A stretch of DNA of 64,000 nt from a virus: the IMG/VR virus record IMGVR_UViG_3300042564_003728. One strand, 5' to 3'. This document shows, piece by piece, positions 1-64,000 of this stretch. The notes under the pieces are model-generated. The model was given only the letters and a program-made list of their open reading frames with translations, searched no databases and was not told where the DNA came from. How positions within the stretch are numbered: position 1 is the first letter of the stretch; each line of letters begins with the position of its first letter. The position numbers were made by a program, and so were the translations under genes.

Positions 1-690
1 AGAAATATAAAGTAGATTAACGAAACCTTTACCAACTCTTCTACGAATGTACTTCTCAACGAAAGCTTTGGCGCCTGAAAGCTGGCCCACAACTTGCTTT
101 CCGACATAGTCGATATTATAGATTGAGTATCCGATTTCAAGATATTCTGGTTTCTCGTACACACCATCTGAAAGACGAAAGATCTTTTCTGCAGGATATT
201 GTACTTCAGCAGCCGTACCATATACAAGCTTAAAGAAGAGATCAACTGCGCGCTCTGTACCCTTAGCACGATATAAATCAAGGGAGTTTTTAACAAGAAG
301 CTTCTTATTCGTAGCAGTATCAAACTGAATGTTCTTCAGATACTTCTCTTTAAAGTGAACAATAAAGTCATCTGTTGTACTATCAATGTCGCGATAGTCT
401 GGCAACCGGCGGGCGTGATAAAGTGGATTGGCATCAATTGGTTGATATCGAGTGATACTCGACATATATGTTGAGTTGGCAAGTTGATTAGCAGTGACTT
501 CTATAATATCGTTATTCGAAGCGATATACTGAGTAACAGTATTGCCAGAATAGTTAACATATGTTCCAGAGTTTTCAAGCCACTCATAGTAGGCTTTCAC
601 GAACGCAATGAAGTTCTCTCCCTCTTCTTGGTAAAAAGAAGGAAATTGACTCTGAATTAACGGAGATATTCTTTTTTCTATATTCTTCAT
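1..690 (-). CDS. baseplate wedge protein gp7-like, N-terminal part (gene continues past left edge of window)
   Basis: ATG at 690 overlaps the gp6 stop (TAATG). The translation MKNIEKRISPLIQSQFPSFYQEEGENFIAFVKAYYEWLE... contains LYRAKGTERAVDLFFKLVYGTAAEVQYP, which resembles the T4 gp7 block FYSTKGIEASYKFLFKVLYNEEVEIE. It lies directly downstream of gp6, as in T4 (6 then 7). Confidence 0.45.
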   Translation of the reverse strand, partial: MKNIEKRISPLIQSQFPSFYQEEGENFIAFVKAYYEWLENSGTYVNYSGNTVTQYIASNNDIIEVTANQLANSTYMSSITRYQPIDANPLYHARRLPDYRDIDSTTDDFIVHFKEKYLKNIQFDTATNKKLLVKNSLDLYRAKGTERAVDLFFKLVYGTAAEVQYPAEKIFRLSDGVYEKPEYLEIGYSIYNIDYVGKQVVGQLSGAKAFVEKYIRRRVGKGFVNLLYIS

Positions 691-2570
691 TATTCTCTGA
701 TCTGTTCAATTGTGACGTCGACGTCATTTTCAAGAATATTAAGTATCACGTTCTGAGAAGAAGTGATGTCAAGAGTACGCGGCTTGGCATAGATTTTTAA
801 AGAAGTGCCAGTGTAATTAGTAATATTAAAGTTGTTGATTCTGACGATACCAGTATCATAGTCAACTGTACCAATATCAAGAATGGTTCTATGTTGTGTT
901 CCAGAAGTATTGATGATACGCATGATACCATCACCGTTATCTTCAAGACGACAGTTTGGCAAACCATTATAAGTGAATGTCGAAGAACTTACGACATGAA
1001 TATCACCGATTAAGTGTTCTGCACCTTTGCCTGGAACATCGTTCTTTAATGGATTTTTAAAGTCAATCGTTACATTCTGACCAGAAGAAATTACACCTGA
1101 AGTCGCCAATGATACAAGCGAACCAGATGTTGACGTAGGAGTAGAAGTCACTGTCGTGCTCAGCACCGGAGTGAGATACTTGACGAGTTCAATTTGAGTT
1201 TCGTTACTAATGATACTATTTTCTGCGGCATCGACATCACGAATAAATCTTGAGTAGCGCAGTGTACGACCAAAGTTATTTAGATTCGTAGAAGCGTGTG
1301 TCAGAATAGAATCTATAACGTTCGTACGAATATCTTCTGGATTTAAACCGGTAAGATTGATATTGTACTTGATATTTGTATTGACATATAAATATGTGTA
1401 ATCAGGAGAAACAAAGAGTGGCTCAATCGCCACAGAAGAACGTGATCTTAAGAATTTCTTATATTCTGCTTCTTTAATCTTTGGAAGACCGTCGACTTCA
1501 TCAAGATCGATCGACAAGAAAATTCTGCCATACTGGGGAGGATTTGCATCTTCTCCGCCATATGCAACCACTGCATTGATTTCAGGAAAGTTTGCTTTGA
1601 GTAGATTCTCATAGTCTTCAGAAGTCACAGCACGTTCTTGTGTAGTAAATGCACGAGGAGCATTGTACTTAATCGAGCTCAGATCTTCTGCAACAGCTCC
1701 GTCGGCCGAAGCAGTAATCGTTTCAATTACAATGTTTGCTTCATTATCGATGCGTGCAGTATTAATAAACTTAAATGCGCCATTCGGAAGTTCTCCGTTG
1801 CATGATCGATATTCAATGATACACGCAGAGTTGTTCTTTGGTTTTCTTCCAACAACTCCGTCACCAAAGACGACTTCGTATGTGTCACCAATTCCCGGTT
1901 GTAAGAAAAAGACCTTTGCGTTTTCATCATGACCAAAAAGAGACGTCGCTCTCTTGTAAGTTTGAATAGTCGTGCCGTTATCTTCAAAGACCGTAACTAA
2001 TACGCTTTCAAGATCAACTCTTTTATTACTAATCTTATACACAAGAGGATTAGCATAATTTATTGTATAGGTATCGCTGAGGTAGCTACCTTCGTATACT
2101 CGAATCGGCTCGCTCTCATATATAAGATTTGATCCTGAAGGAGTTCTCTTTGTAATAACATAATTTTCAGTAGTGCTAAAGTTATAAGTGAAATCATCAA
2201 CACGCGAAGTAAATGATGTTCCCTTTGGAATAACGATCGATCTCTTTGCCGTATCTGTCGAAGTAATTACCAGTTGAATGACAGCCGAAGATGATCGAAA
2301 CGATCTCGGAAGATAGTTTAATTCTTTGGCATGAGAAATAACGCTGTCACGTAACTTCGCCGAATCAAGAAACATCTCGTTGCTGACCATGTTGAGATAG
2401 AACGCGTTCTGATAAGTGTTATATGAAAGCACGTCGAGAAGAACCGAAAGGTTGCTTCCGTCGAAGTCGTAATCTTTAAATCGATCTTGTGATTTCAGAA
2501 ATGTCTTCAACGAGTCTTTATAGGAATCGAAGTCTAACTGTGTAAGGACTATACTGGAATTTGCTGCCAT
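690..2570 (-). CDS. 6: baseplate wedge subunit gp6
   Basis: 626 aa; the N-terminus DYDFDGSNLSVLLDVLSYNTYQNAFYLNMV matches the T4 gp6 signature (DYDFEGSRLNVLCDLLAYNT); ATGA overlap with gp25 upstream. Confidence 0.8.
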   Translation of the reverse strand: MAANSSIVLTQLDFDSYKDSLKTFLKSQDRFKDYDFDGSNLSVLLDVLSYNTYQNAFYLNMVSNEMFLDSAKLRDSVISHAKELNYLPRSFRSSSAVIQLVITSTDTAKRSIVIPKGTSFTSRVDDFTYNFSTTENYVITKRTPSGSNLIYESEPIRVYEGSYLSDTYTINYANPLVYKISNKRVDLESVLVTVFEDNGTTIQTYKRATSLFGHDENAKVFFLQPGIGDTYEVVFGDGVVGRKPKNNSACIIEYRSCNGELPNGAFKFINTARIDNEANIVIETITASADGAVAEDLSSIKYNAPRAFTTQERAVTSEDYENLLKANFPEINAVVAYGGEDANPPQYGRIFLSIDLDEVDGLPKIKEAEYKKFLRSRSSVAIEPLFVSPDYTYLYVNTNIKYNINLTGLNPEDIRTNVIDSILTHASTNLNNFGRTLRYSRFIRDVDAAENSIISNETQIELVKYLTPVLSTTVTSTPTSTSGSLVSLATSGVISSGQNVTIDFKNPLKNDVPGKGAEHLIGDIHVVSSSTFTYNGLPNCRLEDNGDGIMRIINTSGTQHRTILDIGTVDYDTGIVRINNFNITNYTGTSLKIYAKPRTLDITSSQNVILNILENDVDVTIEQIRE

Positions 2571-2998
2571 TATCTTACTCTATAAAGGGTGAGTTGAAGT
2601 GTCTGCGGATTAGCATTATTTATTATCTCATAATAGACTGATACTTCATAAGAATGCGCAAACTCATTTGATACTACTAAGACATCAATGATTCGAGCTC
2701 GCTGTTCGTATTTGGTAATCGAATCGAACACGGCATCTTTGATAAGATCTGAAGTCATCACAGAAATATCTTCGAATAAGAATCGACGAAGACCACCACC
2801 AAATTCTGGATTAAACAATCGTTCTTTGGTATTTGTCTGTAAGATATTTCTCATCGATCTTCTGACAGCCTGTTCGTCAGTGTGAAGAGCGAGTCTCTTG
2901 TTCTGAGGATGTATGTTAAAGTTATTATAAAAGTCGGTGAACACAGGATCACGCTGTGTTGTTTTCCTCGTTGTCAGTGCATCTATTCTGTCTGCCAT
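2570..2998 (-). CDS. 25: baseplate wedge subunit gp25 (GPW/gp25 lysozyme-like fold)
   Basis: 142 aa; RLFNPEFGGGLRRFLFEDISVMT matches T4 gp25 RPFDPEFGCDLSDQLFENMTP; TATAAATA late promoter 20 nt upstream on the minus strand (plus coordinates 3019-3026). Confidence 0.8.
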   Translation of the reverse strand: MADRIDALTTRKTTQRDPVFTDFYNNFNIHPQNKRLALHTDEQAVRRSMRNILQTNTKERLFNPEFGGGLRRFLFEDISVMTSDLIKDAVFDSITKYEQRARIIDVLVVSNEFAHSYEVSVYYEIINNANPQTLQLTLYRVR

Positions 2999-3018
2999 AT
3001 TACCCTACTACTTTATCT

Positions 3019-3026
3019 TATTTATA
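3019..3026 (-). promoter_or_regulatory. T4-type late promoter TATAAATA for gp25-gp6-gp7 operon
   Basis: Plus strand reads tatttata, which is TATAAATA on the minus strand, followed by a 20-nt leader with an AGGG RBS before the gp25 ATG at 2998. Confidence 0.5.
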
Positions 3027-3030
3027 ATGA

Positions 3031-3606
3031 TTATATGATGGTTTCTAGTATCTCATAGTTTTCGATGTCGACATTTGCAACATCGTCAGAGAGAAGCCCA
3101 ACCTGGCCAGTAAAGGCAAAGTTTTGATAATCTTCGTTGCTACCAATCGCATCTAATCCTGGACCAGCCGAACGAGTAAAATCATATCGTATCATTACAA
3201 ATGTAGATTTATTCGTTTCAATATAAGAAAGAAGCTTGTTGTTGCCATCATACACAAAATCAGTCAAAATCATATCACAATCTTCGTACGAAACAACTGT
3301 TCCGACCTCAAACGTATCGTTGACTTCGTGTCTGAAAGGATACCAATCATCAACAACAACATCATGATCTGTTGCAAACACATAAACTGCACATAACAAT
3401 AAATCATCAACACAATTTTGTTCGCATCGTACGAAAGTCGGCATATACCAATCGTCAATTTCAACCGTGGTGACTCCAGGTTCTGGCACAGTAAATCGTA
3501 TTGCGATTGGTGGGCTTAGATCCCCATAAGAAACTGTTGGAACTGTCGGTTCGCTAACATCTGAAAAGAAATATCCATTTTCTGATACTGAATATTGATC
3601 TAACAT
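3031..3606 (-). CDS. hypothetical protein, probably virion/baseplate-associated
   Basis: 191-aa ORF inside the late structural operon between gp25 and gp5; no recognisable motif. Confidence 0.3.
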   Translation of the reverse strand: MLDQYSVSENGYFFSDVSEPTVPTVSYGDLSPPIAIRFTVPEPGVTTVEIDDWYMPTFVRCEQNCVDDLLLCAVYVFATDHDVVVDDWYPFRHEVNDTFEVGTVVSYEDCDMILTDFVYDGNNKLLSYIETNKSTFVMIRYDFTRSAGPGLDAIGSNEDYQNFAFTGQVGLLSDDVANVDIENYEILETII

Positions 3607-3622
3607 GTTAGACTAATCCACT

Positions 3623-4954
3623 TCACACGGTTGCAGAAGCGGGCTGAGCCCATTTTGGCAGATTGTCTGGATTCGGTTCTAACCCGTACTTCGTTCTACG
3701 TATCTCGATGCAATTCGGAATGAATTTTAAGATCGCATCTGGAATACCAAATATCGGTTTTAAAATGATATTTAAAACCTGACAAATCGATACTTTGCCG
3801 CGACAGATGTCAATAATCAGTTTGATTGTGTCGAGGATTTTGCCTACGATTGGAAACTGCTGTAGAATCCAACCTGGAGCTTTGAGTATGATATCATGTA
3901 TCTTGGCAATCAAATCTGTCTGAAAGAACTTCTTAATCTTTTCCATGGCGTCTTCGAACGCATCTTCAATTCGATGCCACAATTCTTCTTTTGAATGAAT
4001 CGTTTCTTTCTTCTTACGTTCTTCGTTATCGAAACCAATTAAATTGCCTAAGGTTCCGAAGAGCGGGATCGGCAAGTTCAAGACAAAGTCTATGAGTTCT
4101 TGGAGTAACTTCTCTCCAAAGTCTTCGATAGCTTTACCTGATAAGACGTCTTCTTTTGCCTTCTTAATACGTTTCTTAAAATCTTCATACTTCAGTTTTA
4201 ATTGCGCTTTAATAGGCTTCGTAGGATCGATGAATACTCCAATCTTTTCAATGATTGGACCAATAATAGGAATCTTAGTCAGTAAGCCGATCAATGCATT
4301 GATGCAGGCGGCAATAAAATCGCTCAGCAGTTCTTTCATCCATGCCAAAGCTTTCTGCCAAAATTCTTCGGCTTCATGCTCAGGACTCTTAATACCCAGA
4401 GTTCCGTCGTATTTGCCATCACCAAAAAACTTTCGAACCGATTCGATGTCTTCGGCAATTGCAGCTTTGATCTTGACTTTACCTTCCTTCGTAAACAAAT
4501 CGTTGATTACTGGCTGATAACGAACAGGATTACCAGCTTCGTCGACGAGTGTTACAGCCGTAATGAATGGAATCGGGGTAGTAAGTGGATTTGGAATTCC
4601 AAGAATATCAACAATCTTGAGTAGTGCGTCGACGATCCTCTTCTGAAACCATACGTCGATCTCTTTTAAAAACTCGCGGACCTTATACTTCATCTCTTGT
4701 TCTTTTGACTTGATCTTCTTAAAGACGTCAGTCATCAGAATACCAGTAATATCATCGACTAGCTTTTCCATGTCTCGAATAGCTTCGATGAGTTCTTTGC
4801 CGCACTCGTCTTGAATAAACTTTGCTTGTAACTTCAGTTGGCTAATGATCTTTGCAATGCCTACGAAATAGTCTTCCATTTGACGGAAAGATATTTGCCC
4901 GTTAGGACCACATTCTAAATTAGGAACTTCAGGAACATAGACTATCGGTCTCAT
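3623..4954 (-). CDS. hypothetical protein (443 aa), baseplate-hub neighbourhood
   Basis: Long ORF that overlaps the gp5 stop (ATGA) and is co-oriented with structural genes; Lys/Ile/Glu-rich helical composition. Confidence 0.3.
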   Translation of the reverse strand: MRPIVYVPEVPNLECGPNGQISFRQMEDYFVGIAKIISQLKLQAKFIQDECGKELIEAIRDMEKLVDDITGILMTDVFKKIKSKEQEMKYKVREFLKEIDVWFQKRIVDALLKIVDILGIPNPLTTPIPFITAVTLVDEAGNPVRYQPVINDLFTKEGKVKIKAAIAEDIESVRKFFGDGKYDGTLGIKSPEHEAEEFWQKALAWMKELLSDFIAACINALIGLLTKIPIIGPIIEKIGVFIDPTKPIKAQLKLKYEDFKKRIKKAKEDVLSGKAIEDFGEKLLQELIDFVLNLPIPLFGTLGNLIGFDNEERKKKETIHSKEELWHRIEDAFEDAMEKIKKFFQTDLIAKIHDIILKAPGWILQQFPIVGKILDTIKLIIDICRGKVSICQVLNIILKPIFGIPDAILKFIPNCIEIRRTKYGLEPNPDNLPKWAQPASATV

Positions 4955-5760
4955 GCATTGATTCCAACAATTGCGGCTTGAATATCCACCGCGCCTGATT
5001 TTGATACCACCTGTACACTGCCATTATTAGCATAGATCCCTACATTGCCTTCGTTTGCAAAGATGTCGAGATCTGATTGAGCAGTGATAACAATCTTACC
5101 TTGGTTACATGTGATCTCAATATTCTTATCACCCTTCTCATCGCCGACATTAAAAATTGTCATGTTGCCTGAGGCTAATTGAATATGATCTTTTACTGAC
5201 TTTGTCACGATGGTTCCATCTGGCAAGATCTCGAGATAAGATCCTGACTTATGATAAACTTGTACGCGCTCTGATCCAGGAGTATCATCTAGCTCTACTA
5301 AGTGACCGCTGCGAGTAGTCATGGTATTATTATAAGGATATCTCGCCTTGTACTTCGATTCTGGTTCAACGTAGAAACCATCATCAGTCTTAATTCGATT
5401 TTGAGTTTTTTCTTCTGGTTCACCTTGACCACGAGCATATGAAGATACGCTGTGATTGCCTTCTGGCGCATAGTTTAACACACCAAGAATATATGCCGAC
5501 TGTTGATTTGGAAGCTTCATGCACATGACTCGAGATCCCTTTAAGAGACCAGTCGGACTTAATCCAATTCCAGAGACTCCGGCGCTCGTAGTTGGCATCA
5601 TAACATATGACGGTAATAAATCTTCAGAATTCACTTGATTAGAGTGACCTAAAAGTTCTCTTACTAAAACTCTGCCAGTTTGTGGTTTATCAGCTTCTAA
5701 ACCGAGATCTGTCGTCGGATCTTCTGCTACTATACCTTCAAAAAATCTTGGAACTTGCAT
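4951..5760 (-). CDS. 5: baseplate hub / central spike protein gp5-like (OB-fold plus beta-helix, no lysozyme domain)
   Basis: LPSYVMMPTTSAGVSGIGLSPTGLLKGSRVMC matches the T4 gp5 N-terminal OB-fold LPWAQVMLPSTAAGTSGIGTNHSLLEGAIVFG. The C-terminus VITAQSDLDIFANEGNVGIYANNGSVQVV is beta-helical-needle-like. At only 269 aa there is no room for a lysozyme domain. Confidence 0.65.
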   Translation of the reverse strand: MQVPRFFEGIVAEDPTTDLGLEADKPQTGRVLVRELLGHSNQVNSEDLLPSYVMMPTTSAGVSGIGLSPTGLLKGSRVMCMKLPNQQSAYILGVLNYAPEGNHSVSSYARGQGEPEEKTQNRIKTDDGFYVEPESKYKARYPYNNTMTTRSGHLVELDDTPGSERVQVYHKSGSYLEILPDGTIVTKSVKDHIQLASGNMTIFNVGDEKGDKNIEITCNQGKIVITAQSDLDIFANEGNVGIYANNGSVQVVSKSGAVDIQAAIVGINA

Positions 5761-5770
5761 TTATCATCCT

Positions 5771-7069
5771 CTAAACTGTGTGTGTTTTTGGCAATCCACC
5801 GATGCCATCTTTTACGAGCTCTAACCCCTGTGCATATTCTGCTTTTTCATTGAAAGTCAGCATATGACGGCATTTAGTTACAACATAATTACCTGTCGTG
5901 ACAGCGCTATCTTCATTCACAGGATTTTCTTCTCCTCTTGTAAGGCCAGCCGCTTCGGGTAATTGACAGTGAATCACATCTCCAACAGTAATGGCTGAAT
6001 CTCCATAAATAGTGATTTGCATAACCACTGTTAAAAAGTGACTCATGTAATAAGGCATATGATTAAACTTTTCGGCTCTCTCTGCATTTCCAACAGTCGG
6101 ATCAAAAGGAATCGCTCGAGGAGCTCCTTCATTTCCATCTTCAGTTTTCTCAACCTGAGCTTTAAGATTTGTAGATGCAGATCCTTCGTTTAGTGTTTCA
6201 AATTGTAAATTTTTTGGATCAGCTTGAAAAGAAATGATGTCTCCAGTGACACTATTTTGTAGTTGACACGTCGATCTTCCACCTCCAATTAATCTTAAAA
6301 TTCCTTCGTTGCCGCTTTGAATAATTTTAGTAGTTAAGATGTTTCTCCACTTTGCTCCGGTTACATTTAAGTTGGTTAAAGTAGATTGTGTAAAACACTT
6401 GTCGCCGATATTTTTTATGCCTTCTTTGATTAACGCTTCCATGCTTTTAAAAACAAATCCGTACTTGTTTTCAAAGAAGTAAAAACAATGGCCGTTAAAT
6501 TCTTGAGACATTGCATGTTCTAATCTAATTTGATCAATACACTCGAATGGAGTCTTTTCAGTAAAGTTAAATGCATGCAACCCACGAGTTTTTTCTGCAA
6601 AGAAAGGTTTATTTGATTTCGTTAAGTTAAGATATGCTTTTACCATATTCTCGCACTCGATGTTTTTCCTAACAAGCGGTGTGTTTTTTATGGTCGAAGC
6701 TTTCCATGCTTCATATGTAACACACTCCACTTTATAAATTAGTGCTTTATCATCGGGAGAATTAAAAGTAACTGGTTTATTAATAACATAAAGTTCGTAT
6801 CGAATAGACGATTTTGAATTATCTTCGTCTGTTGTAAAATCAATGATAATTTTCTTATCTGTAAAAACAAATTTATCTCCTGCGCCCTTCGCCTCATAGA
6901 ATTCGAATTGTGCACGAACAGCAGGTTCGAGTATAGATTCATATATGTTTGCTTGTACACAGACAGGAGTCAAATCAACAGCCTTGCCGCAATCGACAGT
7001 TTTTGCTGTATTATCAATCATTAAGAACTCGTTAAGTTTAAACTGCCCGTCTCTAATTTGAGAAATCAT
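5771..7069 (-). CDS. baseplate hub subunit, gp27-like (tentative)
   Basis: 432 aa immediately upstream of gp5, as in the T4 27-5 hub pairing. The C-terminal ITIYGDSAITVGDVIHCQLPE is loosely similar to T4 gp27 [22 protein letters not shown]. Weak call. Confidence 0.4.
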   Translation of the reverse strand: MISQIRDGQFKLNEFLMIDNTAKTVDCGKAVDLTPVCVQANIYESILEPAVRAQFEFYEAKGAGDKFVFTDKKIIIDFTTDEDNSKSSIRYELYVINKPVTFNSPDDKALIYKVECVTYEAWKASTIKNTPLVRKNIECENMVKAYLNLTKSNKPFFAEKTRGLHAFNFTEKTPFECIDQIRLEHAMSQEFNGHCFYFFENKYGFVFKSMEALIKEGIKNIGDKCFTQSTLTNLNVTGAKWRNILTTKIIQSGNEGILRLIGGGRSTCQLQNSVTGDIISFQADPKNLQFETLNEGSASTNLKAQVEKTEDGNEGAPRAIPFDPTVGNAERAEKFNHMPYYMSHFLTVVMQITIYGDSAITVGDVIHCQLPEAAGLTRGEENPVNEDSAVTTGNYVVTKCRHMLTFNEKAEYAQGLELVKDGIGGLPKTHTV

Positions 7070-7070
7070 A

Positions 7071-7913
7071 TTACGAACTCAATTGTTGTATAAATTGTTT
7101 TTCTGTTTCAGCGAGATAAGAAGACTTGAGAACAAATATATTTCGCTTCAATTCGTTTCTTTCTTTCTCATCATCATATGCATTTACGGCATACCAATAC
7201 TCTGTTTCTGCAGTAGAAATGTTTTGCTTTATCGGAGTAATTGTTTTTATTCCTTCTGCTTGATTGACTGCAAAAGTTCCGTTGACGTGCTTTACGGTTA
7301 AGCTATTATTTTCAAGATCAACATAGTCAACGGTCGCATAAGCACCAGTGCTCGTCTGAGACACTCGATCTCCGACTTGGAATTGTGTTGGAGAAGCAGT
7401 AAGAGTCAACGATAATATTTTGTTTGTGGATACTATCCAATCTTCTTTGATTCTTTCGTAGCCGATCACTGCACCAGTATTCGTAAGTTTTGGCTTCCAA
7501 TACTTTTGAGTATTTGTAGTTTCATCGGCAAGGAGAGAATCGTATTGTTGAAGAGTAATAATTCTTTCATCTTCATGCCAGTTTAATCGATAGAAGAGAG
7601 TAATCGCTCGAGCATTCGAATTTGATCCATACTTTGTTTCAATATAATTCTTAAAATCTTCTGCTGATTTATAGTAATCGTAATAAGGATCAACGATGTT
7701 GTTCGTAAGATAGATCATCCAGTCAAATTTCGAAGATCCGTAATAGTTATAAGACAAAATGTCTGGCCTCTCGAAGCCTTCTTCAAGAGTAAACTGAAAG
7801 GTAGAATAGATTTCTTTTTTTGTTTTATCAGTAAAGTCGACGCGTGCCAAGATATTCTTGGCAACGTTTCCTCCATAGTCTACAACTGGAAATCGATCGA
7901 AATATCTTGCCAT
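7071..7913 (-). CDS. hypothetical baseplate/structural protein
   Basis: 280-aa ORF in the late operon (7913/7916 stop-start junction); no diagnostic motif. Confidence 0.3.
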   Translation of the reverse strand: MARYFDRFPVVDYGGNVAKNILARVDFTDKTKKEIYSTFQFTLEEGFERPDILSYNYYGSSKFDWMIYLTNNIVDPYYDYYKSAEDFKNYIETKYGSNSNARAITLFYRLNWHEDERIITLQQYDSLLADETTNTQKYWKPKLTNTGAVIGYERIKEDWIVSTNKILSLTLTASPTQFQVGDRVSQTSTGAYATVDYVDLENNSLTVKHVNGTFAVNQAEGIKTITPIKQNISTAETEYWYAVNAYDDEKERNELKRNIFVLKSSYLAETEKQFIQQLSS

Positions 7914-7915
7914 TA

Positions 7916-9199
7916 TTAGGGTTTCTTTTCTTCTTTATTACTAAGCGCACCTTCTACGTAACCCGTAGTGTCAGCTATTGTTTTATCAATATTAAAATCA
8001 AGTCCTGCAGCATCAATGCCTTTTTGTATTTGCGTCTTGAAAGTTTCCCAAGTTTCGCTCAGACGATCTCCGCCTTCTCTGCCATAATCACGCGAAGTTT
8101 GAATCTGTGTTTCAATCATTGAAATTGAACATTCGATAAATGCCGGGTGGCTTGTGCCTTCAAAGAATGCAGGAATTCCTTGTGGAGAGTAATTGAGTTC
8201 AATCGATTGAATGAGACACGGGAAAAATTGAATTAATCCAGGTTCACCTTTCATAATTCTTAATTCTGGTTGACATAAGAAAGGATATGCGAGGGCCGCA
8301 GTTCCTAAGCTACTATATGATGGCAAAGCATATGCTTTCATTGCTTTCAACAGATTCATTAACTGTTGACTTTCTTCTGGATTACGAGGAGCAAAAGTCC
8401 ATTCGAATCTGTGAGTACGGAGTGGAACGCCGCTAAATAAAGCTTGTATGTGAGGATTTGGAACAGCGCCAATCGCTTGAGCGCCGAGAGCTCCTACATC
8501 TCCTGTTGATTGAACCATCGCGCTAAAAGCAAGCGCGGCGACTGAATTTGTTATGGCTTGTGTTCGTTCTTTACCGCCTGGTGCTGTTACAAAGTTTTGC
8601 ATCGCATCTGCAATTCCACCTTTCAGACCTGTGGCATTTGGAGCAACTTCAATATCAAAGCTTTCTCTTATTCCTTTCGGAAGAGGAAGAGCAAATGCTT
8701 GTACAAACTTAAGATCTCCTTTTGTATGAGGAGAAGGACGTTGGTATTGTTTAAACTTAAATGACATATAATAATTTTCACTGATGTGGTCAGGAAATTG
8801 CATCGTATCCAAACCATCAACAGTAATTTTATTCGAAGCTCTTTGAATAGCATCAACATATGTTTCGGCAAAAGCAGAAGCACCTATGATATTACCATTC
8901 TGTGGATTGAAATTGTTACGAATGTCGGCGCAAGATGCTCGTTTCATTTCGCTTGTAAATGTTTGGAAATACTTGTCTTCGAGGCCGGCAGTTAAAGAAT
9001 CTCCGAATCTTGCAGAAAGTTTCGCTGCAGTTGCATCAGAAAATCCTGCCTTCTTTAGTGCTTTGGCAAAAAGATCTTCGACTGCATTCTCGAGTTTATC
9101 TTCGAGCTTATTCGTAATCCTTTTAGCAAGGTTATTCAGAAGCCCTCCCGAGCCCTTTTTAAAGTCATCTAAGCTTATTAAAAATCCGTCTCTTGCCAT
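7916..9199 (-). CDS. virion structural protein (unassigned)
   Basis: The ORF track begins at a TTG at 9211. The first ATG (9199, MARDGFLISL) lies 32 nt downstream of a late promoter TATAAATA and is preceded by GAGAG. Confidence 0.35.
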   Translation of the reverse strand: MARDGFLISLDDFKKGSGGLLNNLAKRITNKLEDKLENAVEDLFAKALKKAGFSDATAAKLSARFGDSLTAGLEDKYFQTFTSEMKRASCADIRNNFNPQNGNIIGASAFAETYVDAIQRASNKITVDGLDTMQFPDHISENYYMSFKFKQYQRPSPHTKGDLKFVQAFALPLPKGIRESFDIEVAPNATGLKGGIADAMQNFVTAPGGKERTQAITNSVAALAFSAMVQSTGDVGALGAQAIGAVPNPHIQALFSGVPLRTHRFEWTFAPRNPEESQQLMNLLKAMKAYALPSYSSLGTAALAYPFLCQPELRIMKGEPGLIQFFPCLIQSIELNYSPQGIPAFFEGTSHPAFIECSISMIETQIQTSRDYGREGGDRLSETWETFKTQIQKGIDAAGLDFNIDKTIADTTGYVEGALSNKEEKKP

Positions 9200-9231
9200 A
9201 CTGTCTCTCAAATTTAAAAAGGCTATCAGCT

Positions 9232-9243
9232 TATTTATAAATA
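9232..9243. promoter_or_regulatory. palindromic bidirectional T4-type late promoter TATTTATAAATA
   Basis: The 12-mer is its own reverse complement and contains TATAAATA in both orientations. It sits between the divergent late genes 7916-9199 (minus) and 9249-9689 (plus). Confidence 0.5.
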
Positions 9244-9248
9244 GATTT

Positions 9249-9689
9249 ATGGCTTATCAAGGAAAGTTTCGACCAAAGGATATAAAGAAATATCTCGGGG
9301 ACTCGAACAATATCGTATATCGTAGTCGATGGGAACTTAAGTTCATGATGTACTTAGATTCTCATCCGAATGTCGTGCAGTGGGGGAGTGAAGAGTTAGT
9401 GATTCCTTATCGCTCTCCTCTCGACAATCGTGTACATCGATACTTTCCAGACTTCATTGTGAAGAAAAAATCACCAGAAGGAAAGATCGATACGATTGTC
9501 GTCGAAATAAAACCTCATGCGCAGACACGGCCTCCGGTGGTGATAAATAAGCCTAATAAGCGTTACATTAATGAAGTCATGACATGGGGTGTCAATGAAG
9601 CCAAATGGAGAGCTGCAGCAGTATACTGCAATGATCGCGGTTGGAAGTTCGACATACTTACAGAAAAAGAACTAGGAATTAAGTTTTAA
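9249..9689 (+). CDS. head completion protein gp4-like (tentative)
   Basis: 146 aa from the first ATG after the late promoter; the size and position next to baseplate genes fit T4 gp4. The upstream 121 codons of the ORF-track entry (8886-) overlap the divergent promoter and the antisense of the neighbouring gene. No SD sequence, so the start is uncertain. Confidence 0.4.
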   Translation: MAYQGKFRPKDIKKYLGDSNNIVYRSRWELKFMMYLDSHPNVVQWGSEELVIPYRSPLDNRVHRYFPDFIVKKKSPEGKIDTIVVEIKPHAQTRPPVVINKPNKRYINEVMTWGVNEAKWRAAAVYCNDRGWKFDILTEKELGIKF

Positions 9690-10288
9690 TGGCAATAGTC
9701 TTTGATACTATCATCACACAAGGTGTTCGTTCAGGACAGATTCCTGCGCGTACGAACTCTGCGCGTGAGTGGTTCAGAGATACTGCCGGCAAAATGAATC
9801 GTATCAATGAGCGTGAGATGATGAAGGGTGACGTAAGTCGTATGACTACTCAGCCTCTGCTCGGCTCGATGTACATGTTCTACTATGATCCGAAACATAA
9901 AGAAGAGCTTCCATACTACGACAGATTTCCTCTGATCTTTCCATATAAGAAAGTCAAAGGCGGATTTATGGGACTCAACTTACACTACTTGCCGTTGCAA
10001 CTCAGAGCGAAGTTAATGGACGGTTTATATGACTTTGCAAACAATACTCGTTACGACGAGTCGACTCGTCTGAAACTCAGCTACGAACTCATGACTCAGG
10101 CAGCAAAGCTAAGATGGTATGCTCCATGCATTAAGCATTATTTGGCTTCACATGTGCAGTCAAAGTTTATGTACGTTTACCCATCAGAATGGGATATCGC
10201 TCTCTTTTTACCAACAGAACGTTTCGTCAAAGCAAGAAAGAACCAAGTTTGGATGGACACGAAAAGAATGCTAGGAGTTACTAAGTAA
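9689..10288 (+). CDS. baseplate wedge protein, gp53-like (tentative)
   Basis: 199 aa (T4 gp53 is 196 aa); lies between gp4 and the tube-family protein, as in marine T4-like phages; ATGA coupling on both sides; the sequence match is weak. Confidence 0.3.
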   Translation: MAIVFDTIITQGVRSGQIPARTNSAREWFRDTAGKMNRINEREMMKGDVSRMTTQPLLGSMYMFYYDPKHKEELPYYDRFPLIFPYKKVKGGFMGLNLHYLPLQLRAKLMDGLYDFANNTRYDESTRLKLSYELMTQAAKLRWYAPCIKHYLASHVQSKFMYVYPSEWDIALFLPTERFVKARKNQVWMDTKRMLGVTK

Positions 10289-11589
10289 TGTCAAACAAAG
10301 CTGAAGGAAGAACCAAACAAAATACCCTCGCCGGGAGACTTTTAACTTTTGCAAGTCCAGCAGTTGAGGCTTTATCTGGAAAACCTATCAGTGCATTTGT
10401 TCAGGCGAGTCAAACGAAAGGTGGTAGAGGCGGAGGAAGAGCTCCACAAGGATCATCAGAGCGTGCTCATCAAGATGTATTTGATAGGATTGCGGCTCGT
10501 GATAATCCGCAAGGCGCGCAGGGCTCTCAAGGCGCAACAAGCAGAGGTGGTGCACAAGGTGCAACTGCGAAACCTAAGCCTGCGGCAAAAACACAAGTAG
10601 CTAAAGGCGTCAATAATAATACAAAACAAGAAATTGAAACTAAAAATTCTGAATTTAGCACCGGTGAACGCAGTAAAGGCATATTTAATATCGGTCGATT
10701 TAGAGCCGAAGTTTCTGGTGCAGATAGTATACTTCCTACACATAGCTTCTTAACAGTTTTTGCTCCGATGCCATGGGCAATAAAAAAGTTTCCAGCCGGA
10801 AATCTCGATTCGATTCTGACAATGAGATGCGATAATGTTGTTCTTCCTTCTATTAATCTATTACAAGAACAAAATATCAGAAGATACGGATTTGGTCCAG
10901 TTGAAAATGTTGCGTATGGCGTAAATGTCGGAGATTTTACTCTTCAGTTCATCGTCGATAAAGACGCGCTGGTTGTAGAATTCTTTGAAGAATGGTTAAA
11001 TCTAATCGTCAATCGCGACTCTTTTGGTGGCGCGAATATGAATAATAATAAAATTGGTGGTTTGCGAAGACCATATGAGATCGCTTACAAAGATACGTAT
11101 GCGTGTCCGAATGTAAATGTATTTGTATATGATCGGTCACAAAATGCTGTGATGGAATATCATATATATGATGTGTTTCCTACCGGCATACAAAGCATGA
11201 ATATGTCATGGAGCGAAGAAAATACTTTAATGAAGTTAAACATCACTTTTTCTTTTACTGATCTTCGAATTGAAAGATCGAAATCGAAGAATAAAAAAAG
11301 CCAATCGATTAATGATGAAATTAAAGTGACTGCGACTGGTCCGTATGCGGTTCAAGGAATGGGTGCTGGAGGTGTTGTTGATCTTGCTACTCTCGATCCA
11401 ACAGGCGCCCGAGGTCTTGAATTAACAGATCTATCAAATGAAACTACAATCATCGGCGATGGATTTAGATCAAGAGGTTCGCCACCTCCTCTTCCGCCAA
11501 ACACATTTTCTAACCGCGGCGTTGAACTCGCCGGGTTTCCGAAACGATATGACACACTTGGAAATCAAATAACAACTGTCGAAGCATAA
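10288..11589 (+). CDS. baseplate tail-tube cap / initiator of the gp19-gp48-gp54 tube family
   Basis: 433 aa. The core (CDNVVLPSINLL...YGFGPVENVAYGVNVGDFTLQFIVDKDALVVEFFEEWLNLIV) parallels T4 tail-tube gp19 (CKATALPAGIV...VGFMNRKINVAGDRTFDDWTVTVMNDEAHDARQKFVDW). There is a Gly/Ala/Gln-rich low-complexity N-terminus. Confidence 0.55.
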   Translation: MSNKAEGRTKQNTLAGRLLTFASPAVEALSGKPISAFVQASQTKGGRGGGRAPQGSSERAHQDVFDRIAARDNPQGAQGSQGATSRGGAQGATAKPKPAAKTQVAKGVNNNTKQEIETKNSEFSTGERSKGIFNIGRFRAEVSGADSILPTHSFLTVFAPMPWAIKKFPAGNLDSILTMRCDNVVLPSINLLQEQNIRRYGFGPVENVAYGVNVGDFTLQFIVDKDALVVEFFEEWLNLIVNRDSFGGANMNNNKIGGLRRPYEIAYKDTYACPNVNVFVYDRSQNAVMEYHIYDVFPTGIQSMNMSWSEENTLMKLNITFSFTDLRIERSKSKNKKSQSINDEIKVTATGPYAVQGMGAGGVVDLATLDPTGARGLELTDLSNETTIIGDGFRSRGSPPPLPPNTFSNRGVELAGFPKRYDTLGNQITTVEA

Positions 11590-11612
11590 TTTATAATTTA
11601 GGAGAATATATA

Positions 11613-12323
11613 ATGCCTTTACCAAAAATCGACCAACCACTCTTTGACGTGACGATTCCCTCTTCAAAGAAAAAGATTCTCTTTCGACCATTCTTGGTGA
11701 AAGAAGAAAAGATCTTGCTCATCTCTCAACAAGGCGGCGAAGACACTGATGTGATCAGAGCCATCAAACAGATCTTAAAACTTTGCGTGCAAGATGAAGA
11801 TTTTGATGTCGATAAGCTTACGACTTTCGATCTTGAATATTTGTTCTTAAAACTGCGAGCGAAATCTGTCAACAACATTGTCAAGTTATCTTATCGTGAT
11901 AACGAAGACGATAAAGTTTATGACTTTGAATTAAACCTTGATACGATTGAAGTCGAAATGCCAGAGGGTATTGATTCGACTATTAAACTGTCTGATAATA
12001 TTGCAATGATCATGAAGTATCCGAGCTCGAGCATCACTGATAAAATCACGCAGTTTGATAATGAAGTCGATCTCATGACATTCTTTATCATTAACTGTAT
12101 CGATACCATCGTAACAGAAGAAGAAATTTATCCTGCTTCTGAATATACAGACAAAGAACTCGAAGAGTTTCTCGATCAATTGCCAGTCAATTCTTTCGAT
12201 TTAATTCGGCAATTCTTTGAGAAGATGCCGAAGTTATATCATAAGATTGAATACACAAATGAACTTGGTAATGATAGGAGTATCGAGTTAACGAATCTCA
12301 AAGATTTTTTTATGTGGCGCTGA
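11613..12323 (+). CDS. hypothetical tail/baseplate assembly protein
   Basis: 236 aa, acidic; strong RBS aggaga 8 nt upstream; lies in the late plus-strand block. Confidence 0.3.
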   Translation: MPLPKIDQPLFDVTIPSSKKKILFRPFLVKEEKILLISQQGGEDTDVIRAIKQILKLCVQDEDFDVDKLTTFDLEYLFLKLRAKSVNNIVKLSYRDNEDDKVYDFELNLDTIEVEMPEGIDSTIKLSDNIAMIMKYPSSSITDKITQFDNEVDLMTFFIINCIDTIVTEEEIYPASEYTDKELEEFLDQLPVNSFDLIRQFFEKMPKLYHKIEYTNELGNDRSIELTNLKDFFMWR

Positions 12324-12352
12324 GTCACAACTCGCTTCAAAACTACTATAGT

Positions 12353-12496
12353 ATGATCTTTGCTTTGGCTCAGCATCACAAATATTCGATAACTGAGATC
12401 GAAAACTTAATACCTTATGAAAGAGATCTCTACGTTGATTTATTAATGGCTCATCTTGAAGAACAGAGACAAGAAATAGAGAGTAGAAGAAAGTAA
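12353..12496 (+). CDS. small hypothetical protein (possible chaperone for the downstream tape measure)
   Basis: 60-codon ORF 12314-12496 whose stop abuts the ATG of the 748-aa protein; an internal Met (MIFALAQHH...) is the likelier start. Confidence 0.2.
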   Translation: MIFALAQHHKYSITEIENLIPYERDLYVDLLMAHLEEQRQEIESRRK

Positions 12497-14742
12497 TGCC
12501 TAGGTTATTTGAAACACCGGTTTCTGCTGCAGTAAAATCGACCATCGAAGGTACTTTCGGTCTAGCAGGAAAAGTAGTAGAAGCTGCTGGCAATGCCGTG
12601 CGCGGCGTTGGAGAAGCGGTAGGAGGAGCTCTCGAAGGAGCTCTTTCTCCTGCACCGGTAACTGTTATTAATGGTGTTGGTATGGCAGGTCAAGCCGGAA
12701 AGTCGAAAGTGTCTGGTTCAGGCACTATTCCCGCTTCTCCTAAAAAGTCTGCACGACCGGCTGTCAATCCAAATATGCCTACAGAAAAACTGTTAGTAGT
12801 AGCAGTCAATTATCTTTCTTCGATTGAAAAAACTCTTGAGCAACAACTTCAGTTTGAAAAAAGAGCATTTCAGCAACAAGCTCAAGCAGAAAAAGAAGCG
12901 TCGATCGAATCCGGTGGAAGTTCATTTCAAAATCCGTTTAGTAATTTAGGAGAAAAACTCGACGCGATAAAAGATAATGCCAAAGAAAGAGCTGGAACTG
13001 TAGGAAAGCTTTTAATCGGTGCCGGTTTGCTTGGTACTCTTGGCCTCGCTGCTCTTGGAAATTTAGACACATCACAATTAGAAGAACTAAAATCGAATTG
13101 GGCGGCTTTTACTGATAAGATATCTCCTATCATTGATTTCGTTCAAAATTTTGCAGCCGCATTGGGCACAACAGCAATCGCAGGAGCGGCAGTAGGAAGT
13201 GTTTTCGGTTGGAGAGGAGCACTCCTCGGATTAATTGGCGGGAAAATATATGAAGATGCTTATGGAACATTTAATGAAAAAACAGGACAAAGAGAAGGTG
13301 GTCAAGGACTGCTTTCATCGATAGTTAGTAATTTTCCACTCGCAGCGGTAGCTATAGCTCCTGTCACCGCTATTAAATTTGCATATAAAGGACTTAAAAC
13401 TATAGCAGGTGCACTTACTGCTTTTACAAAAAAACAAGCAGCAAGATTTATGGCATGGTTTGCAGAAAAAGCCTTTATACGTTTCGCTTTCTCTGCATAC
13501 GGTAAAAATAGATTGTGGAATCTTTTCTTAAGATACTTAGAAAAGAAAGCTCAGCAAAGACTTCTTGCTCAAATTGCTGCTGTGGCCGCTACGACCGCCG
13601 CTACTACTGCTGCTGAAGCTACACTAGCTGCCACCGGTATAGGTGCACCAGTGGCTGCGGTTTCTGCCGTGGTAACAAAGCTAATAGCAGCAGGTTTTAC
13701 TGCTTGGTTGCTATGGGATTTGTATCAAATTTGGGTAGAATTCTCGGAAACAGCAGAAGCGAGAGCACAAGAAGCTACCGACGATGAAAGAGCAAATGCA
13801 TCGCCTGTATCTACAGCCGCAACACCTGACGCGACAGCAACATCCGGATCTGCAAATATATCAGGCGCTCCTGTGGCTTCTGCAGCTCAAACACAAAATC
13901 TTCCTTCAATTCCTGCAGACGTAGAAAAAATCCTTGCTACTATCAGAACACGCGAGTCTGGTGGCAATTATGGTATTCCACATCCTAATGGCATGCCAGG
14001 TCAAACTGCATCCGGCGCTTATGCATTTACAAATGGATCTTGGAGAGGATTAACTAAAAAGTATAATATAGGAACAGAATATAGTAGCGCCTATCTTGCT
14101 CCGCCGCCTATTCAAGATGCTGTTGCCGCAAAATACGTTCAAGAAATATTACAAAAAGCCGGCGGTGATGTTTCGAAAGTTCCACTTGCCTGGTATACAG
14201 GCAATATACAAGGAAAGATGTCTGCAAAGGCGCTTGCTATAAACAATGGTATGACTCCACAAGCATATCAAGCAAAATGGATGGCAGATTATACCGGTGG
14301 AAAATATTCGGCTTCTTCTTATGATTCGCAAGGAGCAAGTTCGCAAGAATCAAAAGGTGTTATGGGTTCTCTTGCTGATTTAGGCAAAGGCGCAATTGAA
14401 AGCGCCGGTAAAGTGTTTCAAGCCAGTCTTGGAGAGATGAGTCTTACAACCGGTTCGCAGTTATCTAATAAATTTAATAATAATATGCAAACTCCTGTAA
14501 AATCAGAATCTGCGGCAGCTGCCAAAATTTCTAAAATATCTACAGAATTACAAAACACGGTTGATTTAGGGAAATTAGATTCTACTAAAGCAGCAACCGA
14601 ACCAGCATCTGCAAATATATCTCCTATTGGAAAACCCGGATCTTCAAACGATAGTAAGCGAGATCACTTTGATCCGAATTACCCAAGCGATAGCTTGCTT
14701 ATGGAAAAATATATGCAACATCAAAAATTGGTAATTGCATAA
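12496..14742 (+). CDS. tail tape-measure protein (gp29-like) with C-terminal lysozyme-like / lytic transglycosylase domain
   Basis: 748 aa with an Ala/Gly-rich helical N-terminus and hydrophobic Ala-rich segments (AAVAATTAATTAAEATLAATGIGAPVAAVSAVV). A C-terminal block RTRESGGNYGIPHPNGMPGQTASGAYAFTNGSW resembles SLT/GH23 catalytic motifs. Position ahead of the tube-cap genes is as in T4 (29-48-54). Confidence 0.5.
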   Translation: MPRLFETPVSAAVKSTIEGTFGLAGKVVEAAGNAVRGVGEAVGGALEGALSPAPVTVINGVGMAGQAGKSKVSGSGTIPASPKKSARPAVNPNMPTEKLLVVAVNYLSSIEKTLEQQLQFEKRAFQQQAQAEKEASIESGGSSFQNPFSNLGEKLDAIKDNAKERAGTVGKLLIGAGLLGTLGLAALGNLDTSQLEELKSNWAAFTDKISPIIDFVQNFAAALGTTAIAGAAVGSVFGWRGALLGLIGGKIYEDAYGTFNEKTGQREGGQGLLSSIVSNFPLAAVAIAPVTAIKFAYKGLKTIAGALTAFTKKQAARFMAWFAEKAFIRFAFSAYGKNRLWNLFLRYLEKKAQQRLLAQIAAVAATTAATTAAEATLAATGIGAPVAAVSAVVTKLIAAGFTAWLLWDLYQIWVEFSETAEARAQEATDDERANASPVSTAATPDATATSGSANISGAPVASAAQTQNLPSIPADVEKILATIRTRESGGNYGIPHPNGMPGQTASGAYAFTNGSWRGLTKKYNIGTEYSSAYLAPPPIQDAVAAKYVQEILQKAGGDVSKVPLAWYTGNIQGKMSAKALAINNGMTPQAYQAKWMADYTGGKYSASSYDSQGASSQESKGVMGSLADLGKGAIESAGKVFQASLGEMSLTTGSQLSNKFNNNMQTPVKSESAAAAKISKISTELQNTVDLGKLDSTKAATEPASANISPIGKPGSSNDSKRDHFDPNYPSDSLLMEKYMQHQKLVIA

Positions 14743-16937
14743 TGGCTGAACCGGTTACGATTGGCGGCCAAACCTTCATTAAAACTGGTGATGGATGGGT
14801 AGATCAAAAAACAAAAATAAAAGCGCCCGAAGGCTTACTTAAGCTTCTGAATAATCTTCAATCTGAGAATTCTCTTTCTGAAGGCAAGAAGAAGCGTGTT
14901 CGTATTGATCCTTCTCGACCTGTTATAAAACTCGGTAAAACAGAATATGTATGGGATCTCAACGGAAAAGTATGGATCGATAAGAAAACAAGAGAAGCTT
15001 CGAATCCGCGTTTTAGCTTATTGATTGAAGCAACATATCAGTCGACACTCGGCAGTGATCAGTTACAAGATCCCGGTACACCAACTCCAAGCACTGCGGC
15101 CGCAAAAGCAGCAATGAAAGATGTGCTTGCAAATAATATGTTTGCAACAAATCAAAAAACAAAAACTTCGAAGACAGGAAGCGGCACACTTCCTTCAATG
15201 AGTAATATTAAAATTAATTCTCCTATCGTTCAGATGATAGAGAAGCTAGCTACGATTGACGGTTATCTCAAGCAAAGATTAAATAACAATATATCTTCAT
15301 ATAATACGCGCAGTGTTTCTACAAAAGAACAATCGATAGAACAAGGTGCATCGCAAACAGATGCTACTCCTAATTTAGAACAAGAAAAAGTCGATGCTGA
15401 AGTAGAAAAAGCAAATAAAGAATCGAATGGTATATTATTAGGTGCAGCTGTTGCAGCTGGAGCTCTTTTTATATCTCAACTCGATCCGGTAAAAGAAACT
15501 TTTAATGCTATTGTAAACTTTGCAAAAGGTGTTTATGATTTTGCATCAGGAATAGCTGGAGTTTTTAATGATGGCCTACGCAATATTGTAGGAACTCCAG
15601 AGTCAAGAGCAGCAGAAAAATTATCAACTGAAACTGGTTCTTCTGCAACAGGCGTAACACAACCTTCCGCCGAAATGCAACAAACCAACGACCAATCAGA
15701 AGATTCCACAGCATTTTCAGGTCCAAAACAACCTGTTACTTCTGGCAATAAAGCTTCAAGTGGACCGAATTCACCCGAAGAAATTTTAACTGCTTTTCCG
15801 GGGCCTAAATCTTCTTCAAAATCCGGTACTTCCGGTGGCACAACAGGGTCAAAAGGTTCTGATGCTACTCGCGCTTCTTCTGCAACCGCTGTAACGCCTT
15901 CTTCTTCTGCAACCGCTGTAACGCCTTCTTCTTCTGCAGCTACAACTCCTTCTTCTGCAGCTACAACTCCTGCTTCTGCAACTCCTGCAGCTACTCCAGC
16001 TACTACGGCACCAGCTAATGGTACAAAATCTACGGCGCCGGCACAAGCAACTCAAACGGGTGGATCTTCTCCTAGCGCAACTTCTAATCAATCATTGAGT
16101 AAAGCTACTCGACTAGCTGCTAGTCAAGTTGGTATTGGTGAATCACAAATAGGCAACTATTTAAGACAAGGTGGCGTCGGATTAGATCCGCGAAATGAAA
16201 AATGGTGCTCGGCATTTGTAAACTCTACACTCGCTCAAGTTGGATTAAAAGGCGCAACTAACATAGCTAATAGCTTTCAAAAGTGGGGAGATAATGTTCC
16301 AGTGTCTTCTGTTCAAGAAGGCGACATTGTTATTCAAACTCGTGGTTTAGGTCCAGATGTTGCTGGTGGCCATATAGGTATCGCAACAGGCGTAAGACAA
16401 GGAAACAAAGTCGAGCTCATAGCCGGTAACACTAGCAATAAAGTTAAGAGATATTTTTTAGATAACAATGCTAAAAATGGATTGCAAATAAGAAGATATA
16501 ACCCGCAAAAACCATATGGCAAAGGAGCAGTGGGAGGAGCGCCATTAGGAGGAACCGGAGATAGCGCTTTGGAACAAGCGGTTGGAGCCGGCGTTGATTT
16601 AACGGAGGGCGCGATCAAGGCAGTTGGAAATATTCTAAGTGCTGCTTTAGGACCTATGAGTATTACTACTGGATCACAACTTCAAAATAGTTTTAATAGT
16701 ACAATGTCAAGTGATATAGGAAAAGCAGCAAGAGAAAAAACAAATGCGATTGTCGATTCAAAAATTATAGAATCTGCAGCTGCTACGATAAAGACGAGTT
16801 CAGCAGATACAAAGGCTTCTGCGAGTTCTTCTCAAATGCAAATCGCTGAGTCGACTGGAGATAACGCCAGCATTCAATATTACTTAACTCGTATGGGATT
16901 TGCGCCGCTCGATTATAAACAAGCGGCAAGAGCATAA
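14742..16937 (+). CDS. virion-associated peptidoglycan hydrolase with CHAP domain
   Basis: 731 aa. The CHAP catalytic pair is present (EKWCSAFVNS Cys, AGGHIGIATGV His). There is an upstream Ser/Thr/Ala tandem-repeat linker, and the C-terminal 45-aa module is shared with the preceding protein. ATGA-coupled to it. Confidence 0.6.
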   Translation: MAEPVTIGGQTFIKTGDGWVDQKTKIKAPEGLLKLLNNLQSENSLSEGKKKRVRIDPSRPVIKLGKTEYVWDLNGKVWIDKKTREASNPRFSLLIEATYQSTLGSDQLQDPGTPTPSTAAAKAAMKDVLANNMFATNQKTKTSKTGSGTLPSMSNIKINSPIVQMIEKLATIDGYLKQRLNNNISSYNTRSVSTKEQSIEQGASQTDATPNLEQEKVDAEVEKANKESNGILLGAAVAAGALFISQLDPVKETFNAIVNFAKGVYDFASGIAGVFNDGLRNIVGTPESRAAEKLSTETGSSATGVTQPSAEMQQTNDQSEDSTAFSGPKQPVTSGNKASSGPNSPEEILTAFPGPKSSSKSGTSGGTTGSKGSDATRASSATAVTPSSSATAVTPSSSAATTPSSAATTPASATPAATPATTAPANGTKSTAPAQATQTGGSSPSATSNQSLSKATRLAASQVGIGESQIGNYLRQGGVGLDPRNEKWCSAFVNSTLAQVGLKGATNIANSFQKWGDNVPVSSVQEGDIVIQTRGLGPDVAGGHIGIATGVRQGNKVELIAGNTSNKVKRYFLDNNAKNGLQIRRYNPQKPYGKGAVGGAPLGGTGDSALEQAVGAGVDLTEGAIKAVGNILSAALGPMSITTGSQLQNSFNSTMSSDIGKAAREKTNAIVDSKIIESAAATIKTSSADTKASASSSQMQIAESTGDNASIQYYLTRMGFAPLDYKQAARA

Positions 16938-16939
16938 AA

Positions 16940-16963
16940 AAAGGGCGACCGAAGCCGCCCTTT
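16940..16963. terminator. bidirectional rho-independent terminator between convergent gene blocks
   Basis: aaagggcg-ACCGAAGC-cgcccttt hairpin with flanking A and T runs, right after the CHAP gene stop and before the gp32 stop. Confidence 0.6.
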
Positions 16964-16972
16964 CCCACCTTA

Positions 16973-17869
16973 TCAATCTTCTTCGGCAAGCCGTTTGAAG
17001 AAATCGAGATCATCGTCGTCTTCATCGACCGTAGAAGCTGCAGCAGGTGCAGCAGCCGCCTTGAAGGTAGGCGCAGGAGCTTTATACTCCTCTTCATCAC
17101 GATCAACTCCGCGAATCTTGGCAGGTTCCGCAGAAAGTGCCAAGACAGTGTTCAGACGAGTCTTAAGATCCTCATAAGACTTGAATTGCTTTGCATCTAC
17201 GAGCTCAGCGAGCGGATACTCTTGAGTGTAGACACGTTCAAGCTCACTGTCATCATCGAACAGTGGTGCGGGAGAGTCGAATTCTGACTTATCGTAATTA
17301 GGCCAACCTTCGACCTTACGAATTTTGAGCTTGAAATTAGCACCGTTCCAAAGATCGAAAGGATTTACTGGCTTCTCGTCCTCAAAACCTGGGTTCATGA
17401 GGTCGTTCAGCTTATCGAAGATCTTCTTTCCGTACTTGTACAGGAAGACCTTACCTTCGTTCGCAGGATTGCCTGGATCCTTCACAACATAGATGTTGCT
17501 GTGGTATGCCAAGCGGCGCTTCTGCTTGCGTGCGATCTCCTTATCAGAGTCAAGACCAGTGTTCCAAAGAACGCTGTTGTATTCTGACACGGGATCGTCT
17601 TTACCGAGAGTCGTAAGCGACTTCTCGATGTACCAAAGACCTGTTGGTCCTTGGAATCCATGGTCCCAGATGCGAGTGAAAGGAATGTCTTCGTTGGCTG
17701 GCGCGGGAAGGAAACGAATCACGGCGTATCCATTACCAGCTTTATCAACGGTAGGCTTCCAATACTTTCCCTCGTCGGGATCTGAATATGTGGTATTTTG
17801 TTTAGCAAGTTCTTTGGTGAGCTTCTCAAAAGAAGAGTTGGAAGAACGCTTAAGGTCTGCAAATGACAT
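16973..17869 (-). CDS. 32: single-stranded DNA-binding protein gp32
   Basis: [46 protein letters not shown] and the acidic tail [10 protein letters not shown] align with T4 gp32 ([52 protein letters not shown]). Confidence 0.9.
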   Translation of the reverse strand: [298 protein letters not shown]

Positions 17870-17934
17870 AGTAATCTCCTATATGTCGGTATGTTTCGAA
17901 GTATTTAGATTGCAGCGAACTGCAATTGTATTTA

Positions 17935-18510
17935 TCATGAAGTAAAGGCAGCCTTGACAATTTTTCTACATTTAAATGCATCATAATGAAAGAAAGGCTT
18001 ATACTTCAGCAGCTTCTTGTGGATGCTGGGCCATAGGACACCATCCTCAATCTTCTTGTTCCAATGACCGAAGAACCCGAAGATATCATTGAGGATAATC
18101 ACCGTCTCGATAGAAATCTCTCGACGAAGATATTGTTTCAGTAAGAAGGGATGTTGCCCATTCTTTACAATAACACAATCATTGAAATTTGTACATAGTT
18201 TTTTTACGTCTTCTTCGAAGATATAAGAAAGAGACTGCTGTCTCTTCAACCATTCATTGTACACTTTCTCTGAGTCATCGCCGAACAGATCGCCTATCCA
18301 TTTTAAATCGCCATCTACAAAGTTGGCAACAAGATATTTGAGTGGATCTTTATGTTTCGACAACTTATAGAACTGATACTTGTCCTTACGTACATCAAAG
18401 CTCGAAGGCTTTGCGCCTATCTTGCCGTTGTATTTGATGTAGTCATAGCTGTCTGTTGTGAAGTGGTTTTTAAGGGCGAGGAAAGTGGTGTAGCTCTCGA
18501 ATGGAGTCAT
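17935..18510 (-). CDS. 59: gp59 helicase-loading protein
   Basis: 191 aa; YDYIKYNGK...RKDKYQFYKLSKHKD parallels T4 gp59 YDVIKYNW...RRDKYFFQKLSEKYK; the gene order 33-59-32 is conserved. Confidence 0.75.
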   Translation of the reverse strand: MTPFESYTTFLALKNHFTTDSYDYIKYNGKIGAKPSSFDVRKDKYQFYKLSKHKDPLKYLVANFVDGDLKWIGDLFGDDSEKVYNEWLKRQQSLSYIFEEDVKKLCTNFNDCVIVKNGQHPFLLKQYLRREISIETVIILNDIFGFFGHWNKKIEDGVLWPSIHKKLLKYKPFFHYDAFKCRKIVKAAFTS

Positions 18511-18761
18511 ACTGGTAGCTTAGCCCTCTTTGGCATGAAGTTGAGTTCTTCTGCTTCGTCTTGAAGCTTTGCCTTGATACGAATGTTACTACGAATGATA
18601 CTCGCAGCAGCCTCGATCTCGATGTTATTCTTTTCACAATAGTGGACGACGGCATCCATATAATCTAAATCATAATTAATAACCAGTCGTTCAATTTCTT
18701 TAATGAACTTTTCAGAAGTCAATGCTTTCGTTGAAATGACGTCGTCCACCATAATAATCAT
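18507..18761 (-). CDS. 33: late-transcription coactivator gp33-like
   Basis: 84 aa; YDLDYMDAVVHYCEKNNIEIEAAASIIRSNIRIKAKLQDEAEELNF parallels T4 gp33 EFGMSYLEATTAFLEENSIPETQFAKFIPSGIIEKIQSEAIDENLL; lies immediately upstream of gp59 as in T4. Confidence 0.55.
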   Translation of the reverse strand: MIIMVDDVISTKALTSEKFIKEIERLVINYDLDYMDAVVHYCEKNNIEIEAAASIIRSNIRIKAKLQDEAEELNFMPKRAKLPV

Positions 18762-19336
18762 CCTCTATAAAAAATGTGTGCACCAATCTTAGTCGTACGA
18801 GCAAACACTCTACCCCATGACGGACTTACGTAGTCAGCGTGGTAAAACTTTGCTCCCTTTGTTACGTCACCGTAATTTCCGAGATACACATGTTCGGCGA
18901 TTTCCTTTGATTTTGCAAAAGCTACACCGTCACGAATTCTTTTTCCACCCTCACACTTCCATGAAAATTGGCATACGCGCGCAGTTCTCTGATTGATAAC
19001 TCCACATGGCGTGCTTGGGAAACGATCGTCTTTTGCGCGGTTCAAAACAACATTGTTTACCGCAATCCTACCTTTATAAGGTTCATGAGCCGCTTCGAAG
19101 TATGTATTCTCGGCCATGCATTGGATTTGTTTTTTGTCGTAGTTGCTCAGATAGACTGGCTTCTTTACGACCTTTTCTTTTTCGATTACCTGAATGACTG
19201 GGACCTTTACGATCTTGACTTCAGGTTCTTTGTTTGGTGTAGCCAAAGCCACGCCTGTTACTGCAATGATACCTATGACAAAGCCTTCGGCCCAGCGTAG
19301 ATACGGGAAATCTTTTCTAGTTTCGAAAAGTTTCAT
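18758..19336 (-). CDS. SleB/CwlJ-family cell-wall hydrolase with N-terminal membrane anchor
   Basis: 192 aa; hydrophobic segment WAEGFVIGIIAVTGVALA; Hydrolase_2-like core KKQIQCMAENTYFEAAHEPYKGRIAVNNVVLNR. Confidence 0.55.
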   Translation of the reverse strand: MKLFETRKDFPYLRWAEGFVIGIIAVTGVALATPNKEPEVKIVKVPVIQVIEKEKVVKKPVYLSNYDKKQIQCMAENTYFEAAHEPYKGRIAVNNVVLNRAKDDRFPSTPCGVINQRTARVCQFSWKCEGGKRIRDGVAFAKSKEIAEHVYLGNYGDVTKGAKFYHADYVSPSWGRVFARTTKIGAHIFYRG

Positions 19337-19499
19337 GTTCTTCCTCTTAGTCTCAATGACTTTGGCAAACAGAGACTACTTTACAGGCATCCCAGCCATA
19401 TAGTTTTCTGCCGCTATAAGAAGATACACAAGAGAATAACGAAGTATCTTCCATCCATTTCCCTCTTACTGGAAATGCAAAATCATTAGTGTTTTCGTC

Positions 19500-19970
19500 G
19501 GTGGCATCCGAATGATGCCGCTTTCTAGCCATCTAAGACTTGAAGTTTTGCAAGAGTCAATGGAGGATTCTAACCTCCGTCGTGATATTTTATTTATACT
19601 ACCACCAGCGGTTTTTCTGGTGACTCGTAGCACCAGAGATTCAACTGGTAGCAAGTGGCCCGTTCTGTTCCAAGGTGGAGCCATACCCGTGTAGATCATG
19701 CCGCTAGGCGGATATCTGCAAAGCTATCGTTATCGTTAGCATTTATGTTTAGTGGCACTTTGCCAGGCAATCAGTCTCGAACCGCCCTATTACACGAAAA
19801 TCGAATTCCAAGGTCACCCCCATCATCTACTATGCAAACACGCTTCGGCTTCCTGGCATGTTCGGGATACGATTATAACCGTATCCGGATTAATGCATAG
19901 TAGATGGTGGAGGTGCGGGGAGTCGAACCCCGGTCTTTCCGCCTTTATTGTTGATTGTCAACAACTGATA
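19500..19970 (-). ncRNA. ssrA: permuted (two-piece type) tmRNA gene. Acceptor piece is about 19970-19905, intervening hairpin 19904-19822, coding piece 19821 to about 19500.
   Basis: The minus strand reads ...GGCGGAAAGAC-CGGGG-UUCGACU-CCCCG-CACCUCC-A-CCA (T-arm plus acceptor 3' strand, G3:U70-compatible). An 83-nt spacer is closed by the 11-bp helix UCUACUAUGCA/UGCAUAGUAGA. Then comes GGGGGUGACCUUGGAAUUCGAUUUUCG (tmRNA 5' end, which pairs 7/7 with CACCUCC). The tag ORF GCU AAC GAU AAC GAU AGC UUU GCA GAU AUC CGC CUA GCG GCA UGA encodes ANDNDSFADIRLAA, 81 nt from the 5' G. The 3' boundary of the coding piece is uncertain. Confidence 0.6.
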
Positions 19971-19995
19971 TACTATATATACAATGTTTTTCTTT

Positions 19996-20010
19996 AATTG
20001 TACATGCTTA
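19996..20010 (-). promoter_or_regulatory. promoter-like motif upstream of tmRNA (TAAGCATGTACAATT, then a 17-nt spacer, then ATATAT)
   Basis: A member of the recurrent AAACATGTACAA motif family. The TGTACA hexamer, a 17-nt spacer and a TATATA -10-like element (19980-19974) precede the predicted tmRNA precursor start. Confidence 0.4.
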
Positions 20011-20445
20011 ATTGCACCAAGACTGTTTTGCATCTCCGAAATATGCTCGAGCAAAGCTGTTCTTAATAAGCAGATCGCGAAGGCTCATGCCGTCAAGCAG
20101 AATGTCACCGAGTACACGGCCACCAAACTTGTCCCAATCATATAGAACAACCTGATGTTTCTTCGTACCAGCAATTACATCTTTGACAAAAACAGAAGCT
20201 TGCTCTCCACGCTTCTTTTCGCTCTCGCACTTGGCACGAAAGCTTTTTTCTGGAGTATCAACACCAAAGATACGAACGCCGAGTTCAGGCTTGAGCGGAG
20301 CTGGTAAGTATGGTGCCTCGATGACAATCGTATCTCCATCAATTGCTCGAACGATCTTTGCATCATAGGTTACACCAACGGGTGTTTTCTGAGCAATTGC
20401 TGGAGTTGCTAGCATGACTAATGCTAGAGCGATAAAATTCTTCAT
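20008..20445 (-). CDS. secreted staphylococcal-nuclease (SNase/thermonuclease) family nuclease
   Basis: Signal peptide MKNFIALALVMLATPAIAQ; SNase Ca/active-site blocks RAIDGDTIVIE and RIFGVDTPE; 145 aa. Confidence 0.7.
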   Translation of the reverse strand: MKNFIALALVMLATPAIAQKTPVGVTYDAKIVRAIDGDTIVIEAPYLPAPLKPELGVRIFGVDTPEKSFRAKCESEKKRGEQASVFVKDVIAGTKKHQVVLYDWDKFGGRVLGDILLDGMSLRDLLIKNSFARAYFGDAKQSWCN

Positions 20446-20454
20446 ATATTTTCC

Positions 20455-20787
20455 TTAATTACAAGTGGTTTCCCAATAAACATACCGGCGACCGTAGCGC
20501 CACTCGGTAATCTGTTCACGAACGCAGTAGCGTCTATCATATCGATAATCTGGTGGATAATAACGAGTGTCATTATAATCTTGATTTCTATCTTCTTCTG
20601 GTGCTCGTTCTTTTGAAGCAAGCACACCTACAACGACACCGCCGATAATGGCACTACATAGCCAACCACATCCGCTTTTACGTTTTTGTTTGTGTTCGCG
20701 ATGTTCTGTACGATCATAATTTCTTGCAAGAACTGGAGTAGAAATCAGCATACTGCTGACAATTGCGAATGTAATAAGCTTCTTCAT
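20455..20787 (-). CDS. small secreted Tyr/Arg/Cys-rich protein
   Basis: Signal peptide MKKLITFAIVSSMLISTPVLA from an internal Met; the tail is YYPPDYRYDRRYCVREQITEWRYGRRYVYWETTCN. Confidence 0.3.
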   Translation of the reverse strand: MKKLITFAIVSSMLISTPVLARNYDRTEHREHKQKRKSGCGWLCSAIIGGVVVGVLASKERAPEEDRNQDYNDTRYYPPDYRYDRRYCVREQITEWRYGRRYVYWETTCN

Positions 20788-20788
20788 A

Positions 20789-21028
20789 TTAGAACCTTTC
20801 ATCGATATCGGCAAACATCACTCGTTTTCTTGGATCTCCATCAGTGATACATCGAGTCAGTGTAAGCGCTTCTTTGTAATTCTTTGTATGGAACATGACA
20901 GGAAAGATGATCTCATCATCCTCCATTTCGAATGCCATTCCAACAAAGTAAGTACCGTTTTCTACCATAAACGTATTTATAATTGGGAGAACCGAAGCTC
21001 TCCCAACCATATTAGGCAGCATCTGCAA
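20789..21028 (-). CDS. hypothetical protein
   Basis: 79-aa ORF in a tight array with its neighbours. Confidence 0.25.
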   Translation of the reverse strand: MQMLPNMVGRASVLPIINTFMVENGTYFVGMAFEMEDDEIIFPVMFHTKNYKEALTLTRCITDGDPRKRVMFADIDERF

Positions 21029-21959
21029 ACTCCACCGCAGTTTCCAATGCCTTCGTCTTGAGGTTCTTATTCGAACCGTACCAGGCAGAAGTCATGCGAT
21101 TATCTGCATTGCGACCAATCATGTGATCAGTCATGAAGGTAACCGCGTTGAAAGCCTGCCACCAGCTACCTTCGCCATATTCGGCGCCAGGCTGTTGATC
21201 CATGATTTCGAGAGCGATACCAGCATTCTTGCTGAGATCTTTCTTCGAACCGGTGACAGGGAATACACGCTGGAAATACTCGACGATGTTCTCGTCAGTG
21301 TAACGCTTCGAACCAAGATAAGCAGCCATTTCCTTGTACTTCGCAAGCTTTTCCTTGGCAACACCGAGTGTTTCCTTGACAACGTCACCGTCAAACTCGC
21401 GGCGATGGCTGACCTTGACAATCTTGCTCGACTGGCTGTTCAGCGAGAGCGTGAGAGTGTTGTTGCAAACGACGCGAACAGGAGTGAAGCGAACGTCGAT
21501 CGACCAACCATACTTATGCGGATTGGTGAAGAGCAGGTAGGAATCGACCTGATCGCCCTTGAACAATTCGAAGGAATCCTTCACCTTTGCCAAGGCCCAA
21601 ACAAGCTGGCCATCGCGAAGCGAACCAGCTGTGTGCATTTCCATCTCACCAGCTGCAACGAAATCATTGAAGAATTCGAAGGCCGATTCGTTCTGATTAG
21701 GAACCCAATCGTTGGTGATGACGTCGAGGATCTTATTGTCAACGTCACGAACCAGAGCGGAGTGGCCGATGTCGGTTTGTTTGCCACCGATATTGGCAAA
21801 AGCAGTAATTGGATTGACCTTCCAGTCAAGACCAGCGGCCTTCAGCATCTGATTCGGTGTAAGGTCGTTCGAGACCTTCGTACCGAGACCATGCCAAGGT
21901 GTTTCGCCGGCATAAGCCATCGAAGCCTTGCCGTCGAGAAATTCAATCATATGAGCCAT
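21012..21959 (-). CDS. DUF932-like phage/plasmid protein
   Basis: The N-terminus MAHMIEFLDGKASMAYAGETPWHGLG is characteristic of the DUF932 family. The recurrent promoter-like motif sits just upstream (22003-22020). The start is more likely the internal Met at 21959 than 22001. Confidence 0.4.
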   Translation of the reverse strand: MAHMIEFLDGKASMAYAGETPWHGLGTKVSNDLTPNQMLKAAGLDWKVNPITAFANIGGKQTDIGHSALVRDVDNKILDVITNDWVPNQNESAFEFFNDFVAAGEMEMHTAGSLRDGQLVWALAKVKDSFELFKGDQVDSYLLFTNPHKYGWSIDVRFTPVRVVCNNTLTLSLNSQSSKIVKVSHRREFDGDVVKETLGVAKEKLAKYKEMAAYLGSKRYTDENIVEYFQRVFPVTGSKKDLSKNAGIALEIMDQQPGAEYGEGSWWQAFNAVTFMTDHMIGRNADNRMTSAWYGSNKNLKTKALETAVEFADAA

Positions 21960-22002
21960 AATATAGTTTCCTTTTTCAATTTGGTATAACCATTCTACCA
22001 TA

Positions 22003-22020
22003 GAATGGCCTATTTGTACA
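22003..22020 (-). promoter_or_regulatory. promoter-like motif copy (AAATTAAACATGTACAAA on minus strand)
   Basis: Member of the recurrent motif family, about 40 nt upstream of the DUF932 gene start. Confidence 0.3.
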
Positions 22021-22028
22021 TGTTTAAT

Positions 22029-22172
22029 TTACGCTGGCGTGATAATCCAGAGGCCAGCAAATACGATAGGGGCAAAGATAAGAAATGAGAGGCTAGCGAG
22101 CATCTCGTTGCGAAACTCTGCAGGAGTCATAGTAGCCTTCATATCGCGAATAACTTGAGTGATCGTGTTCAT
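22029..22172 (-). CDS. small hydrophobic protein (47 aa), missed by the ORF track
   Basis: ATG 17 nt downstream of the TATAAT of cassette copy A with RBS AAGGAAG; MNTITQVIRDMKATMTPAEFRNEMLASLSFLIFAPIVFAGLWIITPA. Confidence 0.35.
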   Translation of the reverse strand: MNTITQVIRDMKATMTPAEFRNEMLASLSFLIFAPIVFAGLWIITPA

Positions 22173-22187
22173 GTTTGCTTCCTTCTT

Positions 22188-22240
22188 TATTATAGGTCCA
22201 CCTTACCAAAGTTTTGATAAAATGTACATGTTTATTTTTC
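22188..22240 (-). repeat. early promoter/RBS cassette copy A (PeSL-like)
   Basis: The minus strand reads AAATAAACATGTACATTTTATCAAAACTTTGGTAAGGTGGACCTATAAT-AAAGAAGGAAGCAAAC-ATG. It is near-identical to the copies at 22878 and 59421. Confidence 0.6.
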
Positions 22241-22398
22241 GATAAAATCAGAAACCATCTGAAAAAAGTCATCGGGCTTTTCGTCCTCGAGGACCATAAG
22301 ATAGTCACGAACATCTTCTGTGATGCCATGCTTGGCGAAATATGCGGCGATGGCTCGCTGAACGGTATCCATGCCGAAGTAGCCTATGACAGGACTAC

Positions 22399-22605
22399 TC
22401 ATACATCATCCTCCATTTGTTGAACCATGATTGCAATGATTTTTTCGAAGTCATCATCAGGATGCAACATATAATCTGCAGAGATATCACTGTACATCTC
22501 AGTGCAGGTGTTCATGGTTTCAACACCATGAGTTCCGCTGAGGGCTTCATAGATGAAATCGAAAGGATCATCTTGAGCGAGGATGTATTCATATAGCTTA
22601 GTCAT
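22399..22605 (-). CDS. hypothetical small protein
   Basis: Start taken at MTKLYEY, preceded by AAGGAAACA; a promoter-like motif lies about 50 nt upstream (22654-22670). Confidence 0.3.
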   Translation of the reverse strand: MTKLYEYILAQDDPFDFIYEALSGTHGVETMNTCTEMYSDISADYMLHPDDDFEKIIAIMVQQMEDDV

Positions 22606-22653
22606 TTTTGTTTCCTTCTTTATCATATATCCAGGATACCTTGTTTTCGAAAT

Positions 22654-22670
22654 ATTGTACATGTTTATTT
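22654..22670 (-). promoter_or_regulatory. promoter-like motif copy
   Basis: Minus strand AAATAAACATGTACAATATTTCGAAAAC. Confidence 0.3.
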
Positions 22671-22676
22671 CGAAAA

Positions 22677-22862
22677 TTAGAGGTGATTTTCGGTTTTGAA
22701 TTTATTGGCGGAATCGATGTCGACGAAAGTGATACAAATGGTTGGATTTCCGTTACGGGTAACGGTGGTGTATTGAATGTCGGTGATAGTGGTATAATAC
22801 GAAGCGAGAGTTTCGAAGATGTTGTGGTTGTAGTCGAAGTCGAAGGTAATGGTGTTAGTCAT
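22677..22862 (-). CDS. hypothetical small protein
   Basis: 61 aa; ATG positioned exactly as in the other cassette-driven genes (TATAAT, then 16 nt, then ATG; RBS AGAGGAA). Confidence 0.35.
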   Translation of the reverse strand: MTNTITFDFDYNHNIFETLASYYTTITDIQYTTVTRNGNPTICITFVDIDSANKFKTENHL

Positions 22863-22877
22863 GATTTTTTCCTCTTT

Positions 22878-22926
22878 GATTATAGGTCCACCTTACCAAA
22901 GTTTTGATAAAATGTACATGTTTATT
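22878..22926 (-). repeat. early promoter/RBS cassette copy B (PeSL-like)
   Basis: tgattataggtccaccttaccaaagttttgataaaatgtacatgtttatt is shared with copies A and C; a hairpin terminator follows immediately at the higher coordinate. Confidence 0.6.
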
Positions 22927-22934
22927 GTCAAAAA

Positions 22935-22958
22935 AAATGCGACCGAAGCCGCATTTTC
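22935..22958. terminator. hairpin terminator aaaatgcg-ACCGAAGC-cgcatttt
   Basis: Same ACCGAAGC loop as the 16940 terminator; flanked by A8 on one side and T4 on the other; lies between the exonuclease gene end and cassette B. Confidence 0.5.
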
Positions 22959-23648
22959 TTATCCGTACATTTGATGGTAAGATCGAACCAGATCGGTCGC
23001 TTTCTCAAGGTAGTTTTGAGGACGTTCCCTAAACACTTGTGCCTCGAGAGAATCATCGACACCAATGATGATAACGATATCCTTCACTAAGATGCCTGTC
23101 ATTTCCCATAGCATGTATGCATAGAGACTGGTCTGTAGGAAGTATCCTTCGATCCAGTCCTTTCGCTTCAGCTTCGCAGAAGTCTTATAGTCAATGATCG
23201 ACAGACGGCCGTCGTAGTCTGCTATGAGGTCGCATGAACCTGCTAGTTTCAGATGATCGGAGAAGAGCGTACATTCTGTGGCTCTGATCATGTCAACCTT
23301 GTCGTCAAGGATCATCTTGATCTGACGAAACATCATCATGTTATGAGGCATCGACGTATCGATGTCATGGCCTAACACATAGTTTTCACACATCGTATGG
23401 ATGTTAGTTCCACGAGTGGCAGCCCGAGATGAAACTCGAGCTGCTTCGTCCTCGCCTACTCTTTTCTTCCAAGCTTCAAGGGCAGATTTATCAGTCATCT
23501 TACCGAGGACGGCGGTGACAGACGGATATCTCTTTCCTTCTGGTGTCTCATAGAGACGTGTTGGACCATCTATCCTTTGCAGCTCCGCAAAGTCTAGCAG
23601 ATCGTATTCGAAACCTTTACGGTTGAAGTCCGAGTTTTTGACGAGCAA
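22959..23648 (-). CDS. PD-(D/E)xK family exonuclease (Cas4/RecB-like)
   Basis: 229 aa; YPSVTAVLG...W N-terminal motif and D-x(n)-IIDYKTS core typical of PDDEXK exonucleases. Confidence 0.45.
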   Translation of the reverse strand: MLVKNSDFNRKGFEYDLLDFAELQRIDGPTRLYETPEGKRYPSVTAVLGKMTDKSALEAWKKRVGEDEAARVSSRAATRGTNIHTMCENYVLGHDIDTSMPHNMMMFRQIKMILDDKVDMIRATECTLFSDHLKLAGSCDLIADYDGRLSIIDYKTSAKLKRKDWIEGYFLQTSLYAYMLWEMTGILVKDIVIIIGVDDSLEAQVFRERPQNYLEKATDLVRSYHQMYG

Positions 23649-24369
23649 TTATATATTCCTTCACTAATTTCGATCGAACGATATCCTGTTCGAGAAAGTC
23701 AACATGTACAAAATCATTCAACTTACCGAGGACCTTCATAAAGTCCTTGAGTCCGTTGCGTTCTTGGTCCTTCGTAAGATCTGACTGACGGAAGTCACCG
23801 CAGAACAATACTTTACAACCCTTACCAATACGAGTGATCACCGAGTCCAGTTCGTGGAACGTCATGTTATTGACTTCGTCCACAATGACAAAACAGTTGT
23901 TCATGGTAATACCACGAACGAACGACGTTGAGATAAACTCGATGGCGTTCTTCTGCTTGAGGATCTCGTATGCATCAGACCGATCAAACAATTCGGTGCA
24001 GATTGCATAGTAAGGTGCCTCATAGACCTTCATCTTTTCCTTCTGGTTTCCAGGAAGAAAACCCATATCTCGTGTTGGTACTACCGATCTTACAATATAA
24101 ATCTTATTTTGTACACCGGTATTTTCCATCATCGATTCAATGGCCTTATACAGAGCAATAAACGTTTTACCTGTACCAGCCATGCCGTGCAACATCAAAT
24201 GTTTTCCATCATCAAAAGCATCAAACGCAATGCGCTGGTTTTCTGTGAGTGGATTAATATTTTTTAAATTGAAATTTTGAGTTTTAAATGTCAACCCTTC
24301 TTGTGTGTCACCATTTTGTCTGGCGATTCTTTTTTCTCTCTTAGTTAAACGAGGTTGGCTATGTTGCAC
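23617..24369 (-). CDS. phoH: PhoH-like ATPase
   Basis: Walker A GMAGTGKTF; IVDEVNN Walker B; the full PhoH family pattern is present. Confidence 0.8.
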   Translation of the reverse strand: MQHSQPRLTKREKRIARQNGDTQEGLTFKTQNFNLKNINPLTENQRIAFDAFDDGKHLMLHGMAGTGKTFIALYKAIESMMENTGVQNKIYIVRSVVPTRDMGFLPGNQKEKMKVYEAPYYAICTELFDRSDAYEILKQKNAIEFISTSFVRGITMNNCFVIVDEVNNMTFHELDSVITRIGKGCKVLFCGDFRQSDLTKDQERNGLKDFMKVLGKLNDFVHVDFLEQDIVRSKLVKEYIIARQKLGLQP

Positions 24370-24378
24370 AAGTTGTCC

Positions 24379-24678
24379 TTATTTTTTATTACGAGCCTTA
24401 TTTACTGCCTCTCTGGTTTTGGTGCTTTTAATACCTTTATCAGCGTGTTGTTCACCGAGTGGCGAGTATGGGTTGGCATTACCGATTCTATTGAGTAGGT
24501 CGTTAAAGCCCGAGTCATTTTTGTGAGTTACGCCTGCTATTCCTGATACAAAATTAGGAGCGCCTATAATTTCTTCGATGTCTGGATTGGCCTCGAGAAA
24601 ATCAATTTTCTGTTGATAGTTAAAGAATTCCTCGAAAACTTCTCCGGTTTCTTTGAGTCTAAATTCGTATATAGGCAT
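24379..24678 (-). CDS. hypothetical protein
   Basis: 99 aa; MPIYEFRLKETGEV N-terminus, lacking the zinc-ribbon cysteines. Confidence 0.3.
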   Translation of the reverse strand: MPIYEFRLKETGEVFEEFFNYQQKIDFLEANPDIEEIIGAPNFVSGIAGVTHKNDSGFNDLLNRIGNANPYSPLGEQHADKGIKSTKTREAVNKARNKK

Positions 24679-24828
24679 TAATAATCTTCATCTTCTATCA
24701 GATCTAAAAGGGTGCTTTTTGCTTTAGAACGAAGGGCAGATCGAAGCCGCTTCTCACTCAAATGCTGACGATGATCATGTGATGTATTTTTCGAGTCGTC
24801 ATATTCTTCATTATATTTTCTAAAACGC

Positions 24829-25257
24829 TTAACCGTGTTGCTCATTTGGAATTAACCCTGGAAAAGCTTCGTTAATTGTTGCTGCGTTGAGTCCTTCGAC
24901 TTTCTTATCCTTGACTGCAATCAAAAGATTTGCATCCTTCGGATGAAGAGATTCGAGAAGACCGATGAAAAGCATTTCGCGCTGAACTTGTTTAATGTCA
25001 GGACGATTGCCGCTGAGGTAAAGAGGAAGTGTACGTGCCTCTTGATAGAGTCTTCCTTCGCTGTCGAGCACTTCGCTCGGCTTATAAGGAGGAGCTCCTT
25101 CTGGTAGCCACCATCCTACGTTAGGATGGAATGCCAATTCAAGGATATACCGAAGTGTTTCATTATCATACTGTCGTAAGACAGAAACCTTTGATGGTAC
25201 ATCTTTTGCTTCCTTGACCAAATCAAGGATCTCTGCTATCGCTAATGTTCTTTGCAT
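24829..25257 (-). CDS. hypothetical protein
   Basis: 142-aa ORF; no motif recognised. Confidence 0.3.
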   Translation of the reverse strand: MQRTLAIAEILDLVKEAKDVPSKVSVLRQYDNETLRYILELAFHPNVGWWLPEGAPPYKPSEVLDSEGRLYQEARTLPLYLSGNRPDIKQVQREMLFIGLLESLHPKDANLLIAVKDKKVEGLNAATINEAFPGLIPNEQHG

Positions 25258-25258
25258 A

Positions 25259-26110
25259 TTAAAACTCGTTAATGCTTTCTAATAGGAGTTTGAGACGACG
25301 TTCGATAAAGTAGTTGAAGAGTTTATCTCTTCCTTTACCAGCTTGCTGCTCGTACTGCACGAGCACTTCCTTCTTAATATCAGGAGGAATGAAGTTGAGA
25401 TCAACGAGCTGCTGATTGCGAAGGTAACCGCGCAGCATCTTCTCGTCACAGAATTCCTTTGGATCTGATACGAGCCACTGATCTAATTTTTTCTGACTAA
25501 TAGGTTTCTGTCTGGCACCGACAACGAACGTGTCATCTGCTGACAAGAAGTTAGGAACACCGTCGCCAGTATCACCGCGAATGATATGTTCTTTGATGAA
25601 CTTATCGACGTCGTTCGTCTTACGCCACTTCTTCTGTACAGGATCAAACTGCTGTACGTTCATGTAAGCTTGAAGCTGCACAAAGTCCTTGTCACCAGAA
25701 AGAATCAAGATCTTCTCGTTGGTATTGCCATAGGTTTGTGCAAGAGTGCCGATGATATCATCAGCTTCGGCGCCATCGACACGAATGACTCGATAAGGAA
25801 AGTAATCCTTGAGTTCATCGCGGACTTTATTGAGAGTCTCGAATACGGCAGTCCAGTTGATCTCGGACTTCTCACGATTCTTACGACGATTGGCTTTGTA
25901 ATAGGGAAATACTTGACGGCGCCAGTTATTACCAGCATCGCATGCGATAATCATCTCGCCGAACTCGTTCTTAAACTTGACATTATAAGCTCGAACAGAG
26001 TTTAGCACCATGTGTCGCAAAAGATCTTCTTCGATATCTGCATTCGTGTGGTTTCCAAGTTGTATCATTAGATTGGAAATCATAACCTGCGAAAGGTCCA
26101 TAATAATCAT
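25259..26110 (-). CDS. rnh: RNase H (FEN-family 5'-3' exonuclease)
   Basis: Collinear with T4 RNase H: LRHMVLNSV / VRHLILNSI; WRRQVFPYYKANRRKNRE / WRRDFAYYYKKNRGKARE; IRVDGAEADDIIGTL / MDIDKYEADDHIAVL; identical C-terminus SINEF. Confidence 0.85.
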   Translation of the reverse strand: MIIMDLSQVMISNLMIQLGNHTNADIEEDLLRHMVLNSVRAYNVKFKNEFGEMIIACDAGNNWRRQVFPYYKANRRKNREKSEINWTAVFETLNKVRDELKDYFPYRVIRVDGAEADDIIGTLAQTYGNTNEKILILSGDKDFVQLQAYMNVQQFDPVQKKWRKTNDVDKFIKEHIIRGDTGDGVPNFLSADDTFVVGARQKPISQKKLDQWLVSDPKEFCDEKMLRGYLRNQQLVDLNFIPPDIKKEVLVQYEQQAGKGRDKLFNYFIERRLKLLLESINEF

Positions 26111-26119
26111 TTCAATTTC

Positions 26120-26470
26120 TCACTCTTCATCTGGTAAAGTATACGTATATTCAATTGTACTGTCTTCATTATATCTAAATTCAAATATGTTGTCAGACAT
26201 ATTATGAAATGGATGCTCGAGATTATACTGTCTGTGCAACAATGCCTTGATGCCTTCCATGACTAAGGCTACATCTTTGATGTATTTATCGTCATTGATA
26301 TCTACGCCATAAGCTCCGAACATATTAATTATGTCAGGAATCATGTCATTCATGACTCCAGCCACGTGTTCTTTACGAGTCTGAGTAACCTTATCATGAA
26401 TTTCGTCTAAGTTCTGAGGCGGCGCCTCGTCGCGCTTGACACCTGGAAATAAGATTACGTTGTCCGTCAT
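26120..26470 (-). CDS. hypothetical protein
   Basis: 116 aa, acidic. Confidence 0.3.
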   Translation of the reverse strand: MTDNVILFPGVKRDEAPPQNLDEIHDKVTQTRKEHVAGVMNDMIPDIINMFGAYGVDINDDKYIKDVALVMEGIKALLHRQYNLEHPFHNMSDNIFEFRYNEDSTIEYTYTLPDEE

Positions 26471-27555
26471 TTAATAACCCTTAGTAGAATGGTGTCTTGA
26501 TTGATTCGGCCATTCGGCTTCGACTCTACGGTCTTGATCTCGTCCATAAACTTGCGTAGGCTGACTTTGCCTGCACCGAGCAATGCTTGAATAGAAACAT
26601 CTGGCTTTCGCAAGCTCTTGCTTGTAGAAGTTTCGACATCATAACCGATCAAGGTAGTGCCCTTCACTTGGATTCCAGCTGGACCACTCGAATCATATCG
26701 AGCCAACTTCTTGTATTTGGTGTTGTAAGCCCATAGCTGTGTACATCCTACGATCTCTGCTGGATGGACAGAGACAATCTTGAGTGAAGGCTCTTCCTTC
26801 TGGTATTTAAGGTTCTTGACCAGATCGACTGCAGACTTTGCTTTCTTCTCACGTGGCTTACGAACCTTGACAGCCTTCTTGTTATTTACATAACGATCGA
26901 TGTCATCGAAGAAACTCTGCCAAAAGTTAATCCAAAACTTCAGACGCTTGCCGAAGGCTTCTTGAACTTGCTCGTCATTCGACATAATCTCTGTATATTG
27001 AGGACGGTAGTAGTCAGCTACGATGCCGAGAATCTGTGCGTTCAATTCGTTCGCTTGACAAAAAGTGTACATCGAGAACTCTTTGCCATCGATGACATTA
27101 TCGAGTTCTTCTTCGAGACTCGTAATGATGTAGTTGGCCTTCTCACGAATGCGAGCTTGAATATCGACGACAGGCTTTGGCGCATCTTCGACTTCTTCGA
27201 CAATCTGAGTGGCTGCCGCAAGCAGATTCTTTACACTATCATTGAAATAGTCGAGATTCTTTTGCGGCAGCTCATTGCCATTCAGGAGAATACGTGCAAC
27301 GTTACCAAGAGTTTTGGAAATCTTCCACTTTGGAAGCTTGCGTAGGAGTGCGAGTTGGTCCTTGGTATAATTCTTCTTGGCATATGTGAAGAACCAGTCG
27401 CGTGACTGATCATCAGATGCCATGTAGTTATACCAATTCAGAGCATTGCTATAGCCATCGATTACGATGGGTTCTGAGCCATAGGCTTTGTCATCGATCG
27501 ACCGAATAGCCGCACGAGAGATCTGTTTGGGTTTAGCTTTAACCTTAATGACCAT
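26467..27555 (-). CDS. hypothetical protein (362 aa)
   Basis: Long ORF with a promoter-like motif 55 nt upstream; no motif recognised. Confidence 0.3.
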   Translation of the reverse strand: MVIKVKAKPKQISRAAIRSIDDKAYGSEPIVIDGYSNALNWYNYMASDDQSRDWFFTYAKKNYTKDQLALLRKLPKWKISKTLGNVARILLNGNELPQKNLDYFNDSVKNLLAAATQIVEEVEDAPKPVVDIQARIREKANYIITSLEEELDNVIDGKEFSMYTFCQANELNAQILGIVADYYRPQYTEIMSNDEQVQEAFGKRLKFWINFWQSFFDDIDRYVNNKKAVKVRKPREKKAKSAVDLVKNLKYQKEEPSLKIVSVHPAEIVGCTQLWAYNTKYKKLARYDSSGPAGIQVKGTTLIGYDVETSTSKSLRKPDVSIQALLGAGKVSLRKFMDEIKTVESKPNGRINQDTILLRVIK

Positions 27556-27609
27556 GTTTACCTCTGTAGTTCCTTGTTTGTATTATTCAATCTACTACAG
27601 TTTTGATAA

Positions 27610-27627
27610 TTTGTACATGTTTATTTT
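27610..27627 (-). promoter_or_regulatory. promoter-like motif copy
   Basis: Minus strand AAAATAAACATGTACAAATTATCAAAACTGTAG. Confidence 0.3.
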
Positions 27628-28382
27628 CATAGGTCGATTTTATAATTAAAACTTGGACCACCCTTTGGCGTGTACTGCTCTGCGTTTGGCTCCCAACCAG
27701 GAGTTCCAACGACCGGTTCCCACTTTTTGTCGATATGTTCCTTCTTGACATATGACCACTTACGAGAAGTTTCCATTGCCGTTTCCATACCATACTCGAG
27801 CAATTGATTGTGCACAGCATCGTGTTCGTACATCTCTACGTCATCGAAGACGAAGACTGCGCCAGGATCTGATCGTTCAAGGAAAAACGCAATCTCGGTA
27901 TCAAGCGCTTCGAGCGTATGAGGACCATCGAAGTGAACTACGCTGTACTTATTGACAAGACTCTTATGCTCTGCATAGACAGGAACACCGTCTGCATAAC
28001 GATTGAAGAACTCTGTGTCTTCGAGGTTGAACATGTAGAAATTCACATTCTTCTGACGACAATACAGATACATGTTGATCATGCACACGTCGCGCATCTC
28101 ATTCGTATAGTCACAGCGACCTTCTTTGAAGATCTCGTCACGATAATATTCGATGTTGCCATACGGATCAATACCAAAGACTGGCTTCTCAGGAGTCTGA
28201 CCGCTTTCTACGAGACCGTCGATGATACGTTGTAGACCACCACCGAGACGGACACCGATCTCGACTGCCGCACCTTCTACACCTTTTGATCGAATGGCTG
28301 CGTCAGTGAGTACTTCATAGTTTCCACTGTCTGTGCCGAATTGTGCTTGGATCTGATGGATCGATACTGGTTGTTGTGACAT
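27627..28382 (-). CDS. class I SAM-dependent methyltransferase
   Basis: Motif I VEIGVRLGGG; first gene of the sugar-modification operon. Confidence 0.45.
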   Translation of the reverse strand: MSQQPVSIHQIQAQFGTDSGNYEVLTDAAIRSKGVEGAAVEIGVRLGGGLQRIIDGLVESGQTPEKPVFGIDPYGNIEYYRDEIFKEGRCDYTNEMRDVCMINMYLYCRQKNVNFYMFNLEDTEFFNRYADGVPVYAEHKSLVNKYSVVHFDGPHTLEALDTEIAFFLERSDPGAVFVFDDVEMYEHDAVHNQLLEYGMETAMETSRKWSYVKKEHIDKKWEPVVGTPGWEPNAEQYTPKGGPSFNYKIDL

Positions 28383-28981
28383 TATGTAGTTACCTTACCT
28401 CTGGTTCTGATATATTTAGCAATCATATGCATGATCGCCTGATGGACGTCTTCTGCTGCTTCGTATTCTTGAATATCAACGTGCAAAGAAATATCTGCGA
28501 GTTGAGCACACTTATTATCTGGTGAAAATCCTGTCAGAGCAATAGTCTTTATTTTCAATGACTTAGCAGTCTCAATTGCCTTGACAACATTTGGAGAATT
28601 ACCACTCGAAGAAATGGCTACGAGTACATCGCCTTCTTGCCCGAGTGCATCGAGCTGGAACGAGTAAACATCATCATAAGAGATGTCATTCGCCACGGCT
28701 GTCATGAGTGGAATATTTGCTGCCAAAGAAATAACTCTTGGTCGCAGTCCGCCTTTCTTACATCCTTTGGTATAGTCGCATGCCCAATGCTGAGCGATGG
28801 AAGCAGAAGCACCGTTTCCAATTGTATAGATGTTGTTACGATGATTCGAAATGCTTGTCAACCAAATGAGTTCGGCTGCCTTTTTAAATTCTTCATGATC
28901 GATACTTGCAAAGCCGATATTAATCAAGCCCATATGATCGAATATAATGTCAGTCTCGATAGACAACTCTTGCTCCTTCAT
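28382..28981 (-). CDS. gmhA: phosphoheptose isomerase GmhA (SIS domain)
   Basis: TIGNGASASIAQHWACDY and VAISSSGNSPNV are SIS/GmhA signatures; 199 aa. Confidence 0.7.
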   Translation of the reverse strand: MKEQELSIETDIIFDHMGLINIGFASIDHEEFKKAAELIWLTSISNHRNNIYTIGNGASASIAQHWACDYTKGCKKGGLRPRVISLAANIPLMTAVANDISYDDVYSFQLDALGQEGDVLVAISSSGNSPNVVKAIETAKSLKIKTIALTGFSPDNKCAQLADISLHVDIQEYEAAEDVHQAIMHMIAKYIRTRGKVTT

Positions 28982-29891
28982 GTGCGATGCCTACATCGAG
29001 GCACGTTCTGTCTGAAAATTCTTGGCGGATCAAGTTTTTCTGATCTGTGATTGCTAGCATGTATCCGCCGCCTCCTGCTCCGAGCAGTTTAGATCCGAAT
29101 GCTTCTGCTGATTGGCATCGATCGTACATACTATCTATCTCTTCTGAAGAGATGCCTTCAGTCATCTGTTTCTTTAATATCCATGCAGCATTCAACAATC
29201 CACCATAGTCAAATGGATTTACAGCTTGAGTGCTTTGCATATCTGCCATATGAGCAAGCTCACGAATTACAAATGTCTTGGCTTCGAAGTTAATCTTATC
29301 AAGAATCTTTGCTGCATGATGCTCTACGTTTGTAGGAATCAAGATTATGTAATTCTCGATTCCCATTGTATCTAAACGCTTTACAGTGATATTACCGCTG
29401 TTCGAATATTGAATATAGTTCATACCGCCGAAGGCAGATGCAAACTGATCTTGCATGCCAATCTTCCAACCGCATAGATCGATCTCGATGTGGCAAGCAG
29501 TCTTTGCGATGAGATAAGGGTTTACGTATTCGTAACCAAGATATGCTGATAGCGCTTTAATCAAGGCACAAGTAAAAGCAGACGATCCACCGAGACCGTT
29601 GCCGATCGTAGGGATGTCTGCGAATGATGTGATCTCGATGTTGGATTTGATACCGAAGAATTTCAAAGCGTTCTTGACAATATCGTTCTGAAGATCCTCA
29701 ACGTTCTCTACACACTCTTGTTTCGAATAAGAAACTTTGATGTGGTCGTGAGGAGTATGCATGACTGCTACATAGACATACTTGTCGATGGCAGTTGAGA
29801 TGGTTGCTCCACCCCATTGCGCAAAGTGGGCGGGGATATCACTACCCCCGCCGAAAAAACTAACTCTGAGTGGTGCTTTGGCCAATATCAC
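28950..29891 (-). CDS. GHMP sugar kinase, D-glycero-D-manno-heptose-7-phosphate kinase (HddA)-like
   Basis: PLRVSFFGGGSDIP and NGLGGSSAF are GHMP kinase motifs; the adjacency to GmhA implies a heptose pathway. Confidence 0.55.
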   Translation of the reverse strand: MILAKAPLRVSFFGGGSDIPAHFAQWGGATISTAIDKYVYVAVMHTPHDHIKVSYSKQECVENVEDLQNDIVKNALKFFGIKSNIEITSFADIPTIGNGLGGSSAFTCALIKALSAYLGYEYVNPYLIAKTACHIEIDLCGWKIGMQDQFASAFGGMNYIQYSNSGNITVKRLDTMGIENYIILIPTNVEHHAAKILDKINFEAKTFVIRELAHMADMQSTQAVNPFDYGGLLNAAWILKKQMTEGISSEEIDSMYDRCQSAEAFGSKLLGAGGGGYMLAITDQKNLIRQEFSDRTCLDVGIAHEGARVVYRD

Positions 29892-30864
29892 GGTGTTGTT
29901 CCTTTAACGAAGCGATGAGTCCCTTCCACTTGGGAATTACAGAATCCCAACCGAAGCGAGTATCTGCGTAGGCTTTGACAAATGACATCATGTTAGTAAT
30001 GTCGTTGTTCTGTACGTTCTCGATGGCATACATCAGAGTGTGTGCAAAGATGTTAGCATGCAGATTTGGATTCTCATGGTCGCCGTCATACTGTACGGTC
30101 AACCCACCCGACGTGTCAGCCAAAGCAGAGAAGTTAGGATGAACCGCCAAACAACCAGCCGACATAGCTTCAATAAGTGACCTGCACGAAGTTTCCGGCC
30201 AGATGCAAGGATATGCAAAGATGTGGGCTTTTTGATATGCGGCACGGACTGTCTCCTGATCTGCCCAACCATGATAGTTGATTTGTGGGTGCTCTTTCAT
30301 CCGATCGAAGATAGGTTTGTACGCTTCGTCGCGACTCTCCCAACCTGGACCATAAATGCCGAACGAAGAGTATACGTCTAGCTCGATGTTAGGATATTTC
30401 TCGGCGAGAGCGCAAAAGACAGGAACCAGAATCTCCAATCCACGATGAGGCGTGGACGTATAAATGAGACGAATCTTGTCCTTTGGTTTGTCAACGAGTG
30501 GAATAGGCTCGATGCCTGTTTCGATAACTGTTGAATGATTGCTATATGGAACTCCAAGATAATCACGATACTGTTGATACTGCCAGTTAGAACTGAAGAC
30601 CAACTTTTGAAAGCGAGCTCGAGAAGCTGGATCTTGAAGGTGTGAAGCTTCCGGATCACCGGCGAGATCATGTAAATGATAGATCTTAATTCGGTCAGGA
30701 TCGAGGTCGCGGACGCGAGCAGTGATAATTTGGACACCATCGAGTTCATCACTTGAAAGTCGGTGGAAAAGATTTCGAGTGGTAAGTTCTGTTCCACCAT
30801 TCGAGTCCTTATTCAGTTCGTTCAGTTCAATCTTATCTTGATTATTCATTATTTTTGTATCCAT
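29860..30864 (-). CDS. GT-B fold glycosyltransferase (GT4-like)
   Basis: C-terminal EAMSAGCLAV motif of retaining GT-B enzymes; 334 aa. Confidence 0.5.
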   Translation of the reverse strand: MDTKIMNNQDKIELNELNKDSNGGTELTTRNLFHRLSSDELDGVQIITARVRDLDPDRIKIYHLHDLAGDPEASHLQDPASRARFQKLVFSSNWQYQQYRDYLGVPYSNHSTVIETGIEPIPLVDKPKDKIRLIYTSTPHRGLEILVPVFCALAEKYPNIELDVYSSFGIYGPGWESRDEAYKPIFDRMKEHPQINYHGWADQETVRAAYQKAHIFAYPCIWPETSCRSLIEAMSAGCLAVHPNFSALADTSGGLTVQYDGDHENPNLHANIFAHTLMYAIENVQNNDITNMMSFVKAYADTRFGWDSVIPKWKGLIASLKEQHRDIGQSTTQS

Positions 30865-31207
30865 TTACTAAAAAGTCATCGTACTTCGCCTCGATGTCAA
30901 CACTTTTAAAAAACTCAACATCACTCATTGCCTTGTCATCAATCCATACGTCGTATGACGGTTTTCCAAGACGAACTTCATGGAACTTGCAGCCCCAATC
31001 ATTGAGTTGTTTATTGGTAAGTTCGGTCCAATCGATTCCTGATCCTGAACCTCGGGCTGTCCAATAAATGATGGTATGCCCTTCGTCGTACAAACTATTT
31101 ATACGATCAATACGGTACTGATATGGGCACGCAAGCTCATAACGATGTCGACCATCTGTGCATGGAGTTACACAGATGGTCTGATCAATATCTACCATGT
31201 AGATCAT
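30842..31207 (-). CDS. small HAD-family phosphatase (possible heptose bisphosphate phosphatase)
   Basis: DxDxT motif MVDIDQTIC at the N-terminus; 121 aa; in an operon with GmhA and the kinase. Confidence 0.45.
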   Translation of the reverse strand: MIYMVDIDQTICVTPCTDGRHRYELACPYQYRIDRINSLYDEGHTIIYWTARGSGSGIDWTELTNKQLNDWGCKFHEVRLGKPSYDVWIDDKAMSDVEFFKSVDIEAKYDDFLVNGYKNNE

Positions 31208-31506
31208 TCGTGGACCATGTATCCAAGGATCGAATCATAGCGAAACGATCTCCAGCCTTTGTTTTCAATATCCCATACGGCGAGTACATCTGGATTTGGA
31301 GTTTTCTTTTGCACGGCTTCTTCAAGATCAGTTTGTACTGGAAGAAGATCTGGTTTCAGAGTGCAAATTAACTTGCGTTCTGTTCCATCTTTCTTTACAA
31401 ACAAAACATTAACTACATTTTCAAATAATGTTTTCTTGAGATATTCATTCTGCCAAGAAGCTTCGTTCTGGTCTGTCGTACCATTCAACGAGTTTGTCAT
31501 AACCAC
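31204..31506 (-). CDS. hypothetical protein
   Basis: 100 aa; LICTLKPDLLP...VWDIENKGWRSFRYDSI block of a small conserved phage family. Confidence 0.3.
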   Translation of the reverse strand: MVMTNSLNGTTDQNEASWQNEYLKKTLFENVVNVLFVKKDGTERKLICTLKPDLLPVQTDLEEAVQKKTPNPDVLAVWDIENKGWRSFRYDSILGYMVHE

Positions 31507-31699
31507 CTACCTTTTCTGTGTCAATTATAATGAAAGGAACTGTTCTTACGTCTGGAAAGTTTTCCATAAACTCTTCGCGCGTAATATCTTTTCCTATCTT
31601 CTTCTCTATATACTGTTCTCCTTTATTTGTAAACAAGTTTTTCGCTTGTACACAAAAAGGGCAGTTGTCTTTCGTATAGATTAGAATATTCTTATTCAT
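31445..31699 (-). CDS. glutaredoxin (NrdC-like)
   Basis: CPFC active site in MNKNILIYTKDNCPFCVQAK; about 85 aa from the internal Met. Confidence 0.65.
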   Translation of the reverse strand: MNKNILIYTKDNCPFCVQAKNLFTNKGEQYIEKKIGKDITREEFMENFPDVRTVPFIIIDTEKVGGYDKLVEWYDRPERSFLAE

Positions 31700-31961
31700 C
31701 GCTCGTCGCTTTGCTGTAAATACCTGTTGATCGATTTTTTGGATTACCCCAAACACCGTTCGCACGCACTTTAATAAAGCGCATGTTAGACTGCGGACCA
31801 GGAACAGTAATCCATGGATTCTGGCCTTTGCGCCAAGCTTTCAGCTTATTGTAGGCCTTTTCGCCTTCGCTACGATCTTGACGGACTTCTTTCACACCAG
31901 CTACGATCGAACGACGTTGGCCTTTCGATACGACTGTCTTACGTGTTCTCTTCTTACCCAT
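31692..31961 (-). CDS. hypothetical basic protein
   Basis: 89 aa, Lys/Arg-rich. Confidence 0.25.
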   Translation of the reverse strand: MGKKRTRKTVVSKGQRRSIVAGVKEVRQDRSEGEKAYNKLKAWRKGQNPWITVPGPQSNMRFIKVRANGVWGNPKNRSTGIYSKATSDE

Positions 31962-32350
31962 TATAACACCTCATTTTTCTCAATTAATGTCAACCCGTTT
32001 TCTCGGTCTATATACTTATACTCAACTTTTGTAGGATCCCATTCAGTGATGGCATCAAACACATCTTGAATATTCAAAGTGCTGCACGTGTAAACATCTA
32101 GCTGAGCCATCGCCGGCTCGCATTCGTCCCATACATGTAGAGCAATATGACTGGTCTCGATGATAGTCACGGCAGTCAATCCGCGATTACCGACCATATC
32201 AGAATACACTGTGTATGGTCCCATTAAAATTTTCATATCAATCTGATTGACCAGCTTCTTCATCCACTCATCGATCGCCGATGTGCACTGCGGAGGATTG
32301 TTCAGCTCAGCTCTTACAATCAAATGCTTGTGTTCTAGTACCTTACCCAC
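31961..32350 (-). CDS. speH: S-adenosylmethionine decarboxylase proenzyme (pyruvoyl-dependent, SpeH class)
   Basis: IETSHIALHVWDE matches the self-cleavage block LESHISIHTWPE of small bacterial AdoMetDC; 129 aa. Confidence 0.55.
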   Translation of the reverse strand: MGKVLEHKHLIVRAELNNPPQCTSAIDEWMKKLVNQIDMKILMGPYTVYSDMVGNRGLTAVTIIETSHIALHVWDECEPAMAQLDVYTCSTLNIQDVFDAITEWDPTKVEYKYIDRENGLTLIEKNEVL

Positions 32351-32351
32351 C

Positions 32352-32774
32352 TCATAAATTCTCCTGTTCGGGGTTGAAAAGTAAAGCCTTCACGTGGCTT
32401 GTTTGAATTTTACAAGATACCCAACTATTGTAATATTTAGGATCTAAAATGGCATCTGTATCGAATATATATTTTGTTTCAAAGTAATTACATTCTCCGC
32501 GACCCTTGCAGAGTCTTAAGATCGTTCTACGAAAGTTATCTTTTCCGTAGAGATCAATGTCTTCTTTGAGGGAAGTAGAAGATCCGTAGTAGTCTCGCCA
32601 ATCGGACTCTACGCGAAGCTTCTTTCGTTTGCCTTTGACAGTTTTGTATCCGGCTTTTGTCAGATACTTACGACCTATATATTTCCTGCCGTTTACCAAA
32701 TTTTCGATGAGATATATGAAGCCATAATAATCTTCGACTTCAGTAAATTCTTTGTCTTCGTATAACCAACTCAT
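32352..32774 (-). CDS. GIY-YIG nuclease-domain protein (Seg-like)
   Basis: YGFIYLIENLVNGRKYIGRK is a GIY-YIG motif; at 140 aa there is no long DNA-binding tail. Confidence 0.5.
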   Translation of the reverse strand: MSWLYEDKEFTEVEDYYGFIYLIENLVNGRKYIGRKYLTKAGYKTVKGKRKKLRVESDWRDYYGSSTSLKEDIDLYGKDNFRRTILRLCKGRGECNYFETKYIFDTDAILDPKYYNSWVSCKIQTSHVKALLFNPEQENL

Positions 32775-32804
32775 AGATCACGTTCCATCAGGAGAAAGAT
32801 CTAT

Positions 32805-32942
32805 TTATTCTTCATATTCTTCGTCGAATGGATCTTCAAGCTCAAGCTCTGCAGAACAATATGGACAATATTCTGGAAGAGCGGTGTTTTCTGTGATTAT
32901 TTTAAATTCCTCATCACATGAGGGGCAAGTAATCCAATCCAT
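32805..32942 (-). CDS. zinc-ribbon mini-protein (45 aa), missed by the ORF track
   Basis: MDWITCPSCDEEFKIITENTALPEYCPYCSAELELEDPFDEEYEE; ATG overlaps the nrdB stop (TAATG). Confidence 0.3.
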   Translation of the reverse strand: MDWITCPSCDEEFKIITENTALPEYCPYCSAELELEDPFDEEYEE

Positions 32943-34042
32943 TATAGTGTAAATCCTTTGAATGTGTTTTCATCAACATCTTTTTTAACTCCACCAATCA
33001 CATAGCTAGTAATTTCTGTTTCTTGCGGTGCAACTTGTACGTCAGAACCTGAAATCCACTTCTGTGTCCATGGCAAAGGATTCGCTCCTGGCTTACCGTT
33101 CAGACCGATAGCACCCATACGTTTCGCGGCGATATGGTCTACGTAGTTACAAAGAAGCTCTTCGTTCAAACCAATCATCGAACCGTTCTGGAAAAGGTAA
33201 TGTGCCCAACTTTTTTCTTGCTCGACCACTCGATAAAACATGCTGATGCACTCATCTCGTGTTTCTTCTTGTATGCGAGCAAAGTCTGGATCCTCTTTCG
33301 GTAGAATTTTGAGGAGCTGTTGTGTCGAGGCAAGATGAACGTTCTCGTCCCGCGCGATGAGCTTGATGATCTTGGCGTTACCTTCCATTTTCTTAACTTC
33401 CGCAAAAGCCCAACTGCATGCAAACGAGACATAGAATCTTACTCCTTCGAGAGCGTTAACAGCATTTAGACAAAGCCATAGAGCCTTCTTGTGTTGATAT
33501 GGATCAACAGCTTGCCTATCACCAACCCAGTAAGGATCGATGGAATTTAGATTGTTCATTTCAATCAGATCATCATAGTATTTGCTTATGTCATGAGCAC
33601 AATCGGCTATTTCTTGGATGTCGAGCATCTCGTCAAATACCCTTGACGGATCTGAATAAACGTTTCGAATGATATGAGTGTAGGATCGACTATGAATCGT
33701 TTCGGAAAATGTCCATGTTTGGATCCAGGTTTCGAGTTCGGGGAGCGAACAAATCGGTAGAAACGCCAGGCTAGGCGCACGTCCTTGAACAGAGTCAAGA
33801 AGAATCTGACGCTTGAGATTGCTTGTAAAGATGTGCTTTTCATGGTCGCTTAACCCTTTAAAGTCTTTGCCGTCTCTTGACAGATCTACTTCTTCTGGCC
33901 GCCAAAAAAATCCGAGTTGCTTATCTGTCAGCTTCTCGAAGATATTGTAACGTTGCTTATCGTAACGGGCAATATTAACTTGCTTTCCGAAGAAACAAGT
34001 CTGTTCTGTAGCATCAAACATTTCGTTTGAAAAAACTGTCAT
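32942..34042 (-). CDS. nrdB: ribonucleotide reductase small subunit NrdB
   Basis: 366 aa; class Ia beta di-iron fold blocks (ARYDKQRY...FEK, FFWRPEEVD, EGVRFYVSFA). Confidence 0.85.
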   Translation of the reverse strand: MTVFSNEMFDATEQTCFFGKQVNIARYDKQRYNIFEKLTDKQLGFFWRPEEVDLSRDGKDFKGLSDHEKHIFTSNLKRQILLDSVQGRAPSLAFLPICSLPELETWIQTWTFSETIHSRSYTHIIRNVYSDPSRVFDEMLDIQEIADCAHDISKYYDDLIEMNNLNSIDPYWVGDRQAVDPYQHKKALWLCLNAVNALEGVRFYVSFACSWAFAEVKKMEGNAKIIKLIARDENVHLASTQQLLKILPKEDPDFARIQEETRDECISMFYRVVEQEKSWAHYLFQNGSMIGLNEELLCNYVDHIAAKRMGAIGLNGKPGANPLPWTQKWISGSDVQVAPQETEITSYVIGGVKKDVDENTFKGFTL

Positions 34043-34608
34043 TCAACTCTCCAGGTGCTGGTATTTAATTTAATATCTTTCGGCCAATCGCCTTCGGTAT
34101 ATGATTTATCATGGAATCGAAGTTCGTTTGTAGGCATGATAGTCAGTCTGCCATTGTCTAATTGAATAAACATAAATTCCTTCGACTGAGAAGGATCTTG
34201 TGAATATCCATCGTGCATTGGAATCACTGTAAAAAGATAACGGCCGAAAAGGCCGGTCTTTCGAATCTCTGCTTGTTGGCTGTGTAGATAGTTATATATC
34301 AATACCGAAAACTGATCACCATAACAATCCCATATCTGTGTATCTTCAAGCTGCCACGTTTTCTCTGGATTAGGCGCGAAGGCTAATGCATGCGGCGGAA
34401 CTCCACGCCAAACTGCTCCACACTCGAGCATCACATGACAACCCCAAGAATGACCAGCTTTAGCATGCAATGCAAACCAGATGCAAGGTTCGTATGTGTT
34501 TGGTTTGGCATCTTTACGAATGAACGAAGAATCTACCCAACAATAGATGTGATGAGGTATATTCCCCGATCCTGTGTATAGCATTACCAGTCCTTCGCTT
34601 CGAGCCAT
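34039..34608 (-). CDS. hypothetical protein inserted between nrdA and nrdB
   Basis: 189 aa, Trp/His/Cys-rich; no motif recognised. Confidence 0.3.
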   Translation of the reverse strand: MARSEGLVMLYTGSGNIPHHIYCWVDSSFIRKDAKPNTYEPCIWFALHAKAGHSWGCHVMLECGAVWRGVPPHALAFAPNPEKTWQLEDTQIWDCYGDQFSVLIYNYLHSQQAEIRKTGLFGRYLFTVIPMHDGYSQDPSQSKEFMFIQLDNGRLTIMPTNELRFHDKSYTEGDWPKDIKLNTSTWRVE

Positions 34609-34772
34609 TCGATTTGGTTCTGTGGAACAACCCGTGTCTGAATTTCGCCGGTTGTGGTATCTTCAATCGTAAGAGTTACGCCGGTACTATTTTCACGCGT
34701 CGTATACTCATGCACAAACCAAACTTTGCCTGCGTCTGACCACATATCACTATCAATTTTAATATATTGCAT
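34584..34772 (-). CDS. hypothetical small protein
   Basis: 62-aa ORF. Confidence 0.25.
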   Translation of the reverse strand: MQYIKIDSDMWSDAGKVWFVHEYTTRENSTGVTLTIEDTTTGEIQTRVVPQNQIEWLEAKDW

Positions 34773-34924
34773 TATCTTCCTTGCCCACGATATGCCTTAA
34801 AGTTTCTCTTCTTGTGCTTATTCATTGACGATAATTTAGGACGTCTTGTATCTTGAGATGTTCCTGTTACGATTGGAACATGTAGTTGCTTTGATGTAAT
34901 GGACTTTGCCATGTAATACTCCTG

Positions 34925-37192
34925 TTAAATTTTACAAGAGTCACAATCCTCATCATCTAGTTGCCCTTGTGCGAGTGGTTTGTTTTCTTCAATCTCACCA
35001 GCACCGTCAAAGGTGTTGAAGTAGTAGAGCGTCTTACCGCCATACTTGTAGTGCATCAAAATATGTTTGATCATCTCAGACATCGGGATCTTCTCATCCT
35101 CATAGTGACGAGGATTATAAGAAGTATTGACCGAGATTGCCTGATCGATAAACTTCTGCAGGACCGCCATAATCTTCAGATAACCTTCTGGAGACTTTTG
35201 ATCCCATAGTAGTTCGTATTTATTCTTCAGTCGTCTTAGCTCGGGAACGACCTGCTTCAGTACACCATCCTTCGATTGCTTGATCGAGATCAGAGCACGA
35301 GGAGGTTCGATGCCATTGGTCGAGTTTGAGATCTGAGCAGAAGTCTCGGCTGGCATCAGAGCCATAAGTGTTGAGTTACGAATACCATAGTCTCTAACTC
35401 GGCCAGACAGCTGTTCCCAGTCCATCTTATAATTCGGAGCAACTAATTCGTCAACATCTTTCTTATATGTGTTAATAGGAAATAGACCCAAACCATACTT
35501 AGTATCTACTGTTAGAGGGCAGTGACCTACTTCTTCAGCCAAGTCGACCGAGGCTTTAATAAGGTAATAACTCCATGCTTCAGCATACTCATGAACAAGC
35601 TCAAGGTTAGGATCAGAGTAATTAGTGTCATTACGAGCCAACCAATAAGCAAAGTTAATGATACCAATACCAAGAGGCCTACGATTCCGAGTACCAATAG
35701 CAGCGGCTCGAACAGGATAGTCCTGATAGTCAAGTAAGGCATCCAAAGCGCGTACTGCAATGGTGCATGGCTTTTCGAAATCAGCTGGCTTTCTAATCTT
35801 TCCCCAATTGATCGCTGCAAGCGTGCATAGGCTAATCTCGCCTGTTTCATCATGAATATCCTTTAGTGGTGTTGTTGGCAATGTAATCTCACAGCACAGA
35901 TTCGACATCTTAATCGGTGCTGCTTCAGTAAACGAACCATGCTCATTGGCATGGTCGACGTTCATCAGATAGATTCGTCCCGTGTCTTTTCGTTCGGTAA
36001 CGAAGGCTGAGAAGAGATCAATCGCAGGGATGGTTTTCTTTCTAACCTTACTACGTTCGTATTTTTCGTAGAGTTCTCTAAAGTCTTCAGCGCTTTTGTA
36101 AAAGGCTTCATAGAGATCCGGGACATCACTAGGTGAGAAGAGGGTGATATTACCTCCAGAAAGAAGTCTTTCATACATTACCTTATTAAATTGTACGCCA
36201 TAATCAAGATGACGGATACGGTTATCTTCGGTGCCTTTGTTGTTCTTTAGGACAAGAAGATCCTCCACTTCGTAATGCCAAAGGGGGTAATAGAGAGTCG
36301 CTGCTCCACCTCGGACACCACCTTGGCTACAAGATTTAACAGCTGACTGGAAATGCTTATAAAAAGGAATAGTACCAGTGTGAGAAGCATCGCCATTGCG
36401 TATAGGAGATCCAACAGCCCTAATACGACCGCCGCCAATACCAATACCAGCTTTCTGAGAAACATACTTAACAATTGCGGAGGCTGTTGCATTTATGGAA
36501 TCCAGCGAGTCGTCAGTTTCGATAAGTACGCACGAACTAAACTGACGTTGAGGTGACCGCACTCCTGCCATAATAGGAGTAGGAAGACTAATGTCAAATG
36601 TACTGATAGCATCATAAAGGTCCTTTACCCATTTCATTCTATTTGTAGTGTAATTTTGAAAGAGTGTCATGGCAATCAACATGAATGCCATTTGTGGTGT
36701 TTCGTAGAACTTATTCGTCACACGATTACGGATCAGATACTTTCCACGGAATTGTTCCATGGCAGCATAAGTCAGTAGGTTATCACGGTCGTGGTCGATA
36801 TAATCAGCTAGTTGAATCCACTCTTCTTGCGAGTATGCAGAAGCCAGAGCATTATCATAATACCCTTCTAGTACTACTCGACCATAATGGCCGAAAAGGT
36901 GAGGAGGTTCGTACTGACCATAGACTTCTTTGCGAAGGTTATAGTTGATCAGACGACCAGCAACATACTGATAGTTTGGCGCTTCTTCTGCGATGAGTTC
37001 GGCAGCAGCCTTGATCAGTGTCTCTTGAATGTCAGTCGACTTGATCTTATCATAAAATTGAATATGAGTTTTGATTTCAAGATCTGAAACAGAAACGCCG
37101 CTTAAACCTTCACACGCATGTAGCGCTACTTTATGGAACTTATTAATATCGAGTGGTTCTCGCGTTCCATCACGTTTCGTTACTTGAATCAT
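34925..37192 (-). CDS. nrdA: ribonucleotide reductase large subunit NrdA (with ATP-cone)
   Basis: 755 aa; N-terminal ATP-cone VTKRDGTREPLDINKFHK; catalytic blocks including the C-terminal CDSC redox motif. Confidence 0.9.
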   Translation of the reverse strand: MIQVTKRDGTREPLDINKFHKVALHACEGLSGVSVSDLEIKTHIQFYDKIKSTDIQETLIKAAAELIAEEAPNYQYVAGRLINYNLRKEVYGQYEPPHLFGHYGRVVLEGYYDNALASAYSQEEWIQLADYIDHDRDNLLTYAAMEQFRGKYLIRNRVTNKFYETPQMAFMLIAMTLFQNYTTNRMKWVKDLYDAISTFDISLPTPIMAGVRSPQRQFSSCVLIETDDSLDSINATASAIVKYVSQKAGIGIGGGRIRAVGSPIRNGDASHTGTIPFYKHFQSAVKSCSQGGVRGGAATLYYPLWHYEVEDLLVLKNNKGTEDNRIRHLDYGVQFNKVMYERLLSGGNITLFSPSDVPDLYEAFYKSAEDFRELYEKYERSKVRKKTIPAIDLFSAFVTERKDTGRIYLMNVDHANEHGSFTEAAPIKMSNLCCEITLPTTPLKDIHDETGEISLCTLAAINWGKIRKPADFEKPCTIAVRALDALLDYQDYPVRAAAIGTRNRRPLGIGIINFAYWLARNDTNYSDPNLELVHEYAEAWSYYLIKASVDLAEEVGHCPLTVDTKYGLGLFPINTYKKDVDELVAPNYKMDWEQLSGRVRDYGIRNSTLMALMPAETSAQISNSTNGIEPPRALISIKQSKDGVLKQVVPELRRLKNKYELLWDQKSPEGYLKIMAVLQKFIDQAISVNTSYNPRHYEDEKIPMSEMIKHILMHYKYGGKTLYYFNTFDGAGEIEENKPLAQGQLDDEDCDSCKI

Positions 37193-37388
37193 CTGTTCTC
37201 TTTCTTAATCCAATTTTGCCGTCGTCATAAACGGTCCATACTAGTTCAGTATCTATATCCCAACCCATGGATTCCATGAGTTCGTCTGATAATTCTATGT
37301 ACAATTCGCCGTCTTCAGTTTCTTTTACTACACTGCTATGACTCATGGTAACATCTCTATTCGATAAGGCGCTTCGTCTTTCCACCAC
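37170..37388 (-). CDS. hypothetical small protein
   Basis: 72-codon ORF overlapping the nrdA start; the start is probably the internal Met. Confidence 0.2.
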   Translation of the reverse strand: MVERRSALSNRDVTMSHSSVVKETEDGELYIELSDELMESMGWDIDTELVWTVYDDGKIGLRKRTDDSSNET

Positions 37389-37485
37389 GGATCTTCTGTA
37401 AGATCTTGTACAACCTCGAGAGCTTCTTCTTCAGACTCAACGTCTGCAACGACGATATCATTTTTATTGTATACTAGCCAATTAA

Positions 37486-38187
37486 TCATGGTAGTTTCCT
37501 TTCAAACTCTGCTTGCGCAGCCATATCGTCAAGAGCCTTCTTCACATCAGGGAAATGGTGCGCAATAATATCCCAGCACTGTTCGGCAATGATACGATGT
37601 TCTTTCTGAGTTGCCTTATCCATACGCAACTGACAGTAGTGAACCCATGAACGAAGCGTGCCAGTCACGATCATGACCGATTCTGTATTGCCTTCAGGAA
37701 GAACGGCACGAGCTTGTTCTTTGGCGATACCATTTTCAATTGCCCAGTTATAGGCATACAACGACTCGCTGATTACTCGGGCTTGCCGTATATTCCAATT
37801 TTCTTGTAGTAATTTATTATCGCCAGCTTCGATTGAGTTCTGTCTGTTCTTGGCATCTTGAAGTCTGGCTTCTCGATTAACAAAGCCAAGATCTTTCGTT
37901 GGATCGGCGTAACGCTGAGAGTATTCTTGGAACATGAAAGAACGATGTCTAAGAATTTGTCGAGCGATATCTCTTGTTGTTCTGATTTCCATTGAGACAT
38001 GGACCATCTCCAAGGGTGACCAATGCTGGTTCTTGATAAGATACTGAACAAGCTTAGGCGCTGTAGCAGTGTTGTTTTGATTTGATGGATTCGATACTCG
38101 AGCAGCCCATGCAATCAATTCGTTTGCGGTTACACATTCTGTATATGCACTCGGCTTTGTAATGCCGACTAGATTTACTTCACTCAT
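37486..38187 (-). CDS. thyX: flavin-dependent thymidylate synthase ThyX
   Basis: ThyX motif RHRSFMFQEYSQRY (RHR-x7-S-x-R); 233 aa. Confidence 0.85.
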   Translation of the reverse strand: MSEVNLVGITKPSAYTECVTANELIAWAARVSNPSNQNNTATAPKLVQYLIKNQHWSPLEMVHVSMEIRTTRDIARQILRHRSFMFQEYSQRYADPTKDLGFVNREARLQDAKNRQNSIEAGDNKLLQENWNIRQARVISESLYAYNWAIENGIAKEQARAVLPEGNTESVMIVTGTLRSWVHYCQLRMDKATQKEHRIIAEQCWDIIAHHFPDVKKALDDMAAQAEFERKLP

Positions 38188-38381
38188 TAAATATGTTCCA
38201 ATGCTTCCAGCTTGTCTTTGTACTCGGCGATATGTCCAAGTTCAAGTTCAATTGCACCCATAAAATCGGTATGTTCATGAATAGCCATTGGGTTATTCAT
38301 CATAACACGAACGTTCATTGCATGCTTCTCAATGTGTGCTTGAAAATGCTTGCGAAGCACCATTTTAATTTCATCTTTCAT
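38187..38381 (-). CDS. hypothetical small protein
   Basis: 64 aa. Confidence 0.25.
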   Translation of the reverse strand: MKDEIKMVLRKHFQAHIEKHAMNVRVMMNNPMAIHEHTDFMGAIELELGHIAEYKDKLEALEHI

Positions 38382-38525
38382 TTTAACTGTTCCTCAAATC
38401 ATTATATTGCCAAAGCATTTCTTTGATGTATTCAATTTCTGGTTCATAGTCGTCTGACCAACCATATGGCAGCTTTTCCTTGAGTAGGTCAAGAAACTTC
38501 ATAGCATCTTCGTATGTAACCTGTT

Positions 38526-38795
38526 TCACTGTTCAACCTCAAAAGTTTTTACATTCATAAACCGTGGAACATTAGCGTAGCCACTAGCCTTCAAATCATT
38601 TACACGAGCCAGAGCATCGTAGTATTCGACGTACTGACCATCATTGTACCACCAGAAGTGGTCCCATGGCGCCCAAAGACGAACATAACGTTGATACTCG
38701 ACAAGCCACTGCTTGCCTACTCGAAATATTCGAAGCTTCTTGATCGAGATTTGCTCGTACTCGATCCCAAACTCGTTGTCTACTAAATCAGTCAT
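38526..38795 (-). CDS. hypothetical protein
   Basis: 89 aa, Trp-rich. Confidence 0.25.
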   Translation of the reverse strand: MTDLVDNEFGIEYEQISIKKLRIFRVGKQWLVEYQRYVRLWAPWDHFWWYNDGQYVEYYDALARVNDLKASGYANVPRFMNVKTFEVEQ

Positions 38796-39066
38796 ATCCG
38801 TTTCCTATTAGGTTGAAGATGTTAGGATCAAAGTACAATGCACCTTGAGCGCCATCGCCACATTCTCTCGAAACTACCTTCACGTAATCATCAAAGAAAT
38901 CGACACCTCGAAGTTGAATAATCAACATCACGGCAGTTTGCACCATGTTGGCATTATAAACTACCCACGTAAGCTTTTGCTCTGGAAGAGACAGAATAGA
39001 CTCAACGGTCTTTTCTCCAAATTGCGAAATGCAATTTTGCTGTAGGTCCGGAGTAATTACATTCAT
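38788..39066 (-). CDS. hypothetical protein
   Basis: 92 aa. Confidence 0.25.
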   Translation of the reverse strand: MNVITPDLQQNCISQFGEKTVESILSLPEQKLTWVVYNANMVQTAVMLIIQLRGVDFFDDYVKVVSRECGDGAQGALYFDPNIFNLIGNGYD

Positions 39067-40021
39067 CTAAAACACCCTTAATATATTCTGACGTGTAGCC
39101 GGCTAAAATCATATCATTGACATCTTTATGTTGGATGTCTGAAGGCCATATGACTACACGATATCCAGCATCAATCGCCTTCTGCATTCTTTTGATTGTA
39201 TCTGAATGCCTTGGCTCATTATCAAATACTACCACAATTTTCTCTTTAAGTAAACCGGTTTGTTCGACTTGTGCAGCAAGATCTCCACCTGCCGCTGCCA
39301 TTGCATTCGGCAAGAACATCGAATCGATCGGTCCCTCTAGTAAATATATATCTTTATCCTCATCGATAGTATCCATGCCAAATACTTTTGGTTTCGAATC
39401 ATCCAGCATGATGGTGATATATCGGACACCGTCTTTCTTGAACGACCTGCCTTGAAAACCAAAGAGATTCTTTTCCTTATCAAGGAATGGTATGATCAGA
39501 CGTGGTTCGTCTTTCTCACCGATCTTGATCTTGTCAGGTATCATAGTATTGACCCACGCGCCAAATTTTGGAGCATAGAATAGCTTGTAGTGAAGATGCG
39601 GAGGGATCTGCCGACTATCCACATACTTCTTGACAGGATGACCCGGATCGAGCTGACTTACCTTCTTTATCTTCGACAGAGCGGTGGTCTTGACAAAGAC
39701 TGGAGGTTTCATCTTCTCTGCAAAAGTCTCGACATCTTTCTGATTACCAGATTCTTTCATCTGTTCCTTGATGTATTCAAGGTAGAGTGTTGGATCGATC
39801 TCTTTCATGAAATATCTGAACTGCATACTCGCAGAACAGTTATGACAATAAAAACGAACCTTGCCGCCCTTCTCGATCAAGTGCCCACGAGTCTTTCGAC
39901 GGTCCTTTTGAGAGTCGCCGCAGATAGGGCAACGGAACCGATAGACGGTGTTGTTCACTCGCTGAAATCTCTCGAGACGACCTGAGAGAAGGCTGATGTA
40001 TTTGTGTTCTATCCAAAGCAT
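39002..40021 (-). CDS. 61: DNA primase gp61
   Basis: Zn-ribbon FRCPICGDS...FYCHNCSAS and core blocks EPRLIIPF, FGFQGRS, YITI, YLLEGPIDS, DNEPRHSDTIKRMQKAIDAG and KDVNDMI align with T4 gp61 throughout. Confidence 0.8.
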   Translation of the reverse strand: MLWIEHKYISLLSGRLERFQRVNNTVYRFRCPICGDSQKDRRKTRGHLIEKGGKVRFYCHNCSASMQFRYFMKEIDPTLYLEYIKEQMKESGNQKDVETFAEKMKPPVFVKTTALSKIKKVSQLDPGHPVKKYVDSRQIPPHLHYKLFYAPKFGAWVNTMIPDKIKIGEKDEPRLIIPFLDKEKNLFGFQGRSFKKDGVRYITIMLDDSKPKVFGMDTIDEDKDIYLLEGPIDSMFLPNAMAAAGGDLAAQVEQTGLLKEKIVVVFDNEPRHSDTIKRMQKAIDAGYRVVIWPSDIQHKDVNDMILAGYTSEYIKGVLDECNYSGPTAKLHFAIWRKDR

Positions 40022-40064
40022 AATAACTCCAATCTGTTAACTTCATTATACACAGTTTGTGATT

Positions 40065-40080
40065 ATTGTACATGTTTATT
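40065..40080 (-). promoter_or_regulatory. promoter-like motif copy upstream of gp61
   Basis: The minus strand reads TAAATAAACATGTACAATAATCACAAACTGTG-TATAAT-GAAGTTAACAGATTGGAGTTATT-ATG. The TGTACA hexamer, a 17-nt spacer and a TATAAT form a sigma70-like promoter. Confidence 0.45.
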
Positions 40081-40622
40081 TAGAACAAAGAGCCTTTAAG
40101 ATTAAAATTAATCGCTAATCTTCTTTCGACATCTAATGGAAGATTAGTACTGTGCCTATTATCAATATGATCTCCGCCTTCGAAGAATAGTAATCGATTC
40201 TCGATATGCTCGACTTCTGATCCATCTTCAAATAGTGTTGGAGCAGTATTACAAGTATTGATATAAAACAGAGCTACGTAATGCTTATACGGGCAATCAT
40301 TGTGCCAACCATGGGCACGCTTACGGCCTTGATTCATCATGCTATTGACGTTTACGCTGATGACATGTTCTGTATTGAAATTAAGTTTTTCTTCAAAGAA
40401 ATAGAACATCGGTCTGATCGTTTGCCAATACCCGAATGCATCTTCGATGTGTTCATTTTCTGTATAGATTCTCTTCATGAAGTACCAGTCTTTTTCAGTC
40501 TGGCCGTTGTATCCTTCAGGAAGTATCGATGAGAAGTTCCAACGAAAGGCTGGATGTTCGATCATCTGTTTTATTTCATTAAAATAACTTCTTGGCAAGA
40601 AGTCATCAATCACGCGTCTCAT
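40080..40622 (-). CDS. possible 2OG-Fe(II) oxygenase superfamily protein
   Basis: HGWHNDC (HxD) plus a downstream GGDHIDNRH; weak. Confidence 0.3.
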   Translation of the reverse strand: MRRVIDDFLPRSYFNEIKQMIEHPAFRWNFSSILPEGYNGQTEKDWYFMKRIYTENEHIEDAFGYWQTIRPMFYFFEEKLNFNTEHVISVNVNSMMNQGRKRAHGWHNDCPYKHYVALFYINTCNTAPTLFEDGSEVEHIENRLLFFEGGDHIDNRHSTNLPLDVERRLAINFNLKGSLF

Positions 40623-40625
40623 AAT

Positions 40626-41108
40626 TTATCCAATTCCGAATATTGTACTCCATGGCACCAATGTAATAATACCGCCTACGATAGCAGCACCGCCGATGAC
40701 TGTCCACATCCATTTTTCCATGGCAGTGATTCGATCGCTCAGAGTGTTATGCTGTACTGTCGACTCAGCACGCATCTCTTTAATTTCTTTCATGAGTTCG
40801 TCGTACTGATCGTCGATGCTTTCTTTGAGCTCGCGCTCGCCTGAAGAAATTCTTTCATGTAATAGCTGGACTTTGTCGTCTGTTTCCACTCTGCGTGCTT
40901 CCACTAAATCTGATAGTTGTTTACTTATGATTTCCTGGGAAGTCAGTTTAGTTTCGTGGACAGCAAGAAGATTCGATACGCTACTTGAAATGTCAGTTAG
41001 CTTATCAATGGTTGTATCCAAACGGCCAACAAGCGTATTGACGACTGCCATATCTCTACTTAGATACGACACATCTTCAGCTAACTTGTTGACCGATGGT
41101 GTTGCCAT
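40626..41108 (-). CDS. coiled-coil protein with C-terminal transmembrane anchor
   Basis: Heptad-rich; C-terminal WMWTVIGGAAIVGGIITLVPW. Confidence 0.35.
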   Translation of the reverse strand: MATPSVNKLAEDVSYLSRDMAVVNTLVGRLDTTIDKLTDISSSVSNLLAVHETKLTSQEIISKQLSDLVEARRVETDDKVQLLHERISSGERELKESIDDQYDELMKEIKEMRAESTVQHNTLSDRITAMEKWMWTVIGGAAIVGGIITLVPWSTIFGIG

Positions 41109-41347
41109 TATTCTGTTGGTTCCGTACTAGCTTTGAGTGCAAGAGCTGCACCGCCGGCGGCGAGTACCGCACCTAATCCTACACCCCATGTCGATGCATC
41201 AAATTCTGCACCACGATAGATGTCGTAGATCGACAGACCAAAGAAAAGCATTACGCCTTTGGCCCATAGAATTCTACCAAGATCAAGTGTCTTATTATCT
41301 TTTCCAGTGAATGTTTGGAAAATCAGATCTTTTATTTTTTTAAACAT
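41108..41347 (-). CDS. small membrane protein (holin-like candidate)
   Basis: 79 aa with two hydrophobic segments (VMLFFGLSIY; GVGLGAVLAAGGAALAL). Confidence 0.3.
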   Translation of the reverse strand: MFKKIKDLIFQTFTGKDNKTLDLGRILWAKGVMLFFGLSIYDIYRGAEFDASTWGVGLGAVLAAGGAALALKASTEPTE

Positions 41348-41381
41348 TTCTTCGACTCCGTTAGGTTAACGAAATCATAAT

Positions 41382-41831
41382 TTAGAAAGGACCGAAATCC
41401 TCGTCGCTATCTTTGTATTTATCGATAGCTGCCATCATTTTAATTTCATTTTCGGTTTCAATTGTTTCAGCTTGTGCGTTGATGACATGTGCTTCTGCGA
41501 GTTCTTTATGGTCTGTCTTACCAAGTTCTTGTGTCTTGACATTCGGATCAAATTCTGCTGTCTTCATACCCATCATGGTAGCAAATGCACCAACAAAGGC
41601 ACCAATAATCATTGAGAATGCTGGACCAATAATCTTAAAGATCTCGTTGTTATCGATTAGCTCGTTTGGCATGAACATACCAATGAGGAAGATGAATACA
41701 ACAGCCAACATAATAGATGATAAGACAAGCGTTACCATTTTCATGATAGTAAGTTGGATCTTGCCCTTCTCAAGCTCGAGTTGTTCGAGAGAGTTAATCG
41801 GCGGTGTTGCAAAAAATGATAATAGGCTCAT
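41382..41831 (-). CDS. membrane protein with 2 TM segments
   Basis: 149 aa; TM1 VTLVLSSIMLAVVFIFLIGMF, TM2 IIGPAFSMIIGAFVGAFATMMG. Confidence 0.3.
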   Translation of the reverse strand: MSLLSFFATPPINSLEQLELEKGKIQLTIMKMVTLVLSSIMLAVVFIFLIGMFMPNELIDNNEIFKIIGPAFSMIIGAFVGAFATMMGMKTAEFDPNVKTQELGKTDHKELAEAHVINAQAETIETENEIKMMAAIDKYKDSDEDFGPF

Positions 41832-42013
41832 TTCTTTTTTCTAACTTTCTTAATTTTCTCTGCGGCTTCAACAACTGCATTGATAGTTTCATTTGCTTCT
41901 TTGGCTTTCTTATCAGCCAAAGCACGAGCAAGTTCAAGATCTTCTGCTGTGACTCTACCATCTGAATTCAGGTCTGCTGTCTTCATGAACCAGCTTTTAA
42001 TTTTTTCCCACAT
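41828..42013 (-). CDS. EF-hand-like mini-protein
   Basis: DLNSDGRVTAEDLE matches a canonical 12-residue Ca-binding EF loop (D-x-N-x-D-G-x-V-x-x-x-E). Confidence 0.35.
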   Translation of the reverse strand: MWEKIKSWFMKTADLNSDGRVTAEDLELARALADKKAKEANETINAVVEAAEKIKKVRKKK

Positions 42014-42025
42014 ATCAGTCTCCGA

Positions 42026-42238
42026 TTATTTTCTATTTGATGTTGATGCGAGCTTTCTTGCAACACTTGCAGGAAGCCCATCTTTTGAAAGATTAAGAAG
42101 TCCCAGAGCGGCGATCAAAAGGAGTAGACCGCGCGTATCATCTTTATTGCCACTGCTCGCTCTATTGAGAGAGTTGGCAATGATGGTAATCAAACTATCG
42201 TTCGAGTCTTCTTCTGGTACGTCTTTAAACTTTTTCAT
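42026..42238 (-). CDS. hypothetical small protein
   Basis: 70-aa ORF. Confidence 0.2.
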   Translation of the reverse strand: MKKFKDVPEEDSNDSLITIIANSLNRASSGNKDDTRGLLLLIAALGLLNLSKDGLPASVARKLASTSNRK

Positions 42239-42747
42239 TTCTTCTTCTCTTTTGCCATCGCATCAACGGCCATTTTATTCTCACTTATCCATCGTTGGAG
42301 TTCGACGAGTTGGACCGAGTTGGATTGGCAGATGGCGTAGTTTCTGATGATTCCGATGAGGGCATCAGTGTCTTTAACTGCTGAGGGGGACGCATCAGAA
42401 CTTCTGGCGGCGTCGGCATCACCGGCACTGGCACTAATGTCGTGCGTGAACACCCAGCCGTTAGACATAACAGACTGATTAGGAACAGTGTCTTTAGCGG
42501 CATCAATGTAAACATATTCTTTCTCTCTAATTGTGTTTGTGCGATCAACATATTCAGTGACTACCTCAGTAGAAATTGCAGAATTCTTCCTCTCCAATTC
42601 CGCGATTTGCTCACTCTTTTGCGCAGAGAAACGAGCCAATTCAGCTTCAGCATAAGCAGATCCTTTCATATAACCAAAGACGAAGATCCCTGCCATGAGT
42701 GCAGCACCTGCAAGCAACTTATATGGTAGTGGGATCATTCCTAACAT
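42235..42747 (-). CDS. i-spanin (Rz-like)
   Basis: N-terminal TM LLAGAALMAGIFVFGY followed by a coiled-coil periplasmic domain; contains an embedded out-of-frame lipoprotein ORF. Confidence 0.5.
   Translation of the reverse strand: MLGMIPLPYKLLAGAALMAGIFVFGYMKGSAYAEAELARFSAQKSEQIAELERKNSAISTEVVTEYVDRTNTIREKEYVYIDAAKDTVPNQSVMSNGWVFTHDISASAGDADAARSSDASPSAVKDTDALIGIIRNYAICQSNSVQLVELQRWISENKMAVDAMAKEKKK
42285..42515 (-). CDS. o-spanin (Rz1-like) embedded in the +1 frame of the i-spanin
   Basis: MFTLMPLKTLFLISLLCLTAGCS has the lipobox L-T-A-G-C; the mature part is Pro-rich (VPVPVMPTPPEVLMRPPQQ); lies wholly inside 42235-42747. Confidence 0.5.
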   Translation of the reverse strand: MFTLMPLKTLFLISLLCLTAGCSRTTLVPVPVMPTPPEVLMRPPQQLKTLMPSSESSETTPSANPTRSNSSNSNDG

Positions 42748-42748
42748 A

Positions 42749-43309
42749 TTATTTCTTCATAAATCTATTGAAAGTCATGACGTTTTTCTTTTTCTTTCTT
42801 ACTGGCGGTTCACCTTGTAGGCCTGCAACTTGGCCAGAACCAACAGAATTCACTGCAACTTCTTCAGTCGCATTTACTCGTGCTTGTCCTGTGAGCTTTT
42901 TCATAGCAACTTGTTGATTATGCCCACGGCTCATCTTACGACCATAAAGTTTAGGATCCATAGGTGTGCCTACGTTCAAACCAGTCTTCTTACGAATCTC
43001 ATCGCGTACTGCGATACCATGTTCTTTACGAGCTTTCTCGTCTTTCTTCGATTTGACAACATAAGAACCGAGTGTAGCACCTGAAAGTTCGTCGAGTTGT
43101 GCTTCTTCGCTCATCTCGCCTTGCATATAATTCGAAGCAGTAGTGATGTAATCTTCTGCGAGTGTAATCTTCGACTGAACCCATTCAGGAAGATTCGTAT
43201 CTACCTTCAGCATGTCATGCATGCGCTGAGCGTTGGCAATGATAGACTTGAGTTGTGACATGGCCATATCGCCTTCGTAGTCATACTCTTGCTTTTCTTT
43301 ATTGGCCAT
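42749..43309 (-). CDS. Lys-rich hypothetical protein sharing the ELSxATLGSYV module
   Basis: DELSGATLGSYVVKSKKD repeats the module found twice in the 45057-46553 protein. Confidence 0.35.
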   Translation of the reverse strand: MANKEKQEYDYEGDMAMSQLKSIIANAQRMHDMLKVDTNLPEWVQSKITLAEDYITTASNYMQGEMSEEAQLDELSGATLGSYVVKSKKDEKARKEHGIAVRDEIRKKTGLNVGTPMDPKLYGRKMSRGHNQQVAMKKLTGQARVNATEEVAVNSVGSGQVAGLQGEPPVRKKKKNVMTFNRFMKK

Positions 43310-43698
43310 TAAATCTTCCTTAGTTTTTGTACTATAACTTCATCTACAGCAATATCGTTAGTAATAAGTGTTTTATTATCTATGCCTATATTCGGTATCT
43401 TCTCAGGAAGCCTTCCTAATAAAACGATGAATGGCTTCAACATATGATGATAGCCATCTAACTTAAAGAAGAGTAATCTGGTAGCTTCGTTACCGAACAC
43501 ATTGTACAGAACAACGAGATGATTGACGATTAATCTATCTTTTAAATCTCCGGACTCTTCATAGCGATTAAGTAATCTCTTAATATATTTGAATCGAGCT
43601 AAGTCTTCGTAAAATTCAAGATCCTCAAAACATTGTGGATTATCATAACACTTAGCAGCATATATCAAGAAATTGGAATCATCAAGTTTTTCAATCAT
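43309..43698 (-). CDS. hypothetical protein
   Basis: 129 aa. Confidence 0.3.
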   Translation of the reverse strand: MIEKLDDSNFLIYAAKCYDNPQCFEDLEFYEDLARFKYIKRLLNRYEESGDLKDRLIVNHLVVLYNVFGNEATRLLFFKLDGYHHMLKPFIVLLGRLPEKIPNIGIDNKTLITNDIAVDEVIVQKLRKI

Positions 43699-43949
43699 TA
43701 GGCAATTCTTACTTTGACGCTCCCATCAGCTACAAAGTATGGTTGGCCAAGTGCCACTCCATTAGTATTTGCTACTGAATCGTTGGCGAATGGTCCTTGG
43801 AAGATAGACTTCCGAATGGTGGATAATGTAGCAGACTTGGTCGTATTAGCGGAGATATCTTCTACAATAAAGATATCTCCGCTAGCGATCGACGTGTTGG
43901 CCGTGCCAATCGAAGTAAGCTCAGTTATTTTCTTGGCACGATCACTCAT
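43698..43949 (-). CDS. hypothetical protein
   Basis: 83 aa, Ser/Thr/Ala-rich. Confidence 0.25.
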   Translation of the reverse strand: MSDRAKKITELTSIGTANTSIASGDIFIVEDISANTTKSATLSTIRKSIFQGPFANDSVANTNGVALGQPYFVADGSVKVRIA

Positions 43950-43958
43950 ATATTATCC

Positions 43959-44804
43959 TTATGCGTCTGGCAAGATTGCGTCGTCAGATGCGTCGGTAGA
44001 TAAGTTTCCACCCATTGCAACGAGCGTTTCGTACTGAACACGACCTGCACGACCACCACTACCAACTGTACGGAGTACCCAACCAGTGTGAGCAGCGCCC
44101 TTGGTGTAACCACGTTCTGTCAGCACAGCAACTGCAGTAGCTGTTTCGCCTCTCAGAGAGTGGCCTGTTTCTGTCAATCCCTTTGTTAGGTCGATAGTGT
44201 CACCATTTGGAGCAGTCGCAAGAGTCACAGCTGTTGTATTCGACGTCTTAATAAAATAATCAGTACCTGATACTAGATTTGTCAAAGCGGTATTACCTGT
44301 TGCAACAGTGTATGTTACTTTGTCACCTGCCAGGAAGAAGCTGTTTGCAGTTGTGATTGCAATAGCGTCTGTCGCATTCGTAACAGCAGCGTTAGCATTA
44401 AAGCTTTGCGCTGCTGGAGCAGCAATAGTCACTGCAGGCACCGAACCGAATCCAGCGATCGTTACGTTAGCAGTCAGTGCAGTTACACGACCAACAGCAA
44501 CTGTTGAGTTGGCTGCAGATGTGTTTGATCCACCCGTCGAGTTAGCAACTGTAACTACAGCATTCGCAGCATATCCAGATCCAGCATTTACTACGATATA
44601 TTGCGCAATCGCAGCATTACCAGAAACACGAATTTCTGTGGCATCAAGACCGAATTGGCCTACCGCTTCGCCAGCAACAAATGCGCCGACCGTGGTGTTA
44701 CCAAACAATGCCGCTTGGTTTACTGTGTTAGGTGTTAAGTTCACTGCAGCTGTGGCCCATAGGACCGAGTTTGCAGCATCGTCTGTATTGCCCCATTGAG
44801 CCAT
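43959..44804 (-). CDS. Ala/Thr/Asn/Val-rich repeat protein (possible fibrous/decoration structural protein)
   Basis: 281 aa, about 45% Ala+Thr+Asn+Gly+Val with degenerate repeats (TANVTIAGFGSVPAVTIAAPAA...). Confidence 0.35.
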   Translation of the reverse strand: MAQWGNTDDAANSVLWATAAVNLTPNTVNQAALFGNTTVGAFVAGEAVGQFGLDATEIRVSGNAAIAQYIVVNAGSGYAANAVVTVANSTGGSNTSAANSTVAVGRVTALTANVTIAGFGSVPAVTIAAPAAQSFNANAAVTNATDAIAITTANSFFLAGDKVTYTVATGNTALTNLVSGTDYFIKTSNTTAVTLATAPNGDTIDLTKGLTETGHSLRGETATAVAVLTERGYTKGAAHTGWVLRTVGSGGRAGRVQYETLVAMGGNLSTDASDDAILPDA

Positions 44805-44838
44805 CTTCTTTTCTCCTAAAGATTCTTTGTCTTATTTA

Positions 44839-45048
44839 TCATTCTTCGGATGTAAGCATATCAATCATATATGCCGACATTTTTTTATTAAACTTTTTTG
44901 GTTGACCGTTATGAATAACAGTGCCTTCTTCCATCTGTACAACTTCTGGTAAAGACACAGCTTCTTCACTTTCAACGACAGCTTCAACTTCTGGTAAAGT
45001 TTCAGCAACTTTATTTTTTACTATAAAAGTTCCGACATTAATTGCCAT
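44839..45048 (-). CDS. hypothetical small acidic protein
   Basis: 69 aa. Confidence 0.2.
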   Translation of the reverse strand: MAINVGTFIVKNKVAETLPEVEAVVESEEAVSLPEVVQMEEGTVIHNGQPKKFNKKMSAYMIDMLTSEE

Positions 45049-45056
45049 ATTACACC

Positions 45057-46553
45057 TTATACGTGTTTCATGAGGTTTTCATGCGAGTGACCTACAAACT
45101 TTTGGAAGTCTTCTTTCTCATTTGGTTTCATGCCAGCATACTTCGTTAAGATCTTTGCCGCATGTGTTCCTGAAACTTCTTTCGAATCGCCGTGTGTAAA
45201 GTGAATTTTGGATCCACCCAACATCGATGTCTTCGCCTTCGAAAGTTGGTTCATGATGTGCTGGCCGGCTTCAACCTTTGGCTTCTCAAGAACTTTATTC
45301 TTCTGAAGGAGTTCGATCTTTTTCATATGCTCAGGATTATTGTGCATGAGCTTTTCTTTTGTCTTCGGATGGATCGTGAAATCCTTGGCACCAGCTTTCT
45401 TTGGACGGCCGCGAGCTTCGGTGATTTCTACTTCTTCACCAAAATGTGGATTCTTCATGGGAGAACCCATCTTCTTCATATCCTTGACAGCTTGATCGTT
45501 ATTCTTCTTACGCTTTTTAAGATCTGTTTCAAGGTAACCAGTTTCTTCATTACGCGAAGCAATCTCTTTACGAGCTCTTGCAAGGTTACGCTCTTTTTTT
45601 GCAATGGCACGGCCCATTGCATTTCTAGCTCTACCACGCGGTGATCTATCTTCCAAGCCTTTAGGCATGTCATTATCCATACCTTCGAACATTTCATCGT
45701 TCAGCGAATCAACAAAGTCTTGTTCTTCTTGAGTCAGCTTATTAACTGCTTTTGTTACACCGCTAACTCTTTTAATAGCTTTATGCACATTCTTTTCGCC
45801 GGCTTTTTCTTCTTCAGAATCGCGATTCATATCACCACGAACTGTCATTGCGTCACCCGAGTAGCCTCTGCTAAATGCCTGGTTTGTTGCTTTCTTGACA
45901 TAAGAACCAAGAGTTGCCTTTGATAGTTCATCAATCTGCTCTGACTCTTCCTTGGTCAGTTTCTTAACAGCAGTTTCAATACCCTTGTGGCGCTTTGTGA
46001 GCTTCTTTTCAAGTGGCTTCGAAGAACTACCGTGAGCTTCTTTGTGGCCTTGTCTATAAGAAGCAGTATCGATAGAATCCTTGGCTTTATTGATGTAACG
46101 GCCAAGTGTTCCCTTCGAGACCTCATTGATCGGCGCTGCTGTATCGCACTGACCGCAACATTCAGGAGTTCCGCAATTGGTATGCTCTACATCTTCATTG
46201 GCTTTCATTGCTTTCTTCGCAAGATGCTTAGCAACGTTCTTTACTTTGTTACCGTATTCATCTTTACGCTCTTCGCCAGCTTTTCTATAAGGACCATCAA
46301 AAGGCAATTTAGGTGCATCTTCTTCCTTGATTGGCTTCTTTTCTTTTGCCATCATCGCACGAACTTTGTCTGCCGTCTTCTTGTTAGCTTCAGTCGGTTC
46401 ATCGGCAGTAGGCATCGTGCCTTCTTTCATCTCATCTTCTGCTTCGCACTTTGAGCATTCGCAGTCGGCTGGACATTTCTTCGCTTCTCCAAGAATACCG
46501 AGAACAGTATTAAGAAGGTCGTCTGAAAAATTTGCAATCTTTTTAGTTAACAT
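45057..46553 (-). CDS. Lys/Glu-rich 498-aa protein with Cys clusters and repeated modules
   Basis: N-terminus CPADCECSKCEAEDE and CGTPECCGQCD; modules INEVSKGTLGRYINKAKD and IDELSKATLGSYVKKATN; highly charged throughout. Confidence 0.4.
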   Translation of the reverse strand: MLTKKIANFSDDLLNTVLGILGEAKKCPADCECSKCEAEDEMKEGTMPTADEPTEANKKTADKVRAMMAKEKKPIKEEDAPKLPFDGPYRKAGEERKDEYGNKVKNVAKHLAKKAMKANEDVEHTNCGTPECCGQCDTAAPINEVSKGTLGRYINKAKDSIDTASYRQGHKEAHGSSSKPLEKKLTKRHKGIETAVKKLTKEESEQIDELSKATLGSYVKKATNQAFSRGYSGDAMTVRGDMNRDSEEEKAGEKNVHKAIKRVSGVTKAVNKLTQEEQDFVDSLNDEMFEGMDNDMPKGLEDRSPRGRARNAMGRAIAKKERNLARARKEIASRNEETGYLETDLKKRKKNNDQAVKDMKKMGSPMKNPHFGEEVEITEARGRPKKAGAKDFTIHPKTKEKLMHNNPEHMKKIELLQKNKVLEKPKVEAGQHIMNQLSKAKTSMLGGSKIHFTHGDSKEVSGTHAAKILTKYAGMKPNEKEDFQKFVGHSHENLMKHV

Positions 46554-46564
46554 GGTAACTCCTA

Positions 46565-47002
46565 TTATCTTTTTGTAAGTGCTTTTAACATCCAGGCATG
46601 TTTATCATGTGCATCTAGACGACCTTCTAGAAAATTCACTAAACCGAATTCGCCTGCAGACTCGGCTGTATTTCTTACTTGTTTTAATTTGTTTCTAAGT
46701 GTATCATTATCTATCTTTACTTGTGAAAGCATTTCTACAGCCGGAATAATCATATCATCACACTGAATAGTTGCAAGAACTAGATATCTTTTAAAAGATC
46801 CTGGAGCATACGCATTTAAACTGCGAATTTTTTCAGCAGTCTCGTCGACAGCACTGTCAATCTCTTCGTAAAGTTTTCCAAGAAACTTATGATACTGAGC
46901 AAAGTCAGGACCTTCAATATTCCAGTGGTAATACTGTGTCTTTAACCGAAACGCAAAGGTATCGGCTAGCAGTTCTTTCATCTGCTGAATGAGTTCTTCC
47001 AT
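46565..47002 (-). CDS. Dps-family ferritin-like protein
   Basis: KTQYYHWNIEGPDFAQYHKFLGKLYEEI matches the Dps helix-A/B ferroxidase block (HWNVTGPNF...HEKFEEQYEEL); 145 aa. Confidence 0.6.
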   Translation of the reverse strand: MEELIQQMKELLADTFAFRLKTQYYHWNIEGPDFAQYHKFLGKLYEEIDSAVDETAEKIRSLNAYAPGSFKRYLVLATIQCDDMIIPAVEMLSQVKIDNDTLRNKLKQVRNTAESAGEFGLVNFLEGRLDAHDKHAWMLKALTKR

Positions 47003-47295
47003 TAGTTACACTTCCATCTACGAAGCGACATCGCCTTGCGAGTCGGTCTACCTTTTTCATCTTTCATCGGACCTTTGACGCCACTCATACGAGCACAGAA
47101 AGACTTACGTCTACCTGCATCTTTGGATCCAGGCTTTACTTTACCAGTGACAGCTGTCTGAAGGTTGGATCCAGGATTCTTGGCACGATAAGCTTTTACA
47201 CCTTTCGCTGTCATACCTGCACCCTTCTCAGTGGCGATGAAGTGACCTTTCGAATCTTCGCCACGCTCAGTGATGAATTCCTTAAATCCGATCAT
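47002..47295 (-). CDS. small basic protein with T4 capsid-targeting-sequence-like N-terminus
   Basis: MIGFKEFITE-RGE resembles T4 internal-protein leaders (MKTYQEFIAE, cleaved after the Glu). Confidence 0.3.
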   Translation of the reverse strand: MIGFKEFITERGEDSKGHFIATEKGAGMTAKGVKAYRAKNPGSNLQTAVTGKVKPGSKDAGRRKSFCARMSGVKGPMKDEKGRPTRKAMSLRRWKCN

Positions 47296-49499
47296 TCTGC
47301 GTCCTTCTCGATATCAACTTCGCGACGAACTTTTCTCCAAGCCCATCCCTTAGGTGTGCGAACCTTTATCATACGAAAGTCTGATTTGGTTTCTTTCTCT
47401 TCGTCGAAAGTTGTATTAAACACTTCGTTGATATCTGCTTTTTCCTGTCCAGGAGTTTCTTTCTGATACTTCTTGACGAGTGATTTAGTACCAACTTCAC
47501 GATCTGCTGCAGTATCTTCTTTAAATCCAAATGCAGCATCTACTTTTTTGTGGCCATGCTTGTTACGCAGATAGTGCGATATTGCATGATCTTTTGTTTT
47601 AAATTCAGAAGTATCAACTACTTTGCTTTGTTGCTTAATAAGACCATGCAGAGTCTTAATATCGTGCTTCTTTAGTGAGTCGTATTCTTTCGCAATTGGA
47701 TGCTTTTCAGCGGCTTCATTAATTCCAGCGTGCTTATGTGCCGAGGCTTTGAAGTCCATGCCAAAGTACTTTACCTTGCCATGCTTGTTCGAGGCTTTCC
47801 AACCACGTTGCTGAGTGCTGCCTTTTTCTGTGAAAGGCTTGACGTATGGTTTATTGTTCGACTCGTCAATAATTTTCTTTTTAATTTCTTGATGGCGCTT
47901 GGCTGCACCTTTATTAAAAGCGCCTCTATCAACAAATTCATGTGATTTTCTATCTAGTTTAGTAGACACTGCGACAGATTGCACAGAAGTATCCTTCTTG
48001 TTTACAGATGGATTTGTTTCGACTGCTTCAGATGCCGATCTAAAGCCTGCGTCAGTCGGTGCACCTTTCGATCCAGGCTTACGCATACGTTCGCCAGATC
48101 CAGCTTTAATTCTCTTGCGCTTGGCATGAATGTTAGCCCATAGGCTTTCATTGATATCAGATTCACGAAGATCCTTATCAGCACCGTGATAAGTGCCTTT
48201 GCCCTTTGTGATGTAAGAGTTTACGCGAGCCATGCCCCACTGTTGTGGTGTAGTTCCTGGACGGTGGCCGCTGTTCCAAGCAGCAACACCGCGAGCATAC
48301 ACTTTCTTCAGAGTGGATAAGGAAACACCTGACTTCTTTGCCTTGGCAGCAAGACCGTCAGCAGCTTCGTTGACCATCTGTTCAATCTCTTCTCCGTACA
48401 TCGCTTTATATTTCTTTGTGTGTACAGATTGTGGCATATCTTTCTTACGAGCTGCCTTGTCACCAGGTGCATCTTGATATGCACGCGGATCTCGATCAGA
48501 ATACTTTTCCATCTTCTTCCAGTGAGATTCGCGTGCCTTGGCAGTCGAAGCGCTGAGTCCAGTATGATATGCCTCGAAAACATTATCGAGCTTATCGTTG
48601 ACTTCTTTCTCTTCACGAAGATCTGCATCGAGTGTCCAAGCTCTGCCCTTGGCAATATAGCTGTTCACTCTTGAGAAAGAGAATTGTTCTTGCGTTGTTC
48701 TGCCGTCATCTTCCCACGCAAAAGAACCGCGCTCGAACACCTCTCTGAGGGTCGAGAACGGTATGCCGGTTCTTTCGGATTTTTTCATGAGGGTTGACGT
48801 TGCTACGTCTTCTGGAAGAACTGCGCTTAGGAGTCTCTTCAGCGTGATACCCATCGAGTTATTATTCTCGTTGAGGGCATCGATAGAGTCGTTGATAATG
48901 TCGACGAGTTGCATAGAAGTCTTATTATCAAGACTCTCTACGATTGTATTGAATTCTTCGTTGACTGGGGCAGCAGTCGCATGTTGTATTTTTGATCCCG
49001 ATTGGAATGAAGCGAGACGATTGACTTCTGCTTTACGAAGAGCAGGTAGAAGGCGAGCAGCTAATCTTCTGATCAGCTTGACCTTCTTATCGACTACCTT
49101 ATCTACTTGAATTTTTTCAGATGTGGTGAGCTCAGTATAAGGAGTACCTCTACGAGATGCAAACCGCATCTTGACAATATTTCTTGCTTTGACAATTGCT
49201 CGAGCCTTCAGCTTTTCGTCTGAGGCGAGTTTGTGTTGAGCAACTTCTTTGGCTCTCTGCATCTTCGGTTCTTTGGCTCTCAAGATGCGAGCTCTGCGTT
49301 GGCGCTGAACGAGTGTCAGTGCTTTCTTCTCAGCTAAAGTGTCAGTTAGGACTACGGTATCCTCGTTGTGCTGGCGATTGCCGAGACCTTTGAGCTGAGG
49401 ACGGATCTCGATACCATCAAGTGGTTTGCCAGTTACAGACGTTCCGGTTGGCTTTTTTAACTGTTTTGTGTCGACCGGTTTATTCTTCTTATCTTCCAT
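47292..49499 (-). CDS. Lys-rich 735-aa protein with duplicated xxxGxxAWxxx...ARVNSYIxKG modules
   Basis: FERGSFAWEDDGRTTQEQFSFSRVNSYIAKGRAWTLDADLRE and YARGVAAWNSGHRPGTTPQQWGMARVNSYITKGKGTYHGADKDLRE are internal duplicates; a TATAAATA late promoter lies 60 nt upstream (49561-49568). Confidence 0.4.
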   Translation of the reverse strand: MEDKKNKPVDTKQLKKPTGTSVTGKPLDGIEIRPQLKGLGNRQHNEDTVVLTDTLAEKKALTLVQRQRRARILRAKEPKMQRAKEVAQHKLASDEKLKARAIVKARNIVKMRFASRRGTPYTELTTSEKIQVDKVVDKKVKLIRRLAARLLPALRKAEVNRLASFQSGSKIQHATAAPVNEEFNTIVESLDNKTSMQLVDIINDSIDALNENNNSMGITLKRLLSAVLPEDVATSTLMKKSERTGIPFSTLREVFERGSFAWEDDGRTTQEQFSFSRVNSYIAKGRAWTLDADLREEKEVNDKLDNVFEAYHTGLSASTAKARESHWKKMEKYSDRDPRAYQDAPGDKAARKKDMPQSVHTKKYKAMYGEEIEQMVNEAADGLAAKAKKSGVSLSTLKKVYARGVAAWNSGHRPGTTPQQWGMARVNSYITKGKGTYHGADKDLRESDINESLWANIHAKRKRIKAGSGERMRKPGSKGAPTDAGFRSASEAVETNPSVNKKDTSVQSVAVSTKLDRKSHEFVDRGAFNKGAAKRHQEIKKKIIDESNNKPYVKPFTEKGSTQQRGWKASNKHGKVKYFGMDFKASAHKHAGINEAAEKHPIAKEYDSLKKHDIKTLHGLIKQQSKVVDTSEFKTKDHAISHYLRNKHGHKKVDAAFGFKEDTAADREVGTKSLVKKYQKETPGQEKADINEVFNTTFDEEKETKSDFRMIKVRTPKGWAWRKVRREVDIEKDAE

Positions 49500-49560
49500 C
49501 AGAGTTTCCCTTGGGCTTATCTGTTAAACAAACGGGATTGCCGTAGCCTAACCGCAAATC

Positions 49561-49568
49561 TATTTATA
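49561..49568 (-). promoter_or_regulatory. T4-type late promoter TATAAATA upstream of the Lys-rich protein operon
   Basis: Plus strand tatttata; downstream on the minus strand, RBS AAGGGAAACTCTG then ATG at 49499. Confidence 0.4.
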
Positions 49569-49587
49569 ACAAGGAAACTTTAACGGA

Positions 49588-50199
49588 TCAACTAATCCAG
49601 TTTTTAAATCTGACAATGAATGATTCGTTCACACCCATGCCTTTGCGGACATCGTGATACAACTCGTCTTTATGTGCTTTGCTCATACCAGATGGAGCCA
49701 TCTTATGGAATGATTCTTTATCTCCAGCGGTGACGTGCTTACGCATAGCAGTACCAGAAGCAGATTCAATTCCACCTCCACCTTCTTTGCGTTCGCCACC
49801 GACAGACTTTACTTTGATGCTCTTGAAGTTGTAATGGCCATGTTTATTCTCTGTGCCATTATACTGATGCAAAAGCTTATGAAATTCGTGTACACGATCA
49901 GAACCGACATGCATAGTCACATGTGTGTAACCAGCCTTATGCAGCTTTGACATCTGATGGAGCAGAGTCGGATGTTCCTTCGTCATCGCCTCGACGTGCG
50001 AACCTTTGACAGCACGAGAAAGATGCTTCACCTTCTGCTCAGGTGTTAAAGGATTCTTCTTGGCATCATGAGATCCTGTTGTCAGGATCTTATGATCGGC
50101 TCCTTCTTTCTTGGCCGCATCCATCACATGCTTGACGACCATTTCGTGGCCTGCATGCACAGGATTGAATCGTCCTTGTGTGATATGAATGGATTTCAT
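49588..50199 (-). CDS. HIGH-motif nucleotidyltransferase, NMN adenylyltransferase-like
   Basis: GRFNPVHAGH matches the archaeal-type NMNAT/NadM GRFQPFHKGH; the second motif ASGTAMRKHV matches ISGTxIR; the remainder is His/Lys-rich. Confidence 0.5.
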   Translation of the reverse strand: MKSIHITQGRFNPVHAGHEMVVKHVMDAAKKEGADHKILTTGSHDAKKNPLTPEQKVKHLSRAVKGSHVEAMTKEHPTLLHQMSKLHKAGYTHVTMHVGSDRVHEFHKLLHQYNGTENKHGHYNFKSIKVKSVGGERKEGGGGIESASGTAMRKHVTAGDKESFHKMAPSGMSKAHKDELYHDVRKGMGVNESFIVRFKNWIS

Positions 50200-51365
50200 T
50201 GAGCTTTAACCTTATTGAAATTGGCAGCCGAGAATTCAGCACGATCTACGATCTTAGTAGGACGGTTATGTCTAACTACTACGAATCCTTCAGGCTTCGA
50301 CTTCTTGCCATTGATACTATGATCAAACTCGGCACTACTCGAAAGAGTCTTAGCCAACACATCCTTTGCTTTTTGCAGGTGCTTATGCTGGTTCAGAACG
50401 TTTTCGAAGTGAGCACGATTACGTTGAATGTGACCGATATCTGCTTCCATCGCAGCAGTCTTAGCTGCCTTCGATGCTGCCATCTTCACACCTTCAATCT
50501 TCTTCTGATGTGCCTTCATGTAGTGGTTCATGAAACCTTCTACGTTAGGCTTCGTACCAGTACGAACGGTATGATTGATGTAAGTCTTCAGAGGAAGTTC
50601 GTGACCTTTGATGGACTCATAGGTTTCAGGCTTTGCTTTTTTGTTATGGGCTGCAGCCGCAGTCATAGCCTTTGCAAAGCTTTCGCGATTCTGAGGAGTG
50701 TACTTAATGTTATCGAGATGATGTTCCGTTGAAATCAGATGCACGTCTTTGTGCAATCCAAAGTCATTCAGCTGAGCACCATGCTCGGCTTGCATATCCT
50801 CGAGGTTCTTACCATTATACTTAGTATGAATGGCTACACCAATCTTCGAGTTAAGAGCAGCCTTACCATGTGCCGAATTTTTTGGAGCAGAGTAAGTGAT
50901 GGTGTTAGGTGTAAAGTGTACACGACCATCAGACTCATGCACATCATCAGAAGTATGCATGATATCTCCTTGGAAAACACCTTTCTTTGGTGTCACCTTT
51001 GGCAGATGTTGTAATGCAGCTCGCAGCTTCGACACGAGGCCAGGAGCATGTCCATGGTTACGCTCAATATCTTCTGGAGTATAATTGATCTTTGGATTCT
51101 TATTGAAGGCAGACTTCGATGCTACGAAGAATCGACCAGTTTGAGGATGACGACCGAATACCACAGAAGGAGAACCATCATACTTCATGGTGATTCTTGT
51201 ATCGTTCTTCTTGCCTGTCAGTCTGTCATGCACATCTTTGAGATTGTGATAGGCATGAGAAAAGCCTTCATGCCCAGCATTAATCACGTGATCTTCGGCA
51301 TGCTCAAGATGCTTCAGCTTAGTTTCGTCAAGCTCTTCTGCAAGGAAATTTCTAAAACTTGTCAT
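50196..51365 (-). CDS. ATP-dependent polynucleotide (RNA/DNA) ligase-family protein
   Basis: Motif I ITMKYDGSPSVVF (KxDG) and motif IV-like PEGFVVVRHN; the N-terminus MTSFRNFLAEE is capsid-targeting-sequence-like. Confidence 0.4.
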   Translation of the reverse strand: MTSFRNFLAEELDETKLKHLEHAEDHVINAGHEGFSHAYHNLKDVHDRLTGKKNDTRITMKYDGSPSVVFGRHPQTGRFFVASKSAFNKNPKINYTPEDIERNHGHAPGLVSKLRAALQHLPKVTPKKGVFQGDIMHTSDDVHESDGRVHFTPNTITYSAPKNSAHGKAALNSKIGVAIHTKYNGKNLEDMQAEHGAQLNDFGLHKDVHLISTEHHLDNIKYTPQNRESFAKAMTAAAAHNKKAKPETYESIKGHELPLKTYINHTVRTGTKPNVEGFMNHYMKAHQKKIEGVKMAASKAAKTAAMEADIGHIQRNRAHFENVLNQHKHLQKAKDVLAKTLSSSAEFDHSINGKKSKPEGFVVVRHNRPTKIVDRAEFSAANFNKVKAQ

Positions 51366-51967
51366 CGTACTGTTTTTACCGATCCATCAGGATTTACAAA
51401 GAAGGCTTCGAACGTAATATCAGGAAACTCTTTCTTCAATGAAAGAAATGCCTGAAGATTGCTAGGAGCATCATCAAACAACCGAAGCTTTACGTAGTTC
51501 TTAGTATTTATATACTTTCGAAAGATGATCTTCTTGGCTTCAGCCGAAGAGTCGATCTTCAAGTTACCAGCTCGTTCGACATGGATATTATCGATAGGTA
51601 GACCATGATCTCTGAACGTCTGAAGGAAGATATCCTTGTTATCGAAGTCAGCTCGCGCTGTACAGATAATCACTCGACTATGAGGATTCTTTTTCGAGTT
51701 AGCAAAGATAGCTTTTGTTTTTGCAACCATACGAGTGATTGGCTTGGATGACCTACGAAATACCTCGGCGTTTGCAAACTCTCCGAAGTCGTAGGTTTCA
51801 CCCTTCTTACGTTTGTAAGTGTTGAACTCTTGGTTGTCTAGCATTCTGACAAGGTTGCCGTCTTTTACAACGGCAACCTTTGCATACGTGTGAAACAATG
51901 TCTCATCAATATCGAATATCGTGAGGGTACCAGTACCAACAAACTCTTTAAATCTTTTCTTTATCAT
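51362..51967 (-). CDS. HAD-family phosphatase (polynucleotide 3'-phosphatase-like)
   Basis: IFDIDETLF DxDxT motif, ICTAR and FDD blocks comparable with the T4 Pnk phosphatase domain; a promoter-like motif lies 30 nt upstream. Confidence 0.45.
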   Translation of the reverse strand: MIKKRFKEFVGTGTLTIFDIDETLFHTYAKVAVVKDGNLVRMLDNQEFNTYKRKKGETYDFGEFANAEVFRRSSKPITRMVAKTKAIFANSKKNPHSRVIICTARADFDNKDIFLQTFRDHGLPIDNIHVERAGNLKIDSSAEAKKIIFRKYINTKNYVKLRLFDDAPSNLQAFLSLKKEFPDITFEAFFVNPDGSVKTVR

Positions 51968-51993
51968 AGTTTACTCTACAATAGTTTCGATAA

Positions 51994-52010
51994 AATGTAC
52001 ATGTTTATTT
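51994..52010 (-). promoter_or_regulatory. promoter-like motif copy
   Basis: Minus strand AAAATAAACATGTACATTTTATCGAAACTATTG-TAGAGT. Confidence 0.3.
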
Positions 52011-52727
52011 TTATAATTTTACGTTTGGTTTGAGCACACCGCTCGTCAAACGATCGAGCATGATATCGCTCTTCTTAACCTTCTTGATGGCCATAACCTT
52101 ACCAATATCTCGAGTAGAGTTTTTGATAAAGATGATCTGGTGGTTCTTGAAGTAGTTGTCATATGCACGCTGTGCAAAGTCTTCTTCGATACGCTTCAGC
52201 TCGTTAGGATATTTCCTACGAATGGCATCGAGAGCTGACTTGTTGACACCTTCACCACTAGCACCAACTTTCTTTTTCAGATCTAATAGATCCTTTACGA
52301 TATCACTCAGATTGAATGTACCGCCGAGTTTAAAGTTTGTAGCATAGCCATTGGCAGTAACATCGACAGCCTTCACTTCGAATTCTCCGTTACTCGCTAT
52401 TACGTCAACGCCGGCGGACGACCCACCACCGAGATGAGCCGAGTTGACTAGAAAGTAAAGAGTGACTTCACCAGGACCTACGCCCTTGAGATTGTAGTTG
52501 TGCATCTTCGACAGCATTACCGGATCTTCGCTGCGAAGCTTGTCAATCAGTCTATTGATCTTATTCATATCGATCGAATCAATCGTATCCTTTAGATCAA
52601 ACTTGGGGAAGAAATGCATATTAAAGATATGCTGAATTTCTTTTTTGAAACGTGTGTCTTTAAAATCTGATGAAGACAGATTGAATGACGTAACGTGCAA
52701 AGCCCGTTTGATAAAGTTTTTATCCAT
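52011..52727 (-). CDS. hypothetical protein with PD-(D/E)xK-like motif
   Basis: GVDVIASNGEFEVKAV fits D-x(n)-E-x-K; 238 aa. Confidence 0.3.
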   Translation of the reverse strand: MDKNFIKRALHVTSFNLSSSDFKDTRFKKEIQHIFNMHFFPKFDLKDTIDSIDMNKINRLIDKLRSEDPVMLSKMHNYNLKGVGPGEVTLYFLVNSAHLGGGSSAGVDVIASNGEFEVKAVDVTANGYATNFKLGGTFNLSDIVKDLLDLKKKVGASGEGVNKSALDAIRRKYPNELKRIEEDFAQRAYDNYFKNHQIIFIKNSTRDIGKVMAIKKVKKSDIMLDRLTSGVLKPNVKL

Positions 52728-52809
52728 AATTTATTCCTTATTCCTTTGTTTATTTATCAACAAGCAAAATTATCTTTGCTCGTATTGTCACGCTACAACG
52801 AAATGCAAT

Positions 52810-52826
52810 AATTGTACATGCTAAAA
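52810..52826 (-). promoter_or_regulatory. promoter-like motif variant (TTTAGCATGTACAATT)
   Basis: GCTTA-type variant of the motif, as at 19996 and 57219. Confidence 0.25.
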
Positions 52827-52885
52827 ACAAAAAAAATCGCTCCGAGTATCTCTACTGGAGCGATTTGTTAGAAATATTTATGGTG

Positions 52886-53449
52886 TTAGGCTGCGACAGC
52901 AAACCATTCTGGAATTGGACGTTTGGTCCATGCCATCTTAAATCGCTCTTGCTTCGTCTGATAGAACTTACGATAAGATCCTACGATATCATTGTAGTCG
53001 ATACACTCAGGATTAGCCTTCATCGCCAACGGCTGAGGAGTCTTGTAACCGACTGGAATATTACGAGGCAATTGCTTCAAAGCTTCGCGAAGCAATGTAT
53101 CAGTGCTATGAACCTTGCCATAGCGATACGTGTACTCGTCGCAGAGAGCAGCGAAGTGTATCCAGTGCCAAGTGTAGTTATTATTACTTTGTGCAGTCCA
53201 AATCGTGCAAGGATGATGCATATGCACTGCACGATAGAATGTATCTTCACGTTCGTCAGGCAGAGTCCATGCCTTCGACATCGTCTTACCAGACTTTGAA
53301 GGAATACGGCACTGCTCGCCGTCAAGCATACGATGCACTGTAGAAAGCATCTGAGCACTCTCGACGATCATCTTCACGACATGCTTGTCACACTGTAATT
53401 GTGCTGCTTTGACAGGATCACTGTCAAGAATGAATAAATTCACGGCCAC
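52886..53449 (-). CDS. hypothetical protein (conserved-looking N-terminus MAVNLFILDSDPVKAAQLQCDKHVVKM)
   Basis: 187 aa, Trp/His-rich; no assignable motif. Confidence 0.3.
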   Translation of the reverse strand: MAVNLFILDSDPVKAAQLQCDKHVVKMIVESAQMLSTVHRMLDGEQCRIPSKSGKTMSKAWTLPDEREDTFYRAVHMHHPCTIWTAQSNNNYTWHWIHFAALCDEYTYRYGKVHSTDTLLREALKQLPRNIPVGYKTPQPLAMKANPECIDYNDIVGSYRKFYQTKQERFKMAWTKRPIPEWFAVAA

Positions 53450-53555
53450 ATTTCCTTATCGTTTAACATTTCATCGCGTTCCTCTGGAGTAATCTTATTG
53501 GTAAGGATACCATACACTGTAACTCCAATAATGAACACTATAAAAACGAAAAGAT

Positions 53556-53972
53556 TCATATTCCAGCTTTCTTTACAAGATCTTTATATCCACGCCACGA
53601 TGGATGGATATCATCAGGTTGAACATACGATGTAGCAATGATACGATCTCCGTAACTTACAGCGATGCTTTTCACTACGGCATTCACCTTAGGTTTACAA
53701 AAACCTTTGTTACAAGGAGGCATAATCCATACTACATTTCCTACCTTAATACGAGTTCTAATTATTGTCAACTCTTTTTTTGTATTCACGCCGGAATGAT
53801 CGTTTGTTCCAAGACTAATCACGATTGTCTTGGCTTCAAGCGGAGTCTTACCCCACTTCTTATTCCACTGCCATGTGTTATATCCGCCCTTCGAATATGA
53901 TACACATTCTTTCGGAGCAAACATTTTAGTACCAACGGCGATCGAGTCGCCCATAATTAAACATTCTAACAT
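53556..53972 (-). CDS. SGNH/GDSL-family hydrolase
   Basis: Block I IMGDSIAVG, block III SLGTNDH, block V DDIHPS. Confidence 0.55.
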   Translation of the reverse strand: MLECLIMGDSIAVGTKMFAPKECVSYSKGGYNTWQWNKKWGKTPLEAKTIVISLGTNDHSGVNTKKELTIIRTRIKVGNVVWIMPPCNKGFCKPKVNAVVKSIAVSYGDRIIATSYVQPDDIHPSWRGYKDLVKKAGI

Positions 53973-54235
53973 TATACTTGTATCCCTGTTACTTGTTTCA
54001 GATATTGTGTAGCAACCTGTGCACTCGTTTCAGTAGCACCGACGATCACAGTGTCAGAGATAACGACGTTGTTATCAGGAGCTGACATCATCCATGGCAT
54101 CATCGCAAATCCTTGTGGTCCCATACCAACTGTACGAGGCTTAATGAGCTCGGTGACTCCGTCTTCTTGCTTGACACGAGAGATCAACTCTTCGCCCGAC
54201 ATGAGCTTAATTGTATATACTTTATTCTGTTCCAT
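53972..54235 (-). CDS. hypothetical small protein
   Basis: 87 aa. Confidence 0.2.
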   Translation of the reverse strand: MEQNKVYTIKLMSGEELISRVKQEDGVTELIKPRTVGMGPQGFAMMPWMMSAPDNNVVISDTVIVGATETSAQVATQYLKQVTGIQV

Positions 54236-54608
54236 TATTTTCTACCTCATAACGAATATTTGTGCCTTTCCAGACTTTGATACCAAGCCCATCGTATTCC
54301 CAGTCACGTAGATCAGGATCAAGTTCTTTCATATCTGGTTTCGGAGTATCATAGACCACTTCGTGCACATACTTAAACTTTTGTTCGTCTGACCATTCAC
54401 GAAGATAATCATTGTCCTCGTCAAATACACGAAGATACTCTGCATCATCGATTACGCGAGCAGAAGTGACTAACTCGTCGATATGCATCTGAGAAAACTC
54501 TTCCGCCTCATTCATCGTGACTGTGTCTTTTGCATGTTCAGCACTCTCACAATCGACAACATATCGAATCCGATGCATCGAGATTGTTTCTACAAGATAC
54601 TTAGGCAT
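54222..54608 (-). CDS. hypothetical acidic protein
   Basis: 128 aa. Confidence 0.2.
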   Translation of the reverse strand: MPKYLVETISMHRIRYVVDCESAEHAKDTVTMNEAEEFSQMHIDELVTSARVIDDAEYLRVFDEDNDYLREWSDEQKFKYVHEVVYDTPKPDMKELDPDLRDWEYDGLGIKVWKGTNIRYEVENNGTE

Positions 54609-54906
54609 CGTCTTTCAATCCCATTTCTATCAACTGATCAGGAGTTGAGTACCATTTTAGCACAATCTCAAGCGCGTCGATATGTTTTTGGATCTCTATA
54701 TCATCAGCTTCCTGATCATCCCATACAAAGATGTGATGATTTGCTCCAAGATCTCGACGCAAAGTATCCCATGTATCACGAAGTTGGTCAACAACAATCT
54801 TATCAGCCATTTCATAAGTTAAATCAATCGTATACTTACTCATTTCACTTTTCCTTTTCAACAATAATTGAACAACATTTACCACCAAACCCAAACGAGT
54901 TGACAA
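54601..54906 (-). CDS. hypothetical protein
   Basis: 101-codon ORF; the likely start is the internal MSKYTIDL. Confidence 0.2.
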   Translation of the reverse strand: MSTRLGLVVNVVQLLLKRKSEMSKYTIDLTYEMADKIVVDQLRDTWDTLRRDLGANHHIFVWDDQEADDIEIQKHIDALEIVLKWYSTPDQLIEMGLKDDA

Positions 54907-55954
54907 GAACTTTCTTGACGTCAGTCTCGATGTTCTCCATCACCACATCCATATCAGTGTCTTTGCAACCAGCGGTATGAGGAATCACACCGTTCTGAAT
55001 AGACAGTACACTGTAAATCGTTTCAAGTACACCTGCTGCAGCGAAAGTATGTCCAATTTTTCCTTTATTGGAATATATCGGCGCATCGGTAAACTCGCGA
55101 ACCACATTGTATTCTGAAATATCTCCAAGCGGTGTACTCGTGCCATGCGAGTTGATGCTATCAACACCTTCAAGATTCAGTTTTTCAAGGCATGCTCTTG
55201 CTCCTGTGCCAGAAGGAGAAGTTGGATCGAGTGCATCAGAAGCGTTTGCGACTCCAGTAATACGAGCATAAATCTTCGAACCCATCTCTTCAGCTTTCTT
55301 ACGAGACTGAAGAATGATGCAACCTGCGCCTTCTCCCATAATAAAACCATCACGATTTTTATCGAACGGCATTGACTTCGTACCGATAGCTCGCATTGCA
55401 GAGAAAAAGCCTAAGTCAAGATCATTTACTCCTGCATCAGAACCTCCTACAATTACATAGTCATATTCATCAAGAAAACGCATGGCATAATCGATGCTTA
55501 CGAGACCGGTAGCACAAGCAGAATACACACACGTGTTGATACCGCGATAGCCATACTTAATAGAGATATTACTACACAAATAGTCGATAGTAATCTTAAG
55601 CCCTTGCTTCGGCTTCAGCGGCTTTCCAGATGCCCGCGCGCGGGCCTTCGAAGTATTTCCACCAGTCAAAGTCGAAAAAACTACACCAACATTAGAAGAG
55701 TGCGGAAGTCCTGCCATATGAAGAGCTTGTTCGACAGCATGCATGCCATAGTGCACAGTACGATTAGTAAAATTTTCGTCTATTTCTATTTCAGGATACA
55801 TTCCATATTTAACTTTATTGCCGTATCCTTCGTGGATGTGTGGATCAACAAGTTTATGGAAGTCTCGATCATTAAGCATATTCTCCCAACAATCGATGGG
55901 ATTATCGCCTAAGGCGTCGATCATTCCAAAGCCGACGATACATGCTTCCTTCAT
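54845..55954 (-). CDS. beta-ketoacyl-ACP synthase (KAS I/II, FabF/FabB-like)
   Basis: Catalytic triad context: YSACATGLVSID (Cys), NSHGTSTPLGD (His), KGKIGHTFAAAG (His); C-terminal NSFGFGG; 369 aa. Confidence 0.8.
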   Translation of the reverse strand: MKEACIVGFGMIDALGDNPIDCWENMLNDRDFHKLVDPHIHEGYGNKVKYGMYPEIEIDENFTNRTVHYGMHAVEQALHMAGLPHSSNVGVVFSTLTGGNTSKARARASGKPLKPKQGLKITIDYLCSNISIKYGYRGINTCVYSACATGLVSIDYAMRFLDEYDYVIVGGSDAGVNDLDLGFFSAMRAIGTKSMPFDKNRDGFIMGEGAGCIILQSRKKAEEMGSKIYARITGVANASDALDPTSPSGTGARACLEKLNLEGVDSINSHGTSTPLGDISEYNVVREFTDAPIYSNKGKIGHTFAAAGVLETIYSVLSIQNGVIPHTAGCKDTDMDVVMENIETDVKKVLVNSFGFGGKCCSIIVEKEK

Positions 55955-56346
55955 TCTACAACTTTCTTATAACGATTAATTGTTCCATCGGCTTCTTCGA
56001 CCATAATCTCATCCATACGAGGATTATGAGCTAGAATTCTTTGTTCATGATCTGCAATGATCTTACCGGCTTCACGAAGAGTACGCATCACAGCATTAGC
56101 AATTCCAAACTTATTGCGGCCGGTATTTCGCGCTTCTTCAACCGCATCAGCACTGTCGCGATACAACTCATCGGACAACGACCAAGATAAGTCGACAGCA
56201 TTAGCAAAATCTCCTACGCGCCGAAGATATTCTTGTCCTCCGTCGACAGAAATAGCTCCACATGTGCAAGTTACAAAGTCATGACGATGCTTTGAGACGA
56301 TAAGGTCTCCACATGACAAGCAATTTACTGCATTTTGAACAATCAT
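55951..56346 (-). CDS. hypothetical Cys-cluster protein
   Basis: CLSCGD...CTCG zinc-binding-like N-terminus; 131 aa. Confidence 0.3.
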   Translation of the reverse strand: MIVQNAVNCLSCGDLIVSKHRHDFVTCTCGAISVDGGQEYLRRVGDFANAVDLSWSLSDELYRDSADAVEEARNTGRNKFGIANAVMRTLREAGKIIADHEQRILAHNPRMDEIMVEEADGTINRYKKVVE

Positions 56347-56576
56347 TCTGCTATCACCTTTTCGTGCACTTGTGTAATGTGCTTACACTTATTATAGAAA
56401 TTAAAACCAGGACAGTCACACACCCAACCTTGATCGAGCATCGTGACGTGATACTGTTTGCCTTTACAGTTTATATATGGCCATGTCAGACCGACCAAAT
56501 GGTGGTCGTGAAAATTGATGCCAGCCATTGCAAGCGGTGTACGAAAGGCGGAATAAGTTGGCGTATGGTCAATCAT
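56343..56576 (-). CDS. SWIM zinc-finger mini-protein
   Basis: CDCPGFNFYNKCKH matches the SWIM pattern CxCx(n)CxH. Confidence 0.45.
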   Translation of the reverse strand: MIDHTPTYSAFRTPLAMAGINFHDHHLVGLTWPYINCKGKQYHVTMLDQGWVCDCPGFNFYNKCKHITQVHEKVIAE

Positions 56577-56756
56577 AGGTTCACCTTACTACAAAAAACT
56601 AATTTTGTAAACCCCCTAAAGCGAGGAGAATTAAAATAACAAAAAGAAAACCATAGAGGGCAAATCGGAAAAAAATCTTGGCGACCTTAAGTCCGATCCA
56701 AAGAAAGAGGCCTAAGATCGCCAAGAACGGCAACGATGAGAGGAGGAACACGATGC

Positions 56757-57176
56757 TCAACCGCGTCTCTTACCAGTTGCCGGATCGGCCGCTTCAGACT
56801 TGGAAAGGACAACAAGTCCGCCTTTGTTATAGGCTTGGCCGATGATATAATTGCCGCTGACGGCAAGCTTTTCTTTCTCGTAAGAGGAATTCTTTGCGTA
56901 GTGTACACCGATCTCGTTCTGAGATGGGTACTTTTTACGATGATCTGATACGTTGTAATCAGGCATCGGTGTGCCACGAAGCTTAGGCTTATAGTTGCCA
57001 GCACGGTACTGCTGATATTCTTCGAACGTCTTTGGCTTAACACCAATACGCTTGCAAAACTTACAGTCTTCGAGCCAAGCCAAACCAATTTTGGTATACT
57101 TGGACGTCGTCATTTTAGACTTACGCTTGCCATGATGAGTGGTAGTGTAAGCAGGACCAAGAAGATGCATTGTCAT
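56757..57176 (-). CDS. hypothetical basic protein
   Basis: 139 aa; a promoter-like motif lies 45 nt upstream (57219-57234). Confidence 0.3.
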   Translation of the reverse strand: MTMHLLGPAYTTTHHGKRKSKMTTSKYTKIGLAWLEDCKFCKRIGVKPKTFEEYQQYRAGNYKPKLRGTPMPDYNVSDHRKKYPSQNEIGVHYAKNSSYEKEKLAVSGNYIIGQAYNKGGLVVLSKSEAADPATGKRRG

Positions 57177-57218
57177 AATATAATTTCCTCCTGATTCTGG
57201 TATACACTACCACCGATT

Positions 57219-57234
57219 AATTGTACATGCTTAC
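57219..57234 (-). promoter_or_regulatory. promoter-like motif variant (GTAAGCATGTACAATT)
   Basis: GCTTA-type variant. Confidence 0.25.
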
Positions 57235-58028
57235 TTTACGTTGACGATACCCTTAAAGTCGTAAGGAACGATAATGGTAGAAACCTTACCTTCCTTCACG
57301 GCTTCGGCGATCGTCACGAGAGCAGTTGCTTCCATGTACTTTGTTGCACCAGCATTGGCGTTCAGAGCGGCAATACGTTCTGCTTCCAACTTTGCGGTGC
57401 GAACCTCTACCTGCTTCTGCTTCTCGGCGTTCTGTGCCTGAACCAACTGGTTGGCTGAGGCTACGATGTTCGCAGCAGGCTTTACCTGACGAACAAGAAC
57501 CTGAGAGATTGAAATTGCACCGTCAAGCTTCTCAGAAGCAAGCTGCGTAACGATTTCCTGGCGAACAAGCTGTTCGATCTCTGCACGGTTATCAGCCATT
57601 TTCAAGGACTCGTACTTGCGTGCAACCTTATAGGCAGCATTACGACCGAGCTGACGAATGTAGTTGTACATTAGAAGGGTGTCACCTTCTTCGGTATCAG
57701 CGTGGAAGCCACGGTTCTTTTCGATGTAGAGTTCTGCAACAGAACCAGGATTGATCGAGTAGATGACAGCCATATCGAAGTCGGCAACTGTCGAGTTATC
57801 AGAAGCGAGTGGAGTCAAGTCAGAGACATCAACCTGAACATCCTTTGTAGGGAATGTCATGACATCACCGAACATTGTCTGATTGATAGAACCAGGCATC
57901 AACTCAGTTGTTTCAATGGTCTTGTCGAACGAGCGACGAACACCAACTTCACCAGTTTCAATACGAGTACATGCAGCAGTCGTGGCCATCAGACCAGCGA
58001 GAACGGCAATCTTTGCAATACGATTCAT
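57231..58028 (-). CDS. SPFH/band-7 (prohibitin-like) lipoprotein
   Basis: Signal plus lipobox LMATTAAC; SPFH core through residue 200; Ala/Gln-rich coiled-coil tail. Confidence 0.65.
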   Translation of the reverse strand: MNRIAKIAVLAGLMATTAACTRIETGEVGVRRSFDKTIETTELMPGSINQTMFGDVMTFPTKDVQVDVSDLTPLASDNSTVADFDMAVIYSINPGSVAELYIEKNRGFHADTEEGDTLLMYNYIRQLGRNAAYKVARKYESLKMADNRAEIEQLVRQEIVTQLASEKLDGAISISQVLVRQVKPAANIVASANQLVQAQNAEKQKQVEVRTAKLEAERIAALNANAGATKYMEATALVTIAEAVKEGKVSTIIVPYDFKGIVNVK

Positions 58029-58042
58029 AATTTACTTTTCCT

Positions 58043-58219
58043 TTAGAACAAAATAACAATAGACGCAACAAATAACATTACTAGAACGGTGACTCCAAAA
58101 GAATAACCGGCCACGGCCAACATTTTTATCTTTTCTTTTCCGGTCAGCCGACGGAAAATATCAATGCTTGTAAAAAAGATGACAAACAATGACAAGAAAG
58201 CAATAATCATTTTACTCAT
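58043..58219 (-). CDS. small 2-TM membrane protein (58 aa), missed by the ORF track
   Basis: MSKMIIAFLSLFVIFFTSIDIFRRLTGKEKIKMLAVAGYSFGVTVLVMLFVASIVILF; ATG overlaps the phosphoesterase stop (TAATG) and the gene ends 15 nt before the SPFH ATG. Confidence 0.4.
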   Translation of the reverse strand: MSKMIIAFLSLFVIFFTSIDIFRRLTGKEKIKMLAVAGYSFGVTVLVMLFVASIVILF

Positions 58220-58860
58220 TAATTAGGTCCACTTCCATTTCCCCATGCTTTTACAGGACCTTTATATCCTGTATCTTTCCAACGTTGTTGGATTCTTTCT
58301 TCTACCTCATCGAAGTGAAGAGGAGTGAAGTCGGTTTGCTCTACGCATACGCAGAGATATCGAGGATCTGGGAAGTCAGCATATATGATTTCGTTTCTAT
58401 CAGCATTAACTCCCCATGGCATTTTGATCTCATTTGCATGTAGATGACCGTGTACGTTGACACGGAACCTTTCAGACACGCAGTCAGGATGTAGCGGGAT
58501 ATGGCTCAGAATGAACTTATCGACAAACACACGAACACCGTGAATCTGCTCAAAGCCAACTTCACGATAGTCTTCGTCCTTGAAGATGTCGTGGTTACCG
58601 CGCACAAGGATCTTACGGCCATTCATACGCTTTACCAATTCAAGATACTTCTTGTTGATTACCACGTCGCCAAGAAAGTAGACAGTGTCTTGCTCTTTCA
58701 CTTTAGCATTGTGCCGCTCGATCATGGTCTCGTTCATCTCTTCAGTCGAAGTGAACGGCCGCAGCGGACTGCCGTCAGATAGCGTGAACTTTTCCCACGA
58801 GTTCGTATGACCAAGATGATGGTCAGAGATAACGAATCTGTTTACAAACTTAGTCATCAT
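58219..58860 (-). CDS. calcineurin-like metallophosphoesterase
   Basis: Motifs ISDHHLGH, GDVV, GNHD, GHLH; 213 aa. Confidence 0.65.
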   Translation of the reverse strand: MMTKFVNRFVISDHHLGHTNSWEKFTLSDGSPLRPFTSTEEMNETMIERHNAKVKEQDTVYFLGDVVINKKYLELVKRMNGRKILVRGNHDIFKDEDYREVGFEQIHGVRVFVDKFILSHIPLHPDCVSERFRVNVHGHLHANEIKMPWGVNADRNEIIYADFPDPRYLCVCVEQTDFTPLHFDEVEERIQQRWKDTGYKGPVKAWGNGSGPN

Positions 58861-59110
58861 CCATTCTTTCGAGGTATATTCGAGTTGCTTCTACGCTGAG
58901 AGACAATACAGCGGTTGCATTGATACGACAAGCGATATTCACGACAATCCATTTGGCAATGTATGCAGTGATACGATCTTTGCGAGATAACGTGTTATTC
59001 ACATTTCCACCATACGTTCGTATGCAGCGCGATCGGCTTGCTCATCGAGCCAAGCTTCGTAACCTTCCCAGAATTCTTGTTCTTCAGCAGACATCATCAT
59101 ATCCTTCTTC

Positions 59111-59160
59111 ATTATAGATCCACCTTACCAAAAATTGTATTAATTGTACATGTTTATTTT
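59111..59160 (-). repeat. early promoter/RBS cassette, diverged copy D
   Basis: The minus strand reads AAAATAAACATGTACAATTAATACAATTTTTGGTAAGGTGGATCTATAATGAAGAAGGAT-ATGATGATG, driving a 33-aa ORF (MMMSAEEQEFWEGYEAWLDEQADRAAYERMVEM). Confidence 0.5.
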
Positions 59161-59405
59161 TAGTTGTAATTATCAATCACAGGAGATAGGCGAGACATAA
59201 GTCTAACGAATTTTAGACGAGGTTTTTTGTTAAGGACGATATCGTCGACGGTCGCGGCGACGAAGTAGTTTTTGTAAAGAGCGATTGAATATTCGAGTGT
59301 CGGGTTTTGATTGATAAAATCGACGAGAAGTTGAATGGTGGGGAATTTAGGCGAAGAGGTGTCGAGGTTGTTGTTAAGACGATCGAAATATTGAATGGAG
59401 TACAT
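59160..59405 (-). CDS. hypothetical protein
   Basis: Start MYSIQYF placed 17 nt after the TATAAT of cassette copy C (RBS AGAAGGAAAAA). Confidence 0.3.
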   Translation of the reverse strand: MYSIQYFDRLNNNLDTSSPKFPTIQLLVDFINQNPTLEYSIALYKNYFVAATVDDIVLNKKPRLKFVRLMSRLSPVIDNYN

Positions 59406-59420
59406 GTGTTTTTTTCCTTC

Positions 59421-59470
59421 TTGATTATAGGTCCACCTTACCAAAGTTTTGATAAAATGTACATGTTTAT
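59421..59470 (-). repeat. early promoter/RBS cassette copy C (PeSL-like)
   Basis: tgattataggtccaccttaccaaagttttgataaaatgtacatgtttatt, identical over about 48 nt to copy B; a hairpin follows at 59491-59512. Confidence 0.6.
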
Positions 59471-59490
59471 TTCGAAAAAAGGACAAAAAA

Positions 59491-59512
59491 ATGGGCGACC
59501 CGAAAGCCGCCC
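59491..59512. terminator. hairpin terminator tgggcg-ACCCGAAAGC-cgccca
   Basis: GC stem with an ACC-GAAAGC loop related to the 16940 and 22935 hairpins; A7 run on the plus-strand 5' side. Confidence 0.45.
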
Positions 59513-59632
59513 ATCATGCGTGTAGCAGGAGGAACCCCACCTGTGACCCTGCCTATTCCAGTCGTCAATTAAGACACTTGCCTCTTACACAGTTAAAACT
59601 GTATATCCACGCACCACATAGTGTACATCTAT

Positions 59633-59941
59633 TTATACAAGTTCTACAGTCAATTCTAAAGTTTTTTCGCGTTCAGCTAAAAAAAATGCTGGCGTAGATC
59701 CATCAAACCCACCGCCAAAGTTTAGGTGACGAACCATCTCCTTGGCTTTGGACATACGCATACCCTTGACTACAATCTGATCTGTCTTGGTCTCAAGGAT
59801 ATCACCGCCTATTTCGCCAAACCCGCCACCAACGTTGACGATCTTTCCAGTATTTACGATCTTGTAGTTAACCATCAATCTTCTCCCATTTAAAACCAAA
59901 ACAAAGTTCTTGCATCTTGCGATGAAACCAATTAGGCTCAT
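59633..59941 (-). CDS. hypothetical protein, Gly-rich small beta-type
   Basis: KIVNTGKIVNVGGGFGEIGGDILETKTDQIVVKG; the likely start is the internal MVNYK. Confidence 0.25.
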   Translation of the reverse strand: MSLIGFIARCKNFVLVLNGRRLMVNYKIVNTGKIVNVGGGFGEIGGDILETKTDQIVVKGMRMSKAKEMVRHLNFGGGFDGSTPAFFLAEREKTLELTVELV

Positions 59942-60050
59942 TGCCTTCCTCGACCATCCACCAAGAATTCTTTAGTATCTGGCACTTCCATTTGTATTTA
60001 GGATTTTTGACTGTATTGACTATCCAGCCGTTCCTGAGATTATCGATCAT
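59868..60050 (-). CDS. hypothetical small protein
   Basis: 60 aa, Trp-rich. Confidence 0.2.
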   Translation of the reverse strand: MIDNLRNGWIVNTVKNPKYKWKCQILKNSWWMVEEGNEPNWFHRKMQELCFGFKWEKIDG

Positions 60051-61462
60051 TTGAAACCTGCAAATTTAATTTTCTCGAATTTACTGACTGGCTTCGATTC
60101 ATTCTCGAGTCGATAACCAGAAGCGGAGTTGTCAAAGACTGGTCGATCTTCATCCTGAACAAGATCTTCTTGAGCAGATGCTTCTACATTATACAGACGC
60201 ATCTTCGAGTAGTCGACACCAATCACGAATCGCTTATGCACTGAAGGATCGCCGTAACGATTCTTCAACTGCTTTACCATGATCTGATTGAGCTGACGTA
60301 GTTCTTCACTCGTAATCAAGGCAAACATAAAGTCGGCCGTTGCTGGCAGACCGAACGATTCAGATGTATCTTCGAGACCGACATCAGAGTTGCTGAAACC
60401 AGAACGATTAGTCTGAGTAGCAGAAACGATTGGCACGTTGAACTCGACGGCGAGGCCGCGTAGTTCTTCGGCGATCGCCTTGATGTAAGTGTACGAGTTC
60501 ACGTTCGATCCCGGCTTGATCCTCGACGACGCACAGATGTTCAGGTAATCGATGTAGATAATGTCGGGGATAAAGTTCTTCTTGATCTTCAACTCGTTCA
60601 AGAGATGTCGAAAGTTTGCGGATCCTGCGCATGCTGTTGGATACTCCTTCACAATGAGCTTGCCTTTTGCTCGTTCCTTGACTTTCCCTACCAACTTGTA
60701 GTAGATCGCTTGAGGTAGATCCTTCAGATCGTCGAGTGTCACACCGAGGAGATTTGCATCGATACGCTCGGCGATTCTTTCTTCTGCCATTTCCAAAGTG
60801 ATATACAAGACATTCTGACCTGACATCAAGTTTTGAGCCGCGTTATGACACATGAACAATGACTTACCGACACCAGTACCAGCAAGAGCAATGTTCAGTG
60901 TCTTACGAGGCAGACCGCCTTGAGTAATCTTGTTAAAGAAGTCAAGGTCGAAACCGATGCGAACTTCCTTACGGTGATAGAACTCATAACGTTCTGCTGC
61001 ATCATTCAAGAAGTCGTGGCCGATATGGCTATCGAAAGAAACACCGAGTGCGTCAGTCAAGATCTGTGGAATCGATCCAACCGAGATGCTATCCTTCTTG
61101 CTATCATCGACGATCTGAATCGATTGCATCAAAGCATTATACAATGCCTTGTCTTTACAAAACTTTTCGGTATTATCTACGAGCCATGCCACATCACGAT
61201 CTTCGGACTTATCAAGGCCAGATACAACTTCCTTAGCAAGTTTGAACTGATCGTCAGACAGCCCGCCGACATCGTTGAGATCAATCTCGACAGCAGATTT
61301 TGTAGGAAAGTTGTTATACTTTCCCACATATTCATGAATGATAGAGAAGATCTTACGATCTACGGTGTCTGTAAAGTATTCTTCTTTGAGGAATGGAATG
61401 ACCTTACGACCGTACTCCTCGTTTTCGATAAGGTTTCCAAATATGATATGTTCAATTCTCAT
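60047..61462 (-). CDS. 41: replicative DNA helicase gp41 (DnaB-like)
   Basis: Walker A LAGTGVGKS; DnaB-family blocks; 471 aa (T4 gp41 is 475 aa); ATGA-coupled to uvsX. Confidence 0.85.
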   Translation of the reverse strand: MRIEHIIFGNLIENEEYGRKVIPFLKEEYFTDTVDRKIFSIIHEYVGKYNNFPTKSAVEIDLNDVGGLSDDQFKLAKEVVSGLDKSEDRDVAWLVDNTEKFCKDKALYNALMQSIQIVDDSKKDSISVGSIPQILTDALGVSFDSHIGHDFLNDAAERYEFYHRKEVRIGFDLDFFNKITQGGLPRKTLNIALAGTGVGKSLFMCHNAAQNLMSGQNVLYITLEMAEERIAERIDANLLGVTLDDLKDLPQAIYYKLVGKVKERAKGKLIVKEYPTACAGSANFRHLLNELKIKKNFIPDIIYIDYLNICASSRIKPGSNVNSYTYIKAIAEELRGLAVEFNVPIVSATQTNRSGFSNSDVGLEDTSESFGLPATADFMFALITSEELRQLNQIMVKQLKNRYGDPSVHKRFVIGVDYSKMRLYNVEASAQEDLVQDEDRPVFDNSASGYRLENESKPVSKFEKIKFAGFK

Positions 61463-62529
61463 TCATCCTCCATCTCATAGACATCTGCCACTTCGTCTTC
61501 ACTCTGCATAATGGCACCGTTAGCTGCAGCGTACTTCTTTTCAACGAACTCATTGAACTTAGGACACTGTAGAATAGGATGCCAGAAGTTGAAGTTATAG
61601 GTATCATTCAAGCGATACGACTTATCGGAGATTTCTCCAGTAATCATATCAACCTTTTGGAACCAACCAACCTTTGGCTTGATCACGTGCCCAGACTCGA
61701 GAGCCATGTCAAGCAGACCAGACCACTTGCTGATGCCTTCGTCCCATGATACTTCGATTGGAATCTTGCTTTTTTCTTTTACAAAGCGAGACTTCTCAAC
61801 GTTGATGATGAAGTTGTAGCCAGTGACTTCCTTGCCATCTTTCTCTTGTTGACGACCAAGAATGAAGATGTTGTCAGCCGAGTAATAGATGCCAGTACCA
61901 CCAGATACGACGGCCTTCGAGTACATCTCTTGAGTCTGATAAGTGTGGTTGACCACGATCAGAGGAATATCCTTCAGGTTAAGATGGGGAGTAACCATAC
62001 GGAAGAGCGACTTAAGTTGTTTTGCACGAGTCATATCGGCGGCTGAGTTCTGCTTCAGTGCATCTTCGACTTCCTTCTTCGAAGCGAGATTGCCGACCGA
62101 GTCGATCACAACGATGACACGATCGCCGCGCTTGATCTCTTCGAACTGATGCATAATATCAAACTTCAACTGTTCGACATCTGTGATGGGAGTATGGAGA
62201 ACTCGAGATGTGTCGATGCCGAACGAGTCGAAGTAAGATTGCGGAGTACCAAATTCTGAGTCATAGAAAAGCATGACTGCATCTGAATACGTGTCCATAT
62301 ATGCCTTCGCCATAAGAAGACTAAAAGAAGTTTTGAAGTGCTTCGATGGACCTGCCCAAATGGTCAGACCAGGGACGAAGCCACCATTAATTTTACCACT
62401 CAATGCAATGTTGATTGCAGGCACTGTCGTGCGGATCATGTCCTTGGCATTGAAGAACTTGGAATCAGACAGAATATCTGAATCCTTGATTGTGGTATTC
62501 TTACGCAATTTATTTAATAGGTCTGACAT
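61459..62529 (-). CDS. uvsX: UvsX recombinase (RecA-like)
   Basis: Near-collinear identity with T4 UvsX, for example SKFFNAKDMIRTTVPAINIALSG, WAGPSKHFKTSF, LFYDSEFG, IDSVGNLASKKEVEDAL, DMTRAKQLKSLFRMVTP, NHTYQTQEMYSK, LNVEKSRFVKEKSK and GLLDMALE. Confidence 0.9.
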   Translation of the reverse strand: MSDLLNKLRKNTTIKDSDILSDSKFFNAKDMIRTTVPAINIALSGKINGGFVPGLTIWAGPSKHFKTSFSLLMAKAYMDTYSDAVMLFYDSEFGTPQSYFDSFGIDTSRVLHTPITDVEQLKFDIMHQFEEIKRGDRVIVVIDSVGNLASKKEVEDALKQNSAADMTRAKQLKSLFRMVTPHLNLKDIPLIVVNHTYQTQEMYSKAVVSGGTGIYYSADNIFILGRQQEKDGKEVTGYNFIINVEKSRFVKEKSKIPIEVSWDEGISKWSGLLDMALESGHVIKPKVGWFQKVDMITGEISDKSYRLNDTYNFNFWHPILQCPKFNEFVEKKYAAANGAIMQSEDEVADVYEMEDE

Positions 62530-62585
62530 AACTTCTCCTTGTCTGATTGTCCCAGTATATACGATATATCTTTATTTGTACACCA

Positions 62586-62816
62586 TTAAGATGCGAGAAT
62601 CTTATTTAATTTAGTAATGAAGAGATCGATCTTCTCGGCACGATTAGGCCAGTTGATGATCGGGTTTTTATCTGCATCTTTCTTTAAATTTACAAGTAAA
62701 GGCATGATGGCAGCATACATTGCATCTGCCTTATCGTTGCCTTCTTGTTTGATTTCTTCTTCAGATGAAGTCGTGAAACCAAAATCAAAGTCTAAGTCTA
62801 TATCTAGTTTAGCCAT
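62586..62816 (-). CDS. hypothetical small acidic protein
   Basis: 76 aa, upstream of uvsX. Confidence 0.3.
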   Translation of the reverse strand: MAKLDIDLDFDFGFTTSSEEEIKQEGNDKADAMYAAIMPLLVNLKKDADKNPIINWPNRAEKIDLFITKLNKILAS

Positions 62817-63009
62817 TAATAACTCCTATTGTCCAGTTTTCAGCGCAATCTTCTGCGTATCGTAATGTTTTTTCTTTTAAAACTCGCGTTTCAATATGCT
62901 CATCATTTTCAAAAAACTTGACATAGTAATAATCATCATAGCTTTGCTTATGCAATTCAGCTCGACGGTTTGCATATTTTCCATTACCATTGTATTCTGT
63001 TACCATCAT
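62809..63009 (-). CDS. hypothetical small protein
   Basis: Start more likely at MMVTEYNG (ATGA overlap with the gp43 stop) than at 63051. Confidence 0.25.
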   Translation of the reverse strand: MMVTEYNGNGKYANRRAELHKQSYDDYYYVKFFENDEHIETRVLKEKTLRYAEDCAENWTIGVING

Positions 63010-64000
63010 GAGAACCAATCCTCCAGTGTTGCGCGTTTTTCTGCTTGCCATCCCATGGTGTTAGTGATCGACTCGATAGGGCTGAGATAGCCTTTCTCGA
63101 ACTGCACCGCATAGTCGATGTAAGCTTCCATCTTCAATTCTTTTGGTAGACCATTCGGACACGAGATGACATAGTCTTGTGTCGGATTTGGGTTTTTCAA
63201 GTATGCAAACTTAATCTTCTCACCGCTGGTAATGGATTGATATTTATTCGTAAGTTTCTTCTTCTTCAACATTTCGTTGTAGACCACAGAACCACGAACA
63301 TGGATAGGAGTCTGGCTTTGGAACCTACCACCTACCCAATATTTCTCGATGTCCTTGACACCGCGAGTGAAAGCCACGTCGTCAAACCCAAGAGATGAAA
63401 ACTCTGACTTGAAGTTGGCGACATACTTCTGAAGATCCGATTCGGATCCAGCCATGATAATCTCGAGAGACTTTTTAATGGCATCACGACATGCAGTCGG
63501 AGTCGAGGATCGAACTGCTTCGATGCCTGTCATCTTCAACTTCGGCTTCTCATACTCAACGCCTTCAGAGTTCCACACATTCAAGATGTACATCTTCTTG
63601 GCTTTCCAGATACCCTTATCGGCGATGTTCTCTCGCTTCATTTGCATCTTCTGATCGTATGCATGCATATACTCGGCAAGCTCTTGATAAGAACGATCGA
63701 TGAATGGTTCGATTCGTTCCTTACAGATCTTGTCGATATACTGAATCACCTTCTTGGTTTCAGGCACATCATCACCGAATACATTCTTCACGAGGTATTC
63801 GAGCGTGACATACACCGAGTCGGTATCAGAAGCCAACACATAGTCAAAGTTTTCTGTCTTCAACAGTTTGTTAAGATAGTCGTTGAGCTTGTTCTCGATC
63901 CAACGAATGCTGAGCTGACCAGACGTGGTGATGGCTTCGGCATTGTTCACGTCAAACCAACGGAACCACTTGTTACCGAGAGCACCATAAGCCGAGTTCA
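63006..64000 (-). CDS. 43: DNA polymerase gp43, C-terminal part (gene continues past right edge)
   Basis: Motif C DYVLASDTDSVYV (DTDS). Extending the frame to the window edge gives NSAYGALGNKWFRWFD, which is motif B (KxxxNSxYG) of family-B polymerases, so the start shown by the ORF track (a GTG) is internal. Confidence 0.85.
   Translation of the reverse strand, partial: NSAYGALGNKWFRWFDVNNAEAITTSGQLSIRWIENKLNDYLNKLLKTENFDYVLASDTDSVYVTLEYLVKNVFGDDVPETKKVIQYIDKICKERIEPFIDRSYQELAEYMHAYDQKMQMKRENIADKGIWKAKKMYILNVWNSEGVEYEKPKLKMTGIEAVRSSTPTACRDAIKKSLEIIMAGSESDLQKYVANFKSEFSSLGFDDVAFTRGVKDIEKYWVGGRFQSQTPIHVRGSVVYNEMLKKKKLTNKYQSITSGEKIKFAYLKNPNPTQDYVISCPNGLPKELKMEAYIDYAVQFEKGYLSPIESITNTMGWQAEKRATLEDWFS

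Follow-up and report, generated by a model that had tools for sequence, protein, structure and literature searches.

Results and Discussion

The window, a stretch of 64,000 nucleotides from the virus record IMGVR_UViG_3300042564_003728, belongs to an uncultured aquatic T4-like myovirus, with the T4 core genes gp6, gp5, gp48, gp53, gp2, gp26, gp32, gp59, gp61, gp41 and UvsX spread across it. The block studied here is flanked by gp41/UvsX on one side and the gp61 primase on the other, and its synteny is shared with the phages S-PM2, HTVC008M, S-SCSM1, S-SZBM1 and P-HM2. All open reading frames (ORFs) of the block lie on the minus strand (Table 1), and the run of unusual genes listed by a first-pass annotation (186 aa, 498 aa, Dps, 97 aa and 735 aa) was recovered at identical coordinates. 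Its description of the block as highly charged applies to the 735-, 498-, 97- and 186-aa proteins, which contain 30–36 % charged residues and 12–15.5 % lysine at a pI of 9.2–10.6, but not to Dps (pI 5.8), the 281-aa protein (pI 4.6) and the DUF7207 protein, which are non-basic.

Table 1. Genes and sequence features of the block and its upstream region, in order of decreasing window position.
Feature	Position	Strand	Remarks
Second late-promoter-like site CATAAATA	52875-52882		
Late-promoter-like GATAAATA	52751..52758	minus	30 nt upstream of 238-aa gene
HAD-superfamily (DxDxT) phosphatase-like protein, 201 aa	51362-51967	minus	truncated leader
TATAAATA within HAD gene	51505..51512	minus	147 nt upstream of DUF6267 ATG
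DUF6267 protein, 389 aa	50196-51365	minus	RNA-ligase-like nucleotidyltransferase fold
Leader MTSFRNFLAE	51336..51365	minus	DUF6267 codons 1-10; CTS-like, acidic linker next
Cytidylyltransferase-like (HIGH-motif) nucleotidyltransferase, 203 aa	49588-50199	minus	no leader here
TATAAATA late promoter of 735-aa gene	49561-49568	minus	88-nt gap, 62 nt before ATG
5' untranslated leader of 735-aa gene, about 60 nt	49500..49560	minus	highly conserved
735-aa Lys-rich mosaic protein	47292-49499	minus	no leader
DUF5824 copy 1	48630..48791	minus	about residues 237-290 of 735-aa protein
DUF5824 copy 2	48165..48374	minus	about residues 376-445 of 735-aa protein
Basic module LWANIHAKRKRIKAGSGERMRKPGSKGAP, about 40 aa	48012..48149	minus	residues 451-496 of 735-aa protein
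97-aa basic DUF6321 protein	47002-47295	minus	pI 10.6; PF19846, E 1e-21
Leader MIGFKEFITE	47266-47295	minus	97-aa DUF6321 codons 1-10; CTS-like
Dps/ferritin-like protein, 145 aa	46565-47002	minus	PF00210, E 6.5e-21; phrog_3636; no leader
498-aa Lys/Glu-rich protein	45057-46553	minus	two 4-Cys clusters, two TLG(S/R)Y modules, no leader
Late-promoter-like GATAAATA	44833..44840	minus	35 nt upstream of 281-aa gene
281-aa acidic Ala/Thr-rich protein	43959..44804	minus	starts MAQWGNTDD
DUF7207 protein, 129 aa	43309..43698	minus	PF23837, E 6e-39; conserved block member
186-aa basic protein	42749-43309	minus	one TLGSY module

A 238-aa gene heads a run encoding the HAD, DUF6267 and cytidylyltransferase-like proteins. 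The HAD protein matches phrog_415 'polynucleotide kinase' (E 2e-9), with D19, D21, T23, T103, D165 and D166 invariant in 13 homologues, and the fold of DUF6267 bears out its earlier designation as ligase-like. The cytidylyltransferase scores 23.9 bits against PF01467 (cutoff 21), matches phrog_3041 and phrog_395 and is 43 % and 31 % identical to S-SZBM1_140 and the S-SCSM1 NMNAT, respectively, both of which were detected in virions by mass spectrometry (MS).

The 735-aa protein matches phrog_23027 and phrog_16028, and its matches in the phage collection searched comprise short modules only. The GxxAW motif previously noticed twice within it is indeed present in two copies and corresponds to the Pfam domain DUF5824 (PF19141, E 2.6e-26), while the LWANIHAKRKRIKAGSGERMRKPGSKGAP module is 70–83 % identical to stand-alone ORFs of ~49 aa in cyanopodoviruses, pelagiphages, a roseophage and a Limnohabitans phage; in DSL-LC07, the stretch separating the scaffold and capsid genes includes a LWANIHAKRKRIKAGSGERMRKPGSKGAP-like ORF next to a DUF6321 ORF. 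The 5' untranslated region (5'UTR) of the gene is near-invariant, tolerating a 1-nt indel, in relatives with a DUF6267 identity of only 71 %; no significant fold was predicted for it and Rfam returned no match.

Among the remaining proteins, Dps is a stable block member in relatives. The 498-aa protein carries the cysteine clusters described before, at C27/31/33/36 and C127/132/133/136, has phrog_5709 as its sole phrog match and resembles the S-SCSM1 virion protein gp280 weakly, on account of composition. The N-terminal part of the 186-aa protein resembles HTVC008M gp132 by eye, and its C-terminus (...KKKKNVMTFNRFMKK) is similar to the leaders described below. Both proteins share the motif xE[LV]S[KG][AG]TLG[SR]Y[VI], which occurs exactly three times in a six-frame translation of the window, always in these two genes as originally reported, even if the third copy (INEVSKGTLGRYI) starts with N and not with the proposed [ID]; relatives contain 28 occurrences and reversed-string controls none. 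The 281-aa protein likely corresponds to two virion proteins, gp277 of S-SCSM1 and the 'head protein' PHM2_169 of P-HM2, judging from the same block position and the common N-terminal M-x-[LQ]-[WY]-G-x-x-D, with weak BLAST similarity (E 1e-6 without composition correction). DUF7207 is 37–45 % identical to S-SCSM1 gp276, SZBM1_135 and the late-expressed PHM2_170.

From 39 to 64 kb, the coding strand has eight late-promoter-like (N)ATAAATA sites, five of them in the few intergenic gaps; such sites precede the 238-aa, DUF6267, 735-aa and 281-aa genes and are kept in relatives. The late promoter proposed for the 735-aa gene was found as TATAAATA in the upstream gap, and in relatives (T/C)ATAAATA always stands ahead of the conserved 5'UTR, even in other gene contexts. 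P-HM2 has TATAAATA at the equivalent position, followed by the late gene PHM2_164, and AATAAATA 40 nt upstream of the late PHM2_169, in the same relative place as the site before our 281-aa gene. The TATAAATA inside the HAD gene is a candidate late promoter for DUF6267: relatives with at least 65 % protein identity keep it at an unchanged distance, and at 53–56 % identity TATAAATA is found 13–14 nt upstream of DUF6267 instead. A baseplate gene of the window is also preceded by TATAAATA, at a distance of 20 nt. According to P-HM2 RNA-seq, PHM2_161-165 and 168-171 are late and the flanking g41 and g61 middle; the syntenic P-HM2 genes are a late island inside a middle-expressed replication module.

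Two block proteins, DUF6267 and the 97-aa protein, begin like the capsid-targeting sequence (CTS) found on T4's internal proteins (IPs), which reads MKTYQEFIAE in IPII and IPIII, starts MKTFKEF in IPI and is cleaved by gp21 (Mullaney & Black 1996, reviewed in PMC9026906). MTSFRNFLAE and MIGFKEFITE agree with MKTYQEFIAE at positions 4 and 7, mapped in T4 for targeting, and at 8 and 10, mapped for cleavage (PMC9026906). Of 86 non-overlapping ORFs in the window only these two match ^M..[FY]..[FY][ILMV].[ED], versus a chance expectation of 0.02, and at least two matches arose in 7 of 20000 N-terminal shuffles; on 70 kb of T4, the same expression returned ipII and ipIII only. The first-pass annotation had listed three T4-like N-termini, all correctly quoted, but the third, MIKKRFKEFV of the HAD protein (MIKKRFKEFVGT), keeps the F..F[V] core without the Glu. 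Divergent HAD homologues begin MKTFKTFLTE or MKSFKDYLIEE, relative to which a 4-aa deletion takes out the Glu. No tag was found on the 735-, 498- and 186-aa proteins, Dps and the cytidylyltransferase of the window phage.

In the structure model, DUF6267 residues 1-18 form a disordered stretch that is not part of the fold. The leader of the 97-aa protein is kept in 120 close homologues; its C-terminal half (ITE-RGEDSKG) overlaps with a junction that longer DUF6321 proteins contain internally, so that part of this 'leader' may be domain sequence.

Across 80 related contigs, the tag was found on DUF6267 (69/78), DUF6321 and at least six further block families, and is at most sporadic (≤3/8 members) in the remaining ~87/97 ORF families. 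In relatives the leader thus behaves as a mobile N-terminal tag, carried by no fewer than eight families of block proteins. Among DUF6321 cluster representatives, 52/150 begin with T4-IP-like or T4-gp24/Alt-like leaders (Fisher p = 1.3e-9 over background), podovirus DUF6321 proteins being without a tag, and three virion-detected cyanophage cytidylyltransferases start with MKSFLQFLKE, MKNFSSFLTE and MRFRQFIIE. The tag is absent in the distant DUF6267 orthologues S-PM2p141, HTVC008M gp127, S-SZBM1_141 and PHM2_162, and since the P-HM2 block is late without a clear tag, late expression does not need it. The gp21-like prohead protease that cleavage of such leaders calls for was found on the contig of a relative, which encodes gp20, gp21 (41 % identical to T4 gp21), gp22 and gp23 together with a tagged DUF6267 of 55 % identity.

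Published virion proteomes cover related blocks (PMC9602691, PMC9146016 and PMC10665884 for S-SCSM1, S-SZBM1 and S-CREM2). In S-SCSM1, the label 'virion protein' is given to six consecutive block proteins, among them the NMNAT/cytidylyltransferase, and to the DUF6321-bearing ORF29, with almost no replication or AMG proteins flagged and none in the 100–150 kb AMG region. S-SCSM1 block proteins without a tag were also detected by MS, meaning that the tag is not the sole route into particles or that detection is unspecific. S-SZBM1 virions contained the cytidylyltransferase and its neighbour 139, and S-CREM2 virions ORF154 (cytidylyltransferase), 155, 156 and 160; a fourth phage, S-CBWM1, behaves similarly by the authors' account. 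The three papers neither note the leader nor propose a loading mechanism, and our literature search found no paper tying a CTS to cyanophage proteins.

With the T4 IPs, the block shares the 10-residue N-terminal leader (aromatic at 4 and 7, I/L at 8, Glu at 10), small basic cargo (97 aa versus 95 aa for IPI and 100 aa for IPII, with similar charge), the late promoter TATAAATA, a phage lineage encoding gp21, gp22 and gp23, and a conserved tag on polymorphic cargo; the 97-aa protein is thus a candidate internal protein. Unlike in T4, the putative cargo has no sequence relationship with any T4 IP, includes enzymes (RNA-ligase fold, HAD phosphatase in relatives, HIGH-motif nucleotidyltransferase in cyanophages) and is encoded between gp41 and gp61 instead of at the T4 ip loci. 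The 682-aa ADP-ribosyltransferase Alt of T4 is head-packaged, gp21-processed and injected, and sets a precedent for T4-type heads that carry a large enzyme and deliver it with the DNA. Its short N-terminal propeptide ending in Glu (MELITELFDE) represents the leader type of many DUF6321 proteins, whereas Alt belongs to another enzyme family, has no homology to the block proteins and is also processed C-terminally. S-SCSM1, S-SZBM1 and S-CREM2 have the homologous cytidylyltransferase (31–43 % identity) in the same block upstream of gp61, next to Lys-rich, DUF7207 and 'MxLWGxxD' structural-like neighbours, but carry the tag on this enzyme, which is untagged here, where DUF6267 and the 97-aa protein bear it. 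In the giant phages phiKZ and SPN3US and in the P1 Dar system, many non-structural proteins are head-loaded by N-terminal propeptides, cleaved after Glu in gp21 fashion and delivered to the host, although the phiKZ and SPN3US propeptides are sequence-unrelated and span 80–130 residues (PMC5694885) and the P1 loading hierarchy differs.

By analogy to T4, we consider it probable, at roughly 60 %, that the block forms an island in the replication module which is transcribed late and encodes accessory proteins associated with the virion, loaded by means of the tag. The tag would bind the gp22 scaffolding core of the prohead late, so that the protein is enclosed as the shell forms, and gp21 would cut it off after Glu10 (F-[LI]-x-E|). 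Once processed, the protein would stay on with the packaged DNA and might be carried along into the next host, as are T4 IPI-III and Alt. The HAD protein, with both aromatic targeting residues and no Glu, might be targeted without cleavage or not at all, and untagged members may ride along via a tagged partner or DNA, or equally act in the cell late. Support for the packaged protein set originally suggested is indirect but convergent, and partial: two full tags as well as virion detections and late timing in relatives speak for it, the truncated HAD leader and five untagged proteins against it, and with the 735-, 498- and 186-aa proteins, Dps and the cytidylyltransferase untagged, packaging cannot be claimed for the whole 9-kb block.

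It is rather unlikely that the proteins instead stay in the cell as late enzymes or nucleic-acid-binding proteins, with possible roles in the metabolism of nucleotides or RNA ends, in protecting DNA (Dps) or in condensing it (the Lys-rich proteins), while the cyanophage detections reflect late proteins sticking to particles. The proteome authors themselves caution that abundant late proteins may co-purify, and the S-SZBM1 cytidylyltransferase is of low spectral abundance (emPAI 0.26); against contamination stand the repeated detection in three independently purified T4-like cyanophages, the near absence of flagged replication and AMG proteins in S-SCSM1, and S-SZBM1 itself, in which the tagged cytidylyltransferase was detected but the adjacent leaderless DUF6267 was not. 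The N-terminal motif could then be a short amphipathic helix or a translation-start feature, as AT-rich, unstructured 5' coding sequence would likewise favour K, F, I and E codons, and its absence from most block proteins of the window phage and from distant, nevertheless late orthologues fits such another role. Codon bias, however, would not account for F at positions 4 and 7 combined with I/L at 8 and Glu at 10, and the motif is register-specific, in agreement with the experimentally mapped T4 residues. Still less probable is that the tagged proteins enter the prohead as assembly factors and are degraded or expelled on maturation, not injected, acting either as minor components of scaffold or core in the manner of T4 gp67/gp68 or as a ligase-like catalyst of assembly. 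Most gp21-cleaved T4 core proteins do exit the head (PMC5694885), T4 RNA ligase 1 (Rnl1/gp63) is also annotated as the tail-fibre attachment catalyst, and MS-verified structural genes are interspersed in the relatives' block; yet homologous cytidylyltransferases are present in mature particles, active-site residues of the enzymes are conserved, and sequence inspection reveals a single terminal LxE site beside a folded enzyme domain, without scaffold-typical internal sites.

Conclusion

If the T4-style loading outlined above applies, the combination of a polynucleotide-kinase-family HAD phosphatase with ligase-like and HIGH-motif proteins suggests that a nucleic-acid end-repair or nucleotide-cofactor activity might be delivered at the start of infection. 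Tag loading, if true, would explain the recurrence of related enzymes in purified cyanophage particles.

Gene Content and Genomic Context

By its gene content the window belongs to a T4-like myovirus, with the baseplate and tail genes gp6, gp5, gp48, gp53, gp2 and gp26 as well as gp32, gp59, PhoH, ThyX, the gp61 primase, the gp41 helicase and UvsX. Its gp41 shares about 60 % identity with the gp41 proteins of Methylophilales phage Melnitz, Prochlorococcus phage P-TIM68 and Stenotrophomonas phage DLP6. As megablast of the 9-kb block against 50,697 phage records returned no match, we conclude that there is no close cultured relative; metagenomic relatives number in the thousands, and an NCBI contig carries an equivalent block whose DUF6267 protein is 93 % identical to the window copy. 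The block occupies the interval between gp41 and gp61, exactly the slot that in T4-like cyanophages and the pelagimyophage HTVC008M holds a syntenic cluster of DUF6267, cytidylyltransferase, Lys-rich, 'head protein' and DUF7207 genes.

Genes of the block (42749-51967) and the gene just outside it, in order of transcription; identities from Pfam and PHROG searches
Gene product	Position	Strand	Remarks
238-aa protein, no assigned identity	52011-52727	-	just outside the block
HAD-type protein, 201 aa	51362-51967	-	DxDxT; phrog_415 'polynucleotide kinase', E 2e-9
DUF6267, 389 aa	50196-51365	-	PF19782, E 2e-99
Cytidylyltransferase-like, 203 aa	49588-50199	-	PF01467; phrog_3041 and phrog_395
Lys-rich 735-aa protein	47292-49499	-	two DUF5824 copies and other short modules
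DUF6321 protein, 97 aa, pI 10.6	47002-47295	-	
Dps/ferritin, 145 aa	46565-47002	-	PF00210, E 6.5e-21
Lys/Glu-rich 498-aa protein	45057-46553	-	two 4-Cys clusters
Small ORF, 69 aa	44839-45048	-	
Acidic Ala/Thr-rich 281-aa protein	43959-44804	-	
Small ORF, 83 aa	43698-43949	-	
DUF7207, 129 aa	43309-43698	-	
Basic 186-aa protein	42749-43309	-	

All block genes lie on the minus strand where the first-pass annotation had placed them, the Cys clusters of the 498-aa protein match its description, and both shared motifs that it had reported are present and exceed chance. The Pfam matches to DUF5824 (two copies in the 735-aa protein, 92.7 bits), DUF6321 (77.7 bits) and DUF7207 (133 bits) score above the curated cutoffs, and the Dps match extends over the full length (75 bits; cutoff 24.5). 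A literature search on DUF5824, DUF6321, DUF6267 and DUF7207 found no papers.

Lys-rich proteins of the 735-, 498- and 186-aa type are mosaics of short modules, some of which are 70–83 % identical to tiny ORFs of unrelated podoviruses that adjoin capsid genes there. A 40-aa basic module, LWANIHAKRKRIKAGSGERMRKPGSKGAP, is found at 48012-48149 (minus strand) of the window and at 4259-4408 of L004, and is 70–83 % identical to stand-alone ORFs of ~49 aa in T7-like cyanopodoviruses, pelagiphages, a roseophage and a Limnohabitans phage; DSL-LC07 has it beside a DUF6321 ORF, between the genes for scaffold and major capsid protein. Its conservation in unrelated phages suggests that a conserved target is likely behind it. 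Homology of the 498- and 735-aa proteins to particular virion proteins was rejected, as the BLAST match to S-SCSM1 gp280 appears only without composition correction. A Histone3 stem-loop reported by Rfam within the 735-aa coding sequence (47869-47929, minus strand) scored 25 bits (E 0.0016), below the gathering score of 34, and was dismissed as chance.

Between gp41 and the block lies a gene for a 369-aa beta-ketoacyl synthase (54845-55954, minus strand; PF00109 E 1e-28, PF02801 E 6e-19), an unusual auxiliary gene in a phage, for which no PHROG family was found. The replication module further encodes, on the same strand, an SPFH/Band-7 protein (57231-58028), a calcineurin-like phosphoesterase (58219-58860), a weakly GDSL-lipase-like protein (53556-53972) and ThyX (37486-38187). 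Directly downstream of the block, also on the minus strand, are a DUF7201 coiled-coil/holin-like gene (40626-41108) and one for an Rz-like spanin/signal-peptide protein (42235-42747; phrog_4952, phrog_8821), both with counterparts in S-SCSM1 and S-SZBM1.

Capsid-Targeting-Like Leaders in the Window

The T4 internal proteins IPII and IPIII start with MKTYQEFIAE and IPI with MKTFKEF; within this capsid-targeting sequence, residues 4 and 7 control targeting, while 8 and 10 control cleavage by the prohead protease gp21 (PMC9026906). We searched for N-termini with an aromatic residue at positions 4 and 7, Ile or Leu at 8 and Glu at 10. T4-like leaders had been proposed for three block proteins. DUF6267 (MTSFRNFLAE) and the 97-aa protein (MIGFKEFITE) indeed agree with T4 at all four positions, but the HAD protein (MIKKRFKEFVGT) falls short, as a 4-residue deletion takes out the leader Glu; divergent HAD homologues have the full tag (MKTFKTFLTE). 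For the 86 ORFs of the window, the strict pattern has an expectation of 0.02 matches; two are observed, a number reached by 7 of 20000 shuffles, and in 70 kb of T4 taken as positive control it picks only ipII and ipIII. It is not found in the cytidylyltransferase, Dps, 735-, 498- and 186-aa proteins. Residues 1–18 of DUF6267 are disordered and outside the fold in an AlphaFold2 model.

Leader-like stretches also occur at C-termini, namely in the 186-aa protein (...KKKKNVMTFNRFMKK; 42749-42790, minus strand) and in the 69-aa S-SCSM1 virion protein gp279 (...KKKRTFKEFLEYIE; 11493-11702 of the S-SCSM1 piece L006). In T4, processing of Alt is known to extend to its C-terminus.

The Leader in Relatives

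In 80 IMG/VR loci from relatives, 69 of 78 DUF6267 proteins carry the tag, and so does the 97-aa family. At least six more families of the block, 55–330 aa long, have it too (e.g. MKSFKSYIKE, MKSFKNYIAE, MKTFKDFVCE, MKTFKQYIFE, MKKFIDFITE), and in the other ~87 of 97 ORF families of these loci it is sporadic at most (≤3 of 8 members). The complete S-SCSM1 genome yields just two matches to the pattern, the NMNAT detected in virions (MKSFLQFLKE) and a small ORF flanked by two virion-protein genes (MKTFKQFMSE). The virion-detected cytidylyltransferases of S-CREM2 and S-SZBM1 start with MKNFSSFLTE and MRFRQFIIE, and the DUF6267 protein of S-SZBM1 is untagged and undetected in virions. Distant DUF6267 orthologues and podovirus DUF6321 proteins have no tag; judged by this distribution, the tag is an add-on module separate from the protein domains.

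Among representatives of 150 DUF6321 clusters (50 % identity), 25 start with an internal-protein-type leader and another 27 with MKINEIIxE or MRAxEFIxE, like the propeptides of T4 gp24 (MAKINELLRE) and Alt (MELITELFDE). A relaxed leader pattern occurs in 33 of 144 DUF6321 representatives and in 13 of 330 ORFs of the background (p = 1.3e-9). In 53 of the 150 (P0241–P0389) a conserved internal [LIVM]xE-(R/K)G junction precedes the module, e.g. EEVLNE|RGADSKG; its resemblance to a gp21-type cleavage site suggests that the module may be released from larger precursors.

Prohead Protease in the Lineage

The first-pass annotation had named a gp21-like prohead protease as a companion to look for elsewhere in the genome. 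The head module lies outside the 64-kb window, but gp21 was found in a related contig, IMGVR_UViG_3300020471_000623, whose DUF6267 is tagged (MRFTEFLTE) and 55 % identical to that of the window. Walking this contig in five steps, 49 kb upstream of DUF6267 to the contig start, revealed gp20, three small ORFs (one starting with MKTLREFRER), gp21, the scaffolding core gene gp22 and gp23. This gp21 has 56 % identity to its S-SCSM1 counterpart and 41 % to that of T4. Since the T4 core gene set is present, the genome studied here presumably encodes gp21 too. Scanning the genome contigs collection with a two-sequence gp21 profile found no relative. The replication module of the walked contig (694-8699 of its piece L115) encodes proteins of 521 aa (signal-peptide-like start), 810 aa, 395 aa (P-loop motif), 107 aa (Cys-rich) and 517 aa; judged by eye, these resemble TonB-receptor, CobT/CobS, ferredoxin and radical-SAM proteins.

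Homologues Detected in Virions and Transcribed Late

Mass spectrometry of CsCl-purified S-SCSM1 particles found six consecutive proteins of the syntenic block; outside it, RegA was the only flagged protein of the replication module, and a 50-kb AMG region was without any virion-flagged protein (PMC9602691). The detected NMNAT/cytidylyltransferase is 31 % identical to the window protein. Virion proteomics also picked up the S-SZBM1 cytidylyltransferase, which is 43 % identical to ours, and its neighbour (PMC9146016), and the S-CREM2 cytidylyltransferase with three neighbours (PMC10665884). The authors of these proteomes note the recurrence, citing S-CBWM1 too, and leave undecided whether the proteins are cargo or contaminants. 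The cytidylyltransferase stop is overlapped in some relatives by the gene for a homologue (E 1e-30) of structural proteins verified by mass spectrometry.

RNA-seq of cyanophage P-HM2 places g41 and the next three genes in the middle class, PHM2_161–165 and 168–171 in the late class, and g61 in the middle class again (PMC5082946, S2 Table). The late set covers DUF6267 (162), cytidylyltransferases (163, 164), the 'head protein' (169) and DUF7207 (170). The late-promoter motif proposed ahead of the 735-aa gene is present as TATAAATA at 49561-49568, 62 nt before the ATG, and further sites of this kind lie at 51505, 44833 and 52751. P-HM2 has TATAAATA at the same relative place as the first, 31 nt upstream of PHM2_164, and, 40 nt upstream of PHM2_169, AATAAATA, which corresponds to window site 44833. 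The 39–64 kb interval has eight (N)ATAAATA sites on its coding strand, where 4.3 would be expected, and five of the eight fall into the few intergenic gaps. A promoter-like site 147 nt upstream of DUF6267 is kept in relatives down to 65 % protein identity, more distant ones having it 13–14 nt upstream instead, and where relatives have the 735-aa gene in other contexts, its promoter motif and 60-nt leader have moved along with it.

This 60-nt 5'UTR (49500-49560, minus strand) is almost invariant where the relatives' proteins fall to 71 % identity, tolerates a 1-nt indel and moves together with the (T/C)ATAAATA promoter. It could be a translational operator. A structured RNA element was rejected, the MFE being no better than for shuffles (z = -0.14) and no Rfam family matching; an apparent upstream ORF (MRLGYG...) in some relatives is a product of the 1-nt indel and not coding.

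Enzyme Families

The 'ligase-like' call on the 389-aa protein was borne out, as DUF6267 combines a KxDG motif I (K61-Y62-D63-G64, invariant in 42 homologues; KWDGAP at the equivalent place in cyanophage and pelagiphage orthologues) with the predicted adenylyltransferase-domain fold of covalent nucleotidyltransferases, the class that takes in ATP/NAD-dependent polynucleotide ligases, RNA ligases and capping enzymes. Motifs I, II and IV of the HAD protein are present, with FDIDETL (D19, D21, T23), T103 and D165-D166 invariant in 13 homologues; no Pfam family scored above threshold and a PDB profile search was empty. The tie to T4 Pnkp is weak, hhalign aligning only the DxDxT motif (probability 62 %), so the label 'Pnkp-like' rests on phrog_415 and the motifs. 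The cytidylyltransferase matches PF01467 with 23.9 bits (cutoff 21) and carries HxGH within GRFNPVHAGH. Gene fusions of DUF6267 with the cytidylyltransferase (phrog_455, 764 aa) and of the cytidylyltransferase with DUF5824 (phrog_3041) argue for a functional link. In HTVC008M, gp129 (9730-10392 of the HTVC008M piece L002), a P-loop (GGPGSGKT) kinase-like protein, is encoded between the DUF6267 and cytidylyltransferase genes and would, with the HAD and ligase-like genes, complete a kinase/phosphatase/ligase set.

Interpretation and Significance

The best-supported reading of the block anatomy, the conserved and mobile tag, the promoter motifs and the timing and particle detection established at the level of homologues is a late, virion-associated accessory set in which the T4-type tag marks cargo. 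For the two tagged proteins, the ligase-like DUF6267 and the basic 97-aa protein, we put the probability of being virion cargo at about 0.6. The tag would bind the prohead core, a gp21-type cleavage would follow Glu10, and the mature cargo would be injected with the DNA; the untagged block proteins might play some role too. A packaged set spanning the block, as originally proposed, draws support from the two tagged proteins and from the virion-detected and late homologues, but the 735-, 498- and 186-aa proteins, Dps and the cytidylyltransferase are untagged, and we consider cargo status of the whole block much less probable than that of the tagged pair. The HAD protein is doubtful as tagged cargo.

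Rather unlikely as a whole is a wider scheme for aquatic T4-like phages (Kyanoviridae and relatives) that joins tag-and-load, an end-repair/cofactor kit and DUF6321 release. Therein, a 10-residue leader of the T4 type, or a gp24/Alt-type variant, may hop among dozens of unrelated cargo families; in the present lineage, nucleic-acid end-repair or cofactor enzymes would be loaded into the head and enter the host along with the DNA to pre-empt its defences, the kit comprising a Pnkp-like phosphatase, an RNA-ligase-fold enzyme, a HIGH-motif nucleotidyltransferase as partner and basic DUF6321 proteins; and the prohead protease would free the DUF6321 module of longer proteins at the [LIVM]xE|(R/K)G junction.

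NMNAT/cytidylyltransferase-like enzymes and uncharacterised Lys-rich proteins have turned up in purified virions in four cyanophage studies, which could neither tell cargo from contaminant nor explain the route of entry, and our literature search found no paper linking the capsid-targeting sequence to proteins of cyanophages or other aquatic T4-like phages. The conserved T4-type tag offers a testable loading mechanism for cyanophage virion enzymes, could serve as a tool for loading proteins into cyanophage heads and gives an entry point to the widespread families DUF6267, DUF6321 and DUF5824 of unassigned function. If the tag does mark cargo, the packaged proteins of thousands of uncultured aquatic T4-like phages could be predicted from their sequences, the paradigm of the T4 internal proteins would reach past enterobacterial phages, and internal-protein cargo would go past restriction inhibitors to metabolic and nucleic-acid enzymes.

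Follow-up and report, generated by a model that had tools for sequence, protein, structure and literature searches.

The condensing step of type II fatty-acid synthesis sets both flux and chain length, and the condensing enzyme of the bacterial pathway is a drug target. The stretch of viral DNA analyzed here (64 kb in total; hereafter, the window) includes an ORF that had been taken, in an initial annotation made from the sequence, for a full-length β-ketoacyl-ACP synthase (KAS) of the FabF/FabB type with no carrier-protein partner. This raises the question of whether a phage brings a genuine condensing enzyme into its host and, if so, on which carrier protein and to what end that enzyme would act.

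Results

Identity and fold of the KAS

The KAS gene (54845..55954, minus strand) encodes a compact FabF-like protein of 369 aa from an ATG start, in which both KAS domains of Pfam (PF00109 and PF02801) were recognized. The N-terminal ketoacyl-synt domain was matched at 1.2e-28 over profile positions 5-252 of 252, with 100.8 bits against a cut-off of 20.8, and the Ketoacyl-synt_C domain at 5.6e-19 over positions 1-118 of 119, with 68.7 bits against a cut-off of 20.8; that is, both lie above the Pfam gathering score with near-complete coverage, which is the domain test for elongating, decarboxylating KAS I/II enzymes. A profile search of the PDB returned FabF at 5e-77. The AF2 model of the protein (pLDDT 91.3, pTM 0.94) was compared by Foldseek with solved structures, giving a TM-score of 0.92 to the FabF of P. 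aeruginosa and B. subtilis, and the 50 top PDB matches were FabF, FabB, or mitochondrial KAS throughout (TM 0.87-0.93). Taken together, the protein is, as judged by sequence and predicted fold, a real condensing enzyme of the KAS I/II type. The concern that its best homologues might be non-condensing proteins of the thiolase fold was not borne out, the closest solved structures being FabF and FabB. The description as full length holds in that neither domain is truncated, but about eight small deletions in loops leave the protein ~40 residues short of the length of FabF. It also scored under every NCBIfam FabF/FabB cut-off, with 225.1 bits against 493.75 for TIGR03150 and 226.2 against 387 for NF005589 (both FabF) and 157.9 against 630 for NF005935 (FabB), which rules it out as an equivalog of either enzyme, and no PHROGs family matched it.

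The residues of the KAS were numbered against E. coli FabF (C163/H303/H340/K335/F400) and compared among 33 family members. The triad is made up of C147, H270, and H302, and the further residues are K297, T272/T274, D278, E281, and the gating F356. The equivalents of FabF C163, H303, H340, K335, T305, T307, D311, E314, F400, and G402 were kept in 33/33 members, confirming the Cys-His-His triad as intact and invariant, and the equivalent of D265 (D240 in the window's KAS) was kept in 32/33. A read error at the active-site Cys, which had been raised as a concern, was excluded by the presence of 100%-identical copies on five IMG/VR contigs from different samples. In the gating loop, F356 and G358 (33/33 each) are followed by K-C, not T-N; the window's KAS carries the family motif NSFGFGG-K359-C360, and most members of the phage family have K/R-C at the positions of FabF T403-N404, beside the gating loop. 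Owing to this replacement, the preference for carrier or substrate may differ from that of FabF. Furthermore, T/S takes the place of FabF I108, a pocket residue, in the phage family, and the basic ACP-docking surface of FabF is partly kept, with R127/K128 present as K/R and R206 as R188 in the window; the docking patch K65/R68/K69 is not conserved. The basic patch left in the window's KAS is made up of K111, K113, K115, and R188.

Lineage and phage setting

Relatives of the KAS are encoded on 160 IMG/VR contigs, and the lineage, compact at about 360-405 aa and with FGFGG-K-C where FabF has FGFGG-T-N, also occurs in many metagenome clusters. A search of 1.84 billion representatives, for which the matches listed were mostly multi-KS polyketide synthases, was used for counting stand-alone clusters and gave ~25 of them at 50% identity among those matches. 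In a scan of species genomes of bacteria and archaea (185,579 in total), the best KAS matches among those listed were 28-34% identical over the full length. A bootstrap tree (fast distance method, small outgroup set) grouped the phage family together in 69/100 replicates, lending moderate support to its monophyly as far as such sequence comparison goes, and FabB was further than FabF from the KAS in sequence, profile, and tree. With respect to GenBank phages, the 52-60 kb part of the window had no megablast match, and every KAS match found by tblastn had an identity of ~30% to the KAS of the window. Those GenBank records that were inspected turned out to be unverified contigs or genes of host chromosomes, for example, fabB beside mnmC, and these matches served just as FabF/FabB references. 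Judged from these comparisons, the KAS is a separate lineage, found solely on phage-like DNA among the matches listed, and its gene is a long-resident phage gene and no recent host capture.

The source is a T4-like freshwater phage, and the window carries phage genes for baseplate, tail tube, gp32, RNase H, NrdAB, UvsX, a gp41-like helicase, and DNA polymerase. Its proteins are also encoded on a contig of 65,088 bases and on many contigs from lake metagenomes. The KAS gene is flanked on both sides by phage genes on the same strand, and its GC content equals that of the window (0.42). Its dN/dS against clade relatives was 0.05-0.14, and it is under strong purifying selection. Distant family members also adjoin T4-like genes, such as those for gp59, gp32, UvsX, and DNA polymerase. 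The KAS gene, hence, lies inside a phage genome and is conserved and selected across phage lineages, the features by which we class it as a likely auxiliary metabolic gene (AMG). The surroundings had been called hyperplastic, which is fair, as close relatives differ by insertions between shared flanking genes. With 10 copies in the window and 2.7 expected, the late promoter motif of the T4 type (TATAAATA) is enriched, but it is missing from the coding strand between 51513 and 59629; a scan of sigma-70-type promoters and terminators gave counts no higher than chance.

Neighboring genes

On the coding strand, the KAS gene is preceded directly by the gene for a DUF7695 protein (131 aa; 55951..56346, minus strand) and, further upstream, by that for a SWIM-like mini-protein (77 aa; 56343..56576, minus strand), and the SWIM-like/DUF7695 and DUF7695/KAS junctions are each a stop-start overlap of 4 bases (ATGA). 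The Cys-cluster and SWIM proteins that had been noted as following the KAS are, therefore, both present, but upstream of it on the minus strand. The DUF7695 ORF matched PF24749 above the gathering score (77.7 bits against 25; 5.5e-22). The protein has an N-terminal zinc ribbon, C9xxC12...C27xC29, of which the Cys residues are invariant in 23 homologues, and a conserved C-terminal half with an invariant Ser within an 'xSW' motif. The CxC-x9-CxH signature of the SWIM-like protein (C54xC56-x9-C66xH68) was kept across 33 loci, with identities as low as 32%, but the match to Pfam SWIM (PF04434) was borderline, with an E value of 0.0018 and 18.2 bits, below the gathering cut-off of 19.6. The assignment as a SWIM zinc finger is, thus, backed by the conserved signature and not by the family score. 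DUF7695 also turns up in phages that have no KAS gene; in relatives, it is set apart from the KAS by one to three unrelated genes, and the association is lost in clades whose KAS is less than about 70% identical. The gene neighborhoods of the relatives gave no evidence for a functional link of the zinc-finger neighbors to the KAS, and we read the DUF7695 and SWIM-like genes as probably ordinary small phage genes that simply lie adjacent to it.

Downstream of the KAS is the gene for an acidic protein (80 aa; 54601..54843, minus strand), with a likely ATG 1 base past the KAS stop codon; its match to SecA_DEAD in Pfam was weak and subthreshold, and neither a Ser-containing ACP motif nor similarity to ACP was found in it. 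Three genes downstream of the KAS lies the gene for a mini SGNH/GDSL hydrolase (138 aa; 53556..53972, minus strand), with GDS, GxND, and DxxH blocks and 28 bits to Pfam Lipase_GDSL_2 against a cut-off of 32.9. This hydrolase has 871 homologues, of which the 120 listed are 72-94% identical and lie on contigs of up to 319 kb, and its family looks more widespread than the KAS. A role as a KAS-specific thioesterase partner is unsupported for a family so large, highly conserved, and seemingly wider spread.

Carrier protein and lipid-related genes

Searches with three ACPs (phmmer and hmmsearch) in all six frames of the window revealed no ACP; as a positive control, the search found an ACP at 3e-14 in the locus of a distant relative (L078). 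In addition, none of the 144 window ORFs with a length of 62-125 aa, both strands included, matched PP-binding (PF00550) in a Pfam scan. The earlier remark that no recognizable ACP lies nearby could, thus, be extended to the whole 64-kb window. Among 88 related phage loci with flanks of up to 10 kb, L078 was the one with an ACP, located 4 kb upstream of the KAS, and a 308-aa gene directly after its KAS was read by eye from motifs as an acyl-ACP desaturase; the ACP and the desaturase-like gene together would tie the KAS family to ACP-bound substrates. The DUF7695 protein was considered as a cryptic carrier and rejected, having no PP-binding similarity and no D-S-L-type motif, and its C-terminal half was predicted to form two helices and three strands and no four-helix bundle, in a poor AF2 model of low confidence (pLDDT 56). 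Because the window contains no ACP, the use of host acyl- and malonyl-ACP is the simplest reading, and the KAS would most likely use the host carrier protein, although the window is part of a genome and an ACP could lie elsewhere.

Regarding lipid-related neighbors, a membrane fatty-acid desaturase was located at most 10 kb from the KAS in 20/48 related loci below 60% identity, and the KAS beside desaturases fits a role in lipid remodeling; desaturases of phages are recognized as lipid AMGs (PMC5776448; PMC7300359). In the window's own clade, a desaturase or other lipid gene was found nearby in 0/34 loci, so that the lipid context is borrowed from distant relatives, and the co-location of lipid genes in AMG islands can be a coincidence. 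In other clades, the KAS directly adjoins oxygenases of the 2OG-Fe(II) or Asp/Arg-hydroxylase type, some in tandem arrays of 3-4 copies; no 2OG oxygenases were found in the window or its clade. The L078 locus contains APS-kinase-like, ACP, four 2OG-oxygenase-like, methyltransferase, KAS, and desaturase-like genes, their roles being assigned from sequence reading rather than from database matches.

Discussion

On balance, we favor the reading that the phage carries, as an AMG, an active stand-alone elongating enzyme of the KAS I/II type, for which the elongation of host acyl-ACP would be the most likely activity. The gene would be transcribed together with its same-strand neighbors, probably in early or middle infection, and the enzyme would form a dimer, in which Cys147 would receive the acyl chain from host acyl-ACP. 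Host malonyl-ACP would then be decarboxylated with the involvement of His270, His302, and Lys297, and condensation would yield a β-ketoacyl-ACP two carbons longer. The cycle would be completed by host FabG, FabZ, and FabI, so that the phage would supply the condensing step alone, and the KAS would sustain or shift the acyl-chain output during the shutdown of host gene expression. The use of host ACP, the timing, and any effect on the membrane are all three what we infer from the gene and its setting.

It is possible, though rather unlikely, that the KAS serves to make one specific lipid or metabolite and does not feed into bulk membrane lipid, with partners that vary by phage clade; candidates are hydroxylated or oxo fatty acids, an acyl chain of lipid A or lipoprotein, an octanoyl/lipoate precursor, or, through release by the SGNH hydrolase encoded nearby, a free acid. 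Such a product would be in line with the oxygenases directly beside the KAS in other clades, some of them in tandem, with the combination of ACP, oxygenase-like, methyltransferase, and desaturase-like genes in L078, with the change of I108 to T/S in the pocket and the altered neighbors of the gating loop, and with the conserved mini SGNH hydrolase three genes downstream in the window's clade. However, these partners vary across clades and are not conserved, the window and its clade are without oxygenases, the SGNH hydrolase is seemingly wider spread than the KAS, and T4-like phages crowd unrelated AMGs into shared variable regions. We regard it as improbable that the KAS is instead overproduced for host takeover, draining or tying up malonyl-ACP and the host partners of fatty-acid synthesis and blocking host lipid synthesis, by which acetyl-CoA, NADPH, and ATP would be freed for phage replication. 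Overproduction of FabF reportedly blocked fatty-acid synthesis in E. coli in the hands of Subrahmanyam and Cronan in 1998, and the phage gene would suit this role as a lone condensing enzyme, with partner genes absent in the window's clade, an intact decarboxylation apparatus, and a place among genes without a preceding late promoter. Nevertheless, the desaturases with which the KAS is repeatedly paired in other clades speak for the making of lipids, full turnover seems to matter, given that the acyl-pocket and gating residues are conserved, and sequence alone cannot tell an inhibitor from an enzyme.

Equally to be weighed is a carrier of the phage's own, outside the 64-kb window or too divergent to be recognized. 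The ACP that L078, a distant relative, has 4 kb upstream of its KAS, the partial divergence of the canonical ACP-docking patch, and the window being part of a probably larger genome would allow for it, but the window and 87/88 related phage loci (flanks up to 10 kb) are without an ACP and the adjacent DUF7695 protein was negative as a candidate, which leaves such a carrier quite doubtful. Host contamination, a chimeric assembly, or a host fabF captured recently and now decaying is an artefact common enough, in view of the unverified contigs or host genes among the GenBank phage KAS records inspected; it is hardly credible here, being refuted by the same-strand phage genes on both flanks, the identical KAS copies in five independent samples, a dN/dS of about 0.1, the KAS GC content equal to that of the phage, and the identity of 28-34% over the full length to the best bacterial genome matches among those listed.

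The stand-alone elongating KAS that we favor may be compared with known systems. It resembles bacterial FabF (E. coli; B. subtilis, 4LS5; P. aeruginosa, 4B7V) in the thiolase fold with both KAS domains, in the triad, Lys335, Thr305/Thr307, Asp311/Glu314, Asp265, and the GFGG gating loop with Phe400, and in superposition (TM-score of 0.91-0.93), whereas it differs in being 27-30% identical with about eight loop deletions, in having K/R-C for T403-N404 and T/S for I108, in the loss of K65/R68/K69, and in having no adjacent acpP/fabG/fabD. The fold and catalytic set are also shared with bacterial FabB (KAS I; TM 0.87-0.89). A 'fabF' was mentioned in one line, without analysis, in freshwater pelagimyophages of the group PMP-D (Zaragoza-Solas et al, 2020; PMC7029224), which are likewise T4-like aquatic phages with a KAS gene that stands alone, and their gene set of speH, fabF, stearoyl-CoA desaturase, and 2OG oxygenase matches three loci of the present family (L082, L083, and L088). 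The KAS of these loci is, however, just ~40% identical to that of the window, of which the clade has no desaturase, speH, or oxygenase beside the KAS, and the GC content of the window (42%) differs from the 30-35% range used for genome selection in that study (PMC7029224). The desaturases of cyanophages (vFAD; PMC5776448) and Arctic brine viruses (PMC7300359) are similar as phage AMGs acting on host acyl chains, but are another enzyme with another reaction. The vFAD paper reports on desaturase function (PMC5776448); in the literature searched, we found no functional report on a phage KAS comparable to the desaturase work and no test of any phage KAS. A predicted prophage fabF of Rhodobacteraceae was also annotated as a phage AMG, with fabG-acpP-fabF keeping the host operon order, acpP included (PMC8224337); in contrast, the window's KAS is alone and its lineage is absent among the bacterial scan matches listed.

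Therefore, a phage "fabF" is already known, in passing, in the literature searched, and together with a desaturase in pelagimyophages (PMC7029224). The modest advance of the present study is a family defined with its conserved and altered residues, in which an own ACP is usually absent. If this compact lineage is phage-only and widespread, many aquatic T4-like phages would intervene in host lipid synthesis, beyond desaturation, and a lipid-synthesis step would join the phage auxiliary functions that are important in lakes and oceans. The protein (369 aa) would also offer a naturally minimized KAS in which the structure-function relations of gating and ACP recognition could be studied. It is less to be expected, but conceivable, that the phage lineage differs in function from FabF, as a ketosynthase in its own right and not simply a small FabF, and has adapted to another carrier, substrate, or product; if so, primers or hydroxylated chains, for example, could be made with the 2OG oxygenases and desaturases adjacent in other clades, in a small phage-specific lipid pathway. 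The features on which this last reading rests are the age of the lineage and its occurrence, among the matches listed, on phage-like DNA alone, the trimmed loops, K/R-C in place of T-N, the change of I108 to T/S, and the diverged ACP-docking patch.

The KAS gene and its genomic setting

The window is a portion of a T4-like myophage, with structural genes (baseplate wedge and tail tube), replication and nucleotide genes (gp32, RNase H, NrdA/NrdB, ThyX, a UvsX-like recombinase, a gp41-like helicase and a DNA polymerase fragment) and an even GC content of ~0.42, the KAS region included. Genes for a 77-aa SWIM-like protein (56343-56576, ORF call), a 131-aa DUF7695 protein (55951-56346, ORF call and Pfam) and a 369-aa beta-ketoacyl-ACP synthase (KAS; 54845-55954, ORF call and Pfam) are co-directional on the minus strand, with a 4-base ATGA overlap at both junctions, and 1 base separates the KAS stop from the start of the next downstream gene. 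Nothing nearly identical to the 52-60 kb stretch turned up among GenBank phages.

As the initial annotation had observed, this is a genuine and complete KAS. The Pfam ketoacyl-synthase N- and C-terminal domains were matched at near full length (1.2e-28 and 5.6e-19), and the nearest solved structures were FabF at ~30% identity (5e-44 when the sequence was searched alone, 5e-77 when the family profile was used). The AlphaFold model, for which a 17-sequence family alignment was the input, was confident (mean pLDDT 91.3, pTM 0.94); its top 50 PDB matches were all FabF, FabB or mitochondrial KAS, with TM values of 0.91-0.93 to FabF of P. aeruginosa, B. subtilis and E. coli and 0.87-0.89 to FabB. 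The best homologues are condensing enzymes, which rules out non-condensing thiolase homologues. The protein is ~40 residues shorter than FabF, and the profile alignment resolved this deficit into about eight small loop deletions, with neither domain truncated. Residues of 33 family members were mapped on an E. coli FabF sequence whose accuracy is supported by its agreement with the published numbering C163/H303/H340/K335/F400. The equivalents of C163, H303, H340, K335, T305, T307, D311, E314, F400 and G402 are invariant (33/33), and that of D265 is retained in 32/33. Five independent samples yielded copies that are 100% identical and carry the active-site Cys, which cleared the concern that it might be a read error. 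The family differs from E. coli FabF in that T403 is replaced by K or R (32/33), N404 by C (27/33) and the pocket residue I108 by T or S (24/33). Conservation of the FabF ACP-docking patch K65/R68/K69 is lost in the 33 members; the basic character of the R127/K128 patch is retained, and the R206 equivalent is Arg in the window's KAS.

KAS as a member of a phage lineage

The KAS belongs to a phage lineage and is not a FabF equivalog. It scored below every curated NCBIfam model (225 bits for fabF, cut-off 494, and 158 bits for FabB, cut-off 630), and PHROGs contains no family for it. The closest 120 clusters in a 5.8-billion-protein collection extend from 99% down to ~41% identity and are nearly all 340-401 aa, with few fragments and many on 50-240 kb contigs; in IMG/VR, 160 viral contigs carry a relative. 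Relatives at 72%, 66% and ~47%, together with distant clusters at ~41-44%, were found in phage-like contexts throughout, with T4-like replication genes, gp59/gp32, giant tail-fibre-like genes and runs of small unannotated genes. In a scan of 185,579 bacterial and archaeal species, one genome apiece, for the family-specific pattern NSFGFGGK, full-length matches among those listed reached at best 28-34% identity, the ordinary FabF level, and partial matches among those listed reached ~40% over the C-terminal two-thirds. An exhaustive search of representatives placed ~25 stand-alone 50%-identity clusters ahead of the first canonical enzymes. Pairwise dN/dS against clade relatives was 0.05-0.14, and a library of predicted viral protein structures yielded only two further ketosynthase-like proteins, both from uncultured phages. 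The phylogeny suggested in the initial annotation, run by neighbour joining, separated the family from FabB as well as from the FabF proteins of E. coli, Listeria and Staphylococcus, although with a moderate bootstrap of 69/100 and a small outgroup set. The GenBank phage records matching KAS (hits H1-H28, e.g., NC_049343.1 28400-29620) were ~30% identical, and those inspected proved to be either unverified contigs or genes of the host; the match in Escherichia phage 500465-2 is a fabB adjoining mnmC, a host-chromosome arrangement.

Phage fabF as such is already known, and the present gene is a phage-borne, FabF-like auxiliary metabolic gene (AMG). What is new here is its placement in a lineage that is compact, old and, it appears, restricted to viruses, usually without an ACP and with a distinctive K-C pair following the gating loop. 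The lineage would be more notable if the altered residues reflect a different carrier, substrate or product.

Absence of an ACP and the neighbouring genes

The reported lack of a nearby ACP was borne out: neither phmmer with three ACPs nor a small ACP profile detected one in any frame of the window (best E-value ~2), and a Pfam scan gave no PP-binding match among all 144 window ORFs of 62-125 aa on both strands. The search was sensitive enough, because it detected at 3e-14 the ACP of L078, a viral contig of 39 kb with a KAS sharing 42% identity with that of the window. This was the single ACP found in 88 related phage loci (flanks up to 10 kb each), and the lineage is thus usually without an accompanying one. 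The distant KAS of L078 lies in a dense gene group at 5043-12786, where translations read by eye indicated APS-kinase-like, ACP, four 2OG-oxygenase-like, phytanoyl-CoA-dioxygenase-like and methyltransferase genes and, immediately after KAS, a protein of 308 aa carrying the di-iron motifs that mark soluble acyl-ACP desaturases; the cluster may be a phage-borne lipid-modification pathway.

The 34 loci of the window's clade, in which KAS identity is 82% or higher, have a gene order that runs from a metallophosphoesterase and an SPFH lipoprotein through two small genes to the SWIM-like, DUF7695 and KAS genes; two or three more small genes follow, and then a mini SGNH hydrolase and a DNA-binding protein of PHROG 624. 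The region is plastic, as had been noted: close relatives carry insertions between DUF7695 and KAS, either of an AAA ATPase or of one or two small genes. An AAA/STAND-like ATPase of ~360-380 aa occupies varying positions beside KAS in several phage clades (L035, L036, L041, L068 and L182), in some loci between DUF7695 and KAS, and behaves like a mobile insertion. The SPFH/Band-7 gene (57231-58028, minus strand), four genes upstream of KAS and conserved in the clade, encodes a lipoprotein-type signal with a terminal Cys (…TTAAC) and matches PHROG 200 "lipoprotein". The 138-aa mini SGNH/GDSL hydrolase (53556-53972, minus strand) has GDS, GxND and DxxH blocks and 871 homologues; identities span 72-94% for the 120 that were listed, and their contigs reach 319 kb.

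Among KAS clades below 60% identity, 20 of 48 loci have a membrane fatty-acid desaturase no more than 10 kb from KAS, oxygenases of the 2OG-Fe(II) or Asp/Arg-hydroxylase type adjoin KAS, at times in tandem arrays, and SpeH, radical SAM and QueC genes are also present; all of these are absent from the window and its 34-locus clade. Tandem arrays of three to four ~200-aa c43 paralogues, with His-rich motifs of cupin-like appearance and no Pfam match, lie directly upstream of KAS in five related loci (L066, L068, L082, L083 and L088, at about 7000-10000), in the last three together with a fatty-acid desaturase and SpeH. The gene set of these three matches that published for freshwater pelagimyophages, namely speH, fabF, stearoyl-CoA desaturase and 2OG oxygenase (Zaragoza-Solas et al., PMC7029224), so that members of the family have appeared in print before, though unanalysed.

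Of the two upstream zinc-finger neighbours, the DUF7695 protein has a firm Pfam match and an invariant CxxC...CxC motif; in the 77-aa protein, CxC-x9-CxH is preserved across 33 loci with identities as low as 32%, but its score lies slightly below the Pfam SWIM cut-off. No evidence was found for a functional tie of either protein to KAS; their adjacency is limited to one clade and broken by insertions. Phages of Erythrobacter, Acinetobacter and Geobacillus carry DUF7695 relatives, and none of their records was among the KAS matches in the GenBank phage collection. The C-terminal half of DUF7695 was considered as a hidden carrier protein and rejected; it has no PP-binding similarity, and a low-confidence model (pLDDT 56) gave two helices and three strands rather than a four-helix bundle.

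Possible function and expression

The best-supported reading is that KAS is probably an AMG encoding a stand-alone elongating enzyme that acts on host acyl-ACP and malonyl-ACP. Host reductases and dehydratase would finish each elongation cycle, and acyl-chain synthesis would be sustained or redirected during infection. The elongation of host acyl-ACP proposed initially agrees with a condensing KAS and a window without an ACP, whereas the lipid remodelling attached to it found no support within the window's own clade; the case for such remodelling comes from the distant relatives and from phage desaturases as a precedent (PMC5776448, PMC7300359). A specialised product made jointly with clade-specific partners, of the kind seen beside the more distant KAS genes, is unlikely. 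It is more doubtful still that KAS is a takeover device depleting malonyl-ACP, and reliance on a phage carrier encoded outside the window is equally doubtful. With identical copies from independent samples, an artefact is extremely improbable.

For the elongating AMG, the timing of expression was considered from the T4-type late promoter motif TATAAATA, which occurs in 10 copies in the window vs 2.7 expected from shuffles, e.g., at 3019-3026 (minus), 9232-9243 (both strands), 49561-49568 (minus) and 59630-59637 (minus), several of them just upstream of structural genes. Since this enriched motif is absent from the minus (KAS coding) strand at 51513-59629, early or middle expression of KAS is suggested. 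A strong terminator-like hairpin at 59490-59515 (minus; 11-bp stem with 6 GC pairs, then a T run) follows a TATAAATA motif at a distance of ~115 bases and shortly precedes the gene at 59160-59486.

Other features of the window

Permuted tmRNA is an unusual phage cargo. The window carries a two-piece tmRNA at 19605-20008 (minus strand), called by ARAGORN, which gave the tag peptide ANDNDSFADIRLAA, and by Rfam (tmRNA_permuted, 89 bits with a cut-off of 47; alpha_tmRNA, 54 bits with a cut-off of 50), which suggests an alphaproteobacterium as host. Methyltransferase, GHMP kinase, family-1 glycosyltransferase and cytidylyltransferase-like genes at 27627-30864 and 49588-50199 (minus strand) may form a sugar-nucleotide or DNA/surface-modification module.
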